A DNA stretch of 45,722 bases, from positions 1-45,722 of the forward strand of contig JBFYQI010000002.1 of NCBI GenBank assembly GCA_041302875.1, read 5' to 3'. The DNA is from Ignavibacteria bacterium (GTDB lineage Bacteria > Bacteroidota > Ignavibacteria > UBA10030). This document shows positions 1-45,722 of this stretch, piece by piece (the first letter of the stretch is position 1; every line of letters starts with the position of its first letter). The notes beneath the pieces are model-generated. The model did not search any database. It saw only the letters and a program-made list of their open reading frames with translations, and had not been told where the DNA came from. The position numbers and the translations under genes were made by a program.

Positions 1-361
1 GATTGTAACCGATCTCATTCACGCGAGCGGACGCCTGCACATAATAATTGATATAGACCGACCTCTTCTCTGCCGCCAGGTAGAGGAGCATCCCTCCGCC
101 TCCGCCGATCCCTGAGCCATCTGGTTCGACGACGCCAATGGTGAATGCGGCTGCCACGGCAGCATCGACAGCGTTTCCACCTCGCTGCAGCATCTCGATC
201 GCCGCTTGCGAGGCCAGCGGATGCGCCGTCGTGGCCATCCCTCTGGTGCCGACAGCGACATCCCCCTTGCCAGCGATGCTCAGCTCTTGGGAGACCGAAG
301 GGCGTGCGAGGAGAGTAAGGGCAACAACAATACCGATGAGAGAACGGACTGCGTGCTTCAT
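1..361 (-). CDS. ggt: gamma-glutamyltransferase, N-terminal part only (gene runs off the left edge of the window)
   Basis: Not in the supplied ORF track because it is open at the window edge. Own translation from ATG at 361..359 gives MKHAVRSLIGIVVALTLLARPSVSQELSIAGKGDVAVGTRGMATTAHPLASQAAIEMLQRGGNAVDAAVAAAFTIGVVEPDGSGIGGGGGMLLYLAAEKRSVYINYY. This is a signal peptide followed by the conserved GGT N-terminal block (AHPLAS...GGNAVDAAVA...EP.SSGIGGGG). GGAG lies 7 nt upstream of the ATG. Confidence 0.75.
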   Translation of the reverse strand, partial: MKHAVRSLIGIVVALTLLARPSVSQELSIAGKGDVAVGTRGMATTAHPLASQAAIEMLQRGGNAVDAAVAAAFTIGVVEPDGSGIGGGGGMLLYLAAEKRSVYINYYVQASARVNEIGYN

Positions 362-396
362 GATGATGCTCCACTGGTCTATGTGGCCGATTCAAT

Positions 397-954
397 TCAC
401 TGGAAGAGCGCTGCGAGCGGCTTGGCCGCATCGGCGATCTTGTCAACGACGTCGATCGGCTTCTTGGCGTCCTTGGCGATGGTGCTGAAGAACCCGTCCT
501 CATCTCCCTGCTTGACGACGATGAGATGGTTCGCCGCTTCCGCCGCCATCTTGCAGAAGTCATCCGATTGTTGTCCGCGCCGCGGCTTGCCGCCAATGTG
601 CATCATCAACACCGGGATCTTCTTCGCCGCTGCCGCTTCGAGCAATTGCTTGATCCGCTTCAGCTCATCCTCGCGACTGATCCCCGCAGCCCCCAATCCC
701 TTCGAACTGAACCCCGGCACGACCACGAGGGTCTTGACGTTGTCGAGGTCGCCAGCCTTCGCCTGCGGTGCAGGTTTGGCAGCCAGATTCGCACGCTTGA
801 ACAGCATGGAGACGAGAGTGACATCCGCGCTCTGTCCGGCGGAGGTGACCAGGACGGGTGTCTCAAACTTCTTCCCCCCTTGTGCCGGTGCGATGCCCGC
901 GATGATCACGAGTGCGAGCAGGACGATTGCAGCTCGTTGGATGATGATATTCAT
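397..954 (-). CDS. secreted conserved hypothetical protein (185 aa)
   Basis: Track ORF 397..1320, trimmed to the internal ATG at 954. From there the sequence is MNIIIQRAAIVLLALVIIAGIAPAQ, a signal peptide. The upstream in-frame part is Arg-rich and overlaps the next gene. I recognise no catalytic motif. Confidence 0.55.
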   Translation of the reverse strand: MNIIIQRAAIVLLALVIIAGIAPAQGGKKFETPVLVTSAGQSADVTLVSMLFKRANLAAKPAPQAKAGDLDNVKTLVVVPGFSSKGLGAAGISREDELKRIKQLLEAAAAKKIPVLMMHIGGKPRRGQQSDDFCKMAAEAANHLIVVKQGDEDGFFSTIAKDAKKPIDVVDKIADAAKPLAALFQ

Positions 955-974
955 GGATCGTTCCCTTTCGTTCG

Positions 975-2123
975 CTATGGTTGTACCGGCGGCGGCGGTT
1001 TCAGGAACGCGCCGACGCCTTGTGATAAGAGTTCTGTGTAGGCGGGGAGACCTTCTAACATCAGCGGCGAATCGGGATACATCTCGTTGTATGCGGATAC
1101 AACCGCCGAAATGCCCGCAAGATGGCGGCCGACGCGCTTGGCAAGCGATTCTCCTTCCGCATCGTACGAAATGCGCATCCTTCCGACTTCCAATGCCGTT
1201 TGATACCGGATGTCCACGCCTCGAAGGATCAAAACGACGTCCGTCGGCCCGCGGAGTCGTCCCTGGATCGGATTGCTCGTCTCCATCAGGATGGGAAGCA
1301 CCGCGTGTCCGTCCCCCCACTCCCGGTGGCTCAGTCCGCGGAAATTCTGCGGCGAGATCTCGAGCGCATATTGCAGTCCCTCGAATTCGAGATTCAGCAC
1401 GGCCATTCCCCCCAGATCGCGCGCCTTCTCGTGAACAACGATCGCATTGATGATCGGGATCTCCGGTGCCGCCTCATGAAGGTCGAACGCCAGCGTCACT
1501 CGCTCGGTTTCCAGCAAGCGCATGATCCCGTTCGCGACCCGTTCCATGATCGAACCGTCCGAACGCCCCGGATAGGAGCGATTGAGATTCCGCGTTTCAT
1601 TCCCCGACAACTGCTGACCCGAAGGCCGGTGCAAATAGACCAACGGATCCGGCCAATGATCGAGAGGGTTCGCCCCGCGCGACCCGAATCGGAAGATCCG
1701 TTCGCCGCTGCTCGTGGGGACGCTGAATCGCTCCGGATATCCTTCGAGCGGTTCCGTTGCAGAGAACCCGCTGAGACACGCTTGGGGGATCACAAACACT
1801 CGGCCCTGAGCGACGCGCAAATTCTCGACCATCACGACCGTGGCAATGAATCCCGCCGGCTCGTTGGGATGCGTCCCGCCGAGAACGAGCATCGTCGGAC
1901 CGGGATTCCTGCTGTCATACAGATAGTACGGTGTGTCGCCGTTCGTTCCCGCAAGGTCCGGTGCATACTCGCTCAGAAGTCCCGTGCGTGAGAGTCCGTC
2001 CGATGGAATGATGAGATCCGGCGTCCGCATGCGGAGAAAGTCGCGAGCTGCGATCCCCGCGAGTATCAGCGCGCCGAACAGAAATCCGATCGCCGTCCAA
2101 TGATGTCGTTGCATGGTCTTCAT
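975..2123 (-). CDS. succinylglutamate desuccinylase/aspartoacylase (AstE/AspA, M14-like) family zinc deacylase with N-terminal TM anchor
   Basis: Track ORF 975..2312, trimmed to ATG at 2123 (MKTMQRHHWTAIGFLFGALILAGIAA, a TM helix). It has LVLGGTHPNEPAG (an HxxE zinc motif) and FDLHEA, typical of the AstE/AspA family. There is a 4-nt ATGA overlap with the upstream small ORF. Confidence 0.75.
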   Translation of the reverse strand: MKTMQRHHWTAIGFLFGALILAGIAARDFLRMRTPDLIIPSDGLSRTGLLSEYAPDLAGTNGDTPYYLYDSRNPGPTMLVLGGTHPNEPAGFIATVVMVENLRVAQGRVFVIPQACLSGFSATEPLEGYPERFSVPTSSGERIFRFGSRGANPLDHWPDPLVYLHRPSGQQLSGNETRNLNRSYPGRSDGSIMERVANGIMRLLETERVTLAFDLHEAAPEIPIINAIVVHEKARDLGGMAVLNLEFEGLQYALEISPQNFRGLSHREWGDGHAVLPILMETSNPIQGRLRGPTDVVLILRGVDIRYQTALEVGRMRISYDAEGESLAKRVGRHLAGISAVVSAYNEMYPDSPLMLEGLPAYTELLSQGVGAFLKPPPPVQP

Positions 2124-2266
2124 TTCACCTGGAGGATCCTGAGCAAGAGCGGAATGACGATGATGGCAAGCGCCAGTTGGAGCCGCCACTGTCGCTCCCG
2201 AACGAGTTCCCGGAACACGAGCGCGAGCACAATGCCCGCGATGACGACATAGATCCAATAGAGCAT
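2120..2266 (-). CDS. small two-helix membrane protein (48 aa), translationally coupled between permease and deacylase
   Basis: Internal ATG of track ORF 2120..2335 gives MLYWIYVVIAGIVLALVFRELVRERQWRLQLALAIIVIPLLLRILQVK. Its ATG overlaps the permease stop (TGATG at 2264-2268) and its stop overlaps the next ATG (ATGA at 2120-2123). Confidence 0.45.
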   Translation of the reverse strand: MLYWIYVVIAGIVLALVFRELVRERQWRLQLALAIIVIPLLLRILQVK

Positions 2267-3549
2267 CAGTACGTGAATCCTTTCGGAACAAGCGCCTCGA
2301 TCTCGGACGCAAAGATGATCATCAACACGCCCCACACAACCGCGGCGAGCGCGATCGGCAAGCTTTCCTTCAGAATTCGATAGTGGTTCTTCTCACCGAC
2401 GAGCTGCGCGGCGAACACACACAGCAAGGCCGGGGGCGGCATCAGATCGCCCACGCCGGCGATCAGGGAGAGTGCCGACGTGACCAGAATCTCGCTGCGG
2501 CCGAGGAAGACATATACGAGCGGAACGCCCAGCACGGACGAAGCGGCATAGGCAGAACCGAACGCCGGCATCATCAGCGCGATTCCCGCATACAACAGCG
2601 AAGGCGGCAACTGCAACGCAGAGACTGCGATCATCCCGCGCGTACCGGTCAACGTCATCATTTGCACGAACATGCCGACGCCGACCAGGATCCCCATCAC
2701 GGGCAACGCACCGCGGATCGCTGCACCCGCAACATCAAGCGGCTTGAATCGTTCCCCGGTTCCGAAACCCGAAAGTGCGCCGAGCATGAAGATGAGCGGC
2801 ATGCCGATATCGGGAACATACTGCGGAATCAATCGAATGGCGGCCATCAACCCGACGACAACCGCGATCGGGATGAAGAGCTTGACACCGTGTTTGCCAT
2901 GAACCGGGGCCGGGAGCTTCGCGAGCACCGCATCGCGGTCGATCGCGTGGACATAGCGGAGCCGGAAATACACCGCCATGCCGATCGCCAGCGGGACCGT
3001 CAGAATGAGCAGCGGAATCTCGAAGCCAATGAACGGCATATCCACCCCGCCGCCGATGATCATCACCGGGATGTTGATGGGGGGAGCAATCATCCCGAAC
3101 ACGGCAGCCATGGCGATGAACGAACCGACGGCGACCGCCGGGATCCCCATCGCCAGCAAGGCTGGAGTGACCAGCGCTCCGGTGGTGAGGATGCACGCGG
3201 AAGAGAGACCCGTCAGCATCCCGGGGAACATTACGAAGAAGACCATCACGATCATCAGCATCGTCGGCGAACGATGGAGGACGTGGATCATCCCGTAGCT
3301 GATGGTGCTCAGCGCGCCGGTTGCTTCGATGACCTTCATGAAGATCATGGCGGTTGCGATGATCAGAACGGCGTCGAGGTACCCAAAGGACCCTTCAACC
3401 AGATGGCGCACCGGGATGCCGTACCCACCGATCAACGCCCCCACGACGGACGCGAGCCCGAGCGCGACGCCGGACGGGAGCTTCCACCAAAAGACGCTTC
3501 CGGCGAAGGTTGCGAGCATGGCAAGGAGGATGATCAGTTCAATTTGCAT
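2266..3549 (-). CDS. DctM-like (TRAP large-permease / ion-transporter superfamily) permease, 427 aa
   Basis: Polytopic membrane protein. The block LTGLSSACILTTGALVTPALLAMGIPAVAVGSFIAMAAVFGMIAPPINIP resembles the DctM signature (SGSS.A...G....P.M...GY...A......G..G.IIPPS). No DctP or DctQ gene is recognisable nearby. Confidence 0.7.
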   Translation of the reverse strand: MQIELIILLAMLATFAGSVFWWKLPSGVALGLASVVGALIGGYGIPVRHLVEGSFGYLDAVLIIATAMIFMKVIEATGALSTISYGMIHVLHRSPTMLMIVMVFFVMFPGMLTGLSSACILTTGALVTPALLAMGIPAVAVGSFIAMAAVFGMIAPPINIPVMIIGGGVDMPFIGFEIPLLILTVPLAIGMAVYFRLRYVHAIDRDAVLAKLPAPVHGKHGVKLFIPIAVVVGLMAAIRLIPQYVPDIGMPLIFMLGALSGFGTGERFKPLDVAGAAIRGALPVMGILVGVGMFVQMMTLTGTRGMIAVSALQLPPSLLYAGIALMMPAFGSAYAASSVLGVPLVYVFLGRSEILVTSALSLIAGVGDLMPPPALLCVFAAQLVGEKNHYRILKESLPIALAAVVWGVLMIIFASEIEALVPKGFTY

Positions 3550-4441
3550 GGTCGATCCGCAACAATTCCGGCGTGTTCAAGGCAAGGAACTCCAGGATCG
3601 CATCGGCAAGCTTCGGCGCCAGCTCTTCACGCGCCTCTTGCGTCGTCCGCACCGTCTCCGGCAGCTCGATCTGGAATCCGAAGATGTTGAGCCCGTCATC
3701 GGCGGTGTGCCGGCGCGTGGAATACCCGCCCGCATAGAAGGTCTGATCATTCGGCTTGGGGTCTTCGGGAGACGGCGTCGCGGCGATCCCGCGCTTCGTC
3801 AACAGCGCGCCGAATCCGATGCTGTCGCGCAAGAGACGGGAATGTGCTGTTCCCTTGAGACGGATCAGATGCCACAGCGAGGAGACATCCGGGTACGGGA
3901 TATCGTCCAACACCGCGTCGTCGTTCGCCAGATCATCCGATGTGAGATTGTATCCGAGTTCCACGCGCGGGAGCTTGTTCGCGTGTCCGTGGAGATCAAT
4001 ATAGAGTCCGGTCCCGAATGTCGCCGAAACCGCTGCACGCGCAGAGTCGATGAATCCGTGATACTCTCTCCACGCCGTCTCCGTGAGCGGAGTCCCCTGC
4101 GCCGCCTCTCCGATATCGCGGTTCGGGTCCAGCTTGCGCCGCTTGAGACGGTTGATGATCACATGCGGGCGATTCCCCGTTCGCGCGTGCATCTCATCCG
4201 AGATCATCCGGGCAAGCTCCAGCGTCCCGAGGTCTGTGTAGAACACGCCGCGAGGCCGGTCGGGGAGAAGCTTCGGCGTCTCAAGTCCACCATGCGGCGC
4301 AGAAATGACGATGGGGAGAGTGCCGGGGATGTACTCAACGAACCGTCCCGTACCCCACTGTGTCTCTTGCGCCGCGAGGACGCCGACCCCGAACACCAAC
4401 ACAAGGGACAGGAATGCGATCGTCAACCGTTCTTTGATCAT
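3539..4441 (-). CDS. exported N-formylglutamate amidohydrolase (FGase) family zinc hydrolase, paralog 1
   Basis: Track ORF 3539..4471, trimmed to ATG at 4441 (MIKERLTIAFLSLVLVFGVGVLAAQ, a signal peptide). Motifs are ISAPHGG, INRLKRRKLDPNRD and YIDLHGH. It overlaps the permease start by 11 nt. Confidence 0.7.
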   Translation of the reverse strand: MIKERLTIAFLSLVLVFGVGVLAAQETQWGTGRFVEYIPGTLPIVISAPHGGLETPKLLPDRPRGVFYTDLGTLELARMISDEMHARTGNRPHVIINRLKRRKLDPNRDIGEAAQGTPLTETAWREYHGFIDSARAAVSATFGTGLYIDLHGHANKLPRVELGYNLTSDDLANDDAVLDDIPYPDVSSLWHLIRLKGTAHSRLLRDSIGFGALLTKRGIAATPSPEDPKPNDQTFYAGGYSTRRHTADDGLNIFGFQIELPETVRTTQEAREELAPKLADAILEFLALNTPELLRIDHAN

Positions 4442-4452
4442 GGGGATTCGCG

Positions 4453-5739
4453 TTAGAATGAAAGCTGCCATTCGAGCATCAGGCTGTTGATGGAGATCCG
4501 GTCCTCACTGGAGGTGATGGACCCGCCCCCGTCCAGATCACGGTCCGCATCGTTCGGCATGACGCGGGAGAACCGGAGCTGCAGCTGGGACTGCGTCGAC
4601 AGCGCATAGTAGATGCGCGCGGAAACCTCGTCGTCCATGCTGTTGATCCCGTCGTTGTCGACGTATTCCCCCACCTTCACATATTGAACCTGGAACCGTA
4701 TCTTCGGCAACGCGCGCGGGATGACGTAGAAACGCGTGTACCAAATGCGGCTTCCTTCCGCAACGAGAGAGTTGTGCGGATAATCCCCGCCGATCTCGCC
4801 GTCCACATAGCCTGCGCGTGATCCCCAGTACCAGCTCGGATGCGGCGGACTGAACTGCTCGATGTTCGTCGTGGACGCGTCGTCCCCTTCATACGCCGCG
4901 TAGCGGGTCTCCACCTTGATCGAGCGGAACGGCCCCATCCCCCAACGATAACTGATCCCGGCCATGTATCCGATCCCGCCTTTTTCAGGGAATCCCGGCG
5001 GCTGCTTGAACTGCTGATACGCTCCTTCGGCAAAGTAGGTCAGATCCTTGAATGCCACCTCGCCGTTCGCTCCCACGCCCGCGACGTACGTGTCGTTGTA
5101 CGTCCCTCGCGGACGCTGGAGGATGCCATAGGCCATCACGCTCTGGTTCATGATCATCGTACCTATTCGCGCCGCATAAATCTGATCCGAGCCCGGATCG
5201 GGATACAAACCGCTGGGACTCAGATTTTGACCGGTGATAGCGCCGAATAGCGACAAGGTGAAAGGATCGTAGAGGAAGTCGAGACGCAGACCGTCGAACT
5301 TGTTCAGCATGTAGTAGGATTCACCCCATGAGAGGCCATTCCCGATGGGAAATTGCTGGCGGCCAAGCCGCATGCGTACGACGTCGAAGAAGAAAAAGTC
5401 AGGCTCGGTGATCTCAGCGTACAGTTGACTGATGCCGAATCGCATCGGCCCCGTTCCGGCGATGTTGCGAACCGGTTGACCGGGGTTGTCAATGAGGGAG
5501 ATCAATTCCGTCGCAAAAACGGTATTCTCGCCCGCCTTCGTCTTCGCCCGGATGCGCGCAAGATAGCGCATGTAGTTCTCTTTTGCCCGGCTGTCCGCCG
5601 CCTCCTGAAACGAATCGCTGTACCATCGGACGCGGAAGTCCCCTTCCATCGAGAACTGCGCCGATGCCAGTGTCGGTCCGATCAGCCATGCGATCAGAAG
5701 GAAGACGAAGCGGCGTGTGGTGACCTTATCGCGGTTCAT
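4453..5739 (-). CDS. outer-membrane beta-barrel (porin-like) protein
   Basis: Signal peptide (FVFLLIAWLIGPTLASAQ). The sequence has alternating amphipathic strands rich in Y/G/R and ends in ...LMLEWQLSF, a C-terminal aromatic typical of OM barrels. The start is either ATG at 5739 or TTG at 5751; the TTG would give a TTGA overlap with the upstream stop. Confidence 0.65.
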   Translation of the reverse strand: MNRDKVTTRRFVFLLIAWLIGPTLASAQFSMEGDFRVRWYSDSFQEAADSRAKENYMRYLARIRAKTKAGENTVFATELISLIDNPGQPVRNIAGTGPMRFGISQLYAEITEPDFFFFDVVRMRLGRQQFPIGNGLSWGESYYMLNKFDGLRLDFLYDPFTLSLFGAITGQNLSPSGLYPDPGSDQIYAARIGTMIMNQSVMAYGILQRPRGTYNDTYVAGVGANGEVAFKDLTYFAEGAYQQFKQPPGFPEKGGIGYMAGISYRWGMGPFRSIKVETRYAAYEGDDASTTNIEQFSPPHPSWYWGSRAGYVDGEIGGDYPHNSLVAEGSRIWYTRFYVIPRALPKIRFQVQYVKVGEYVDNDGINSMDDEVSARIYYALSTQSQLQLRFSRVMPNDADRDLDGGGSITSSEDRISINSLMLEWQLSF

Positions 5740-5747
5740 GTGTGCAC

Positions 5748-7589
5748 TCAATTTGGTGTGTAGACAAGTCCGGTAAGCTGTGCATTCCCGATATTCGGAC
5801 CAGAGAAATATTGGAGCACGATCCCTGTCGGCGTCATCCGAAATACATGGTCGAAGTTGCCCGTGCTATTCGCGATCCAGAAATTGCTTCCGTCCCACGT
5901 GAGCCCGGTCGCAAATCGGTTGGATGTTGTTCCGCCCGGAGGCGTCGGCGTCGCGAACACGCCTGCCCACGTTGCGTTGGCGGGATTGTATGCGAACACA
6001 CTGTCGAGGGATGTGTCGTTGCAGTAGAGAGTTCCCGCGACGATCGCAATTCCACGCGGCTCGGCTCCCGGCGTGTTGACAGAATCCAGGATGGCTCCGG
6101 TCGTCGGATTCAGTTTGTAGATTCTTGCACTCCCGCTTCCGCTCACCGCCAGCCAGAGCGATCCGGAATCCCAAACGATGCCGCGCAGGGTTCCTGCAGT
6201 CGGCGGCGTGGAGAGCACGTTGAGCGCTGTGAGGGTTCCGGTGGTGTCTAGCTTGTACAATCGCTTGTCCGTTCCCGATGCGCAGAGCCAGAGATTCGTT
6301 CCGTCGAATGCGATGCCCTGCGGGCTTCCGGAGGACACACTCGTCGTCGGCCACGATTTGACGAGCAACGTATCCGCCGCACGTATCTTGTGGATCACAT
6401 ACCCGCCGCTCTGCTGGTCGGCAAGATACAGATGTCCGGCGAGCGGCGGCACCGGTGTCACCGCGAACGCCGTATCCGCGATAAGCACACGCCCATCGCC
6501 GTTGGTCAGGGTGACATTCCGTTTCGCGTATTCGGCATCGCTGGCGACGCTGATGTCGCAGCGCAATTGACCTGCGGTCAAGAACTGAGTCGCGATCGTC
6601 GAGATCCCCGCTCCGAAATCGACAGCAAGGGAGGGGCCGGGACGGAATCCTGTGCCGTACATGTCCACTTGAACATTGACGCCGCGCATCGCCGAATTCG
6701 GGACGATCGCCGTGAGGGTCAAGGGGATGGCCGTTCGCACATCCTGTGATGTCCAAGCGATCGGCCCCGGCTGACCGAACGGAAGATCCAGACGCTGTTC
6801 TTCTCTGCCGTTGTAGGAAAGCTTGTGCAAATGGTCTGCTGTGTTGCTGCTGTTCACTACCCAGAAATTCTTGCCATCGAACGTAATGCCGACCGGATAG
6901 ATGTAGGAAGTTCCCCGCGGAGGGATCGGCGCGGCGAACGCAGTATCGAATTGCGAGCGTTCAGTCCGGAATTTGTAGATTCGGTTCGTCGTGACATCTG
7001 TATAATAGAGTCCGACCTCTGCGCCGCGACCGTACGCATCGCCATTGGGTCCGACGTATGTCAGACCGCGCGGTTCTGGAGACGGGAGCACGAACTGGGC
7101 CAGGATCGAACCGTCTGCAGGATTGAGCTTGTACAGCGTCGGCGGCGTTTGGTAGGTGGACGATCCGCTGTTCAGGCTCCACAGACTCGAACCATCCCAT
7201 GCGAGGTCGCGCGTCGTCCCCTGCCTGCTCGGAGGAGCATCGAACACGTTGACCGCAACGATCGAATCTCCTCCCGCGTCCAGTTGATAGATCCGGTCAG
7301 CGTTGCCCGCGACGGAGACCCAGAGGTACGTCCCATCGAACGCGATCCCTTGCAGGCTCTCATCGTTTGTGATCGGCCGGGGATCCCAACGACGCAGCTC
7401 GCGCATCTGCGCGTCGAACTGGATGATGGAAACGGAGGCACGGTCGAGGAAGTAGAAGTATCCTCCCGCGGGCTGGAAGAGGTTTCCGGGTCCTTCGTCC
7501 AACTCCAGCACATTACAAGAGATGAGCATGGCCGCAACGGATGCCGCGACGATGAGCCCAACAAAGGAAAGTCGATGGATGGGTTTCAT
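5748..7589 (-). CDS. lipoprotein with two beta-propeller-like repeat regions separated by an IPT/TIG-like Ig domain
   Basis: Lipobox AAMLISC. A blade motif recurs: GIAFDGTYLWVS, DLAWDGSSLWSL, GITFDGKNFWVV, GIAFDGTNLWLC, GIVWDSGSLWLA, GLTWDGSNFWIA. The central stretch LTLTAIVPNSAMRGVNVQVDMYGTGF...VTLTNGDG looks IPT/TIG-like. Confidence 0.65.
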   Translation of the reverse strand: MKPIHRLSFVGLIVAASVAAMLISCNVLELDEGPGNLFQPAGGYFYFLDRASVSIIQFDAQMRELRRWDPRPITNDESLQGIAFDGTYLWVSVAGNADRIYQLDAGGDSIVAVNVFDAPPSRQGTTRDLAWDGSSLWSLNSGSSTYQTPPTLYKLNPADGSILAQFVLPSPEPRGLTYVGPNGDAYGRGAEVGLYYTDVTTNRIYKFRTERSQFDTAFAAPIPPRGTSYIYPVGITFDGKNFWVVNSSNTADHLHKLSYNGREEQRLDLPFGQPGPIAWTSQDVRTAIPLTLTAIVPNSAMRGVNVQVDMYGTGFRPGPSLAVDFGAGISTIATQFLTAGQLRCDISVASDAEYAKRNVTLTNGDGRVLIADTAFAVTPVPPLAGHLYLADQQSGGYVIHKIRAADTLLVKSWPTTSVSSGSPQGIAFDGTNLWLCASGTDKRLYKLDTTGTLTALNVLSTPPTAGTLRGIVWDSGSLWLAVSGSGSARIYKLNPTTGAILDSVNTPGAEPRGIAIVAGTLYCNDTSLDSVFAYNPANATWAGVFATPTPPGGTTSNRFATGLTWDGSNFWIANSTGNFDHVFRMTPTGIVLQYFSGPNIGNAQLTGLVYTPN

Positions 7590-7601
7590 GGGGTTCAGGA
7601 A

Positions 7602-8630
7602 TTATGGACCGTTCTTGATGCCAAACAGATCTGGCGTGTGTTCATACATTCGAAGTGCGTTCGCACTGCCGCATGATTTCGCTTCAACAAGCCGCGCGAT
7701 CGCTGTGATCTCTGCATCCGAAAACTTCACTTTCGAGAGCACGCGTTGTGTCACCTTCGCGGTCGAGAACCGCGCCCCGCATCCCGCGGGAAAGAGGACA
7801 TCCGCCATTCGCTCATTCGGATCGAGGATCTCCACATCGCTTCCGGTCGAGGACCGCATCGCCTCAGCGAAACGGTCGGCGACATATCCATAGTGTGTAC
7901 AACAAAGCCCGACGAGCGTTTTCATGGTCTTGCGTAACATCGCCCCTGCCGCTTCTGCCACATACAGATCGATCATCGTCTTCGCGACGTCGCCATCCGG
8001 ATCGCTCTGGATCTCTCCGGCCAAGTCGGGACACGCCTGCACCGTCATTCGGTCTTCGGCAAGACCCTCTGCACGGAGGCCGGCGCGATGCGAGTCTTCA
8101 CCAATGGTCGTCTCTGTTCCGAATAGAACGATGGTTGCGTCCTTCTCCTGGCGAAGGCGTTCTGCCATGAACTTCACGCCGATGTCCACAATGCCGACGA
8201 CTGGGATATCAGCCGTCCGCGCGAATGCCGTATGCGGATACACGACCGAGAGCGTGTTGCATGCGATCAGGATCGCGTCCGGATGGATCTTCGCGACCAT
8301 CCCGCGCAAGGCCTCAGAGAACACCGCCGCCTTTTCGTTCATCGACGGCATCGTGTTATATCCTCGTGCGGCGTCGGGAAGCGCGTTGGCGAAGACCAGG
8401 TCGATCGAACGGTAGCATGAAGTACGCCGTGCACGATGATCGATGTCCGCGCTCACCGAAAGACCGCCAAGACCGGAATCGATCACAAGGACGGTGATGG
8501 AATCCTTCCCGCGCAGGGCTGCAAGTCGTTGCTCCTGTTCACCCGAGGGCATGGCCACGGCTACGCCGCTGACCAGGACGAGCAGAATTCCGCACCATCC
8601 GATGTGCACGAAACACTTCCGTCGCTTCAT
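7602..8630 (-). CDS. Asp/Glu racemase family protein, glutamate racemase (MurI)-like, with N-terminal signal/anchor sequence
   Basis: VLVIDSGLGGLSV (MurI: DSGVGGLSV), and both catalytic Cys motifs IACNTLS and GLCCTHYGY (MurI: ACNTAS / GCTHYP). The N-terminus MKRRKCFVHIGWCGILLVLVSGVAVA is hydrophobic and signal-like. Confidence 0.75.
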   Translation of the reverse strand: MKRRKCFVHIGWCGILLVLVSGVAVAMPSGEQEQRLAALRGKDSITVLVIDSGLGGLSVSADIDHRARRTSCYRSIDLVFANALPDAARGYNTMPSMNEKAAVFSEALRGMVAKIHPDAILIACNTLSVVYPHTAFARTADIPVVGIVDIGVKFMAERLRQEKDATIVLFGTETTIGEDSHRAGLRAEGLAEDRMTVQACPDLAGEIQSDPDGDVAKTMIDLYVAEAAGAMLRKTMKTLVGLCCTHYGYVADRFAEAMRSSTGSDVEILDPNERMADVLFPAGCGARFSTAKVTQRVLSKVKFSDAEITAIARLVEAKSCGSANALRMYEHTPDLFGIKNGP

Positions 8631-8636
8631 GAATCC

Positions 8637-9815
8637 CTACTTGAGAAGAATCATTCGCCGCGTGAGACGCACTTCGCCCGACGTCATCGTGTAGAAGTAG
8701 ATCCCGCTAGGCATTTCGGACGCATCCCACCGCACCTCATGCCGCCCCGGCATCAGTTCTGCGTTCACCAGTACTGCTACTTCGCGCCCCAAGACATCGA
8801 AGACTCGCAGTTCCACTCTACTGACCACTGATGACTGGAAACTGATTACTGTCCCCGGATTGAACGGATTCGGATAGTTCTGCCCAAGCCCGGCCGTTCG
8901 AGGAACATGTGCATCCTCAGCCACGTCGGTTGGCGCGCCAAAGACCGCATTCATCGCCTCGACCGCCTGCAGCAGCTTGGAGTCGGTTGTTCGAATGGGG
9001 TAGTCATGCTCGATGTGAACGAACTTCTTTCCATTCGCGTTGGACCATTGCCCCTGAACATTCGACGTTGCTCCAAGCCGCCACGACTCGTTATACGTCG
9101 CTATGCTGAAGACGGTCGCCGTCATCTCCCGGGATTCATAATTCGATTCAAGCGTGGTCAATTCAGCAGGTGGATTCGTCGTGCCATTGCTGATAATGAC
9201 GTCCGCATAGCTCGCGTAATTGGGATTGGCCGCCTTGTTGAATCCATGGACCTGGATCGCTCGGAACGCTGAAATGGTCTTATGCACGGCGTGAAAGACC
9301 GTCCGCGTGCGGTGCGCCACGTCAGACGAGGAGTCTGTGTTCGCGTAGCGGTGTGTCCCCGCCATTTGGCACCATCGGGCACGCATGCGAAGGTACGCTC
9401 GAATTCCCAACTTCCATGTGTTCGTATCGAAGATTGGATGCGGAATCTCCATCGCGAGGTCATTGGTGCTTCGAGGATTGCGGATATACGTTCCCCATCC
9501 CCGCTGAATGGGATTGAGTTCACGCACGACGATCAGCGATTCCGCAACAACCGTGTCGATGAACGAGATCCATTCATAGCCGTATGGACTCAGCATCGCC
9601 GCAACGCTCGCGTAATTGTCCTGGCCGATCATGGCGATCACATTCTGGAAGGCGACCATCTGCGAGTCGACGGGAACAACGAATCCGTTCGAACCCGATT
9701 CCGGCATGCTGTTACGGATCTGCTGGCCGAGCTCGACGAGGTCTCCACGGACAACCGCCTGCGCCCAGAGAAATCCGGCAGGGACCATCATCAGCACAAG
9801 GATCAATCTCTTCAT
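8637..9815 (-). CDS. secreted protein with T9SS C-terminal sorting domain; N-terminal domain of unknown (possibly metallohydrolase) function
   Basis: Signal peptide MKRLILVLMMVPAGFLWAQA. The C-terminal ~80 aa (QNYPNPFNPGTVISFQ...VFDVLGREVAVLVN...PSGIYFYTMTSGEVRLTRRMILLK) is a classic Por secretion tail. His-containing motifs (EIPHPIFD, IQVHGF, VHIEHD) hint at metal binding, but I cannot assign a family. Confidence 0.65.
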   Translation of the reverse strand: MKRLILVLMMVPAGFLWAQAVVRGDLVELGQQIRNSMPESGSNGFVVPVDSQMVAFQNVIAMIGQDNYASVAAMLSPYGYEWISFIDTVVAESLIVVRELNPIQRGWGTYIRNPRSTNDLAMEIPHPIFDTNTWKLGIRAYLRMRARWCQMAGTHRYANTDSSSDVAHRTRTVFHAVHKTISAFRAIQVHGFNKAANPNYASYADVIISNGTTNPPAELTTLESNYESREMTATVFSIATYNESWRLGATSNVQGQWSNANGKKFVHIEHDYPIRTTDSKLLQAVEAMNAVFGAPTDVAEDAHVPRTAGLGQNYPNPFNPGTVISFQSSVVSRVELRVFDVLGREVAVLVNAELMPGRHEVRWDASEMPSGIYFYTMTSGEVRLTRRMILLK

Positions 9816-9856
9816 TGGGACTCCGGGATCAGATGAAGCATATCAACGCACTTCGT

Positions 9857-10765
9857 CTACTCTGCATGCCCATCATTGGCATTATAGTGATAGTCCAGAA
9901 ACCAGAGCATGGTTCGTGTCAATGCTTTCGCGTATGCGATCCGTTCTGCTTCCGACTCCCTCACGGAGAGCGGCGCTTCGACCTGAAGTCCGTCGATCAT
10001 TCCGCCGTCGCGAGAACCATGGCGTTCCAAGTTGTACCCTCCGGAGAAGAAGGGCTTGCCGCCGGGATCTGGATTGTTCGGACTCGGAACTGCGGGATAG
10101 CCATCGCGCTCGAGAATGCCCCCGAAGCTCGAGTCACCGCGGATCAAGCCAGCAAACGGCAACGGGGAACGATACGCCAGCGAACGAAGACTGCTCTTCG
10201 AAACGAATTCGAGAGCGTTGAGCGAGTCATCGGCGAGAACCAAATCGGAAGCCACAAGGAGATACCCGATCTCGGTGCGCTGAATCGCATGGCGATGTCC
10301 GTGCAGATCGATGTAGAGTCCGGCACCGAAGCGTCGGGCGACTGCGGTCTTCGCTGAATCAATGTACTGATGGTACGCTTCCCATGCTGCCATCATGGAA
10401 GGATCGTCCTGAGCGGCGTCGAACTGTTCCCGATTCGCATCAAGCTTCGAACGATGGAGCCGGTTGATGATCAGATACGGTCGGCGTCCCGTCCGTTCGA
10501 AGCAGAACTTCGAGATGTCGTTCCCCATTTCAAGCGTCTGGACGTCGTGATGCCCCTTCGTCCCCATCGTCCGATCAGGAACTCCTTCCGGCTGTTCGTA
10601 TCCTCCATGGGGAACCGAAATGATCAGCGGAAGATCCCCCGGATGAAAGTCAATGAATACGCTCGACCGTGCCCCCTCGGCTTCAAGCTCCTGCCCCAGT
10701 GCGCCAGAAAACGCGAGGGTGATTAGCAAGGGAATGAACCATATGTGACAGATGATCGTTCTCAC
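9857..10765 (-). CDS. exported N-formylglutamate amidohydrolase (FGase) family zinc hydrolase, paralog 2 (first gene of the operon)
   Basis: GTG start at 10765 followed by the signal peptide MRTIICHIWFIPLLITLAFSGALGQ. It has the same motif set as the 3539..4441 paralog: ISVPHGG, INRLHRSKLDANRE, YIDLHGH. GAGGAGG lies upstream of the start. Confidence 0.7.
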   Translation of the reverse strand: MRTIICHIWFIPLLITLAFSGALGQELEAEGARSSVFIDFHPGDLPLIISVPHGGYEQPEGVPDRTMGTKGHHDVQTLEMGNDISKFCFERTGRRPYLIINRLHRSKLDANREQFDAAQDDPSMMAAWEAYHQYIDSAKTAVARRFGAGLYIDLHGHRHAIQRTEIGYLLVASDLVLADDSLNALEFVSKSSLRSLAYRSPLPFAGLIRGDSSFGGILERDGYPAVPSPNNPDPGGKPFFSGGYNLERHGSRDGGMIDGLQVEAPLSVRESEAERIAYAKALTRTMLWFLDYHYNANDGHAE

Positions 10766-10801
10766 CAGCTTTCGGGATTCCTCCTCAATCCAGTCATTTG
10801 C

Positions 10802-10817
10802 GCAACTAATATGCCGC
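10802..10817 (-). promoter_or_regulatory. candidate sigma-54 (-24/-12) promoter for the 9857..10765 operon
   Basis: The minus strand reads GGCGGCATATTAGTTGCGCAAAT, i.e. GGCAT-N5-TTGC. Spacing is exactly that of the TGGCAC-N5-TTGC consensus, with the invariant GG and GC present. The -12 element lies ~37 nt upstream of the GTG start, and an NtrC-family activator gene is divergently adjacent. Confidence 0.4.
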
Positions 10818-10861
10818 CTTTCTCTACTGTTTTCTCGTTCGAATCGCTATATTCATCAAAG

Positions 10862-10882
10862 GGTGGGCCGTTTTCGCCCACC
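10862..10882. promoter_or_regulatory. perfect 7-bp inverted repeat with a 7-nt spacer (GGTGGGC-N7-GCCCACC), candidate activator (UAS) site
   Basis: Seen directly: ggtgggc cgttttc gcccacc. Its centre is ~55 nt upstream of the putative -24 element, in a divergent intergenic region where no terminator is expected. Confidence 0.3.
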
Positions 10883-10988
10883 AGACCATGTGCATTCTTC
10901 GCCCGGACTCCCATTTCGAGTGGAATCTGCACCAAATCATTCTCCATCCGACTGGCACAAAAGATGACTCGAACATGAATGGGGCGCA

Positions 10989-12551
10989 ATGACTAGCGAA
11001 GGAATCATGCACATTCTGACTTCACGGGTCTTCCTGACGATCCTCGCCTCCCTTGTCATCGTTGCAGGGGTGTTTCTGGTCGCGAGCTATCAGCTCGATC
11101 ACTGGACCGAAACGATCGTCGAGACCAACACGGAACTCACAAAACAGACCGTCCAACGGATCGCTAACGCTTCCCGTCCGGTCCTTGATAGCCTTTCGTC
11201 CATCGGTCTCTTCCGCAAAGAAAATCTCACGAAGGAAGAATCGCGTGCGCTCGACACGCTGCTCGCCTCGATCGTCGAAGGTGCCGTCTCAACGATCATC
11301 GGCATGGAAGGCGGATTCTACTTTGCTCACGTGGACGAATTGCTCGGCTACTCGTGGCCCACATCGACGCCCCCCGCTCCGGCATATGGTCCTGCCCCCC
11401 GATCGTATCCCATCATTCGTGAACAGCTGATCGCCACGGTTCGTCAATCCCGTGCGCTCGTGGAGTACCACGAGTTCGATTTCGCAACATTCCCGCTGGC
11501 CACCGAGCCGCTGGTGGAGGACGGGGTCACCGTCGGCGCCGTGTGGGCTCGCATCCATGTCGAACGCGAACTCCCGTCGAGTGTTCTCGCCCGATGGCTG
11601 AACTACGGCATCGTGCTTTCGCTCGTCACTCTGTTCATCGTCTTTCTCATGTCGCTCCGCATGCGCGCGCGCATCGCCGCGATCCGCCATGGGCTCGAAC
11701 GGCTGCAGACAGATTTCGCCTACCGGCTTCCCGTGCAGCGCGGGGTCTTCGGTGCGATCACCAGTTCGATCAACGCGATGGTCGATTCGCGCGCGAGAGA
11801 GCAGCTCGAGCGGGAACAACTTGAACGCGATCTGCACCAACAGGATAAGATGGCGATGCTGGGCAAGCTCGTCGCCGGCGTGGCTCACGAGGTCAAGACT
11901 CCACTCGCCATCATCAAAACGCGTATCCAGCTGTGGCAGCAAGATCTGCGGAATCTCGGTCCGTCGGCGGAAGCCGGCGCCATCCTCTCCGAGGACACGA
12001 TCCAGATCGTTCTGAAGGAGATCAACCGGCTCTCCGGGTTGCTCAAGCGATTGCTGGTCTTCTCCAAACCCGTCGGCTCGAACCGCAGAAATGTGGACTT
12101 GAACAAGCTCGTCGACCAGACGGTTTCGTTCATCCGCGCCGAAGCGGACGAACGACAGATCGCGCTCACGGTCGTCGTGGACAACCATGTTCCTCATCTT
12201 TGGATCGATCCGCAGGCGGTCGAACAAGTACTGCTCAACGTATACGCCAATGCCATGGACGCCATGGCAGCCGGCGGCATAATGGAGATTCAGACCATGG
12301 TTGAATCCGCCAGCAACACCGCTTCGGTGTTCATTCGCGACACGGGGCACGGTATCCCCCCCGAAGTGAGGAACAAGGTCTTCGATCCGTTCTTCACGAC
12401 GAAGGAGCATGGCGCCGGGCTCGGGTTGTACATCTCTCAGGAGATCGTTCGTTCCCACGGCGGGACGATCGACTTCCGCCCCCGTGCCCAAGCCGGCACC
12501 GAGTGTTGCATTCGACTTCCCCTTCATACGCACGACACGAGGCAATCATGA
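10989..12551 (+). CDS. sensor histidine kinase (NtrB/AtoS-like) with N-terminal TM/periplasmic sensor region
   Basis: H-box AHEVKTPLAIIKTRIQLW, N-box LLNVYANAMDAM, G-boxes IRDTGHGIPPEV and KEHGAGLGLYIS. There are two TM segments. An alternative ATG lies at 11007. The stop overlaps the regulator start (ATGA). Confidence 0.85.
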   Translation: MTSEGIMHILTSRVFLTILASLVIVAGVFLVASYQLDHWTETIVETNTELTKQTVQRIANASRPVLDSLSSIGLFRKENLTKEESRALDTLLASIVEGAVSTIIGMEGGFYFAHVDELLGYSWPTSTPPAPAYGPAPRSYPIIREQLIATVRQSRALVEYHEFDFATFPLATEPLVEDGVTVGAVWARIHVERELPSSVLARWLNYGIVLSLVTLFIVFLMSLRMRARIAAIRHGLERLQTDFAYRLPVQRGVFGAITSSINAMVDSRAREQLEREQLERDLHQQDKMAMLGKLVAGVAHEVKTPLAIIKTRIQLWQQDLRNLGPSAEAGAILSEDTIQIVLKEINRLSGLLKRLLVFSKPVGSNRRNVDLNKLVDQTVSFIRAEADERQIALTVVVDNHVPHLWIDPQAVEQVLLNVYANAMDAMAAGGIMEIQTMVESASNTASVFIRDTGHGIPPEVRNKVFDPFFTTKEHGAGLGLYISQEIVRSHGGTIDFRPRAQAGTECCIRLPLHTHDTRQS

Positions 12552-13921
12552 GATCGGGACAAGTCGTCCTCGTCGTGGACGATCAGGAGTCCATGAGAAG
12601 AAACGTCAAGGACGTCCTGACGCGCGAGCATCTGCAGGTGGTGGAATCCTCCTCCGGAGAAGATGCTCTCCACCGCTTCCGAGCGCTCAATCCTCAACTC
12701 GTCCTGCTCGACATCAATCTTCCGGGTATGGACGGGATCTCCGTTCTCCGCGAAATGAAACGTCTGGAGCCCGACATTCCCGTTATCATATTCACTGCGT
12801 ACGGGACCAGCGAGCGCGCGATCGAGGCGATGAAGGGGGGTGCGCACGACTACCTTGAGAAGCCGTTCGAGCTGGATGAATTTCTCATCATCATCCGGCG
12901 AGGCCTCAGTTTTCGCGACTTGCTTTCCGAGGTCCGGCATCTGCGCTCGCAAGTCGCCCGCCAATCCGCTCCCACCACAGCGGAATCGATCGTCGGAACG
13001 AACGCCAAGATGCAGGAGATCTTCAAGCTGATCGGACGCGTTGCCCCTACGGACGCCACGGTGCTGATCGAGGGGGAGAGCGGAACAGGAAAGGAATTGG
13101 TCGCCGACGCCATCCAACGGCATTCTCTCCGTCCCGACGGGCCGTTCATCAAGGTCAATTGCGCTGCTCTCCCTGAGCATCTGCTCGAAAGCGAACTCTT
13201 CGGCCATGAGAAGGGGTCGTTCACCGGCGCCATTTCCCAACGACATGGCCGGTTTGAGCTCGCCCACGGAGGGACCATCTTCCTTGACGAGATCAATAAC
13301 ATGCCGGTCTCCCTCCAGATGAAACTCTTGCGCGTCCTCCAACAGCGCACCTTTGAACGCGTGGGGGGAAAGGAGACCCTGACCACGGACGTACGCATCA
13401 TCGCGGCGACGAACAAGGACATTGAGCAGGAGGTGAAAGCGGGACGATTCCGAGAAGATCTCTTCTACCGGCTCGATGTCATTCACCTGAAGTTGCCGAC
13501 CCTCCGCGACCGTGCGCAGGACATTCCCCTGCTTGTCGATCACTTCCTGGAGAAGTATGGTCAGGGGACGAAGGCGATCGTCGCGGCCGATGCGATGACA
13601 AAGCTCCGGACCTACCGATGGCCGGGGAATGTACGCGAACTCGAGAACACCATCCAACGAGCCGTCCTGTTGTCAGGAGGCAACCTGATCACGCTCGACC
13701 ATCTCCCCGTGACGCTTCAGGCGGCGATCGATCCCCCTCCCCTCCCTGAAGCGAATCAGGACGATATGGATTTTCACCGCATCGTTACGTCCGTCGAGAA
13801 GCAGCTCATCACAAAGGCCCTCCAGCGCACCCAGTGGAACCGGACGAAGGCAGCCGAACTCCTCCGGATTCACCGGCGTCTTTTATTCTCAAAGATCAAG
13901 CAGTACAAGCTCAAGGCGTAG
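12548..13921 (+). CDS. sigma-54-dependent response regulator (NtrC family: receiver + AAA+ + Fis-type HTH)
   Basis: Track ORF trimmed to ATG at 12548 (MRSGQVVLVVDDQESM). It has the receiver motif LLDINLPGMDG, Walker A GESGTGKE, the sigma-54 contact loop ESELFGHEKGSFTGA (GAFTGA-type) and a C-terminal HTH, NRTKAAELLRIHRRLLFSKIKQY. Confidence 0.9.
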   Translation: MRSGQVVLVVDDQESMRRNVKDVLTREHLQVVESSSGEDALHRFRALNPQLVLLDINLPGMDGISVLREMKRLEPDIPVIIFTAYGTSERAIEAMKGGAHDYLEKPFELDEFLIIIRRGLSFRDLLSEVRHLRSQVARQSAPTTAESIVGTNAKMQEIFKLIGRVAPTDATVLIEGESGTGKELVADAIQRHSLRPDGPFIKVNCAALPEHLLESELFGHEKGSFTGAISQRHGRFELAHGGTIFLDEINNMPVSLQMKLLRVLQQRTFERVGGKETLTTDVRIIAATNKDIEQEVKAGRFREDLFYRLDVIHLKLPTLRDRAQDIPLLVDHFLEKYGQGTKAIVAADAMTKLRTYRWPGNVRELENTIQRAVLLSGGNLITLDHLPVTLQAAIDPPPLPEANQDDMDFHRIVTSVEKQLITKALQRTQWNRTKAAELLRIHRRLLFSKIKQYKLKA

Positions 13922-13937
13922 CCCTCCTCACAAACGC

Positions 13938-13972
13938 GAACGCCGTCCCCGATCACTCGGCGGACGGCGTTC
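13938..13972. terminator. GC-rich hairpin between convergent genes (candidate bidirectional terminator)
   Basis: Perfect 11-bp stem gaacgccgtcc / ggacggcgttc with a 13-nt loop. It is followed by tgttcg on the plus strand and GCGTTTGTG on the minus strand. It starts 17 nt after the regulator stop. Confidence 0.5.
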
Positions 13973-14081
13973 TGTTCGAAGTATTCCGGTGCGTTATGTG
14001 TGCTGCTCCAGTGAGCACCAGTCTTCGACAAGCTCAGACTGACGCTCGTTGAATGTGCAAGGTGGCTTCCTGGAGACTTCG

Positions 14082-15101
14082 TCAGAAAGCCGCACTCAGA
14101 GTGAAATGCTGCACATACCCCAGCAGTCCAAACTCCGCATACGCATAGTCGAATTTCAATGCGTATGAGCCGAGGGGAACCATCACACCCGCACCAAGCG
14201 TCAGCCCTTCCTCATCCGTGTTGAAGACGTAACCTCCGCGAATGGCGAAGGTATTGAAGAATTCGTACTCCCCGCCGATGCTGTAGTGCTCCGGATTGTC
14301 GTTCGGGTGGATGGCATCGATCGCCAGGAGGAACCGGGTGTCGCCCAAGTGCGCGAATCCATGTGCACCGATGATCGACATCGACGTCGAAACCCGGTAT
14401 GAGGTCGGCAGATCCCATTCCTGCGTCTGCACCGCCGTTTCGACGTACGGATTCGCCGAGCTTGCCGGATCCTGATCCAGTTGCCGGATCAACTCGCGCC
14501 CGGACATCTGCATGCCGGGGCCGAAGTTCTGGAACGAAAGGCCCAGTTTCAGATCCTTGAAGCCGGTGTGCAGCAACGCCCCGAAATCGACGGCGATCGT
14601 CTGCGCCGACTCGCTCCAGATGCGCTGATTGATGTACTTGACGGTGACGCCAATGTCGACAAAGTCCGTCATCGCCTGTGCATAGGTGACGCCGAGGGCG
14701 AGATCGAGCGCGTCGAAGTACGATCCGGTTCCCTCCGGATCCTGGATCGTCGTCTGCTCGATCCGCTCCGACTGCAGGGCAACCCCGCTCACCGCAATGG
14801 AACTCCGGTCGCCCAGGGGCAACACCACGCCGACGAAATCATGACTCAGTCCGGCGATCCACTCGGAATGGGCGAAGCTCCCCTGCATCCTTCCCAGACT
14901 CGCAATACCGGCGGCATTCCAGTAGATCGACGTGGCATCATCCACAACGGATGCGTACGCATTCGCCATTGCGGCTGCCTTCGCGCCGACGGGGATCTTC
15001 AGAAACTGTGCTGCGGACGTTCCCACCTTCGTGAAGCTTTGTGCTCGAAGGCCAAGCGGAAGGAGGATCGCCAGAACCACGCATATCACGAACGATTTCA
15101 T
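14082..15101 (-). CDS. PorV/PorQ-family outer-membrane beta-barrel (T9SS-associated)
   Basis: Track ORF trimmed to ATG at 15101 (MKSFVICVVLAILLPLGLRAQ), with GGAGG upstream. The N-terminal signature GTSAAQFLKIPVGAKAAAMANAYASVVDDATSIYWNAAGIA is typical of PorV/PorQ-like proteins. The protein ends in ...FTLSAAF. Confidence 0.7.
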   Translation of the reverse strand: MKSFVICVVLAILLPLGLRAQSFTKVGTSAAQFLKIPVGAKAAAMANAYASVVDDATSIYWNAAGIASLGRMQGSFAHSEWIAGLSHDFVGVVLPLGDRSSIAVSGVALQSERIEQTTIQDPEGTGSYFDALDLALGVTYAQAMTDFVDIGVTVKYINQRIWSESAQTIAVDFGALLHTGFKDLKLGLSFQNFGPGMQMSGRELIRQLDQDPASSANPYVETAVQTQEWDLPTSYRVSTSMSIIGAHGFAHLGDTRFLLAIDAIHPNDNPEHYSIGGEYEFFNTFAIRGGYVFNTDEEGLTLGAGVMVPLGSYALKFDYAYAEFGLLGYVQHFTLSAAF

Positions 15102-15115
15102 TGTCGGTCCTCCGC

Positions 15116-18109
15116 CTATTTGATGATCGCAAACTTGCCCGTGCTCTTCTCGCCGTCCGGTGTCTCGACCACAAAAATGTACAGACCGAAAGCGACTTCC
15201 ACACCCGACTGATTCGTCAGGTTCCAATCCTCGACGCCCGAGAGATTCGTGTGCACGATGCGTTGGACAAGTTCACCGCGGACGGTGTAGATCGAGATCG
15301 TGCATTCGGGGGGCAGGAATGTGAACTGGACCTTCCGCACGTTCTGGATCTGTTCCCACGCCGCGGCACCGATATACGGATTCGGAACGACGCGGATCTT
15401 GCTCATCAACTGCGAGGCCGAGATGCCGGGCGTTGTCAGAGAATACGGAGCCGTTTGGACGTAGAACGTATCCCTCGTCGTCACCGCGCTGTACGTCTGA
15501 ATCGTGAAATACTGACCGATCGTCGGCAGTCGGGCACCGAGGGACGAGTCACTCGCGACCGTGTCAATCTTGATCGCGTAGGGGACCTTCGCGACGGTAT
15601 AGATCCCAAGGGTATCTCCGACCCCAGAGGGATTTCTGTAGGGGATATTGACGATGCGGATCGGTTCGCCGAGATTGAGCGCGCCGTTGTGATTCGCATC
15701 TTCCATCATGGCCGTCACTTGTTGCGGCACCATTCCATTGGTGACATTCCAGACCTCGAACGGCACCTTTACCTTCGCCAGCAGCGCCTGGTTGCTCGCC
15801 GCAATAGTGTCCACGTACGATCCCTGATCGGTGAATCGGAATTCATAATCGCCGCCGCGGGAATTCGTGTCGGCAGCGGTGTAGTTCGTCCGAAGCGAGA
15901 CGAACCATCGATTGACCTGGTTCTTGTTCGAGGAGCTGTTGACCGTCTTGCCAAGTTCATCCTTGATCGTCTTGATCCCGCCGATCTGCGCATCCGTTTC
16001 GATCCGGAGCCACAGGCCATCGATGACCGTCAATTCGTCCGATTTCAATGGCGCCTTCGCAAGAAGCGAATCTGCCGAGGAGTAGACCCGGAAGGTATCC
16101 GCAATGGCCTTATTGAAGGCCACCTTGTACATGTTCGTGCCGATCTTTGCCGGGTCGGCGATGGAAACCTTCACGTTCGCCTTGCCCACGGTTGCAGACT
16201 TGGTCACCGTGTAGTTCGGACGCTGGTATCCGGCCGGGTCCGTCCGCGGCGTGAGGTCGACAAAGTTCGGATCGGTCGAGGTCGTTCCCTTGGAGGATTC
16301 GTTAGACTCCAGCGAACCCTGGACGCCCATGTCGTATGACGTGATCGTGTACGAATACTGCACCCCGTTGGACACGGTCGAATCGACCCACATATGACGC
16401 AGTCCGGTGTTCGAACCGAGGAAGTTGAAGCTGTTCTGCGGGTCCGGGCCCTGAATGTCGTTGATCTTGTCAAACTGTGCGATGGGGACGTATCCGACCA
16501 AGCGACCCTGTCCATCGTACATCTCCCTCCCCCACGTCGCACCTCCATCCTGGCTCCGGTAGATCTTGTATCCTTCGAAGTCCAGTTGTTTCGTCATCAC
16601 ATCCCGGACCTTCTCTGGCGCGTCAGACCAATACAGCGTGTTCCTTCTATCGCCGGCCACACCGACCAGTTTGGGCGAAGGCGGGACGGAGGGACCGTTG
16701 TATTCCGCGAGGAAAAGTGTCTGTGCGGAGGCGACATTCCTCTTGAACTGATCAAGGGTCTGCGCCGCGGTGTACGCGATACAGGCACGCACGGATTCGC
16801 CGGGGTTCAACGTGAACAGACTGGTCGACATCAGAGCGCCGAACTGCGTGTAATCCCATCGCGACGGGACGAGGTATGTTGAATCGAAGACATCAAAATG
16901 CACGTTGCTTCCGCCATGGAAGTAATTGGAGGCGGCCGGTCGGCCAGCGATACTGAATGCCGGGTCATTGGGATTGCTGATCATCACCGGATAGATATTC
17001 CGGTTCGTCTTCTTCGGCATGTACGTCGTGTTCATGCGGAAGAAGTGCCCGTCTGTGACGCCCATATCCTTCGGCGTCCCGAGGATCACGCTGCCAAAGT
17101 AGCCGCTGTTGATGCCGCGGATCGGATCCGTCGCGCCATTCCAATCCCAGTTGGCTAACGCGTTGTCATAGCCGTTCGGATTGATCCCCGAATTGAATGT
17201 GATGTACCCCTCTTCGTTTGCGTCACCGAATCGGAAGTCGAGCAAGTATCCCCAAGTGCATGAATCCAGCACGACATTGCTCGTATTCGTGATGATGAAA
17301 TCATAGAAGTGAAGATCCTGTCCGAATCGTCTTCCCCAGCTATATGCCTGCATCTGCACCTGGACCCCCATCGGAACATCAGGCGGTTGCGCGTTGCGAT
17401 CGCTGAAGACCGTATAGACCTCCCGGTCCGCGGCGAACTCCCCGGGGATCTGCTGGCGGAATGTCGCTGAGAGCGTATCCATGTCGATGCGGAAGCGCCC
17501 CGGCCAGAATCGCCACAGATTCTTGGATTCATCGTACCATCCAGCACGTTGGGTGATGACGGCCTGATCCGCGGTTGAAAGCGAATCCCATGGACCAACA
17601 GGCCCGGATTGCCACGCATTGGATGCGTCGAAGTATCCTGCCGGCCATGTCAGGGGAATATCACTATGGGCCATGCGCGGACTTCCATCGGGTGCTTTGA
17701 TCTCCGACGGCTGGTCGTTCGCACAGTACTGCCCCACGCCCCCCGCCACACCCTGCCAGTCCTCATTGTAACGATTACTGTAGCTATCGATGACGTTTCC
17801 CTTCGAGCCGAACACGACTCCGCCTCGATTGACGGCATTGACATCACCCGTGTTGGTCGCGAGCCCCTTGCTCTTGGGCCAGCGGAAGACATACATCGCC
17901 GATCGTTGATAGCTGTCGGTGATCAGCCCCTGGTTCCCGCACACGTTGATCAGTTCCCCCTTGTCAAGAAGTCCCCAGGTATCCTCTACGCTCCGGCTCA
18001 CTTTCTTCAGCGCGGTCGTATCAGGGGACCCTTCCTCCTGAGCGCGGGCAACCGAGACGAGCGACAGGAGCATCGCCGCCAGGATCATTGTCGAACAAGT
18101 CTTGGACAT
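15116..18109 (-). CDS. large secreted protein (997 aa) with T9SS-type C-terminal sorting domain, function unknown
   Basis: Track ORF trimmed to ATG at 18109 (MSKTCSTMILAAMLLSLVSVARAQ, a signal peptide), with GGAGAG upstream. The C-terminus VVPNPYIG...ISIYTVRGELVQRIVH...GLYIFVVETPDGEKSTGKFAIIK resembles a Por secretion tail. Confidence 0.7.
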   Translation of the reverse strand: MSKTCSTMILAAMLLSLVSVARAQEEGSPDTTALKKVSRSVEDTWGLLDKGELINVCGNQGLITDSYQRSAMYVFRWPKSKGLATNTGDVNAVNRGGVVFGSKGNVIDSYSNRYNEDWQGVAGGVGQYCANDQPSEIKAPDGSPRMAHSDIPLTWPAGYFDASNAWQSGPVGPWDSLSTADQAVITQRAGWYDESKNLWRFWPGRFRIDMDTLSATFRQQIPGEFAADREVYTVFSDRNAQPPDVPMGVQVQMQAYSWGRRFGQDLHFYDFIITNTSNVVLDSCTWGYLLDFRFGDANEEGYITFNSGINPNGYDNALANWDWNGATDPIRGINSGYFGSVILGTPKDMGVTDGHFFRMNTTYMPKKTNRNIYPVMISNPNDPAFSIAGRPAASNYFHGGSNVHFDVFDSTYLVPSRWDYTQFGALMSTSLFTLNPGESVRACIAYTAAQTLDQFKRNVASAQTLFLAEYNGPSVPPSPKLVGVAGDRRNTLYWSDAPEKVRDVMTKQLDFEGYKIYRSQDGGATWGREMYDGQGRLVGYVPIAQFDKINDIQGPDPQNSFNFLGSNTGLRHMWVDSTVSNGVQYSYTITSYDMGVQGSLESNESSKGTTSTDPNFVDLTPRTDPAGYQRPNYTVTKSATVGKANVKVSIADPAKIGTNMYKVAFNKAIADTFRVYSSADSLLAKAPLKSDELTVIDGLWLRIETDAQIGGIKTIKDELGKTVNSSSNKNQVNRWFVSLRTNYTAADTNSRGGDYEFRFTDQGSYVDTIAASNQALLAKVKVPFEVWNVTNGMVPQQVTAMMEDANHNGALNLGEPIRIVNIPYRNPSGVGDTLGIYTVAKVPYAIKIDTVASDSSLGARLPTIGQYFTIQTYSAVTTRDTFYVQTAPYSLTTPGISASQLMSKIRVVPNPYIGAAAWEQIQNVRKVQFTFLPPECTISIYTVRGELVQRIVHTNLSGVEDWNLTNQSGVEVAFGLYIFVVETPDGEKSTGKFAIIK

Positions 18110-18134
18110 ACTGCTCTCCTCAGAGGTCTGATAA

Positions 18135-20831
18135 TTAGAGATCGATTCGGACACCGACTTGGATCCGTCGGCGAACGTCGACATTCGCAGGATTCCGTTG
18201 ACGGTCTGGCGTGTTCTGCGTGATCGGACCCGCATCCCAGGGATCTCCCGTCGCAGTCCAGACCAACTGCGTGTTGACGGCATCAAGGAGATTGGTGATC
18301 TTCACGAATGCGGACAGCTTCACACCGGCGACCGGGATCACGCGCTCCACGCGCATGTCGATCTGGGCGGTGCCCGCCTTGCGCCCCGAGTTCTTCTCGA
18401 CGACCAGTTGATCACCGGACTCGAACGTGTTGGGTGTGTAGGGCAAGCCGCTCGCCACCTGGACAACGAAGTTCGCGTTGAAGTACTCAAAGGGATAGAT
18501 GCCGAAGACCTCCGGCCCGAACTGTCGCGGGAACGCGATGTTCAGCAATCCTGAGAGCACATGCCGACGGTCGAAGTCAAGATAGAAGACGCGCTTCGGA
18601 CGAAGGACGGCATTCGATCCGCGATAGTCGAGATAGCCCTCCGCCGGATCCGACTCATTCCCTTTCGCGATCGAGTAGGTGTAGGTCAGGCTTCCGCTGA
18701 AGTATCCGCTCATCTTCTTGCGGAGGGCGACATCGACGCCGTTCACTTTTCCGTAGTTCGAATTGTCATAGATCGTGTAGGCGTACGGGTACACGGCGTG
18801 ATAGGTACTGCCGACGAGATTCGTGATGTCCTTGAAATACGCTCCGAGGTCGATCGAATAGTCGTCGCTGAGTTGCTGCTTCACGCCGAACTCGAACGCG
18901 ACGGTCCGTTGCGGTTCGATCCCCGGGTTGCCAACGAGCGCGGCGTTCACGGAGGGATCGCGCAGTTTGAACATCTCAAGATAATCTGCGCGCTGGAAGA
19001 AGTGGCCGTAGGAACTGTAGAAGACCGTCCGCTCGGTGATGGGGAATGCGATCCCAAGCCGCGGACTGATCTGCAAGGAGGGATCGGTCGGCAATTCGTT
19101 CGTGACGACCCACAACTTGGTCGTTTCGTCCTTGTAGCCGCCCGGATCGGTTACGGTCGGCCAGCGCGTATCCTTCACATCTACGTAGTCCAACCGGATG
19201 CCCGCATTGATGAGGAAGGAATTGAACTCCAGCTTGTCCTGGATATACGCCGCAACTTCAAAAGGATAGCGGCGGAAGGATTCATACGCCCAGAATCCTC
19301 CGGCCCACGGTTCCTGAAACGAGGTCCGCTTGATGTCATGGAACGTGATCTCCGCACCGACCTTCACAAGGTTGTACCGGTCGAGCTGCTGCATCAGATC
19401 AACCTTCGTGATGAAATAGCTGAGGTTGTTCGCAACGTAATCTCCCAGATCCCCCCCCTGGGTGAATTGATTGCCGGAGCTCTTCACATAGTTCGATTCC
19501 AGGAGGAGCCCCTCCGGGGAGAAGACCGCGTACTTGCCCGGCGTGTACAGACGGAAATCCCGGGTGTTATAAGTAAGATTGAGGGTCAGCGCCGTTTCGG
19601 TGTTTGGGAAGTAATGGACGGCGATATTGTCTCGCACAGTTTCATCCGACCGATGCGGATAGCCGTCCGGGACATATTTCCATATGTGCGAGTACAATTT
19701 ATATGCCCGCCAGAATCGGCGGTCGGCGATGCTGAATTTCCACGACCCGAATGTGTAGGAGAATCGGGCATTCGTCTCGCGCTCTTTGTTAAAGCCCCAC
19801 GGCATTTGGCTGAGCGCATTCTCGATGCGACCGGATACGAAGAACTTCAGATCAGGAACGATCGGCATCGGACCACTCAGGTTCATCGACAGCTGTCCGA
19901 GAAAATCGATGTCGGGGAACAGGTCCCGCGTCTCATCCATGGATTGCGGCTCGTAGGCCGATGGAATATCGAGGATGACGTTCCCTTTGTCGTCGATCCG
20001 CGGCCTGCGGACGCCATTGGCATCGATGCCCATATAGTCATTCGCGAGGGCATCGGCCATGTGGTACGGCGATTCATTCAGCTGGGCGGACTCGAACTCC
20101 ACCCGGCCGTTGTAGCTTGCGCCGCCTTCTTTTGTCACGATGTTCACGACGCCGGAAAGCGCTTGGCCGTACTCCGCGCTGAATCCACCGGTGAGCACCT
20201 GGAGTTCCTGGATCGCATATTTGTCCAATTGCGACCCCATGGTGCCGCTCAGCGGATCGCGCATCGGAACCCCGTCGATCATGTACACCACTTCGCCGCT
20301 CCGGCCTCCGCGCGCGTGCAACTCTCCGCTTGCGTCGGTCACGAAGCCGGCCTGCAGTCCGACGACCTGTTGAAAGCTCACGACCGGAAGGTTGGAGAAT
20401 GTCTCAGCCGAAACGATGGACATCTTCGACGTTTCATCCTTGTTGATCATCGGGCGTTCCGCCGTGACAACCACTTCCTGCCCGAGCGCCACCGTCGACT
20501 CGGTCATGTCGAGTTGGACGTTCGTGGTCAGGTCCGCCCGCACGATCACCTCGGTCACGAGCTGCGTCGCGTATCCCAGCAGTGTCGCGCGCACGCGGTA
20601 TGTTCCCGGAGGGACATTGATAATGACGATGCGACCTTCGACATCGGTCGCTCCCCCGATCGACGTCCCCTCGAGCATAACGTTCACCATCGCGAGCGGT
20701 TCGCCGGTCTTCTTGTCGACGGCTTTCCCGACGATCTTGCCGGTCGTTCCGCCGAACGCTGCCGTGACGATCAGCAACGCCAGTGCCGCGACGATCCAGC
20801 GAGAGAAGAGAATGCGAAGTGGGTGTCTCAT
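18135..20831 (-). CDS. TonB-dependent receptor with N-terminal carboxypeptidase-regulatory-like domain
   Basis: Trimmed to ATG at 20831 (MRHPLRILFSRWIVAALALLIVTAAFG). CarboxypepD_reg-like region: GKIVGKAVDKKTGEPLAMVNVMLEGTSIGGATDVEGRIVIINVPPGTYRVRATLLGY. Plug-like region: ...LPVVSFQQVVGLQAGFV...HARGGRSGEVVYMIDGVPMRD. A long barrel follows. Confidence 0.85.
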   Translation of the reverse strand: MRHPLRILFSRWIVAALALLIVTAAFGGTTGKIVGKAVDKKTGEPLAMVNVMLEGTSIGGATDVEGRIVIINVPPGTYRVRATLLGYATQLVTEVIVRADLTTNVQLDMTESTVALGQEVVVTAERPMINKDETSKMSIVSAETFSNLPVVSFQQVVGLQAGFVTDASGELHARGGRSGEVVYMIDGVPMRDPLSGTMGSQLDKYAIQELQVLTGGFSAEYGQALSGVVNIVTKEGGASYNGRVEFESAQLNESPYHMADALANDYMGIDANGVRRPRIDDKGNVILDIPSAYEPQSMDETRDLFPDIDFLGQLSMNLSGPMPIVPDLKFFVSGRIENALSQMPWGFNKERETNARFSYTFGSWKFSIADRRFWRAYKLYSHIWKYVPDGYPHRSDETVRDNIAVHYFPNTETALTLNLTYNTRDFRLYTPGKYAVFSPEGLLLESNYVKSSGNQFTQGGDLGDYVANNLSYFITKVDLMQQLDRYNLVKVGAEITFHDIKRTSFQEPWAGGFWAYESFRRYPFEVAAYIQDKLEFNSFLINAGIRLDYVDVKDTRWPTVTDPGGYKDETTKLWVVTNELPTDPSLQISPRLGIAFPITERTVFYSSYGHFFQRADYLEMFKLRDPSVNAALVGNPGIEPQRTVAFEFGVKQQLSDDYSIDLGAYFKDITNLVGSTYHAVYPYAYTIYDNSNYGKVNGVDVALRKKMSGYFSGSLTYTYSIAKGNESDPAEGYLDYRGSNAVLRPKRVFYLDFDRRHVLSGLLNIAFPRQFGPEVFGIYPFEYFNANFVVQVASGLPYTPNTFESGDQLVVEKNSGRKAGTAQIDMRVERVIPVAGVKLSAFVKITNLLDAVNTQLVWTATGDPWDAGPITQNTPDRQRNPANVDVRRRIQVGVRIDL

Positions 20832-20939
20832 GAGATCTTCCTGCAGGATAGGTGAGGAACAGAACAACATCAGACCGACCGCCGGAAGATGGTTCACATC
20901 CCGGCGGACGGCCTGGAGCGGAAGAAATTCAGGTTTGGA

Positions 20940-21995
20940 TTACTTGACCAGCGCCATTCGGCGGGTCAGCGTTTCGTTCCCCGCGCGAACCGTGTAGAAG
21001 TACAGACCGCTTGGATTATCCATCGCATTCCACTTCGTCCGATACAAGCCCGGGTTCAGTGTGTGGTCAACGAGGGTCGCGACTTCTCGACCGAGCATGT
21101 CATGCACTTTGACCGTGACGAGCTGCGTCGAGGCGACGGCGAACTCAATGGTCGTTGACGGATTGAACGGATTGGGAAAGTTCTGCGCCAACTGCAGGCT
21201 TTGGGGTACCGCATTGTTCATGGTCTCGACGTACGAGGAGCCCCCGGAAGGAACGACGGCGGCCCATGATGTGCCGAGGCGAAGCTCGTCGAGTTCAACG
21301 AACGGCGTCTTGGTCGAGGCATCTTGTCGCAACATGAACCGCACAGTGCTTGTCAGATCTGCTACGGTATTCACCCCGGTCGCTGTCGGAGCTGGCTCCG
21401 TGCCGCCAAATGTGGAAGCGTCCGGGTTGATCCATACCTTCGCGACATCGTTCGTGTCTCCCGCAACGAATGTATATGCAACAACGATAAGGTAGGTATC
21501 GCCCACAGTGTACCCCGAGGACCACGACTGCGTATTTGCAGTGATGCGCGCACTGATGCCGACGTCAAAACTGGTCCCGTTCATTCTTGTCCACACAGGC
21601 GCTCCCGTTGCGGTGCTCGTCGACGACTGATAGAATCCCGCAATGTACCCCCCCGTCGCATCAAGCCCACCGAGTGCGGTCACGCGCATCAAGAACGAAT
21701 AGTAGATCGATCCGGTCGCGATGGAGTCAAAGGTCATCACAAGATCTTTGCCAGCACCATCGAACGCGATCTTGTTTCCAGTCGAAGCCACGTAACCCGG
21801 ATAGGTCAGGCTTCCGGTGTAGACGAAGATCGTATCCCCAGAGTTCAGCGCCGTCCAGCCCGGCTGATCACCGAGGATCGCTAGATTCGCATAATCGAAG
21901 CCCTCGTAGTGTGGCAACGTTGCTTGAGCCATCGCGAGAGAACCGAACAGAAGCAAAGACCCCACAGCGAAGAAACATCGTACCATATTCCTCAT
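20940..21995 (-). CDS. secreted protein (351 aa) with T9SS C-terminal sorting domain, function unknown
   Basis: Trimmed to ATG at 21995 (MRNMVRCFFAVGSLLLFGSLAMAQA). The C-terminus is QNFPNPFNPSTTIEFAV...VHDMLGREVATLVD...PSGLYFYTVRAGNETLTRRMALVK. Confidence 0.7.
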   Translation of the reverse strand: MRNMVRCFFAVGSLLLFGSLAMAQATLPHYEGFDYANLAILGDQPGWTALNSGDTIFVYTGSLTYPGYVASTGNKIAFDGAGKDLVMTFDSIATGSIYYSFLMRVTALGGLDATGGYIAGFYQSSTSTATGAPVWTRMNGTSFDVGISARITANTQSWSSGYTVGDTYLIVVAYTFVAGDTNDVAKVWINPDASTFGGTEPAPTATGVNTVADLTSTVRFMLRQDASTKTPFVELDELRLGTSWAAVVPSGGSSYVETMNNAVPQSLQLAQNFPNPFNPSTTIEFAVASTQLVTVKVHDMLGREVATLVDHTLNPGLYRTKWNAMDNPSGLYFYTVRAGNETLTRRMALVK

Positions 21996-22120
21996 GATGA
22001 CCTCTCTCTTAATAATGAAGGATGTTGTGAATGGGTCGATGTAGGCAGACAGGGAGAACCAAGAAACATGCCCTGCGATTTCGCCGAAATCCGCCAGAAA
22101 TCGATTAGAGCTGAATCGAA

Positions 22121-22139
22121 GCGGGCTGTTCTCGCCCGC
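22121..22139 (-). terminator. candidate terminator hairpin after the GNAT gene
   Basis: Stem gcgggc / gcccgc (6 bp, 7-nt loop). On the minus strand it is followed by TTCGATTC. It lies ~90 nt downstream of the stop at 22230. Confidence 0.3.
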
Positions 22140-22229
22140 CAATCGGGAAAATCGGTCTCAGTCTTTCGGGGGCGCCTGCGGCAAGCGTACGGATATTCCT
22201 TGAACTTCGCAAGTCCTCCAGGGACTTCT

Positions 22230-23354
22230 TCAGGCGATTTCTTTGCGGTAGCACCGTCTTCGCTTGTGCTGGCGATGGTCGTAGTAGCGCCATTGCGCCT
22301 GAACCTTGGCATTCTCCTCCAATTCCCTATTCGTCTCCACCTTGTCCACTCCCCTGCGGACGAATGTCTTGTGCATTTCGTGGATAAGGATGGCGTTGAT
22401 CCCTTTATTCTGCGCCTCCGGACGAACCGCCGTCAGATAGAGATCGGCGTTCCGCTCATACTTCATTGCCCACAAGACATGAAGGAAGCCGAACGGGAAC
22501 AAGCGGCCCTTGTTCTTCTGGAACGCGTGGGAGAGCGACGGCATTGCGATGCCAAAGGCTACGACGTGGTTCGATTCGTCCAGCACGACCGGAACGAAGT
22601 CAGGAAGGATGTAGCCGAAGTACTGCTCCACGTATTTATCGATCTGTTTGTCGGACAACTCGACAAATCCGTACAATTCCCTGAATCCGTCGTTCAACAC
22701 CTGGAAGATCTCGCGGGCATACGGCAGCAGGTCTTTCCGCTTACGCGCTTGCAGGACGTGGAGGCGATTTCGCTGCAATGCGATCTCCGAAAGCCGTGAG
22801 ATCTTTTCCGGGATCTCCTTCTTCATCGTGACCTGGAATTCGACCCAGTCCGCATCCTTCACATATCCTGCCCGCTCGATGTGTTCCCCGTAGTACGGGA
22901 AGTTGTAGATCGCACCCAATGTGCTCACTTCCTCAAATCCCTCGACCAGCGTTCCCTCTCCGTCAAGATCGGTGAATCCCAGCGGTCCATGGAGGCTCGT
23001 CATCCCGCGAGATCGCGCCCATTCTTCGACTGTACGGAGCAAGAGAGTTGACACACCGGCATCATCGATAAAATCGAACCAGCCGAAGCGGGCAGCCTTT
23101 GCATGCCATCGCTCGTTGTAGCGATTGTTGATGATGCCGGCGATGCGCCCGACGATTCGGCGTCCATCAAGAGCGAGCCAATACTTCGCTTCGCAGAATT
23201 CGAACGCGGGATTCTTGTCTTCGCGCAAACCGTCGAGTTCGTCGCGCCGCGGAGGGGGAACCCAATACCGGTTGTCCCGGAACAGGTCGTACTGGAACGC
23301 GACAAACCGCCGAAGATCATGAAGGGTGCGGACTTCGACGATGGTTGGATTCAT
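22230..23354 (-). CDS. GNAT-superfamily N-acyltransferase-like protein (374 aa)
   Basis: Trimmed to ATG at 23354 (MNPTIVEVRTLHDLRRFVAFQYDLFRDNRYWVPPP). The C-terminal half has an acetyl-CoA-binding-like segment (YLTAVRPEAQNKGINAILIHEM). It starts 5 nt after the upstream stop. Confidence 0.6.
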   Translation of the reverse strand: MNPTIVEVRTLHDLRRFVAFQYDLFRDNRYWVPPPRRDELDGLREDKNPAFEFCEAKYWLALDGRRIVGRIAGIINNRYNERWHAKAARFGWFDFIDDAGVSTLLLRTVEEWARSRGMTSLHGPLGFTDLDGEGTLVEGFEEVSTLGAIYNFPYYGEHIERAGYVKDADWVEFQVTMKKEIPEKISRLSEIALQRNRLHVLQARKRKDLLPYAREIFQVLNDGFRELYGFVELSDKQIDKYVEQYFGYILPDFVPVVLDESNHVVAFGIAMPSLSHAFQKNKGRLFPFGFLHVLWAMKYERNADLYLTAVRPEAQNKGINAILIHEMHKTFVRRGVDKVETNRELEENAKVQAQWRYYDHRQHKRRRCYRKEIA

Positions 23355-23359
23355 GGCTG

Positions 23360-25057
23360 CTAGAGACGCTGGGTTAATGTGAGATAAGCGGTCCGTTCCG
23401 TAAAGTGCCCGTAGAGCATCGACGGCGATGAGTACCGGGTCCACAACACCGCGGCATTCACAGAAAAACTCTGAGTCACCGACCAGGTCGACGACAGCCG
23501 GAATCGAAGCGAGTTCGCCTGCTGATTGTCGAACGACCACATGACGGAGGCGCGTGATGTCAATGCGTTCGCCAACGTCCGGTGCTGCGCCGTCAACATC
23601 GTGGACCAGTTCGTGGTCTTGCGGTCGATGGAAGCGCTCATGTTGACCGACGGGAGCAACAGGATGTCTTCGGTTGCTGCGATGGTCCCACCGACTCCGA
23701 CCGCGTGGTTGACCGCGCGAACATCCGGTCTCACAGGGAGGTCATACAGCGAACCCGAATAGGTGTAGTCGAAATTCACGGATCGGAGCGTCGACTGCCG
23801 GCTGAAGGAGTACTGCTGGCTCGTCCCGATCACTACCGTGGAAAACCCGTACCGCGCGGAATCGCCGGGGGCGTTGTTGTCCATCGACGAGTAGACGACG
23901 CGGAACGACGTCCCCCATTCACCGACCGGCCGCAGGGTGACCATCGCCGTGGCGGTCTGCCGCACCGTCGTGTTCCTCTTCTGTCCCAACAGATTGTCGT
24001 TCTGACGGGTCCAGCTGACCATGATCGTCCCTGTGGGGATGCGGACCATCGGGGAGATGAGGAATTCCTGCTGATCGTTCGTCAGCCAGCCCACACCGAG
24101 CGATGTATATCCCGGCGCAATGTACTTGTACCCGGTTCGCAGACTCACCGGCGAGAAGCTGAGCATCATGTCGCTGGCGACCATGAAGTCTGCGTTCGAG
24201 CTGAGGCGCGGCTTGAAGATCCCCCGCACGAATTCCGGCACGCTCCCCGTGGTGTCCTCCTCAAGCCGCATGTCGCGCGTGTAGAGGCTTCCGTTCGCCT
24301 CGACATTCCATGTGACGGCACGGTCGAACAGGACCGTCCGCGTTCGGATGCCGGCAACAAGGTTCTCCTGCGGCGTCGTCGCATACGGATTCTGGTATGT
24401 CATATCGAGGGAATCGTTCTCGAACGCGGACACGGAAGGATTCGGATCAGCGAGTGAGGCAGGATCATCGCGCACGCGAAGTACCTGCACATCAAAGAAT
24501 GACGCATATTCGTCCCCGACGCCGATGCTTGCTCCCATCACATACCGTTTGTAGGAGCCGCTTTCCGACCCGCCGTATACGGCCCGGCGTGCTTGTCCTC
24601 CCAACAGACTGAACCGAAGAAGTCCCGGATTGATGATCACGCCGCCGCCGCGCAACGGGATCCCGCTGAGTGTGTACGGAGAGATCTCATCGCTGAAATC
24701 GCCGATATGCGCCCGTCCCCATCGCCACGAGGGATGGAGGCCGATCTGATTGATGTCCTGGCGCGCAGAGTTCCCTTCGGTCGACAAGAGGAGATCCGCG
24801 CTGAGTGTGACCGCATCGAAGACCGTGAGCGTGGGACGAAAGAACAACCTCGCCGTCGACGGATCACGCCGCCGGGGGGCTCCGGTGATCCCGTTCACCT
24901 CTCCATACGCCGTCAATTCGCCCGAGAATCTGAATGCCTCATCAAGAAATCCCGATGCACGACCGCTGGAGTCGGGTGCTTGGGCGATCGCCCGTTCGTG
25001 TGCCCACGCGAGCAAGAAGATGCACGTGCAGACGAGGAATCGTCCGTTGGTAGTCAT
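23360..25057 (-). CDS. outer-membrane beta-barrel protein (565 aa), family unknown
   Basis: Signal peptide MTTNGRFLVCTCIFLLAWAHERAIAQ. The whole protein has an alternating beta-strand pattern rich in Y/R/S/T. Confidence 0.55.
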   Translation of the reverse strand: MTTNGRFLVCTCIFLLAWAHERAIAQAPDSSGRASGFLDEAFRFSGELTAYGEVNGITGAPRRRDPSTARLFFRPTLTVFDAVTLSADLLLSTEGNSARQDINQIGLHPSWRWGRAHIGDFSDEISPYTLSGIPLRGGGVIINPGLLRFSLLGGQARRAVYGGSESGSYKRYVMGASIGVGDEYASFFDVQVLRVRDDPASLADPNPSVSAFENDSLDMTYQNPYATTPQENLVAGIRTRTVLFDRAVTWNVEANGSLYTRDMRLEEDTTGSVPEFVRGIFKPRLSSNADFMVASDMMLSFSPVSLRTGYKYIAPGYTSLGVGWLTNDQQEFLISPMVRIPTGTIMVSWTRQNDNLLGQKRNTTVRQTATAMVTLRPVGEWGTSFRVVYSSMDNNAPGDSARYGFSTVVIGTSQQYSFSRQSTLRSVNFDYTYSGSLYDLPVRPDVRAVNHAVGVGGTIAATEDILLLPSVNMSASIDRKTTNWSTMLTAQHRTLANALTSRASVMWSFDNQQANSLRFRLSSTWSVTQSFSVNAAVLWTRYSSPSMLYGHFTERTAYLTLTQRL

Positions 25058-25084
25058 TGATCTCTCCGTTCCTCGTTCAATGTC

Positions 25085-34641: not shown

Positions 34642-34749
34642 CCGGGGGTGATTCCGGGGACTTATCCGGGGACTTATCCGGGGTTTTATCCGGGGACTTA
34701 TCCGGGGACTTATCCGGGGCTTTATCCGGGGTTTTATCCGGGAACAATC
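34642..34749 (+). repeat. 12-nt tandem repeat array 2 (9 units, same unit and orientation as array 1)
   Basis: Units: ccgggggtgatt / ccggggacttat x2 / ccggggttttat / ccggggacttat x2 / ccggggctttat / ccggggttttat / ccgggaacaatc. The terminal unit (ccgggaacaatc) resembles the terminal unit of array 1 (ccgggacaatca). Confidence 0.9.
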
Positions 34750-34779
34750 CAGCGATCCTGGTAGCTCCTTCTGTCCACT

Positions 34780-36084
34780 CTACGCCACCACCGCGGATTC
34801 TTCCTCGATCTCTCGCGTCAGGGCCATGGCGGCGATGGTGCCGTCCGAAACCGCCGTGGTGATCTGCCGATATTGCTTGCTTGCCACATCCCCCACTGCG
34901 AACACGTTCTTGATGCTCGTGTGGAACTGTCGGTCCGTAACGATGTATCCCCAGCTGTCCAGTTGGAACTTGTCCTTGAACTCCTCAAGGTTCGGCTTCA
35001 TGCCGGCAAAGACGAACACGCCGTCGCAGTCGATCGTCACAAGCTCCCTCGTCTTCAGATTCTCCGCGATCACTTTCCGCACGCCCTGTCCTTCCTTCAC
35101 GAACTCGCGCGGTTCGTGCTCGAACATGAACGAGATCTTCGGGTTCGCGAACGCCTTCTCCTGCGCCGTCTTGTTCGCCTGCAGCTTGTCGAATTGATGC
35201 ACGATGGTGACGCGCTCGGCAAACTTCGTGATGAACAACGATTCCTCGATGGCCGAATTCCCGCCCCCGATCACGACGACGTGCTTTCCTTCGTAGTACT
35301 TGGCATCGCACGTCGCGCAGTACGAAACGCCCTGTCCCTTGTATTCGCGTTCCCCTTTCACTCCGATGACGCGCGGGGATGAACCGGTCGCCAAAATGAT
35401 CTTCTTCGCCTTGATCGTTTCGACTCCGTCGATCACCACCTCTCCTGCTGCGCAGTTTGTTCGCGTCACATCGACTGCCACCCGGAATTCTGCTCCTGCC
35501 GCCTTCGTCTGCTCGGACATGTGATGCATCAACATATAACCTGAGATGGGCTCTGAGAATCCGGGGTAGTTGCTGACGAGATGTGTCGTTTTCACTTGTC
35601 CGCCCGGGAGATCACGGTCGACCACGATGGTCTTTAACTTCGCCTGGGCGGTGTAGATCGCGGCGGCCAATCCAGCAGGACCGCCGCCGAGGACCAGGAC
35701 ATCGCATTCGGTCTGCGTTTGGGGGATGGAATCTCGCAACTGTGTCGCACGGTTCGGCGACAACATCGTTTCGAGATTCTCGACGATCTCGGCCCGCTTG
35801 ATGCCACCGCTTAACCGCTTCCCCGTTTCCTTGCCGTCTTTGAAGAAGATGAGCGTCGGCGAGGAAGATACTCCCAGTTTCTGAGCCAGCTCCTTGTTCC
35901 CCTGGCGAAAGATCTTCACGAATTTCACATCCTCGCCGTAGATCTCGCTCAACGGCTCGAACTTCGCCGCGAGCGCTTCGCACGGCGGGCACTCCGTGGA
36001 ATAAAAATCGAGGACGACCGACCCGTTCGTGTGCACAACGGATTCATATTCTGTCGCATTGACCTCTTGTATGTGTGTATGCAT
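34780..36084 (-). CDS. thioredoxin domain fused to a thioredoxin-disulfide reductase-like flavoprotein
   Basis: N-terminal Trx fold with the redox motif ECPPC (DFYSTECPPCEALAAKF). FAD motif VLVLGGGPAGLAAAIYTA. TrxR redox centre CATCDA. Second dinucleotide motif VVVIGGGNSAIEE. The start is ATG at 36084 (or GTG at 36087), 6 nt after the rSAM stop. Confidence 0.85.
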   Translation of the reverse strand: MHTHIQEVNATEYESVVHTNGSVVLDFYSTECPPCEALAAKFEPLSEIYGEDVKFVKIFRQGNKELAQKLGVSSSPTLIFFKDGKETGKRLSGGIKRAEIVENLETMLSPNRATQLRDSIPQTQTECDVLVLGGGPAGLAAAIYTAQAKLKTIVVDRDLPGGQVKTTHLVSNYPGFSEPISGYMLMHHMSEQTKAAGAEFRVAVDVTRTNCAAGEVVIDGVETIKAKKIILATGSSPRVIGVKGEREYKGQGVSYCATCDAKYYEGKHVVVIGGGNSAIEESLFITKFAERVTIVHQFDKLQANKTAQEKAFANPKISFMFEHEPREFVKEGQGVRKVIAENLKTRELVTIDCDGVFVFAGMKPNLEEFKDKFQLDSWGYIVTDRQFHTSIKNVFAVGDVASKQYRQITTAVSDGTIAAMALTREIEEESAVVA

Positions 36085-36090
36085 CACTTG

Positions 36091-37404
36091 CTACAACTCC
36101 TCTTTGAAATACGTTGAAATACCCATGGATACCAGTTCGTTGATCGGGCGGCAGTCGGTGCCATGAAGGTCGCCCATGGTGTTGAATGCAACCGAGGCAC
36201 ACCCTCCACCGCACGCGAGCCGGAGATTGCACTCCGCGCACCCGGAGATCGTTGTGACGTCCCGTTCCTCCCATCGTGCGATGAGTTCTTCGTTCTTCTG
36301 CACCGTCGGGTAGAACGTGCCCAATGATTCTGCCGCCTTACCCACGGTTGCCGTGCAGGAATAGATGCGTCCCGTGTAGTCGAATGCCCATTCGGTCTTC
36401 GTTCCGGGACAGGAGTCATACAAGGGACTCGGCAGCTCGCCGTTCTCGAAAAGGAACTTAGCGATCGAAAACGCGGGCTTGTGGAACTGGAGGATCTCCG
36501 GATGCTGCTGGACGAGACCATAGATCTCCTGAAACATCTCGACGCGGGAAAGGAGTTTGCTCCGGTCGGTCTGACATGTATGCAGTTCGTAGTTGCGTCC
36601 CAGCTGGGTCTTGAATTTCGGGTGTGACGTCCACCCGCGCTGGATCGCGAACGCGGCAAGCGCCGGCAATTCGCTGATGTTCTCACGGTCGATCACCACG
36701 CGCAGGTTGATCGCGATGTCGAGCGCGAGCGCTTGGTCGATGCCGTGCACGATCCGGTCGAATGTCACGCCGCCCCCCTTCAAGGGCCGACGAAGGTCAT
36801 GGACACGTGCAAGCCCGTCGAGGGTGACCTGGATCTCGCGGATCCGGTGACGCGACAACATTTCCACATAGTCCGAAAGCAGATAGCCGTTCGTCACGAT
36901 CGCCGTTTCAAGACCCGCATGGTGTGCCTTTTCGAGGAAGTACTGCACGACATCCCGATATGCCGGTCCGTCGAGCAGCGGTTCACCGCCGAACAAGGTC
37001 AGGTACTTCCGACGACCCGCGAACGTCTCATGGACGTACCGAAAGAAGCGGTCAACGAGTTCCCGCGTTGGGAGTTGATGCTCGTTGGAATATCCCTCCT
37101 GATAGCAGTAGCTGCAACCGAAGTTGCACGCATACCAGGGGACAAAGAAGACCTGGATCTCGTCGCTGTCGCGCTCGTCGAGGAAGTCCAGATACCGCTG
37201 ACGAAACAGCCGTTCGTCCTGTTCGGGATCGACGAGATACCCCTTCGCAGTATACTCATCGACATCCGTGTACTGCTCTTCACGGATCTCCCGGGCCTTC
37301 TCTGCGGTCAGGATATCCGCATTGCCTCGAAGCAGGTTCAGCAGGATGAACTTGTCCGAACCGGCGATCGGCGTGAGGATGTTATGCTTGGAGAACGTCA
37401 TCAT
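36091..37404 (-). CDS. radical SAM / SPASM-domain peptide-maturase-like enzyme (437 aa)
   Basis: Trimmed to ATGATG at 37404. CX3CX2C is at residues 93-100 (YACNFGCSYC), after a ~85-aa N-terminal extension (FILLNLLRGNADILTAEKAREI...) of the kind that forms a peptide-recognition domain in RiPP maturases. There is a complete SPASM signature: CPGTKTEWAFDYTGRIYSC (CX12GX4C) and CAECNLRLACGGGC (CX2CX5CX3C). Confidence 0.85.
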   Translation of the reverse strand: MMTFSKHNILTPIAGSDKFILLNLLRGNADILTAEKAREIREEQYTDVDEYTAKGYLVDPEQDERLFRQRYLDFLDERDSDEIQVFFVPWYACNFGCSYCYQEGYSNEHQLPTRELVDRFFRYVHETFAGRRKYLTLFGGEPLLDGPAYRDVVQYFLEKAHHAGLETAIVTNGYLLSDYVEMLSRHRIREIQVTLDGLARVHDLRRPLKGGGVTFDRIVHGIDQALALDIAINLRVVIDRENISELPALAAFAIQRGWTSHPKFKTQLGRNYELHTCQTDRSKLLSRVEMFQEIYGLVQQHPEILQFHKPAFSIAKFLFENGELPSPLYDSCPGTKTEWAFDYTGRIYSCTATVGKAAESLGTFYPTVQKNEELIARWEERDVTTISGCAECNLRLACGGGCASVAFNTMGDLHGTDCRPINELVSMGISTYFKEEL

Positions 37405-37442
37405 CTGGAAGAGAGCAAGTCCCGCACAATTCGGGGTTGGGA

Positions 37443-37538
37443 TTAGTCGTGGCAGCCTGCGACGTTCTTCGACGTCTTGGCGCAGCACTGGGCCACGGCG
37501 GTTTCGGTTTTCGTGTGCTTCTTGATGAGAGACTTCAT
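37443..37538 (-). CDS. unannotated 31-aa Cys-containing small ORF, candidate precursor peptide (MKSLIKKHTKTETAVAQCCAKTSKNVAGCHD)
   Basis: Too short for the ORF track; found by hand translation of the 164-nt gap between the methyltransferase and rSAM genes. It has the strongest SD in the window (AAAGGAGGT, 5-nt spacer, ATG). It has a Lys-rich N-terminal half and a C-terminal half with three Cys. The stop is 38 nt before the rSAM start. Confidence 0.6.
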   Translation of the reverse strand: MKSLIKKHTKTETAVAQCCAKTSKNVAGCHD

Positions 37539-37568
37539 GAATACCTCCTTTCTCACTGCACGGCTCCG

Positions 37569-38240
37569 TCAGGACCCGCAAGTGCACGAAGACTTTGTTG
37601 CTGATACGGTGAAGCTGACAACAGCGATCTTCCCCTTTTCGTACGGCCTGCTCTCTTCCATGATGGTGATATTCTTGAATCCCGCTTCGGTGAGGATCGT
37701 CAGATACTCTCCTTTCGTGATCGCTCCCGCCCAGCACTCGGCGACGGCGACCGGATCATTCGCGTACTCTTCTGGAACCGGTTCGAGCGAATAGATGTCG
37801 CTCACGACAAACCGTCCTCCCTTCCTGAGAATGCGAAAGATCTGTCTCCAGACCGCGCGTTTGTTCTTGGCATGATTGATCGTGCAATTCGAGATAACCA
37901 AGTTCGCCACGCTGTCGGCGATATTGATCTGTTCCAGTTCCGATTGGACAATCGAGACGTTGGTGTAGCCAAACTTCTCGACCTGCTTCTTCGCCTTGGC
38001 GATCATTCCGTCTGCGATATCCACGCCATAGACGTAGCCGTTCTCGCCCACTGCCTCCCGCAAACGTATCACGTCCGTGCCTTTGCCGCAGCCGAGGTCC
38101 ACACAAACCTCGCCGTTCTGAGGCTGGCTTAGGTCCAGCGCTCCGCCACATGAAAGACAGCATTCCTGTTCGGCAAGCTGGCTGTAGCGTTTCTCGATCT
38201 CTATAATATTATTGCTCATAGCATTCCGGAGTGATTCCAT
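37569..38240 (-). CDS. class I SAM-dependent methyltransferase, ArsM (arsenite methyltransferase)-like
   Basis: Start taken at ATG 38240 (MESLRNAM); the track start at 38252 is GTG. SAM motif VCVDLGCGKGTDV. The Cys pattern is ArsM-like: N-terminal CC (AEQECCLSCGGAL), ISNCTINH and VAECWAGAI. Its C-terminus is also Cys-rich (SSCTCGS). Confidence 0.7.
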   Translation of the reverse strand: MESLRNAMSNNIIEIEKRYSQLAEQECCLSCGGALDLSQPQNGEVCVDLGCGKGTDVIRLREAVGENGYVYGVDIADGMIAKAKKQVEKFGYTNVSIVQSELEQINIADSVANLVISNCTINHAKNKRAVWRQIFRILRKGGRFVVSDIYSLEPVPEEYANDPVAVAECWAGAITKGEYLTILTEAGFKNITIMEESRPYEKGKIAVVSFTVSATKSSCTCGS

Positions 38241-38286
38241 TGTGTGATGCACAAAATATGGGAAAGATTCGTGTCATTTTGGCACG

Positions 38287-38314
38287 ACTCCCGGCTTCTT
38301 AAGCTGCCGGGAGT
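38287..38314. repeat. hairpin repeat copy A (ACTCCCGGC-ttcttaagct-GCCGGGAGT)
   Basis: 9-bp perfect GC-rich stem with a 10-nt loop. It lies between the ATP-grasp stop (38336) and the methyltransferase start (38240). It is near-identical to the copies at 42666 and 40719. Confidence 0.8.
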
Positions 38315-38335
38315 GTTGTGGAGGTGATGGCATCA

Positions 38336-39436
38336 TCATTTGGCCGAATCCGGGAGTCTAACACCCCCGGAGTTGGCCAAAGCCGCAGGTTTTCTCGCCA
38401 GCGCATACTCCACGATCATCCGGAGCGTGGCAGAAAACGACAAACCCGCCTTTTCGGCAGAATCCATGAAAGAAACTCCTTCCGTTAGGTCAGGATTAGG
38501 ATTCACCTCGAGAATGTGGACCTGCCCGCAGGGCGAGACGCGAACGTCCAGACGGGCATAGTCCCGGCAACCAGTCAGTTCGTATGCCCGAAGGCAGGCC
38601 GCTTCCACCTTCTTCTGAAGACGCTTTGAGAGAGTCGCAGGACAGTGGGAGTGAACCTTGTGGTAGTTCTCGCTGAGGGGATTCCACTTCACATCGTAGC
38701 TAATGATGCGGGGTTCCTCTGGAGGAAGCTCTGAAAAGTCGTATTCAACAATCGGCAACACCCGCGGGGATTGATTGCCTAGTATCCCCACATGTAACTC
38801 CCGGCCCTCGATGTATTCCTCCACCAAGACAGGGGACCCGAATTCCTTGAACGCGTGCTCGATACGTGCCATCAACTCCTCTAGCCCGTTGACGACCGCA
38901 TCTCGGTCCACTCCCCAACTCGCATCTTCGCGACCCGGTTTCACGATCATTGGGTAATGGAGGCCGTGCCGCCGGGGAAGAATCGGAGCCGTCAACAGCC
39001 GAAATCGCGGCGTCGGAATCCCATTGGCAAGTAGGATCTGTTTGGTGAGACCTTTCCGCTGACAGAGGGCAAGCGCAAAAGGAGTTGCCCCGGTATAGGG
39101 GATGCTCATTAGGTCAAATACTCCCGCGACCATCATCTCGAGCTTCGAATCCCCGCGGAAATGCTCGACGAGATTGAAAACGACGTCTGGCTTCTCCATC
39201 TCCAGCAGACGGAGCAACCGGGTAATATCATCCTCGAGGTTTCCCAATATCGCCTCGAATCCCTCCGATTCCAGCCCCTTCGCGAGCGCCTGATATTCGT
39301 CCAAGGCGGTCGCCACGTGGATGGGATAGGTCGGAGTGAAATCAAGGTCGTCTGGACTCACAGCCCGCATTTTCTCATACTCGTCCTCTCCTGTATGGTT
39401 GAAGAGGATGAGGACTTTGGTGGGTCGGTCGGTCAT
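38336..39436 (-). CDS. D-alanine--D-alanine ligase-like ATP-grasp enzyme (366 aa)
   Basis: Trimmed to ATG at 39436 (MTDRPTKVLILFNHTGEDEYE). Ddl-like organisation: N-terminal Rossmann-like region, then ...ALCQRKGLTKQILLANGIPTPRF...YPMIVKPGREDASWGV...VLVEEYIEGRELHVGILG...ARLDVRVSPCGQVHILEVNPNPDL. Confidence 0.8.
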   Translation of the reverse strand: MTDRPTKVLILFNHTGEDEYEKMRAVSPDDLDFTPTYPIHVATALDEYQALAKGLESEGFEAILGNLEDDITRLLRLLEMEKPDVVFNLVEHFRGDSKLEMMVAGVFDLMSIPYTGATPFALALCQRKGLTKQILLANGIPTPRFRLLTAPILPRRHGLHYPMIVKPGREDASWGVDRDAVVNGLEELMARIEHAFKEFGSPVLVEEYIEGRELHVGILGNQSPRVLPIVEYDFSELPPEEPRIISYDVKWNPLSENYHKVHSHCPATLSKRLQKKVEAACLRAYELTGCRDYARLDVRVSPCGQVHILEVNPNPDLTEGVSFMDSAEKAGLSFSATLRMIVEYALARKPAALANSGGVRLPDSAK

Positions 39437-39555
39437 GGGAGGATGCTCGTTCTGTGTCAGAAATATGTCTATTTGCCGGCACAGTGGCAAGTTCTGATTG
39501 CTATTGGACCGAAGATTGGGTAGGTTATCCGTCCAAGAAATCACATCCCACTTCG

Positions 39556-40422
39556 ATGTCATTCTATCCTCAACCCGGCGAGTGGCAGTGCGGACCCTTC
39601 GCACTCAAGCACGCACTCATCATGCACGGACTCCTTGTTGCCGAAAAGGACATTGCGCGCATCGCAGGCACGCATTGGTGGAACGGCACGAACGAGATCC
39701 AGCTCGGGAAAGCGGCACGCGCATTCAACTGCGACTTTCTGATGATCCGCAAGTATGACTCCGAACACGCACGCAAGGAGTTGAACGGATTTCTGCGGGA
39801 TCGGATCCCGACGCTCCTTTGCGTCGACGAGTGGGAGCACTGGCTCGTTGTGGTGAAGCAGGAGAAAGGGAAGTACATCCTGCTCGACAGCGAAGACCCT
39901 GCAGTGCTCACGATCGTCACGTGGCCGCAACTTCGGAATCGCTGGGCGTATCATCGGCAGGATGAATATGACAAGGACACGATCCATACGGTCTACGACC
40001 TCCATCCAGTCGTTCCGCGATTCCGAGTGAAGACCCAAGCGAACGTCTCGATCGATCGCGCGCGCTATCTCCGGCGCAAGTCAAATCGGGCACTTGCACA
40101 TTCGTGGGATGAGTATCTCGAAGACCTTCTCGCCATCTGCAAAGCACGTACGCCCCTCTCGGAAAACGTTTTTTCGCTCGGAGAGTTCTTCCGTCGCCAC
40201 GAGGAGATGATCCTGGATCAAATCGACTATTGGCACGGAAAGCTCAACCGAAGAGAAGCGTCGGTCATCCTCCGCAATATGCATCTCGTTGCCGACACCT
40301 ACGGACTCGTGATCCACCAGGAAGATGAGAAACGCGCGATCGCGGGCATCGCAACGCTGCTGACCATCTGGGCAGCAGGGAAATACGGTGCGTCCTCGAT
40401 CTATGACGGCGAACGGAAGTAG
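39556..40422 (+). CDS. stand-alone papain-fold cysteine peptidase (C39-like) with C-terminal helical domain
   Basis: Trimmed to ATG at 39556 (MSFYPQPGEWQCGPFALKHALIMHG). Candidate catalytic Cys in QCGPFAL, His in DEWEHWLVVV and Asp in ILLDSEDP. Order and spacing match C39 bacteriocin-processing domains. There is no fused ABC transporter. Confidence 0.55.
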   Translation: MSFYPQPGEWQCGPFALKHALIMHGLLVAEKDIARIAGTHWWNGTNEIQLGKAARAFNCDFLMIRKYDSEHARKELNGFLRDRIPTLLCVDEWEHWLVVVKQEKGKYILLDSEDPAVLTIVTWPQLRNRWAYHRQDEYDKDTIHTVYDLHPVVPRFRVKTQANVSIDRARYLRRKSNRALAHSWDEYLEDLLAICKARTPLSENVFSLGEFFRRHEEMILDQIDYWHGKLNRREASVILRNMHLVADTYGLVIHQEDEKRAIAGIATLLTIWAAGKYGASSIYDGERK

Positions 40423-40437
40423 TCCGCGTTGGATTCC

Positions 40438-40689
40438 ATGGTCGTGGCGAAGGAGGTCGTGGGCGAAGGGATGGAGAAGACGAAACAGGGGCGATCCGTG
40501 ATGGAACAGATCGTCACCTTGACCAATCGTGCGAAGGATATGGTAACGCAGATCGCCCGGGCAGCCGAGGATCTCAACAGACTTACGGAACATCTGCAAC
40601 ACGTTGGAATCAACGCATCGACCGCATCCGGCGACTCAATGCAGCCGAAGATGCAACATCGGACAGCGCGCAAATCACTGCACGTATGA
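40438..40689 (+). CDS. possible small helical protein (83 aa)
   Basis: ORF directly after the peptidase gene (track start is TTG at 40429; first ATG is at 40438). It is predicted helical (MEQIVTLTNRAKDMVTQIARAAEDLNRLTEHLQ). Hairpin repeat copy C follows ~30 nt later. I recognise no motif. Confidence 0.3.
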   Translation: MVVAKEVVGEGMEKTKQGRSVMEQIVTLTNRAKDMVTQIARAAEDLNRLTEHLQHVGINASTASGDSMQPKMQHRTARKSLHV

Positions 40690-40718
40690 CGTCGTCGTTA
40701 AGGATGCGTTCTCGACCC

Positions 40719-40745
40719 CCCCCTGGCTTCTTAACCAGCCGGGAG
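40719..40745. repeat. hairpin repeat copy C (diverged: CCCCTGGC-ttcttaac-CAGCCGGGAGT)
   Basis: Aligns with copies A and B across ~27 nt, with two substitutions. Those substitutions (C>T, T>A) can pair with each other in an alternative CTGG/CCAG register. It lies between convergent gene ends (40689 and 40785). Confidence 0.7.
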
Positions 40746-40784
40746 TCACGCTGCACTCCTCGTCCCCCCGCCGGAACTTCTGCA

Positions 40785-42422
40785 TTACTTCCACCCCCGC
40801 ACGATCTCCCCAAAGCACTCCAAGCCGCTGGGGATGACCGCTCCATATCCATGCCCCGGCCGCGACCATGCCCCAACGAGAAAGAGATTCTTGATCGGCG
40901 TCGAGTGGCCAACACGGGCGTTCCCCGAATTGTTCACAGTCTGGTCCCACCCGTAGATCGCTCCGCGGTAATGACTTGTGTAACGAAGATTGGTCAACGG
41001 GGTGCCTATCTCCTTCACTTCGATCGCCTTCGAGAGCCCAGGCAAGAGCTTCTCTTCGACACGACGGATCAACGCATCTGCCATTCGTTTCTTTTCTTTG
41101 TTGTACTCCTCTTTGTTGCCTGCGAGATATTCCTTCTCGAATCGTTCCCACGGTTCGTATCCCTGAAGCGCGAGAATGTTGATCGTGTTCTTTCCTTCCG
41201 GCGAATACCGTGAATCGACATTGTCATACAACGATAGACCGATCCCGCAGTGCTCGACATCTGCTTTGAGCAATGCCTCATACGCTTCATCCGAGTCGTA
41301 TGTGGATTCGATGAAGATCTCTGAGTCCATGACTCCCGATCGTTTCACAACATCCTGCTTCAAGCCGAGAAACACTTGAAAGCAGGACAGACTGACGCTG
41401 AACTGCTTCCAGCGTTCTTCGTATTCCGCGGTCAGTTTCTTCTCGGACAGCATGGTGCGGAACGTGTCATAGGGATTCGCGTTCGATACGATGGCGCGTC
41501 CGAGGATTTGCTTCCCGTCCGTCGTCACAACGCCGATCGCGGCACCATCCTTGACGAGGATCTTGCTCACCGCGGTGTTCAACAGAAGCGTCCCGCCATG
41601 GGCCGTGATGAATCGCACAAACGCATTGCTGATATCCTGCGAACGTCCCCTCGGATAGAAGCCCCCTTGCGTCAGATATCCCATGAACGGGAGCGCATAG
41701 TAGAAGCAGGAGAGTTTCGATGGGGGGAGTCCATAGTATCCCCATTGTGACGAGAGAATCGCCCCGAGTTTCGGATCCTTGATCCGTCCTCGGAGCATGT
41801 CTCCCCACGTCTTGTTGTGGAACTGCGCGAGAAGCGGAAACTCCTGTGCGAATCGGCTCATGTCGACGTTGCCCCGCGCCGCACTGAGGCGTTGGATGTC
41901 GCCCGCGAGCCCGCCCATATCGGAGAACAATCCGGAGATCCCCTCGCGTTCTTCCGGAAAGAGCGCGATGATAGATTTGATGAAGCCCGGCAGGTCACGC
42001 TGACCCACACGAACATCGTGTTCTGGATAGATCGCGCGAAACAGCGAGGGATGAAGCAGGAATTCCGGCTCGGTGATCTCCGGGAATCCTTGGATGAGGT
42101 TGTAGACTCCGTTCCGTTCCCCGACCGAAGTCGAATGCAAAGACACGTCGAACCGAAAACCGCCTGGCCGGTTGAAGGCCGTCGCATATCCGCCCGGCTT
42201 GTCGTGTTGCTCGATCACCAGCGGCTTGAATCCCTGTCGCGCGAACGCAGCGGCACACGAAAGTCCGCCAAGTCCGGAACCGATGATGATTGCATCATAC
42301 TCGTTATCGCCCAAGAACGACATGGGTCCGACGGGGAATGAATCCCAGTCGATCGCTACGGCGGAGAACGATGCTGCAAGCATCCGGAGAAAATCGCGAC
42401 GCGGCAATTCATGGATGTCCAT
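40785..42422 (-). CDS. FAD-dependent oxidoreductase of the phytoene-desaturase (CrtI)/amine-oxidase superfamily with twin-arginine signal
   Basis: Trimmed to ATG at 42422 (AAGGAG 6 nt upstream): MDIHELPRRDFLRMLAASFSAVA, an RR Tat motif. Dinucleotide fold YDAIIIGSGLGGLSCAAAFARQGFKPLVIEQHDKPGGY. C-terminal FAD motif NLFLVGAWSRPGHG. Confidence 0.8.
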   Translation of the reverse strand: MDIHELPRRDFLRMLAASFSAVAIDWDSFPVGPMSFLGDNEYDAIIIGSGLGGLSCAAAFARQGFKPLVIEQHDKPGGYATAFNRPGGFRFDVSLHSTSVGERNGVYNLIQGFPEITEPEFLLHPSLFRAIYPEHDVRVGQRDLPGFIKSIIALFPEEREGISGLFSDMGGLAGDIQRLSAARGNVDMSRFAQEFPLLAQFHNKTWGDMLRGRIKDPKLGAILSSQWGYYGLPPSKLSCFYYALPFMGYLTQGGFYPRGRSQDISNAFVRFITAHGGTLLLNTAVSKILVKDGAAIGVVTTDGKQILGRAIVSNANPYDTFRTMLSEKKLTAEYEERWKQFSVSLSCFQVFLGLKQDVVKRSGVMDSEIFIESTYDSDEAYEALLKADVEHCGIGLSLYDNVDSRYSPEGKNTINILALQGYEPWERFEKEYLAGNKEEYNKEKKRMADALIRRVEEKLLPGLSKAIEVKEIGTPLTNLRYTSHYRGAIYGWDQTVNNSGNARVGHSTPIKNLFLVGAWSRPGHGYGAVIPSGLECFGEIVRGWK

Positions 42423-42665
42423 TGAAGGCTCCTTGGTTGAGGGAATCCGAGCGGATGGTGAGAAAACTGAAGATAAGACGGGAAGCGACCGCCCCGACCA
42501 TATCGACCTCCTTCGGCCTGAATCGGGACAACGGGATGCGAAGCTATCGAACAACGTGGCTAGGTGGGAAAAGCGACGCTCCTAAACTACGAGGGAGGGG
42601 GTTCAAAGTCAACGGGAAAAATTGGAGGCATTGGAGGCCAACTCATCATCCCATTGCTCCAGAAA

Positions 42666-42695
42666 CACTCCCGGCTTCTTAACCTGCCGGGAGTG
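42666..42695. repeat. hairpin repeat copy B (CACTCCCGGC-ttcttaacct-GCCGGGAGTG)
   Basis: 10-bp perfect stem with a 10-nt loop, 31 nt downstream of the 42727 gene end on the minus strand. It is followed by TTTCTGG on the minus strand. Confidence 0.8.
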
Positions 42696-42726
42696 TGACC
42701 AGGCGATCCTGAGATGGAGTATCGGC

Positions 42727-43095
42727 TCAGTTCCTCGGCCGCATGCCGCCTCGTGCCGGTCGGTTCTTGATCATCTCCTCGTACTTCTTCTTCTGCGCAT
42801 CGGTCAAGAAGGCCTTGATCTTGTCGTCTGCCTTCTTCGCGATCTCGGTCATCGTGGCACGCATGGCTTCCCGGTCTCCTGCAGCGTCCTGGAACGCCTC
42901 CCCGATCGCTTTCTGCGATTCCTTGAACACCGCGACGGCCTTCGCGGTCTGGACACTGTCCAACGCGAGTGAGTCTTTCAACGCCTTCGCCCGCTCTTCC
43001 GGGGAAATGCGCATCATCTGCGCGTTGGACGACGCGATTGATCCAAGCACTATCATCGCGACGGCGATAATTCCGACAACAGTTCTGCGACCCAT
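42727..43095 (-). CDS. periplasmic Spy/CpxP-like (LTXXQ-motif) protein
   Basis: Trimmed to ATG at 43095 (AAGGAG upstream). Signal peptide MGRRTVVGIIAVAMIVLGSIASSNAQ. It is helical and Lys/Ala-rich, with LTDAQKKKYEEM (LTXXQ). Confidence 0.6.
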   Translation of the reverse strand: MGRRTVVGIIAVAMIVLGSIASSNAQMMRISPEERAKALKDSLALDSVQTAKAVAVFKESQKAIGEAFQDAAGDREAMRATMTEIAKKADDKIKAFLTDAQKKKYEEMIKNRPARGGMRPRN

Positions 43096-43199
43096 GGGCA
43101 CTCCTTTTATTATGGTGCAATCTGCGATCTTGTACAACATGAGTTCGACGTATGAGAACGGAAGAAGTTTTACGTGTACACTGACTTTCCATAAGAAAG

Positions 43200-43227
43200 G
43201 GAGGCCTGACCTATTGATCGGACCTCC
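43200..43227 (-). terminator. candidate rho-independent terminator after the mutarotase-like gene
   Basis: The minus strand reads GGAGGTCC-gatcaataggtca-GGCCTCC followed by CTTTCTTATGG. It starts 43 nt after the stop at 43270. Confidence 0.4.
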
Positions 43228-43269
43228 TTGTCATTCGCGTATTTTACTTGCGGACACCTCGTCGCACGA

Positions 43270-44133
43270 TCAATTGATCGAGATGGCCGCCGTCAGCTCT
43301 GCACTCTTGTTCGGCTCAAGATGGATCATGTCATCGTACGCATTGACCGCTTCGACGCACACCATCGTCTTATAGCCTTCGTCCGGCATGTCGGGAAGGC
43401 TTTTCGCCGTTGCTTCCCACGGATTCCACACGACTGTCACCCGGCTCCCTTCTTTCCCCACACGAATTGAACGCGATGCCGCACTGTCGTCGATGATGCA
43501 TTCCGCCGTCGTTCCGAGATAGCGGCGGTTCTCTTCCTTCTGAATGCGCAGAACAGCCTCCGTCTGTTCCGTCAATGCTTGTGCGTTCGGACCGTCGTAG
43601 AACTTGCACCCCTGCAATCCATGGATTCCGACATCCGCAATATTCTGCACGGCGACATACGAATGCAGGGCTCCGCCGTAGCTGAACGGAGTTGTGCCGA
43701 CGTTCGTGCATCGGAATGTCACGGTGAGCGTCTTCCCTACCACAATGATCATCTCTGCACGAAACGCGTGCGGCCACAGCGCCATCGTCTCGGGATTCTC
43801 TCTCAGGGCCAGATGCAATCGCACCTCATCGTCAGATGCGACCGACACGCTTTCGACCTTCCACATCTGCAAACGCGCGAATCCGTGCATCGGCTTCTTC
43901 GGGTCGTCTGCATGCGGGCCGAACCAAGGGAAGCAAACCGGGATCCCGCCGCGAATCGGCTTCCCCACCTCGAAGAGGCTCTCCGAACTCATCCAGAGGA
44001 GATCGTTTCGACCGGTCGGTTGATACCGAAGGACGTGCGCCCCATACAAGGAAACCTCTGCGGTTGCATGGGGTGACGTGATCACTGCAACCGGAATGCC
44101 GCCTTTGCCATGTACGAACTGAACACCAGTCAT
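43270..44133 (-). CDS. aldose 1-epimerase family protein, D-hexose-6-phosphate mutarotase (YeaD)-like
   Basis: Motifs PIRGGIPVCFPWFGPH and PMHGFARL, plus an overall 287-aa beta-sandwich-type sequence, are typical of YeaD-like mutarotases. Confidence 0.75.
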   Translation of the reverse strand: MTGVQFVHGKGGIPVAVITSPHATAEVSLYGAHVLRYQPTGRNDLLWMSSESLFEVGKPIRGGIPVCFPWFGPHADDPKKPMHGFARLQMWKVESVSVASDDEVRLHLALRENPETMALWPHAFRAEMIIVVGKTLTVTFRCTNVGTTPFSYGGALHSYVAVQNIADVGIHGLQGCKFYDGPNAQALTEQTEAVLRIQKEENRRYLGTTAECIIDDSAASRSIRVGKEGSRVTVVWNPWEATAKSLPDMPDEGYKTMVCVEAVNAYDDMIHLEPNKSAELTAAISIN

Positions 44134-44137
44134 CGCC

Positions 44138-45722
44138 TCACTCCAATCCCCGACGTTTCAACAACGGTTCGATCGACGGCTTCCTCCCGCGGAATCGCTC
44201 GTATTGCTTCATCGCATCATCCGCCGTTCCGCGTGCGAGAACATATTCCCGGAACGCGCTCGCGGTCTTCTGGTCGAACAGTCCGTTCTCCTTGAACGCT
44301 TCGAATGCATCTGCATCGAGCACTTCCGCCCACACATAATAGTAGTAGCCCGCCGAATATCCGCCGCTGAAGATATGCTGGAAATAGGTCGTCCGGTATC
44401 GGGAGGCGATCTCGGGAATGAGCCCGATACGATTCAGCGACGCCGTCTCGAACGCGTTCGCGTCGACCGGCTTCGCTGATGTCAAGGAATGCCAATCCAT
44501 ATCCAGGTAGCAGGCTGCCAAATACTCGACCGTCGCGAATCCCTGATTGAATTTGCTGCTCTTGACGATCTTGTCAATGAGGCTCTGCGGGATGACCTCG
44601 CCTGTATTGTAGTGTCGCGCATACGAGCGGAGCATCTCCGGCTCAAAGGCCCAGTTCTCCATGATCTGCGACGGCAATTCGACGAAGTCCCCCGGAAGCG
44701 AAAGACCCCGGTATGCTGTGCGTTCGAACAGATTGTCCAGGGCGTGGCCGAATTCGTGGAACAACGTAGCGACCTCGTCCTGACTCAACAGCGAAGGGAG
44801 GTCGGCCGTGGGACGCGAGAAGTTCCCCACGTTGTACACCAGCGGCGTGATCAACGCGCCGTCCTTCCAGCTCTGTCTGCGGAAGCTGCCACACCAGGCA
44901 CCGGAGCGTTTTCCGCCGCGCGGGTAGTAGTCCGTGTAGAGAATGCCGATGTGGGTCCCGTCCTTCTCCTTCACTTCGAACACCTCCACCTCGTCATTGT
45001 AGACAGCGATGTCGGTTCGCTTCACGAACTGAATGCCATAGAGTTGCGATGCAAGATCGAACACTCCTTTTCGGACATTCTCCATCAGGAAATACGGGCG
45101 GAGTTCGTTCTCGTCCAGATCATATTTCGCCTTTCGCACGCGTTCGGCATAATACCACCAGTCCCACGCCTGCAACGTGAAGTTCCCACCCTCCTGCTTA
45201 ATGAGCGCCTGCATCTCGTCGCGCTCCTTCTTCGCATTCGCGAGCGCGGGCTTCCATAATTTGTCGAGAAAGTCATAGACGGCCTGTGGTGTCTTGGCCA
45301 TGTTCCGTTCCAGCGAGTAGTCGGCGAACGTCTTGTAGCCAAGGAGGTTCGCACGCTCCACACGGAGGGCGGCGATCTGTGCTGCGATCGACTTGGTGTC
45401 GAACTCGTTGTTATTGTCTCCGCGCTTCACGTACGCCGTGTACAGTTTCTCACGCAAGGCGCGATTAGACGCATACTGCAGGAACGGGACGATGCTCGGC
45501 GTCTTGGTCGTGAACACCCAGGTCCCCGGTTTCTTCGCCTGCACGGCGGTTTCGCCGGCCGCATCGATCACAGACTGCGGGAGGCCGGCGAGGTCCTCTT
45601 TCTTGTCGATGACGAGGAGGAAACCGTTCGTTTCCTTGAGCACATTGTCGGCGTATTTCAGCGAGAGAACCGAGAGATCTTCATTGACCTTCCGGAATCG
45701 CTCCTTCTTGACGGGGGCGAGA
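44138..45722 (-). CDS. dcp: M3-family peptidyl-dipeptidase (Dcp/oligopeptidase A-like), C-terminal ~528 aa; N-terminus lies beyond the right edge
   Basis: HEFGHAL zinc motif with downstream ELPSQIMENW, and typical M3 length and composition. The track start at 45643 is an internal GTG. The frame stays open to the window end (...LAPVKKERFRKVNEDLSVLSLKYADNVLKETNGF). Confidence 0.9.
   Translation of the reverse strand, partial: LAPVKKERFRKVNEDLSVLSLKYADNVLKETNGFLLVIDKKEDLAGLPQSVIDAAGETAVQAKKPGTWVFTTKTPSIVPFLQYASNRALREKLYTAYVKRGDNNNEFDTKSIAAQIAALRVERANLLGYKTFADYSLERNMAKTPQAVYDFLDKLWKPALANAKKERDEMQALIKQEGGNFTLQAWDWWYYAERVRKAKYDLDENELRPYFLMENVRKGVFDLASQLYGIQFVKRTDIAVYNDEVEVFEVKEKDGTHIGILYTDYYPRGGKRSGAWCGSFRRQSWKDGALITPLVYNVGNFSRPTADLPSLLSQDEVATLFHEFGHALDNLFERTAYRGLSLPGDFVELPSQIMENWAFEPEMLRSYARHYNTGEVIPQSLIDKIVKSSKFNQGFATVEYLAACYLDMDWHSLTSAKPVDANAFETASLNRIGLIPEIASRYRTTYFQHIFSGGYSAGYYYYVWAEVLDADAFEAFKENGLFDQKTASAFREYVLARGTADDAMKQYERFRGRKPSIEPLLKRRGLE

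What the first reader, a model, noticed from the sequence alone, without database searches (positions are those of the whole stretch)
1..10882. Sigma-54-linked operon of exported glutamate-directed enzymes: candidate gamma-glutamyl polymer (poly-gamma-glutamate-like) utilisation locus
Seen in sequence: eleven co-directional minus-strand genes are packed with gaps of 41 nt or less and three start/stop overlaps (2120-2123, 2264-2268, 3539-3549). They encode two FGase-family paralogs, an AstE/AspA-type deacylase, a MurI-like racemase and GGT. They also encode a T9SS-tailed protein, an OM barrel, a propeller lipoprotein and a DctM-like permease. Every enzyme carries a signal peptide or TM anchor.

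Established knowledge: characterised members of all four enzyme families act on glutamate or on glutamyl amide or N-acyl-glutamate bonds. Bacillus GGT degrades gamma-PGA exo-wise and releases both D- and L-Glu. Known PGA hydrolases (PghP type) are zinc enzymes with a carboxypeptidase-like fold related to FGase and AstE.

Inference: the set looks like an extracytoplasmic pathway that depolymerises and racemises a D/L-glutamate-containing polymer or peptide, then imports the product. Control would come from the adjacent NtrC-type system. I am not aware of such a locus being described for FCB-group bacteria.
Basis: partly seen in the sequence, partly recalled or inferred. Interest (0 to 1): 0.75.

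Follow-up and report, generated by a model that had tools for sequence, protein, structure and literature searches.

The report
Poly-gamma-glutamate gene island, Ignavibacteria-like bacterium
The eleven-gene block is real and belongs to a conserved gene island that, just past the end of the window, also carries the genes that make poly-gamma-glutamate, so it most likely processes and recycles the cell's own glutamate polymer outside the cytoplasm rather than only foraging for it.

Summary
Eleven co-directional minus-strand genes lie in 1-10765, with gaps of at most 41 nt and three overlaps. All soluble products carry a signal peptide, lipobox or membrane anchor. Family calls are correct but mostly weak. 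Only the DUF6305 protein matches its family strongly.

A 99.5%-identical contig (L008) runs past window position 1. It shows the full 667-aa GGT followed by pgsB. Of 30 metagenome loci with at least 6 kb downstream of DUF6305, 28 carry the permease, 29 the AstE-like gene, 26 GGT, 27 pgsB, 28 pgsC and 28 the TIGR04332 "poly-gamma-glutamate system protein". FGase-like and racemase genes are frequent accessories.

Further points:
- The T9SS-tailed protein is a new family. Its AlphaFold model best matches FGase structures 2q7s and 2odf, which are also the nearest structural neighbours of the PGA hydrolase PghL.
- The GGT lacks the lid loop, like Bacillus subtilis GGT.
- The MurI-like racemase is exported in all 13 cluster-linked orthologs that could be read.

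The gamma-glutamyl-polymer link is therefore strongly supported. "Utilisation locus" is only partly right, because the island joins a PGA synthase to exported hydrolases, a racemase and a permease. No enzyme activity has been shown. This is a new variant of a known kind.

The parts
1..361 (-). N-terminal 120 aa of an exported gamma-glutamyltransferase. The contig ends inside the gene. The full ortholog is 667 aa.
   Evidence: PF01019 scores 61 bits. In L008, which is 99.5% identical to the window, the full gene scores 449 bits against TIGR00066 (cutoff 358). It has the catalytic TTH at residue 487 and lacks the lid loop.
397..954 (-). Exported DUF6305 protein, 185 aa, function unknown. It is a core partner of the PGA synthase genes.
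   Evidence: PF19823 scores 180 bits. It co-occurs with pgsB, pgsC and TIGR04332 in 27-28 of 30 loci. No paper mentions the family.
975..2123 (-). Membrane-anchored AstE/AspA-like zinc amidohydrolase, 382 aa.
   Evidence: PF24827 scores 34.6 bits. The best PDB match is 2qj8. The motifs H85-x-x-E88, DLH216E and E281 are kept in 43-51 of 51 orthologs.
2120..2266 (-). 48-aa protein with two hydrophobic segments, translationally coupled to the permease and to the AstE-like gene.
   Evidence: It is conserved next to the permease in many loci and was called as a gene in L008-L013 and in the P0023 locus.
2266..3549 (-). Polytopic inner-membrane permease, 427 aa, distantly DctM/DcuC-like. It is the presumed carrier for glutamate or small gamma-glutamyl compounds.
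   Evidence: PF06808 scores 25.8 bits over part of the profile, with a weak DcuC hit. No PDB sequence match. Present in 28 of 30 loci.
3539..4471 (-). Exported FGase-like zinc amidohydrolase 1. The start is probably at 4441, giving 300 aa.
   Evidence: PF05013 scores 30.6 bits against a cutoff of 28.9. Family-invariant residues are H60, D80, R111, D115, N117, R118, D159, H161 and E269.
4453..5739 (-). Putative outer-membrane beta-barrel, 428 aa, with a signal peptide and a C-terminal Phe.
   Evidence: Sequence features. No Pfam or NCBIfam hit. Always paired with the propeller gene in relatives.
5748..7589 (-). Lipoprotein (lipobox LISC), 613 aa, with two homologous repeat-rich halves (read by eye as beta-propeller blades, not confirmed by any fold or profile match) flanking an Ig-like domain.
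   Evidence: Internal repeat seen. Orthologs lie next to the barrel.
7602..8630 (-). Exported MurI-like, cofactor-independent racemase, 342 aa.
   Evidence: PF01177 scores 45.9 bits. TIGR00067 scores 58 bits, below its cutoff. All PDB hits are glutamate racemases, and the DSGxGG, CNT and CTHY motifs align. A signal peptide or lipobox is present in 13 of 13 cluster-linked orthologs.
8637..9815 (-). T9SS-secreted protein, 392 aa. Its N-domain is a new family with an FGase/AstE/M14-type zinc-hydrolase fold. Its C-terminus is a type A sorting domain.
   Evidence: Only Por_Secre_tail is found in Pfam. About 60 full-length homologs share invariant H126, D130, R156, H190 and E269. The model has pLDDT 96.6. 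Best Foldseek hits are 2q7s, 2qj8, 8v3o and 2odf.
9857..10765 (-). Exported FGase-like zinc amidohydrolase 2, the first gene of the block.
   Evidence: 41% identical to FGase-like 1. PF05013 scores 25.1 bits, below the cutoff.
10802..10816 (-). Candidate sigma-54 -24/-12 element, CGGCATattagTTGC, 37-51 nt upstream of the first gene.
   Evidence: It has two mismatches and is not above chance on its own. Exact TGGYAY-N5-TTGC sites occupy the equivalent place in L001 and L003.
10989..12551 (+). Sensor histidine kinase with a periplasmic loop, divergent from the block.
   Evidence: HisKA and HATPase_c domains. The pair recurs next to the cluster in L001, L047, L051, L068, L070, L097 and the P0023 locus.
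12503..13921 (+). NtrC/AtoC-type sigma-54-dependent response regulator.
   Evidence: Response_reg, Sigma54_activat (245 bits) and HTH_8 domains..
14082..15227 (-). PorV/PorQ-family outer-membrane protein, part of a conserved upstream extension of the island.
   Evidence: NF033709 scores 183 bits against a cutoff of 90. It is 64-70% identical to the genes that precede the cluster in L015 and L098.
15116..18286 (-). Protein of about 1000 aa with a T9SS-type C-terminus and unknown function. The ORF start is uncertain.
   Evidence: Weak match to a PorZ-like C-terminus. It is 66-68% identical to neighbours of the cluster in L015 and L098.
18135..20897 (-). TonB-dependent outer-membrane receptor with a CarboxypepD_reg N-domain.
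   Evidence: It is 72% identical to the receptor that precedes the cluster in L098.
20940..22142 (-). T9SS-tailed protein of 400 aa with an unknown N-domain.
   Evidence: Por_Secre_tail. It is 54% identical to a gene inside the cluster in L017 and L024.

Best explanation
The block is the envelope half of a poly-gamma-glutamate (PGA) island in a T9SS-bearing, Ignavibacteria-like diderm bacterium.

Shown:
- Directly downstream of GGT, just beyond the window, lie pgsB, pgsC and a TIGR04332 "PGA system protein".
- GGT, the AstE-like amidohydrolase, DUF6305 and the permease with its 48-aa partner almost always travel with these three genes.
- The exported MurI-like racemase, the FGase-like amidohydrolases, T9SS cargo proteins, a barrel/lipoprotein pair, a TonB-dependent receptor and a sigma-54 two-component system are recurrent accessories.

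Inferred mechanism:
1. PgsB, PgsC and TIGR04332 make PGA at the inner membrane.
2. Outside the cytoplasm the polymer is trimmed and, when needed, broken down.
3. The T9SS-secreted FGase-fold enzyme cuts it at the cell surface.
4. Fragments cross the outer membrane through the barrel/lipoprotein pair or the TonB-dependent receptor.
5. In the periplasm the lid-less GGT removes N-terminal gamma-glutamyl units. The FGase-like and AstE-like enzymes, which are all N-acyl-glutamate-type amidases by family, release C-terminal or internal glutamate.
6. The exported racemase interconverts D- and L-glutamate.
7. The permease takes glutamate back into the cell.

The NtrC-type regulator would switch the set on through a sigma-54 promoter. 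The island would therefore be a make-remodel-recycle system for the cell's own polymer, and it could equally consume PGA made by neighbouring cells.
For: - Contiguity with the synthase. L008 is 99.5% identical to window 1-7715 and continues into pgsB, which scores 227.9 bits against TIGR04012 (cutoff 222.7).
- PgsB, PgsC and TIGR04332 score above or at their cutoffs in L014 and L015.
- The same array is seen in L014-L017 and in the P0023 locus.
- Survey of loci with at least 6 kb downstream of DUF6305: 27-28 of 30 carry pgsB, pgsC and TIGR04332, and 26-29 carry GGT, the AstE-like gene and the permease. Two different gene orders occur.
- In L077, L084 and L088 the racemase sits immediately before pgsB and an FGase-like gene immediately after TIGR04332.
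- GGT has the catalytic Thr and an 11-residue deletion at the E. coli lid loop, and aligns with only single-residue gaps to B. subtilis GGT.
- All four zinc-hydrolase candidates keep His, Asp/Glu, His and Glu motifs.
- The T9SS-protein model best matches 2q7s and 2odf. After PghP itself, these are the closest structural relatives of PGA hydrolase PghL (PMC6506827). PghP is a carboxypeptidase-A-like zinc enzyme (PMC4497714).
- Every soluble product carries an export signal. The racemase carries one in 13 of 13 orthologs.
- Sigma-54-type promoters lie upstream of the first gene in L001 and L003, and the kinase/regulator pair recurs next to the cluster.
- Own knowledge: in Bacillus the synthase operon is adjacent to a depolymerase gene (pgdS, capD), and GGT degrades PGA during starvation, releasing D- and L-Glu.
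Against: - No activity, transcript or polymer has been observed.
- No hydrolase matches the PghP family PF05908.
- Profile comparison of the T9SS-protein family with the FGase-like family is not significant.
- Foldseek TM-scores are only 0.38-0.45.
- FGase-like relatives occur without pgs genes in other phyla, so that family is not PGA-specific.
- The T9SS-tailed gene and the barrel/propeller pair are found in only a minority of loci.
- The permease's substrate and direction are unknown, and DUF6305 has no assignable role.
- The window's own -24/-12 match is no better than chance.
- A periplasmic racemase would be equally useful in a purely catabolic system.
Confidence: 0.55

Rival explanations
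1. This is the first reader's view: a purely catabolic, PUL-like locus for foraging exogenous gamma-glutamyl polymers or peptides. Substrates could be PGA from other bacteria, folyl-polyglutamates or glutathione-like compounds. The neighbouring pgs genes would be functionally separate.
For: - The locus has PUL-like architecture: a TonB-dependent receptor, T9SS cargo, periplasmic hydrolases, a permease and a dedicated two-component system.
- All the enzymes are exported.
- An exported racemase fits salvage of D-Glu.
Against: - pgsB, pgsC and TIGR04332 are co-directional and adjacent in 27-28 of 30 loci, in two different gene orders. In some loci they are interleaved with the racemase and FGase-like genes.
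- There is no terminator-like site in the 186-nt gap between GGT and pgsB in L008.
Confidence: 0.15
2. The exported proteins are biosynthetic accessories rather than degraders. The barrel/lipoprotein pair would export PGA across the outer membrane. GGT would act as a CapD-like transpeptidase that anchors or sizes the polymer. The racemase would set the D/L content outside the cytoplasm. The zinc enzymes would only trim chains, and the permease would feed glutamate to the synthase.
For: - GGT, AstE-like, DUF6305 and the permease are linked to the synthase very tightly, and there is no PgsA.
- In B. anthracis the GGT-family enzyme CapD is part of the cap operon (own knowledge). CapD is a detectable relative of this GGT.
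- A diderm cell needs some outer-membrane route for PGA.
Against: - The GGT is closer to true GGTs (about 345 bits) than to CapD (181 + 80 bits) and passes the GGT equivalog cutoff.
- Four separate hydrolase paralogs plus a TonB-dependent importer are more than trimming would need.
- The barrel/propeller pair is absent from most loci.
- PgsB uses ATP in the cytoplasm, so a periplasmic racemase cannot supply its substrate.
Confidence: 0.2
3. The block recycles or scavenges peptidoglycan stem peptides (L-Ala-gamma-D-Glu-mDAP). The zinc enzymes would act as MpaA/Csd4-like gamma-D-Glu-mDAP amidases, and the racemase would convert the released D-Glu.
For: - The AstE-like protein has weak hits to Csd4/Pgp1-type carboxypeptidases (Peptidase_M99, E = 0.02; PDB 4wcm, E = 0.04).
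- A domain like the T9SS-protein N-domain is fused to a Peptidase_M23 domain in large T9SS proteins of related loci.
- One FGase-like homolog lies near a GH25 lysozyme gene.
Against: - No other murein-recycling genes (AmpG, AmpD, NagZ, Ldc, Mpl types) were seen in any locus.
- The conserved partner is the PGA synthase.
- The Csd4-type hits are far below threshold.
Confidence: 0.07

Closest known systems
Bacillus subtilis pgsBCAE-pgdS operon plus ggt, and Bacillus anthracis capBCADE
   Same: A PgsB/PgsC-type PGA synthase is genetically coupled to gamma-glutamyl-bond-cleaving enzymes, including a GGT-family protein. A lid-less GGT is present. D/L-glutamate interconversion is part of the pathway. 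The polymer can be re-used as a glutamate reserve.
   Different: - The host is a diderm FCB-type organism.
- PgsA is replaced by TIGR04332.
- There is no NlpC/P60 PgdS.
- The degraders are FGase-like, AstE-like and a new T9SS-secreted fold relative.
- The racemase is exported rather than cytoplasmic.
- Extra components are present: the DUF6305 protein, an ion-transporter-type permease with a 48-aa partner, outer-membrane components, and a sigma-54 two-component regulator.
PghP/PghL phage-type gamma-PGA hydrolases (PF05908; PDB 3a9l)
   Same: They share the zinc carboxypeptidase-like alpha/beta fold with a His, acidic, His metal site and a distal catalytic Glu. The FGase structures 2odf and 2q7s are the nearest structural neighbours of PghL after PghP (PMC6506827) and are also the best matches of the T9SS-protein model.
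   Different: No sequence match to PF05908 for any protein here. The proteins here are larger and carry different spacing (H-x3-D) and extra N-terminal elements. Activity is untested.
N-formylglutamate amidohydrolase HutG (PF05013, TIGR02017) and AstE/AspA deacylases
   Same: Family-level membership, or near membership, of enzyme groups that hydrolyse N-acyl-glutamate or N-acyl-aspartate amide bonds. The PHGG, DxNR and DLHG motifs, or the HxxE...H...E motifs, are present.
   Different: - Equivalog scores are far below cutoff: 15.8 against 279 for HutG, and 34 against 403 for DoeB.
- The proteins here are exported.
- There is no histidine or arginine catabolic context.
MurI glutamate racemase
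   Same: The DSGxGG, CNT and CTHY catalytic motifs are present, and all PDB hits are MurI.
   Different: - It scores 58 bits against a cutoff of 147 for TIGR00067.
- It belongs to a separate clade: 255 cluster representatives at E <= 1e-30 and only 917 hits in all among 1.84 billion representatives.
- It carries a signal peptide or lipobox, so it should act in the periplasm.
Bacteroidota polysaccharide utilisation loci and the alginate system (AlgE barrel, periplasmic AlgG epimerase, AlgL lyase)
   Same: The logic is the same: outer-membrane passage, periplasmic processing enzymes and a dedicated regulator. In the alginate system, synthesis, periplasmic epimerisation and a degrading enzyme are encoded together.
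   Different: The substrate is a polyamide, not a polysaccharide. No SusD is present, and the receptor is only weakly SusC-like (69 bits against 368). No homology to Alg proteins was found.

Membership tests
PghP-type gamma-PGA hydrolase (PF05908) | Significant match to the Gamma_PGA_hydro profile | tested here: not met
   No PF05908 hit for the T9SS-protein N-domain, either FGase-like protein or the AstE-like protein, even at E <= 10.
PghP-type gamma-PGA hydrolase (PF05908) | Carboxypeptidase-like fold with a His/Glu/His zinc site and a distal catalytic Glu | tested here: inconclusive
   The model matches 2q7s, 2odf, 2qj8 and CCP5 at E of 1e-4 to 1e-3 and TM 0.38-0.45. Invariant H126, D130, H190 and E269 lie after the equivalent strands. 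3a9l is not among the top 50 hits.
PghP-type gamma-PGA hydrolase (PF05908) | Hydrolysis of gamma-PGA | not testable with these tools
   Needs an enzyme assay.
FGase family (PF05013) / HutG | Score at or above the Pfam gathering cutoff | tested here: inconclusive
   FGase-like 1 scores 30.6 against 28.9, but only profile positions 2-70 of 219 are matched. FGase-like 2 scores 25.1, below the cutoff. A profile of 43 relatives finds no FGase structure by sequence.
FGase family (PF05013) / HutG | HutG equivalog score and histidine-utilisation context | tested here: not met
   TIGR02017 scores 15.8 against 278.75. No hut genes occur in any locus.
AstE/AspA deacylase family | Catalytic-domain profile match and the HxxE...H...E motif | tested here: met
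   PF24827 scores 34.6 against 25. H85-x-x-E88, H216 and E281 are conserved in orthologs. The best PDB match is the aspartoacylase-family protein 2qj8.
MurI glutamate racemase | Two catalytic Cys motifs and the DSGxGG motif | tested here: met
   Aligned to 1b73. The motifs are present in 130 of 135 relatives.
MurI glutamate racemase | Equivalog-level score and cytoplasmic location | tested here: not met
   TIGR00067 scores 58.4 against 146.65. A signal peptide or lipobox is present in 13 of 13 cluster-linked orthologs.
Gamma-glutamyltransferase (TIGR00066) | Equivalog score and the autoprocessing catalytic Thr | tested here: met
   The full-length ortholog in L008 scores 449 against 357.85. 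The TTH motif aligns with the start of the small subunit. Only 120 aa lie within the window itself.
PgsB/PgsC/TIGR04332 PGA synthase system | pgsB, pgsC and TIGR04332 present and adjacent | tested here: met
   Met in L008 (pgsB, cut at the contig end), in L014-L017 and in 27-28 of 30 surveyed loci. These genes lie outside the window, so for the window itself this rests on the 99.5%-identical contig.
TRAP transporter (DctPQM) | DctM-type large subunit with a DctQ subunit and a DctP/TAXI binding protein | tested here: not met
   Only a partial DctM match of 25.8 bits. No DctQ or DctP profile hit. The partners here are a 48-aa protein and the DUF6305 protein.
SusC/SusD polysaccharide utilisation locus | SusC-type receptor paired with a SusD lipoprotein | tested here: not met
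   The receptor scores 69 against 368 for TIGR04056. No SusD-like gene was found.

The most novel reading that the evidence does not exclude
The exported MurI-like enzyme would act in the periplasm on glutamate or directly on gamma-glutamyl chains. The stereochemistry of PGA in these diderm bacteria would then be set or reset outside the cytoplasm, much as alginate is epimerised after polymerisation. In the same reading, DUF6305, the 48-aa protein and the permease would form a previously unrecognised three-part uptake system for glutamate or gamma-glutamyl peptides. Together with three new-to-PGA zinc hydrolase families, this would be a PGA pathway with no characterised counterpart.
Probability: 0.15. 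Interest if true: 0.85.

Novelty: new variant of a known kind. Interest (0 to 1): 0.66.

Why it matters
PGA biology is known almost only from Bacillus and a few pathogens. How diderm bacteria handle the polymer is essentially unstudied: how it is exported, sized and degraded, and how its D/L content is set.

This island gives a defined and widely conserved gene set in FCB-type environmental bacteria. It includes:
- a family with no literature (DUF6305);
- a new T9SS-secreted member of the FGase/PghP structural neighbourhood;
- a lid-less GGT with a 100-aa insertion;
- an exported cofactor-independent racemase, which I have not seen described.

It offers candidate new PGA depolymerases, which are of interest for PGA processing and for stripping PGA capsules. 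It also makes extracytoplasmic glutamate racemisation directly testable.

Tried and rejected
- The first Foldseek run, with the full-length T9SS-protein model, returned only Ig-like matches to the sorting domain. It was repeated with the N-domain alone.
- Sequence and profile searches of the T9SS-protein and FGase-like families against PDB found nothing useful.
- hhalign between the two families was first inflated by shared T9SS tails. After trimming it was not significant, at probability 7%.
- The single genome-contig scan was swamped by the NYPNPFNP tail motif. It gave only two distant Cloacimonadota loci, so organism names could not be obtained. The listing of cluster members gave no names either.
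- The sigma-54 consensus search in the window returned 38 matches against 35.7 expected, so the site at 10802-10816 is not evidence on its own.
- Terminator and promoter scans were uninformative.
- A DUF6305 profile against PDB gave only a 35-residue similarity to dihydropteroate synthase (E = 0.003). I judged this a local motif resemblance.
- Histidine catabolism was rejected because no hut genes are present.
- A TRAP transporter was rejected because there is no DctP or DctQ.
- I considered that the 48-aa protein might be PgsE/CapE-like. No profile was available to test this (one search gave no hit).

Full report
**1. What is in the sequence**

Window 1-10765 holds eleven minus-strand genes. 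The GGT gene is cut by the contig end.

- GGT: 61 bits on 120 aa.
- DUF6305: 180 bits.
- AstE_AspA_cat: 34.6 bits.
- A partial DctM match: 25.8 bits.
- FGase: 30.6 bits for one paralog and 25.1 bits (below cutoff) for the other. The two are 41% identical.
- Asp_Glu_race: 45.9 bits.
- A T9SS sorting domain.
- Nothing for the barrel, the propeller, or the N-domain of the T9SS-tailed protein (here "T9N").

Each soluble product starts with a signal peptide. The propeller has a lipobox, the AstE-like protein has a membrane anchor, and the barrel ends in Phe. A histidine kinase and a sigma-54-dependent response regulator lie divergently upstream.

**2. The decisive context lies just outside the window**

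Looking up the exact DUF6305 protein returned contigs from three NCBI assemblies. These are 99.5-99.8% identical to the window and extend past position 1. They show a 667-aa GGT. After a 186-nt gap with no terminator-like site comes a gene that scores 227.9 bits against the PgsB equivalog model TIGR04012 (cutoff 222.7), although it is truncated.

In four more distant contigs the array continues as follows:
- permease
- 48-aa protein
- AstE-like
- DUF6305
- GGT
- zero to two other genes
- PgsB
- PgsC (TIGR04011, above cutoff)
- TIGR04332 "poly-gamma-glutamate system protein" (250-272 bits against a cutoff of 100)

One 189-kb contig shows the whole set in one direction. Its order is a divergent kinase/regulator pair, then a 339-aa protein, T9N, propeller, barrel, permease, 48-aa protein, AstE-like, DUF6305, GGT, PgsB and PgsC.

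**3. Synteny survey**

A metagenome scan anchored on DUF6305 gave 80 loci. I mapped the window's proteins and the pgs proteins onto them by tblastn.

| Gene | Present in loci with >= 6 kb downstream of DUF6305 (n = 30) |
|---|---|
| AstE-like | 29 |
| Permease | 28 |
| GGT | 26 |
| PgsB | 27 |
| PgsC | 28 |
| TIGR04332 | 28 |

Among 13 loci with at least 9 kb on both sides, 9 have an FGase-like gene, 8 the racemase, 3 the kinase/regulator pair and 2 the barrel/propeller pair.

Two gene orders exist. One is the window type. The other is GGT, DUF6305, permease, AstE-like, PgsB, PgsC, TIGR04332, found in more distant relatives. This points to selection for linkage rather than shared recent ancestry. 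In L077, L084 and L088 the racemase lies directly before pgsB and an FGase-like gene directly after TIGR04332.

The outcome favours the gamma-glutamyl polymer idea.

**4. The island is larger on the other side as well**

Window genes 14082-22142 encode four proteins:
- a PorV/PorQ-family protein (NF033709, 183 bits);
- a protein of about 1000 aa with a T9SS-type end;
- a TonB-dependent receptor;
- a T9SS-tailed 400-aa protein.

The first three are 64-72% identical to the genes that directly precede the racemase and T9N in L098, or the propeller in L015; the T9SS-tailed 400-aa protein is 54% identical to a gene inside the cluster in L017 and L024.

**5. The individual proteins**

*T9N.* About 60 full-length homologs exist, all unannotated apart from the sorting domain. 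H126, D130, R156, H190 and E269 are invariant. The N-domain model is confident (pLDDT 96.6, pTM 0.93). Its best PDB matches are the FGase structures 2q7s and 2odf, the aspartoacylase-family protein 2qj8, the deglutamylase CCP5 and M14-like proteins. E-values are 1e-4 to 1e-3 and TM-scores 0.38-0.45. The invariant residues follow the strands at which this fold carries its zinc ligands and catalytic Glu. According to PMC6506827, 2odf and 2q7s are the closest structural relatives of the PGA hydrolase PghL after PghP. Even so, no protein of the block matches PF05908, and the T9N and FGase-like profiles are not significantly related. T9N is therefore a new family in the same structural neighbourhood and cannot be filed as a PghP member.

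*FGase-like proteins.* They keep the PHGG, DxNR and DLHG motifs and a late Glu. Their wider family is large and often fused to Big_1, Big_2 or T9SS domains. It also occurs without pgs genes.

*AstE-like protein.* It keeps HxxE...H...E.

*GGT.* It passes the GGT equivalog cutoff and has TTH at the processing site. It carries an insertion of about 100 residues before that site. It lacks 11 residues exactly at the E. coli lid loop, while aligning to B. subtilis GGT with only single-residue gaps. From my own knowledge, the lid-less B. subtilis enzyme and CapD accept PGA.

*Racemase.* It aligns with MurI through both catalytic cysteine motifs but is far below the MurI equivalog cutoff. It belongs to a separate clade of 255 representatives at E <= 1e-30. 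Of the 135 best hits with the N-terminal motif, 43 carry a hydrophobic leader and at least 71 do not. All 13 cluster-linked orthologs with a readable N-terminus are exported, three of them as lipoproteins.

**6. Regulation**

The window has a GG-N10-GC element (CGGCATattagTTGC) 37-51 nt upstream of the first gene, but matches of that quality are expected by chance. In L001 and L003, exact TGGYAY-N5-TTGC sites lie 75-100 nt upstream of the first gene of the block. The kinase/regulator pair recurs in at least seven loci. Sigma-54 control is thus plausible but not shown.

**7. Interpretation**

Shown: the conserved physical linkage of this exported enzyme set with a PGA synthase.

Inferred: the block trims, degrades and recycles PGA outside the cytoplasm. 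The proposed steps are:
- surface cleavage by T9N;
- passage across the outer membrane;
- periplasmic exo- and endo-cleavage by GGT and by three N-acyl-glutamate-type amidases;
- D/L interconversion by the racemase;
- uptake by the permease.

I put this make-remodel-recycle reading at about 0.55. The rivals are:
- a purely foraging locus, about 0.15;
- a mainly biosynthetic and export role for the exported proteins, about 0.2;
- peptidoglycan-peptide salvage, about 0.07. This rests only on sub-threshold Csd4-type hits and on the fusion of a T9N-like domain to Peptidase_M23 in related loci.

**8. Novelty**

PGA synthase genes have been noted in FCB-related MAGs (PMC9324843), and NCBIfam models would name PgsB, PgsC and TIGR04332. 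Searches found no paper on DUF6305, none linking polyglutamate metabolism to Ignavibacteria, and none describing a periplasmic glutamate racemase.

Coupling of a synthase with depolymerases is known from Bacillus. I therefore rate this as a new variant of a known kind. It has several uncharacterised components and one feature that I find truly unusual, the exported racemase.

Noticed in passing
L014:3091-7383, L017:1001-5077, L098:17608-21284: Large T9SS-secreted proteins (1358-1430 aa) in related PGA islands start with a domain 24-25% identical to the N-domain of the window's T9SS-tailed protein. An Ig-like domain and a Peptidase_M23 domain follow. The window itself lacks this gene.
   Followed up: partly
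window 14082-22142: A PorV/PorQ-family protein, a protein of about 1000 aa with a T9SS-type C-terminus, a TonB-dependent receptor and a T9SS-tailed 400-aa protein are conserved next to the PGA island in L015, L017, L024, L097 and L098. The island therefore extends beyond the finding's coordinates, on the far side of the two-component genes.
   Followed up: partly
L008:7355-9358 (ortholog of window <1-361): The GGT carries an insertion of about 100 residues (about 380-486) between the large-subunit core and the catalytic Thr. It lacks the lid loop. The role of the insertion is unknown.
   Followed up: partly
window 7602-8630 and hits P0377-P0526: The racemase belongs to a MurI-like clade distinct from housekeeping MurI. 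There are 255 representatives at E <= 1e-30 and only 917 hits in all. The clade contains both exported members and members without a leader. The genomic context of the leaderless members could not be examined.
   Followed up: partly
L001:16958-19330, L098:14647-17493, L014:477-2966: A T9SS-secreted protein of 790-948 aa with a G8 domain recurs inside the related islands but is absent from the window.
   Followed up: no
L003:1840-4984 and 11182-14345: The propeller-lipoprotein/barrel gene pair occurs twice in one genome, each time after T9SS-tailed genes. This suggests a reusable outer-membrane module that is not specific to the PGA island.
   Followed up: no
L005, L099, L100: Exported FGase-like homologs in other phyla stand alone. 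One lies near a GH25 lysozyme gene. Two lie near a sodium:dicarboxylate symporter-family (SDF) gene and a large zinc protease. The substrate range of this family is therefore probably wider than PGA.
   Followed up: partly
L006:10001-10588, L007:926-1624: Candidatus Cloacimonadota contigs encode very distant relatives (22% identity) of the N-domain of the T9SS-tailed protein.
   Followed up: no
L017:12864-14924; L014:15550-19657: In some islands, amino-acid metabolism genes lie between GGT and pgsB or just after the pgs genes. Examples are Aminotran_5 with DHDPS, and two OTCase genes with an amino-acid kinase and a class III aminotransferase.
   Followed up: no
window 27238-32160 and 36091-39604: A 1640-aa ORF has no Pfam match. 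Separately, a radical-SAM protein, a methyltransferase and a D-Ala-D-Ala-ligase-like ATP-grasp protein lie side by side on the minus strand.
   Followed up: no

What the first reader, a model, noticed from the sequence alone, without database searches (positions are those of the whole stretch)
34780..38240. ArsM-like methyltransferase + hidden 31-aa Cys peptide + radical SAM/SPASM maturase + Trx-TrxR fusion: candidate undescribed peptide-modification (possibly metalloid-linked) pathway
Seen in sequence: four co-directional genes with short gaps (30, 38 and 6 nt).
1. The methyltransferase has the full ArsM-type Cys set (CC...C near the N-terminus, ISNC, ECWAGA).
2. A small ORF has the best SD in the window and encodes MKSLIKKHTKTETAVAQCCAKTSKNVAGCHD.
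3. The rSAM enzyme has a complete 7-Cys SPASM domain and a ~85-aa N-terminal extension ahead of CX3CX2C.
4. The last gene is a thioredoxin/thioredoxin-reductase fusion.

Established knowledge: rSAM/SPASM enzymes with an N-terminal recognition domain encoded next to a short Cys-containing ORF are the hallmark of sacti-/ranthipeptide-type RiPP clusters. ArsM enzymes bind As(III) through three or four Cys, and their turnover in vitro is supported by Trx/TrxR.

Inference: either this is a RiPP whose Cys residues are crosslinked and methylated, or the three-Cys peptide acts as a carrier or chaperone in a metalloid (As, Se, Sb) methylation or organo-metalloid pathway. No arsR, arsB/acr3 or arsC is present, so this is not a standard ars operon. 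I know of no described system combining these four parts.
Basis: partly seen in the sequence, partly recalled or inferred. Interest (0 to 1): 0.85.

Follow-up and report, generated by a model that had tools for sequence, protein, structure and literature searches.

The report
Conserved Cys-peptide/rSAM/ArsM-like/Trx-TrxR cassette
A hidden 31-residue, three-cysteine peptide gene sits between an arsenic-methyltransferase-like enzyme, a radical-SAM peptide-modifying enzyme and a fused thioredoxin/thioredoxin-reductase; the same four-gene set, with an almost invariant peptide core, recurs in bacteria of at least six phyla and has no curated family or paper behind it.

Summary
On the minus strand lie four genes:
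- a 216-aa ArsM-like methyltransferase (37569-38219);
- an unannotated 31-aa ORF (37443-37538, AGGAGG Shine-Dalgarno);
- a 437-aa RRE-bearing radical SAM/SPASM enzyme (36091-37404);
- a Trx-TrxR fusion (34780-36084).

Of the 80 best-matching reference-genome loci, 65 carry all four genes. 74 encode the peptide, whose core is AQCC[A/S/T]K-x-[S/T]-x4-GCHD-stop. Ten of 16 core residues are invariant across 74 distinct DNA sequences, and every invariant position uses all its synonymous codons.

The methyltransferase keeps the ArsM As(III)-binding cysteines in every cassette copy. It lacks ArsM's C-terminal domain and falls below every curated cut-off. No ars gene, exporter or leader protease recurs nearby.

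The rSAM is closest to the thioether-forming maturase CteB but belongs to no named family. I found no literature on the motif or the gene combination.

Best reading (about 0.4): an intracellular system in which the rSAM-matured tri-Cys peptide works with the ArsM-type enzyme, and the Trx-TrxR recycles disulfides, to handle or methylate a soft metalloid. The main rival (about 0.3) is an ordinary crosslinked, methylated RiPP. The chemistry is unproven.

The parts
37569..38219 (-). Minimal ArsM-like SAM methyltransferase (216 aa; alternative start at 38240 gives 223 aa). Conserved cysteines are C20, C21, C24, C39, C112 and C162, plus a C-terminal CxC tail.
   Evidence: NCBIfam NF008823 (arsenite MT) scores 183.9 bits, below the cut-off of 263. 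C24, C112 and C162 align with CmArsM Cys72, Cys174 and Cys224. The triad is retained in all peptide-adjacent MTs, including the deep clade. With the family profile, the top five PDB hits are all ArsM (E 1e-32 to 1e-29) and the next MT is at 4e-15.
37443..37538 (-). Unannotated 31-aa precursor-like peptide MKSLIKKHTKTETAVAQCCAKTSKNVAGCHD. It has a conserved N-terminal MKSL[IV]KK, a variable linker, and the invariant C-terminal core AQCCAK-S----GCHD-stop.
   Evidence: The motif is present in 74 of 80 loci. Ten of 16 core residues are invariant over 74 distinct nt sequences, with all synonymous codons used. Only stand-alone 31-41 aa homologues exist among 1.84 billion representatives. The ORF was not called on the three contigs carrying the identical cassette.
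37544..37549 (-). Shine-Dalgarno sequence AGGAGG, 5 nt upstream of the peptide ATG.
   Evidence: Read from the sequence. An SD of AGGAG(G) type is also present upstream of the peptide in loci from Spirochaetota, Ignavibacteria and Myxococcota, 24 of 68 starts overall.
36091..37404 (-). Radical SAM/SPASM peptide maturase (437 aa). It has an N-terminal RRE-like beta3-alpha3 domain (residues ~1-80), CX3CX2C at C93/C97/C100, a 7-Cys SPASM motif (C332...C418) and the invariant C277.
   Evidence: Pfam Radical_SAM. Best NCBIfam hit is CefB at 162.5 bits against a cut-off of 600, so it belongs to no named family. The cysteines are invariant. AF2 model pLDDT is 80.4. Best fold matches are CteB 5WGG (E 1e-16), then SuiB, anSME and ChlB.
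34780..36084 (-). Thioredoxin (CPPC, residues ~1-108) fused to thioredoxin reductase (CATC, FAD/NAD domains), 434-435 aa.
   Evidence: TIGR01292 scores 321 bits (cut-off 343). Pfam Thioredoxin plus Pyr_redox_2. CPPC and CATC are 100% conserved in 58 orthologues. The conserved HQFDxxQ occupies the position where, from my memory of E. coli TrxR (not aligned here), the NADPH-binding HRRxxxR motif lies.

Best explanation
This is a self-contained, intracellular four-gene module.

Shown:
- The 31-aa ORF is translated and is under strong purifying selection.
- It has a leader/core layout.
- The adjacent enzyme is an RRE-bearing radical SAM/SPASM maturase of the CteB-like, cysteine-directed kind.
- The methyltransferase is the closest thing to ArsM that is not ArsM, and it keeps ArsM's metalloid-binding cysteines.
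- The fourth gene is a dedicated disulfide reductase.
- The four genes stay together across phyla even when their order changes.

Inferred mechanism:
1. The rSAM binds the MKSL[IV]KK leader through its RRE and modifies the invariant core. Most likely it makes an intramolecular crosslink at or next to Cys, and GCHD-COOH is a candidate Cys-to-Asp thioether site.
2. The matured tri-Cys peptide (CC...C, the same vicinal-pair-plus-one pattern that binds As(III) in ArsD and some ArsR proteins) acts as the thiol partner or carrier. It presents a soft trivalent metalloid (As(III)-type; Sb, Se and Te are not excluded) to the minimal ArsM-type methyltransferase.
3. Each oxidative methylation leaves a disulfide in the enzyme and/or peptide. 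The Trx-TrxR fusion re-reduces it, probably with NADH rather than NADPH.

The purpose is metalloid handling or methylation independent of classical ars efflux operons.
For: Module integrity:
- 65 of 80 loci carry all four genes. Most of the incomplete ones are contig ends.
- The linkage survives rearrangement: TrxR lies upstream in L007, L021, L044 and L070, and on the opposite strand in L064, L069 and L071.
- Divergence of MT, rSAM and TrxR is correlated, r 0.70-0.74, with 0 of 500 permutations reaching that value.

Peptide:
- Invariant core with synonymous codon variation.
- Host-appropriate translation signals.

rSAM:
- RRE-like beta3-alpha3 N-terminus and a CteB-like fold.
- Nearest curated families all act on small Cys-rich peptides.

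MT:
- The ArsM triad is conserved in every cassette copy, including a clade at 33-47% identity.
- PDB profile hits to ArsM are about 17 orders of magnitude better than to any other MT.
- About half of the copies carry Cys-rich C-terminal tails.

Trx-TrxR:
- From established ArsM biochemistry, the enzyme's catalytic disulfide is reduced by Trx/TrxR. A plain S-, N- or O-methylation would need no reductant, and rSAM clusters are normally reduced by flavodoxin or ferredoxin.
- A strictly linked disulfide reductase therefore fits an ArsM-type cycle (inference).

Neighbourhood:
- No exporter, no leader protease and no double-glycine leader recur.
- The accessory neighbours are Cys-rich or redox proteins: DUF1847 in 21 loci, DUF6132 in 13, DUF302 in 12, plus OsmC, rhodanese and MarR.
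Against: - None of 150 flanking ORFs from the related loci, and none of the window's ORFs, is ArsR, Acr3, ArsB, ArsC, ArsD or ArsA. A detoxification role would predict at least occasional linkage.
- The regulators seen are MarR and Crp types, not ArsR.
- The MT fails every curated ArsM model and lacks the ArsM C-terminal domain.
- Whether its CC pair is equivalent to ArsM Cys44 is unresolved.
- If the rSAM turns the Cys thiols into thioethers, they could no longer bind a metalloid.
- Nothing here identifies the element. No experiment exists.
Confidence: 0.4

Rival explanations
1. An ordinary, though new, RiPP. The rSAM installs thioether (sacti- or ranthipeptide-type) crosslinks from the three Cys. 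The ArsM-derived methyltransferase simply tailors the peptide by S-, N- or O-methylation. The Trx-TrxR keeps the precursor's cysteines reduced before modification. No metalloid is involved, and the product has an unknown, probably intracellular, role, as with SCIFF.
For: - The layout is canonical for RiPPs: leader plus core, an RRE-SPASM maturase, and a tailoring MT.
- The closest characterised relatives (CteB, PapB, the SCIFF maturase, QhpD) make Cys thioethers.
- No ars genes lie nearby.
- The MT is below the ArsM cut-offs and is truncated.
Against: - It does not explain why all ArsM metalloid-binding cysteines, plus CC and C39, stay invariant in a peptide methyltransferase.
- It does not explain why a dedicated disulfide reductase is co-inherited in about 90% of complete loci.
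- The extreme cross-phylum invariance of the core, and the lack of an exporter, protease or immunity gene, are atypical of bioactive RiPPs.
Confidence: 0.3
2. A peptide-derived redox cofactor or ribosomal low-molecular-weight thiol. The matured Cys peptide cycles between dithiol and disulfide as an electron carrier or thiol buffer. The Trx-TrxR fusion is its dedicated reductase. The MT makes a one-off tailoring step. The system defends anaerobes against oxidants, electrophiles or sulfane sulfur.
For: - The invariant core and fixed C-terminus recall the mycofactocin and PQQ precursors.
- The reductase is tightly linked.
- Accessory neighbours include OsmC, rhodanese, DUF302, extra thioredoxins, and MarR-type regulators directly upstream in six spirochaete loci.
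- The conserved HQF motif in TrxR suggests a specialised donor.
Against: - It gives no role for the ArsM-type active site.
- No partner dehydrogenases or peroxidases are consistently linked.
- The accessory genes occur in a minority of loci only.
Confidence: 0.15
3. A peptide-bound organoarsenical. By analogy with the ArsM/ArsS (arsenosugar) and ArsM/ArsL (arsinothricin) pairs, the rSAM generates a carbon radical on the core peptide. That radical attacks Cys-bound As(III), forming a C-As bond, and the ArsM-like enzyme then methylates the arsenic.
For: - This would be a third, independent pairing of an ArsM-type MT with a radical SAM enzyme. The precedent is the arsinothricin cluster (PMC8552651, listed; I did not open it), together with my own knowledge of ArsS.
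- The CC...C motif and the conserved ArsM triad fit.
Against: - The rSAM is a SPASM peptide maturase unrelated to ArsL or ArsS: neither family is among the 25 best NCBIfam hits that were shown, out of 72 that matched.
- No arsenic uptake or resistance genes lie nearby.
- There is no chemical precedent for C-As bond formation on a peptide.
Confidence: 0.1

Closest known systems
ArsM / AS3MT arsenite S-adenosylmethionine methyltransferase with Trx/TrxR (e.g. CmArsM, PDB 4FS8)
   Same: - Same methyltransferase fold and motifs (DLGxGxG, ISNC, EC-x-GGA).
- The equivalents of Cys72, Cys174 and Cys224 are conserved.
- Cys-rich C-terminal tails occur in about half of the copies.
- Coupling to a thioredoxin system matches ArsM's known reductant requirement.
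   Different: - 216 aa instead of about 280-400: ArsM's C-terminal domain is absent, and the N-terminal part of the profile is unmatched.
- Below the curated cut-off (184 vs 263 bits).
- Never next to ars genes.
- Always paired with a tri-Cys peptide and a rSAM.
- Trx and TrxR are fused and encoded in the cassette.
SCIFF / ranthipeptide systems (CteA-CteB, PapA-PapB)
   Same: - A small Cys-containing precursor next to an RRE-bearing radical SAM/SPASM maturase.
- CteB is the best match by both sequence and fold.
- Like SCIFF, the peptide is highly conserved and lacks a dedicated exporter or protease.
   Different: - Only about 16% identity to CteB, and far below all named-family cut-offs.
- A different core, AQCCAK...GCHD, with three Cys.
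- Obligatory methyltransferase and Trx-TrxR partners.
ArsM plus radical SAM pairs in organoarsenical biosynthesis (ArsS for arsenosugars; ArsL for arsinothricin, PMC8552651)
   Same: An ArsM-type methyltransferase is genetically paired with a radical SAM enzyme.
   Different: - Those rSAMs are non-SPASM enzymes that transfer a SAM-derived fragment to arsenic, and no peptide is involved.
- Those clusters sit in or near ars operons.
Mycofactocin (MftA/B/C) and PQQ (PqqA/D/E) peptide-derived cofactors
   Same: - A short precursor with an invariant C-terminal core.
- A SPASM rSAM with an RRE.
- An intracellular product.
- Wide but patchy distribution as a mobile module.
   Different: - No peptidase or flavoenzyme partners.
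- The core is Cys-based rather than Val-Tyr or Glu-Tyr.
- The partners are an ArsM-like MT and a disulfide reductase.
As(III)-binding CC...C sites of ArsD (Cys12/13/18) and A. ferrooxidans ArsR (Cys95/96/102)
   Same: A vicinal cysteine pair plus a third cysteine, the pattern used to bind As(III). This comes from my own knowledge and was not tested here.
   Different: - Here the spacing is CC-x9-C, in a free 31-aa peptide.
- There is no homology to ArsD or ArsR.

Membership tests
ArsM (arsenite methyltransferase, NCBIfam NF008823 / PDB 4FS8) | Whole-protein score reaches the curated family cut-off | tested here: not met
   183.9 bits against a cut-off of 263. All other ArsM-specific models are far below their cut-offs.
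ArsM (arsenite methyltransferase, NCBIfam NF008823 / PDB 4FS8) | As(III)-binding cysteines equivalent to CmArsM Cys72, Cys174 and Cys224 | tested here: met
   C24, C112 and C162 align to them. They are retained in all cassette MTs.
ArsM (arsenite methyltransferase, NCBIfam NF008823 / PDB 4FS8) | Fourth N-terminal cysteine (CmArsM Cys44) for the disulfide cascade | tested here: inconclusive
   An invariant CC at positions 20-21 exists in the main clade, but it lies outside the region aligned to ArsM. It is absent in the deep clade L072/L073/L075.
ArsM (arsenite methyltransferase, NCBIfam NF008823 / PDB 4FS8) | ArsM C-terminal domain | tested here: not met
   The protein ends about 30 residues after the MT domain. 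The alignment covers CmArsM residues 68-249 of 377-383.
ArsM (arsenite methyltransferase, NCBIfam NF008823 / PDB 4FS8) | As(III) methylation activity | not testable with these tools
   Needs an enzyme assay.
ars resistance operon | Linkage to arsR, acr3/arsB, arsC, arsD or arsA | tested here: not met
   None recurs among the 150 nearest flanking ORFs of the related loci. None was found in the window's other ORFs.
Radical SAM/SPASM RiPP maturase (CteB-like, sacti-/ranthipeptide synthase type) | CX3CX2C radical SAM motif and 7-Cys SPASM motif | tested here: met
   C93/C97/C100, and C332, C350, C389, C392, C398, C402 and C418, are invariant in 26 homologues. Pfam Radical_SAM matches.
Radical SAM/SPASM RiPP maturase (CteB-like, sacti-/ranthipeptide synthase type) | N-terminal RiPP recognition element (wHTH, three strands plus three helices) | tested here: met
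   The AF2 model has E8-12, E19-23, E28-32, H34-41, H48-54 and H60-78, with pLDDT 82-90. The full-length best fold match is CteB. Caveat: no Pfam PqqD hit.
Radical SAM/SPASM RiPP maturase (CteB-like, sacti-/ranthipeptide synthase type) | Adjacent conserved Cys-containing precursor peptide | tested here: met
   74 of 80 loci.
Radical SAM/SPASM RiPP maturase (CteB-like, sacti-/ranthipeptide synthase type) | Membership of a named maturase family (CefB, TIGR04463, PapB, SCIFF, and others) | tested here: not met
   The best hit is CefB at 162.5 bits against a cut-off of 600. All the others are also below their cut-offs.
Radical SAM/SPASM RiPP maturase (CteB-like, sacti-/ranthipeptide synthase type) | Thioether (S-C alpha, beta or gamma) product | not testable with these tools
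   Needs MS/NMR of the modified peptide.
Thioredoxin reductase (TIGR01292) fused to thioredoxin | Redox-active CxxC in both domains, FAD and NAD(P) folds | tested here: met
   CPPC and CATC are 100% conserved. GGGNSA is conserved. Pfam Thioredoxin plus Pyr_redox_2 match.
Thioredoxin reductase (TIGR01292) fused to thioredoxin | Curated cut-off and the NADPH-binding HRRxxxR motif | tested here: not met
   321.3 bits against a cut-off of 343.45. The position holds a conserved H-Q-F-D-x-x-Q/T in 56 of 58 sequences. The motif assignment comes from my own knowledge of E. coli TrxR.
Anaerobic sulfatase-maturating enzyme (anSME) | Best family match, and a C/S-x-P/A-x-R target motif | tested here: not met
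   TIGR03942 scores 66.5 bits against a cut-off of 349 and ranks below ten RiPP maturase families. The peptide has C-C-A-K-x with no conserved Arg.

The most novel reading that the evidence does not exclude
The cassette makes a ribosomal peptide that carries arsenic or another metalloid. Either the peptide is a dedicated As(III)-thiolate carrier feeding a minimal ArsM, or the rSAM forges a C-As bond to give the first peptide-bound organoarsenical. In either case, a large share of the 'arsM' genes counted in anoxic metagenomes would be peptide-dependent enzymes.
Probability: 0.2. Interest if true: 0.95.

Novelty: new variant of a known kind. Interest (0 to 1): 0.78.

Why it matters
1. It defines a widespread, uncurated peptide/rSAM system. 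It occurs in Bacteroidota, Ignavibacteria, Spirochaetota, Myxococcota, Fibrobacterota, Calditrichota and Firmicutes. Its precursor gene is usually missed by gene callers. Its core is conserved like a cofactor precursor rather than like an antibiotic.

2. JGI/KEGG-style annotation already labels these short methyltransferases 'arsenite methyltransferase', so they are probably counted in environmental arsM surveys. If they need the peptide, or act on something other than free arsenite, estimates of anaerobic arsenic-methylation potential would need revising. It could also bear on why arsM-carrying anaerobes often methylate poorly in culture. That last point rests on my own knowledge and was not tested here.

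3. A strictly co-inherited Trx-TrxR fusion in a RiPP-like cassette is unusual. It points to catalytic thiol/disulfide cycling rather than one-off biosynthesis.

4. The system is directly testable. The parts are small, and at least one cultured carrier exists: Spirochaeta isovalerica, rSAM WP_184742836.1.

Tried and rejected
I replaced it with an exact look-up and an exhaustive phmmer search.
- P0262, a 486-aa 'member' of a peptide cluster, is an unrelated hydrogenase-like protein and a clustering artefact, not a fusion.
- Rfam at E<=1 over 33500-39800 found nothing, so no riboswitch or leader RNA.
- The promoter and terminator scan gave no more sites than shuffled controls, so co-transcription rests only on the short gaps.
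- An attenuator-type Cys leader peptide is rejected. Conservation is at the amino-acid level, includes non-Cys residues and a fixed C-terminus, and the ORF lies mid-cassette.
- A secreted bacteriocin is rejected as the leading idea, because no exporter, leader protease, immunity gene or GG-type leader recurs.
- The anSME and ars-operon readings are rejected.
- Selenocysteine variants of the peptide: none was found when TGA was allowed at the Cys positions.
- The idea that extra leader cysteines compensate for loss of the MT's CC pair holds only in one deep clade, so it is not a general rule.
- The ATP-grasp gene just upstream in the window could suggest a LysW/LysX-like carrier. It is not conserved in the 80 loci.
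- NCBIfam gave no specific names for the accessory proteins.
- The nine literature searches run found nothing on the motif or the combination. The Bacteroidales RiPP-mining paper PMC10352776 does not cover it.

Full report
**Observation**

The four genes lie on the minus strand.
- Methyltransferase (MT): 37569-38219, 216 aa. An alternative ATG at 38240 gives the 223-aa form found in databases.
- Peptide ORF: 37443-37538, 31 aa, MKSLIKKHTKTETAVAQCCAKTSKNVAGCHD. An AGGAGG lies 5 nt upstream of its ATG.
- Radical SAM enzyme: 36091-37404, 437 aa.
- Thioredoxin/thioredoxin-reductase fusion: 34780-36084.

Gene callers did not call the small ORF on any of the three public contigs that carry the identical cassette. 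Its exact sequence is absent from a 15-billion-protein collection. In that sense it really is hidden.

**The individual proteins**

Methyltransferase:
- Its best curated match is arsenite methyltransferase NF008823, at 183.9 bits against a cut-off of 263.
- Against solved structures its best hits are all ArsM. C24, C112 and C162 align with CmArsM Cys72, Cys174 and Cys224.
- With a profile of 24 orthologues, the five best PDB hits are all arsenic methyltransferases (E 1e-32 to 1e-29). The next methyltransferase is at 4e-15.
- The protein lacks ArsM's C-terminal domain. Its N-terminal CC pair falls outside the aligned region.

Radical SAM enzyme:
- It has CX3CX2C (C93/C97/C100) after a 92-residue N-terminal extension, and a complete 7-Cys SPASM motif. 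All of these cysteines are invariant in 26 homologues.
- It belongs to no named family. The best match is CefB at 162.5 bits against a cut-off of 600. Next come TIGR04463, the geopeptide maturase, PapB and Clo7bot. anSME scores only 66.5 bits.
- An AlphaFold2 model (pLDDT 80.4) starts with three strands and three helices, the RRE topology.
- Its best fold matches are CteB (5WGG, E 1e-16), then SuiB, anSME and ChlB.

Trx-TrxR fusion:
- It has Pfam Thioredoxin plus Pyr_redox_2 domains.

**Conservation elsewhere**

The rSAM has thousands of homologues, and the top 120 are 57-72% identical. All carry generic names.

A scan of one genome per GTDB species returned 80 loci. They come from Bacteroidota, Ignavibacteria, Spirochaetota (including Leptospirales and Brevinema), Myxococcota, Fibrobacterota and others. 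Calditrichota and a Syntrophomonadaceae MAG appear among the protein hits.

tblastn with the four window proteins found the MT, the rSAM and the fusion together in almost every locus. It even detected the 31-aa peptide.

A motif scan found Q-C-C-[A/S/T]-K-x-[S/T]-x4-G-C-H-D followed directly by a stop codon in 74 of 80 loci. The six exceptions are:
- three contigs that begin inside the rSAM;
- one 28%-identity outgroup without any cassette;
- one decayed cassette with frameshifts;
- one real exception, L036.

Overall, 65 of 80 loci have all four parts. Of the seven with MT, peptide and rSAM but no fusion, four are contig ends.

Gene order is not fixed. The fusion lies upstream in four loci and on the opposite strand in three. 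This argues for functional rather than accidental linkage. Pairwise divergences of MT, rSAM and fusion are correlated across 40 complete loci (Pearson 0.70-0.74), and no permutation out of 500 reached that value.

**The peptide is a selected, translated product**

- Across 74 distinct core DNA sequences, 10 of 16 core residues (A, Q, C, C, K, G, C, H, D, and the stop position) are invariant. Each of them uses all of its synonymous codons.
- The N-terminus is a conserved MKSL[I/V]KK. The linker varies in length and composition. Total length is mostly 30-39 aa. This is the leader/core architecture of a RiPP precursor.
- A Shine-Dalgarno sequence precedes the ORF in the loci from Spirochaetota, Ignavibacteria and Myxococcota. 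It is absent from the Bacteroidales loci. From my own knowledge, Bacteroidales generally do not use SD-led initiation.
- An exhaustive phmmer search of 1.84 billion representatives found only stand-alone peptides of 31-41 aa and no fusions.
- No selenocysteine variants were seen.
- Sixteen of 75 peptides carry an extra CC or CxC in the leader.

**Selection on the enzymes' cysteines**

- In all MTs adjacent to the peptide, the ArsM triad is retained. This includes a deep clade at 33-47% identity.
- The main clade also has an invariant CCLSCGG and C39.
- About half of the MTs carry C-terminal Cys-rich tails.
- The Trx CPPC and the TrxR CATC are 100% conserved.
- A conserved H-Q-F-D-x-x-Q/T is present in 56 of 58 fusions. 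From my own knowledge of E. coli TrxR (not aligned here), this is where the NADPH-binding HRRxxxR motif lies. That suggests a donor other than NADPH.

**Neighbourhood**

Clustering of all flanking ORFs and a Pfam census of the 150 nearest ones gave the same picture.
- No recurrent ArsR, Acr3, ArsB, ArsC, ArsD or ArsA.
- No ABC exporter and no peptidase.
- The recurrent accessories are DUF1847 (a Cys-rich protein, 21 loci, sometimes inserted between the rSAM and the fusion), DUF6132 (13 loci), DUF302 (12 loci), an IS1595-type Zn-ribbon ORF (12 loci), MarR (6 loci, directly upstream in spirochaetes), NifX-like proteins, OsmC and rhodanese.

The window itself has no ars genes. It looks like an FCB-group genome, with T9SS sorting domains and a TonB-dependent receptor. 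Rfam found no RNA element. The promoter and terminator scan was uninformative.

**Interpretation**

Shown:
- A real, widespread, tightly linked four-gene module.
- A precursor-like peptide with an invariant core.
- A CteB-like RRE/SPASM maturase.
- An ArsM-derived methyltransferase whose metalloid-binding cysteines are under selection.
- A dedicated disulfide reductase.
- No export or ars context.

Inferred:
- The rSAM modifies the peptide core. This is likely cysteine-directed crosslinking, judging by its nearest characterised relatives.
- The system works inside the cell.

The key open question is what the methyltransferase methylates. I favour a metalloid-type substrate presented by or with the peptide (confidence about 0.4), for four reasons:
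- The ArsM triad would have no reason to stay invariant in a simple peptide methyltransferase.
- ArsM's oxidative methylation cycle is the known chemistry that consumes a Trx/TrxR-reducible disulfide at each turnover. Ordinary methyl transfer and rSAM cluster reduction do not.
- A vicinal Cys pair plus a third Cys is the As(III)-binding pattern of ArsD and some ArsR proteins. This is my own knowledge and is a lead, not a test.
- The accessory genes are Cys-rich or metal- and redox-related proteins.

Against this reading:
- ars genes and ArsR-type regulators are completely absent.
- The MT has a truncated architecture and sub-threshold scores.
- Thioether formation would consume the peptide thiols.

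The rivals are:
- a plain crosslinked and methylated RiPP (about 0.3);
- a peptide-derived redox cofactor or ribosomal low-molecular-weight thiol recycled by the fusion (about 0.15);
- a peptide-bound organoarsenical, by analogy with the ArsM/ArsS and ArsM/ArsL pairs (about 0.1; the precedent PMC8552651 was listed, but I did not open it).

**Novelty**

- NCBIfam release 20.0 has no model for the peptide, and none that this rSAM or MT reaches.
- The sources name the proteins only 'radical SAM protein', 'methyltransferase domain-containing protein', 'hypothetical protein' or, in JGI, 'arsenite methyltransferase'.
- The nine full-text searches run found nothing on the motif (QCCAK: zero occurrences) or on the gene combination.
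- A Bacteroidales RiPP-mining paper does not include it.
- The library lacks most subscription-journal papers, so a prior description cannot be excluded.

I classify the cassette as a new variant of a known kind (an rSAM/SPASM-precursor cassette) with an unprecedented partner set. If a metalloid is involved, it would be categorically new.

Noticed in passing
window 34653-34742 and 33858-33917: A 12-bp tandem repeat, TCCGGGGACTTA x7.5, lies immediately 3' of the Trx-TrxR stop. A degenerate x4.7 copy lies about 800 bp away. Together they bracket an orphan 176-aa ORF (34047-34577, minus strand) that has no Pfam or NCBIfam hit.
   Followed up: partly
window 38336-39436 (-) and 39553-40422 (+): An ATP-grasp gene (D-Ala-D-Ala-ligase family) lies 116 nt upstream of the methyltransferase. 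Next to it is a divergently oriented ORF with a sub-threshold Peptidase_C39 hit. The pair is kept on near-identical contigs (L081) but not in the 80 related genome loci, so it is probably not part of the cassette.
   Followed up: partly
L072, L073, L075 (peptide just upstream of the rSAM at ~5818-5948 / 3225-3344): In a deep clade (rSAM ~35% identical) the MT has lost the N-terminal CC pair and C39 but keeps the ArsM triad. Its peptides have Ser or Thr at core position 5 and an SCCG/SCCS motif in the leader. Extra leader CC/CxC motifs also occur in 13 other loci whose MT keeps CC, so there is no simple compensation.
   Followed up: partly
L080:4668-8629: A decayed copy of the cassette. The MT, rSAM and Trx-TrxR are each broken into several frames, and the peptide motif is gone.
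   Followed up: no
L069 and L071: Two MAGs, labelled Myxococcales and 'Enterobacteriaceae', carry the same peptide sequence and the same unusual arrangement (MT and fusion on the opposite strand). The Enterobacteriaceae assignment is probably a binning error.
   Followed up: no
window 34780-36084, fusion residues 297-303; 58 orthologues: The TrxR domain has a conserved H-Q-F-D-x-x-Q/T where, from my memory of E. coli TrxR (not aligned here), the NADPH 2'-phosphate-binding HRRxxxR motif lies. The GGGNSA motif is kept. This suggests NADH or another donor.
   Followed up: partly
L016:6324-6875, L023:7355-7963, L032:7306-7866, L038:2669-3217, L067:987-1538 and others: A DUF1847 protein (Cys-rich, uncharacterised) is inserted between the rSAM and the Trx-TrxR, or lies directly after the fusion, in about 21 loci. 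It is a facultative fifth component. DUF6132 and DUF302 proteins also recur.
   Followed up: partly
12 Bacteroidales loci, e.g. L040:4386-4820 (-): An IS1595-type zinc-ribbon ORF lies antisense just upstream of the methyltransferase. It is a possible remnant of, or aid to, mobility of the cassette.
   Followed up: no
window 27238-32160 (-), 15116-18286 (-), 23360-25057 (-): Very large ORFs (1640, 1056 and 565 aa) have no Pfam domain. They sit among T9SS-sorting-domain and fn3 proteins, so they are probably uncharacterised FCB-group surface proteins.
   Followed up: no
protein cluster of P0257: A 486-aa hydrogenase-like protein (P0262) is listed as a member of a 90%-identity cluster of 35-aa peptides. 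This is a clustering artefact in the collection.
   Followed up: yes

What the first reader, a model, noticed from the sequence alone, without database searches (positions are those of the whole stretch)
37443..37538. Unannotated short ORF between methyltransferase and rSAM genes
The six-frame track misses it (31 aa). Support comes from several points. AAAGGAGGT lies 5 nt before the ATG. The ORF occupies the middle of a 164-nt gap flanked by the two genes on the same strand. The composition is bipartite: a Lys/Thr-rich leader-like half (MKSLIKKHTKTETAVAQ) and a core-like half with three Cys (CCAKTSKNVAGCHD). A weak CCCG/CGGG hairpin follows the stop. No canonical double-glycine cleavage motif is visible (only AG before the last Cys), so the processing route is unclear.
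Basis: seen in the sequence. Interest (0 to 1): 0.75.

Follow-up and report, generated by a model that had tools for sequence, protein, structure and literature searches.

The report
Conserved three-cysteine peptide beside radical SAM maturase
The 31-codon ORF is a real, strongly conserved and so far unnamed small-peptide gene, most likely the substrate of the radical SAM enzyme next to it, in a four-gene module that also holds an arsenite-methyltransferase-like enzyme and a thioredoxin/thioredoxin-reductase fusion.

Summary
On the minus strand, 37538->37443 encodes MKSLIKKHTKTETAVAQCCAKTSKNVAGCHD. AAAGGAGGT ends 4 nt before the ATG, and the ORF sits in a 164-nt gap between an ArsM-like methyltransferase and a radical SAM/SPASM gene.

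The ORF alone is not unusual. Comparative evidence settles it:
- All 18 related loci found through the radical SAM protein, plus two found through the peptide, carry the ORF in the same place.
- Third codon positions vary in 16 of 16 core codons, while A-Q-C-C-A-K-x-S-x4-G-C-H-D-stop stays fixed (pN/pS 0.165).
- A profile search found 28 more peptide clusters of 31-58 aa. They share the core at the C-terminus, an MKSLxK N-terminus and a spacer of variable length.

Methyltransferase, peptide, radical SAM enzyme and Trx-TrxR fusion always occur together, although the gene order differs between lineages.

The radical SAM protein has the CX3CX2C motif and eight conserved C-terminal cysteines. It also has a predicted RRE-like N-terminal domain, and its best structural match is the thioether-forming maturase CteB.

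Best reading: a RiPP-type precursor, probably cross-linked through cysteine and kept inside the cell, since no protease or exporter is conserved. The link to arsenic or thiol-redox chemistry is unproven. No Pfam or NCBIfam model and no paper found describes it.

The parts
37443..37538 (-). Small peptide gene (31 aa plus stop): MKSLIKKHTKTETAVAQCCAKTSKNVAGCHD. Residues 1-7 carry the conserved N-terminal motif, 8-15 are the variable spacer, and 16-31 are the invariant core AQCCAKxSxxxxGCHD.
   Evidence: Sequence and translation. An ortholog is present in 18 of 18 loci found through the radical SAM protein. Core pN/pS is 0.165, with third positions variable in 16 of 16 codons. 28 further representative clusters share the same C-terminal core.
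37543..37551 (-). Shine-Dalgarno sequence AAAGGAGGT, 4 nt upstream of the ATG.
   Evidence: Read directly. A GGAG-type site sits at similar spacing before the MKSL start in the related loci.
37421..37435 (-). Weak 4-bp hairpin (CCCG, 7-nt loop, CGGG) in the 38-nt spacer between the peptide stop and the radical SAM start.
   Evidence: RNAfold gives -5.8 kcal/mol for the spacer. Most low-GC relatives have a long G+C-rich stem followed by a T-run at the same place, with spacers folding at -17 to -48 kcal/mol. The window, L009 and L018 have only weak structure. The terminator scan finds nothing here in the window.
37569..38252 (-). ArsM-like SAM-dependent methyltransferase, with CCLSCGG, SNCTINH and AECWAGA motifs and a C-terminal CxC tail. 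The true start is probably an internal ATG at about 38219-38240, because homologs are 207-220 aa.
   Evidence: NCBIfam NF008823 arsenite methyltransferase scores 184.7 bits, below the cut-off of 263. It aligns to CmArsM 4KW7 with the Cys72, Cys174 and Cys224 equivalents retained. These cysteines are conserved across the family. The gene lies next to the peptide gene wherever the upstream DNA is held.
36091..37404 (-). Radical SAM/SPASM peptide-maturase-type enzyme (437 aa). It has an N-terminal RRE-like domain, CX3CX2C at C93/C97/C100, and eight invariant C-terminal cysteines.
   Evidence: It gives full-length but sub-threshold matches to CefB, TIGR04463, geopeptide, PapB and SCIFF maturases. 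Pfam matches Radical_SAM and Fer4_12. Invariant cysteines are listed. The AF2 model has pLDDT 84 with a beta3-alpha3 N-terminus. Foldseek's top match is CteB 5WGG at TM 0.67.
34780..36087 (-). Thioredoxin (CPPC) fused to thioredoxin reductase (CATC). It starts 3 nt after the radical SAM stop.
   Evidence: TIGR01292 scores 321 bits over residues 129-425, and Pfam Thioredoxin matches residues 7-106. It is 63-69% identical in all loci, placed either after the radical SAM gene or before the methyltransferase.

Best explanation
The ORF is a genuine gene for a ribosomally made substrate peptide (a RiPP-type precursor) of the radical SAM/SPASM enzyme immediately downstream. It belongs to a conserved four-gene module: ArsM-like methyltransferase, peptide, radical SAM/SPASM enzyme and Trx-TrxR fusion.

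Proposed mechanism, with shown and inferred steps marked:
1. The peptide is translated from a strong Shine-Dalgarno site. In low-GC relatives a stem-loop with a T-run after its stop probably raises the ratio of peptide message to enzyme message. The sequence features are shown; expression is inferred.
2. The RRE-like N-terminal domain of the radical SAM enzyme binds the conserved MKSL[IV]xK end of the peptide. The variable spacer lets the invariant C-terminal block AQCCAKxSxxxxGCHD reach the active site. This is inferred from the predicted fold and from CteB and SuiB.
3. The enzyme abstracts a hydrogen atom from a core residue, and a cysteine sulfur captures the radical to give one or more thioether cross-links. 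This is sacti- or ranthipeptide-type chemistry; Cys29 to Asp31 is one candidate. It is inferred from the nearest characterised relatives CteB, PapB and QhpD, all of which act on Cys-rich peptides.
4. The ArsM-like enzyme methylates either a remaining thiol of the peptide or a metalloid held by the peptide's thiols. The NADPH-driven Trx-TrxR fusion keeps the cysteines of the peptide and the methyltransferase reduced. This is inferred from what is known of ArsM, which uses Trx/TrxR/NADPH.
5. No leader peptidase or exporter is conserved, and the core is invariant across phyla. The product therefore most likely works inside the cell in thiol or metalloid (arsenic) stress handling. It would be a cofactor-like or carrier-like peptide rather than a secreted antibiotic. 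This is inferred.
For: Real gene:
- The ORF is intact in 18 of 18 loci found through the radical SAM protein, always between the methyltransferase and the radical SAM gene.
- Core pN/pS is 0.165. All 16 third positions vary, against 7 and 6 of the first and second positions. The invariant Ser switches between TCN and AGT codons.
- A profile search of 1.84 billion representative proteins gives 28 clusters, 31-58 aa long. All end in the same core and most start MK[SP][LI].
- The gene has been called in a few assemblies, always as 'hypothetical protein', for example MBB6478724.1 in Spirochaeta isovalerica.

Substrate of the radical SAM enzyme:
- The two genes are always adjacent and co-oriented. 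In Myxococcota-type loci the peptide stop overlaps the radical SAM start.
- The enzyme aligns over its full length with peptide maturases: CefB at 1.4e-47, TIGR04463, geopeptide, PapB and SCIFF.
- It has CX3CX2C and the motif CX2CX5CX3C plus four more invariant cysteines.
- The predicted N-terminus has three strands and three helices.
- The best structural matches are CteB (TM 0.67), SuiB and anSME, and the best sequence match in the PDB is CteB.

Module:
- All four genes are retained in the window, the 18 related loci held as DNA (two of them are copies of others; L003, L006 and L014 stop before one flanking gene) and the two gene tables. TrxR lies on either side of the other three.
- The methyltransferase keeps the CmArsM Cys72, Cys174 and Cys224 equivalents.
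- In L012 the module is the downstream end of a co-directional array of ArsR, an ArsC-like gene and Acr3 (461 bits, above cut-off).
- Thiol-redox neighbours recur: AhpC/TSA redoxins, extra thioredoxins, an SQR-like flavoprotein and a YgaP-like TM protein.
Against: - There is no direct evidence of translation or modification.
- The radical SAM protein is far below every NCBIfam cut-off (162 bits against 600 for CefB). Pfam's SPASM model is not matched at E<=0.01. The chemistry therefore cannot be transferred from any characterised family.
- Eight conserved C-terminal cysteines could fully ligate both auxiliary clusters, as in anSME. That differs from the open site of CteB, which binds the substrate cysteine.
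- The arsenic link rests on methyltransferase homology, which is below the family cut-off, and on one neighbourhood out of about 16. The window itself has no ars genes near the module.
- Absence of a protease or exporter is negative evidence only. Such genes may lie elsewhere in the genome.
Confidence: 0.75

Rival explanations
1. The peptide is the precursor of a peptide-derived redox cofactor, as PqqA is for PQQ and MftA for mycofactocin. The radical SAM enzyme would modify the invariant C-terminal GCHD or QCC residues. The product would be excised and used by a partner oxidoreductase, with Trx-TrxR acting as its recycling system.
For: The core is invariant across phyla and sits at the extreme C-terminus. 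That pattern is typical of cofactor precursors and unlike antimicrobial RiPPs. No exporter is conserved, and a dedicated NADPH-dependent reductase is always present. The maturase is of the SPASM type, as are PqqE and MftC.
Against: No peptidase and no cofactor-dependent dehydrogenase is conserved in the module. The mycofactocin and PQQ maturase models score much lower than the Cys-peptide maturase models. The ArsM-like methyltransferase has no counterpart in known cofactor pathways.
Confidence: 0.12
2. The peptide is an unmodified small metal(loid)-binding protein, a miniature ArsD-like chaperone. Its CC...C triad would bind As(III) and hand it to the ArsM-like methyltransferase. The radical SAM enzyme would have a different substrate.
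For: Three invariant cysteines include a vicinal pair, and His and Asp are also invariant. This recalls the Cys12-Cys13-Cys18 site of ArsD, which I cite from my own knowledge. The methyltransferase keeps the As(III)-ligand cysteines and carries its own CxC tail. One locus is embedded in an ars operon.
Against: The peptide gene is always directly upstream of, and sometimes overlapping, a maturase-type radical SAM gene with an RRE-like domain. The three-part layout of conserved N-terminal motif, variable spacer and invariant end is what leader-guided modification predicts. Simple metal binding does not require it.
Confidence: 0.1
3. The ORF is a regulatory leader peptide (uORF). Its translation would control a downstream terminator and so the expression of the radical SAM gene, as in transcription attenuation. 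The peptide product itself would have no function.
For: In most low-GC relatives a strong stem-loop with a T-run follows the ORF directly. The ORF is short and has a strong Shine-Dalgarno site.
Against: Attenuator leaders conserve a few regulatory codons, not sixteen consecutive residues across phyla with saturated synonymous change. The hairpin is essentially absent in the window, L009 and L018, yet the peptide is unchanged there. No alternative antiterminator pairing was apparent, and there is no Rfam match.
Confidence: 0.02
4. It is a chance open frame in an intergenic spacer.
For: By my own estimate, a 31-codon open frame at 58% GC has a probability of roughly 0.33 per frame. The gene callers of most assemblies skip it.
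Against: It is conserved in every related locus with frame-specific substitution patterns, and there are 28 independent database clusters.
Confidence: 0.01

Closest known systems
SCIFF peptide with its maturase CteB/ScfB (six-cysteines-in-forty-five; thioether-forming radical SAM/SPASM)
   Same: Both have a short Cys-containing peptide encoded directly upstream of a radical SAM/SPASM maturase of about 440 aa with an N-terminal RRE. In both, the core is highly conserved across taxa, no dedicated protease or exporter is present, and the physiological role is unknown and probably intracellular. CteB is the best sequence and structure match in the PDB.
   Different: This peptide has three cysteines, not six, and an unrelated sequence; NCBIfam gives no match to it. 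The maturase scores 85.6 bits against the SCIFF cut-off of 425. SCIFF clusters do not carry an ArsM-like methyltransferase or a Trx-TrxR fusion.
Ranthipeptides and PapB (Cys to Asp beta-carbon thioethers), and QhpD
   Same: Both are radical SAM/SPASM enzymes acting on Cys plus an acidic residue. The core here ends in an invariant C-H-D. The PapB model matches at 4e-30.
   Different: The score of 105 bits is below the cut-off of 340. PapB substrates carry repeated CX3D motifs and are exported after leader removal. Here there is a single CxD at the C-terminus and no transporter.
CefB (Cys-every-fifth) and TIGR04463 radical SAM/SPASM RiPP maturases, families defined by bioinformatics
   Same: These are the closest NCBIfam models. 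Alignment is full-length (residues 2-437 against 1-435 of 444), which implies the same domain architecture and Cys-rich peptide partners.
   Different: The scores are 162 and 129 bits, against cut-offs of 600 and 525. The partner peptide has a different motif. To my knowledge the chemistry of those families is also not established.
ArsM / AS3MT arsenite S-adenosylmethionine methyltransferase
   Same: The SAM-binding fold is shared, and three cysteines align with CmArsM Cys72, Cys174 and Cys224. Dependence on a thioredoxin system would fit the co-conserved Trx-TrxR.
   Different: This enzyme is shorter (about 215 aa) and lacks the C-terminal domain of ArsM. It is below the NF008823 cut-off. It is always paired with a peptide and a radical SAM enzyme, which canonical arsM genes are not.
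Arsenic-linked radical SAM pathways: ArsL with ArsM (arsinothricin) and ArsS with ArsM (arsenosugars)
   Same: They share the pairing of a radical SAM enzyme with an ArsM-type methyltransferase.
   Different: To my knowledge ArsL and ArsS are not SPASM peptide maturases and have no peptide substrate. The arsinothricin and arsenosugar ArsM models score only 95 and 66 bits here.

Membership tests
Radical SAM/SPASM-dependent RiPP precursor (generic class) | Short ORF adjacent to and co-oriented with the maturase gene, conserved with it | tested here: met
   All 18 loci found through the radical SAM protein and both loci found through the peptide have it. The peptide stop and radical SAM start overlap in the Myxococcota-type loci.
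Radical SAM/SPASM-dependent RiPP precursor (generic class) | Maturase with CX3CX2C and a SPASM cysteine set for auxiliary Fe-S clusters | tested here: met
   Invariant cysteines are C93/C97/C100 and C277, C332, C350, C389, C392, C398, C402 and C418, which include CX2CX5CX3C. Pfam's SPASM model itself was not matched.
Radical SAM/SPASM-dependent RiPP precursor (generic class) | RiPP recognition element (PqqD-like beta3-alpha3) in the maturase or a partner | tested here: inconclusive
   The AF2 model has three strands and three helices in residues 8-80 at pLDDT of about 90, and the whole chain matches the RRE-containing CteB and SuiB. There is no PqqD Pfam match, and binding was not tested.
Radical SAM/SPASM-dependent RiPP precursor (generic class) | Leader and core organisation of the peptide | tested here: met
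   The family shows a conserved N-terminal MKSL[IV]xK motif, a spacer of 14 to about 40 residues, and an invariant 16-residue C-terminal block.
Radical SAM/SPASM-dependent RiPP precursor (generic class) | Leader peptidase and/or exporter in the cluster | tested here: not met
   None is conserved in any neighbourhood. The weak C39-like ORF of the window (19.4 bits, below the cut-off of 22) is on the opposite strand and absent from the other loci.
Radical SAM/SPASM-dependent RiPP precursor (generic class) | Post-translational modification of the peptide by the enzyme | not testable with these tools
   This needs anaerobic co-expression or an in-vitro assay with mass spectrometry.
SCIFF (TIGR03973 peptide with TIGR03974 maturase) | Six-cysteine peptide of about 45 aa matching the family model, and a maturase above the family cut-off | tested here: not met
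   The peptide has three cysteines and no NCBIfam match. The maturase scores 85.6 bits against a cut-off of 425.
PapB-type ranthipeptide | Maturase above the NF047865 cut-off, and repeated CX3D/E motifs in the core | tested here: not met
   The maturase scores 105.1 bits against a cut-off of 340. The core has a single C-H-D.
Arsenite methyltransferase ArsM (NF008823) | Score above the curated cut-off | tested here: not met
   184.7 bits against a cut-off of 263.
Arsenite methyltransferase ArsM (NF008823) | Conserved As(III)-binding cysteines (CmArsM Cys72, Cys174, Cys224) | tested here: met
   The alignment to 4KW7 places SCGG, SNCTIN and AECWAGA on those positions. They are conserved in the family.
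Arsenite methyltransferase ArsM (NF008823) | Arsenite methylation activity, or a consistent ars-operon context | tested here: inconclusive
   An ars context (ArsR, an ArsC-like gene, Acr3) occurs in one locus only, L012. Activity cannot be tested here.
Mycofactocin or PQQ type peptide-derived cofactor | Maturase and peptide matching the MftC/MftA or PqqE/PqqA models, with a partner peptidase and dehydrogenases | tested here: not met
   The MftC model scores 65 bits against a cut-off of 265. No peptidase or dehydrogenase is conserved.

The most novel reading that the evidence does not exclude
The module carries out metalloid chemistry on a peptide scaffold. The invariant CC...C triad of the matured peptide would hold As(III), or a related soft metalloid. 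The ArsM-like enzyme would methylate it there, or the SPASM radical SAM enzyme would forge a carbon-arsenic or carbon-sulfur link next to it. Either route would give the first ribosomal peptide dedicated to arsenic transformation or carriage, with a private NADPH/Trx-TrxR reducing system.
Probability: 0.12. Interest if true: 0.9.

Novelty: new variant of a known kind. Interest (0 to 1): 0.6.

Why it matters
The finding adds a widespread and so far unnamed peptide family to the radical-SAM-modified peptides. It occurs in Ignavibacteriota, Bacteroidota-type, Myxococcota and Spirochaetota genomes.

Two features are unusual:
- The 16-residue core is invariant across phyla. That points to a conserved cellular job rather than an antibiotic arms race.
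- The peptide is tied obligatorily to an arsenite-methyltransferase-like enzyme and a dedicated thioredoxin/thioredoxin-reductase fusion.

It also shows a systematic annotation gap. Gene callers skipped the gene in most of the assemblies examined.

A cultured carrier, Spirochaeta isovalerica, and a four-gene module small enough for heterologous expression make the function directly testable. That includes the question of whether ribosomal peptides take part in arsenic or thiol-stress chemistry.

Tried and rejected
I used the 53-aa ortholog from L009 instead, and then a profile search.
- Pfam and NCBIfam scans of the peptide gave nothing. The only hit was a meaningless sub-threshold 'BTK motif'.
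- The metagenome scan with the single radical SAM protein returned only 3 loci, one of which was the window's own contig.
- Eight literature searches combined ArsM or arsenic, radical SAM or SPASM, and RiPP, precursor peptide, thioredoxin reductase or Ignavibacteria. None found a paper describing this module.
- The Rfam search of 34000-39000 gave no match. The promoter and terminator scan found no more than the shuffled controls.
- I tested whether ars genes are a regular neighbour. tblastn with the L012 ars proteins against all loci found them only in L012. In L022 the glyoxalase-fold protein beside the module does not match an ArsI model, and the MFS transporter is Tet-like.
- I rejected the C39-like ORF at 39454-40422 as a leader peptidase. 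It is sub-threshold, on the opposite strand and not conserved.
- I rejected the ATP-grasp (Ddl-like) gene upstream as part of the module, because it is absent from all other loci.
- The 527-aa 'member' of one peptide cluster (P0156) looked like a possible fusion. It is an unrelated sigma-54 activator, so this is a clustering artefact.

Full report
**Observation**

The feature lies on the minus strand. ATG 37538-37536 opens a 31-codon frame that ends at TAA 37445-37443 and reads MKSLIKKHTKTETAVAQCCAKTSKNVAGCHD. AAAGGAGGT (37551-37543) ends 4 nt before the ATG.

The upstream gene stops at TGA 37571-37569 and the downstream gene starts at ATG 37404.

The CCCG/CGGG hairpin after the stop is real but weak. 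It has 4 bp, the 38-nt spacer folds at -5.8 kcal/mol, and no T-run follows.

A 31-codon open frame at 58% GC is not remarkable in itself. My own estimate is a probability of about one in three per frame. The case therefore rests on comparison with related sequences.

**Neighbours in the window**

- Upstream gene (38252-37569). This is an ArsM-like class I methyltransferase. NCBIfam NF008823 'arsenite methyltransferase' scores 184.7 bits, below its cut-off of 263. Pfam matches Methyltransf_31. Its best solved relatives are the arsenic methyltransferases 4KW7 and 4FR0. The alignment places its SCGG, SNCTIN and AECWAGA cysteines on CmArsM Cys72, Cys174 and Cys224.
- Downstream gene (37404-36091). 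This is a 437-aa radical SAM protein. It aligns end to end with Cys-rich-peptide maturases: CefB at 1.4e-47, then TIGR04463, geopeptide, PapB, Clo7bot and SCIFF. It reaches none of their cut-offs.
- Next gene (36087-34780). This is a thioredoxin (CPPC) fused to a thioredoxin reductase (CATC).
- Rest of the window. It carries T9SS-tail proteins, a TonB-dependent receptor and large ORFs with no Pfam match. There are no ars genes.

- The genome scan with the radical SAM protein gave 9 loci at 57-62% identity. They come from Ignavibacteriota, Melioribacteraceae and 'Bacteroidetes' MAGs and one Myxococcales MAG.
- The metagenome scan added 3 loci, one being the window's own contig.
- Contig look-ups of database homologs added 7 more, including the cultured Spirochaeta isovalerica.
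- In all 18 loci that include the upstream DNA, an intact small ORF lies between the methyltransferase and the radical SAM gene. A GGAG-type site sits 5-9 nt before an MKSL start. An example is MKSLISKKKSNVKIAQCCAKVSAIATGCHD.
- The Myxococcales version has a longer leader and the same end: ...APQAQCCAKTSKVTMGCHD.
- Across the 17 distinct sequences of the 16 core codons, the variable columns number 7, 6 and 16 of 16 at codon positions 1, 2 and 3. pS is 0.75, pN is 0.12 and the ratio is 0.165. The invariant serine is TCN in most loci and AGT in L011.
- No locus has a frameshift or a stop in the ORF. The refutation test therefore fails, and the gene is real.

**Extent of the family**

A profile of the window peptide plus four Myxococcota-type homologs was searched against 1.84 billion representative proteins. 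It returned 28 clusters at E<=1e-3.

These peptides are 31-58 aa long and end in AQCCAK[TVIAQ]SxxxxGCHD. Most begin MK[SP][LI].

Pooled with the loci, there are 54 distinct peptides and 35 distinct cores. The positions A, Q, C, C, A, K, S, G, C and H are invariant, and the terminal residue is D in 34 of 35 cores (N once). Only one leader contains GG.

One caveat applies. The profile hits were selected for this motif. The unbiased set is the loci found through the radical SAM protein, and it shows the same invariance.

Where sources name the peptide at all, it is 'hypothetical' or 'uncharacterized' protein (MBB6478724.1, UniRef100_A0A841R184, MDX9721558.1). The window's own peptide is not in the 15-billion-protein collection. 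In most assemblies examined the gene was not called.

**The module**

tblastn of the window's proteins against the loci shows that methyltransferase, peptide, radical SAM enzyme and Trx-TrxR are retained wherever the contig reaches far enough; in L003, L006 and L014 it stops before one flanking gene. Nothing else from the window is retained.

- In the window, L009-L012, L016, L018, L021 and L022, Trx-TrxR follows the radical SAM gene.
- In L001-L007, L017 and L019 it precedes the methyltransferase.

Retention through this rearrangement argues for a functional unit.

Other neighbours recur but are not universal:
- AhpC/TSA-type redoxins, extra thioredoxins and an SQR-like flavoprotein;
- DUF1847, YgaP-like TM and DUF6132 proteins;
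- a second small methyltransferase;
- MarR, Rrf2 or LysR regulators;
- AdoHcy hydrolase, once.

In L012 the module is the downstream part of a 10-kb co-directional array. The array runs ArsR/SmtB, an ArsC-like gene, Acr3 (461 bits, above cut-off), a SaoE/ArsP-like permease, thioredoxins and DsbD. This ars context was not found in any other locus.

**The radical SAM enzyme**

- In a 30-sequence alignment the invariant cysteines are C93/C97/C100 (CX3CX2C) plus C277, C332, C350, C389, C392, C398, C402 and C418. They include the SPASM signature CX2CX5CX3C. Pfam's SPASM model itself did not match.
- The AlphaFold2 model (pLDDT 84, pTM 0.84) starts with three strands and three helices in residues 8-80, the layout of a RiPP recognition element.
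- Foldseek against the PDB ranks the SCIFF thioether synthase CteB first (5WGG, TM 0.67). SuiB, anSME and ChlB follow. CteB is also the best sequence match.

**Hairpin**

In most low-GC relatives the spacer after the peptide stop carries a long G+C-rich stem followed by a T-run, for example GGAAAATCCGGC-loop-GCCGGATTTTTTTATT. The window, L009 and L018, all high-GC, have only weak structure.

This fits a leaky terminator that enriches the peptide message, an arrangement common in RiPP operons (my own knowledge). It is not needed to conserve the peptide.

**Interpretation**

The best-supported reading is a RiPP-type substrate peptide of the adjacent radical SAM/SPASM enzyme.

The peptide layout matches leader-guided modification: a conserved N-terminal motif, a spacer of free length and an invariant C-terminal block. 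The nearest characterised relatives (CteB, PapB, QhpD) all make Cys thioethers. I therefore commit to one or more Cys-derived cross-links within AQCCAKxSxxxxGCHD as the most likely chemistry. That step is inference.

The core is invariant across phyla and no protease or exporter is conserved. A dedicated NADPH-dependent disulfide reductase is always present. Together these point to an intracellular role connected with thiol or metalloid chemistry.

The methyltransferase keeps the three As(III)-ligand cysteines of ArsM and has its own CxC tail. One locus sits inside an ars operon. An arsenic connection is therefore a serious but unproven possibility.

**Rivals**

- A peptide-derived cofactor is a variant of the main reading, differing in what happens after modification.
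- An unmodified As(III)-binding mini-chaperone explains the cysteines. It does not explain the obligatory maturase or the leader layout.
- A regulatory uORF does not fit sixteen consecutive invariant residues across phyla under saturated synonymous change.
- Chance is excluded.

**Novelty**

- No Pfam or NCBIfam (release 20) model matches the peptide.
- The radical SAM protein and the methyltransferase fall below every curated cut-off.
- No source gives a functional name.
- Eight full-text searches found no description.

The kind of system, a Cys-containing peptide with a SPASM maturase, is known. The core motif and the fixed partnership with an ArsM-like enzyme and a Trx-TrxR fusion are new. 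I therefore rate it a new variant of a known kind, of moderate to high interest and readily testable.

Noticed in passing
L012:541-10861 (ENA ERZ21878173 contig_3): The four-gene module is the tail of a co-directional array. The array runs ArsR/SmtB, a truncated ArsC-like gene, an F420-oxidoreductase-like gene, Thioredoxin_3, Acr3 (461 bits), a SaoE/ArsP-like permease, Thioredoxin_3, thioredoxin, DsbD_TM and an AhpC-like gene. A YgaP-like TM protein follows the module. This is the only locus with ars genes.
   Followed up: partly
L001-L008, L010-L012, L014-L017, L019: spacer between peptide stop and radical SAM start: A strong G+C-rich stem-loop followed by a T-run (terminator or attenuator-like) sits directly after the peptide gene in low-GC relatives. 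It is reduced to a 4-bp hairpin in the window and is absent in L009 and L018.
   Followed up: partly
L009:6001-7286: The radical SAM gene of the Myxococcales MAG matches the query in two tblastn segments in different frames. This suggests a frameshift or assembly error near 6375-6432. Close relatives (contigs carrying P0003) have an intact 448-aa gene.
   Followed up: partly
L001:3934-4485, L002:7314-7874, L003:4636-5184, L007:7328-7870, L008:1088-1630, L019:9343-9888: In the Ignavibacteria-type arrangement, where TrxR lies upstream, a second small Methyltransf_11 gene of about 185 aa follows the radical SAM gene directly. The window has none.
   Followed up: no
window 34665-34730 (+): Two near-identical copies of a hairpin unit (TCCGGGG-loop-TCCGGG GTTTTATCCG) lie in tandem. 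They sit in the spacer between the Trx-TrxR gene and the 176-aa lipoprotein-like ORF at 34047-34577.
   Followed up: no
window 39454-40422 (+): A 322-aa ORF gives a weak, sub-threshold Peptidase_C39 match (19.4 bits, cut-off 22). It is on the opposite strand and overlaps the over-extended 5' end of the ATP-grasp ORF. No counterpart exists in any related locus.
   Followed up: partly
window 38336-39604 (-): A D-Ala-D-Ala-ligase-like ATP-grasp gene lies directly upstream of the methyltransferase and has a long N-terminal extension in the listed ORF. It is not conserved with the module.
   Followed up: partly
window 27238-32160 (-), 15116-18286 (-), 23360-25057 (-): Very large ORFs of 1640, 1056 and 565 aa have no Pfam match at E<=1e-4. 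They lie next to fn3, T9SS-tail and TonB-dependent receptor genes, which suggests a cell-surface locus in an FCB-group organism.
   Followed up: no
L011 (GCA_050259615.1, labelled Syntrophomonadaceae): The contig carries Por_Secre_tail (T9SS) proteins, and its module is 62% identical to Ignavibacteria-type ones. The taxonomic label of this MAG contig may be a binning error.
   Followed up: no
P0156 (cluster of P0128): A 527-aa sigma-54 activator (GAF, AAA and HTH domains) is listed as a member of the 90% cluster of a 53-aa peptide. This looks like a database clustering artefact, not a fusion.
   Followed up: yes
L021:11166-12575: An S-adenosylhomocysteine hydrolase gene directly follows the Trx-TrxR gene of the module in one locus. 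That fits heavy SAM turnover by the two SAM-using enzymes.
   Followed up: no
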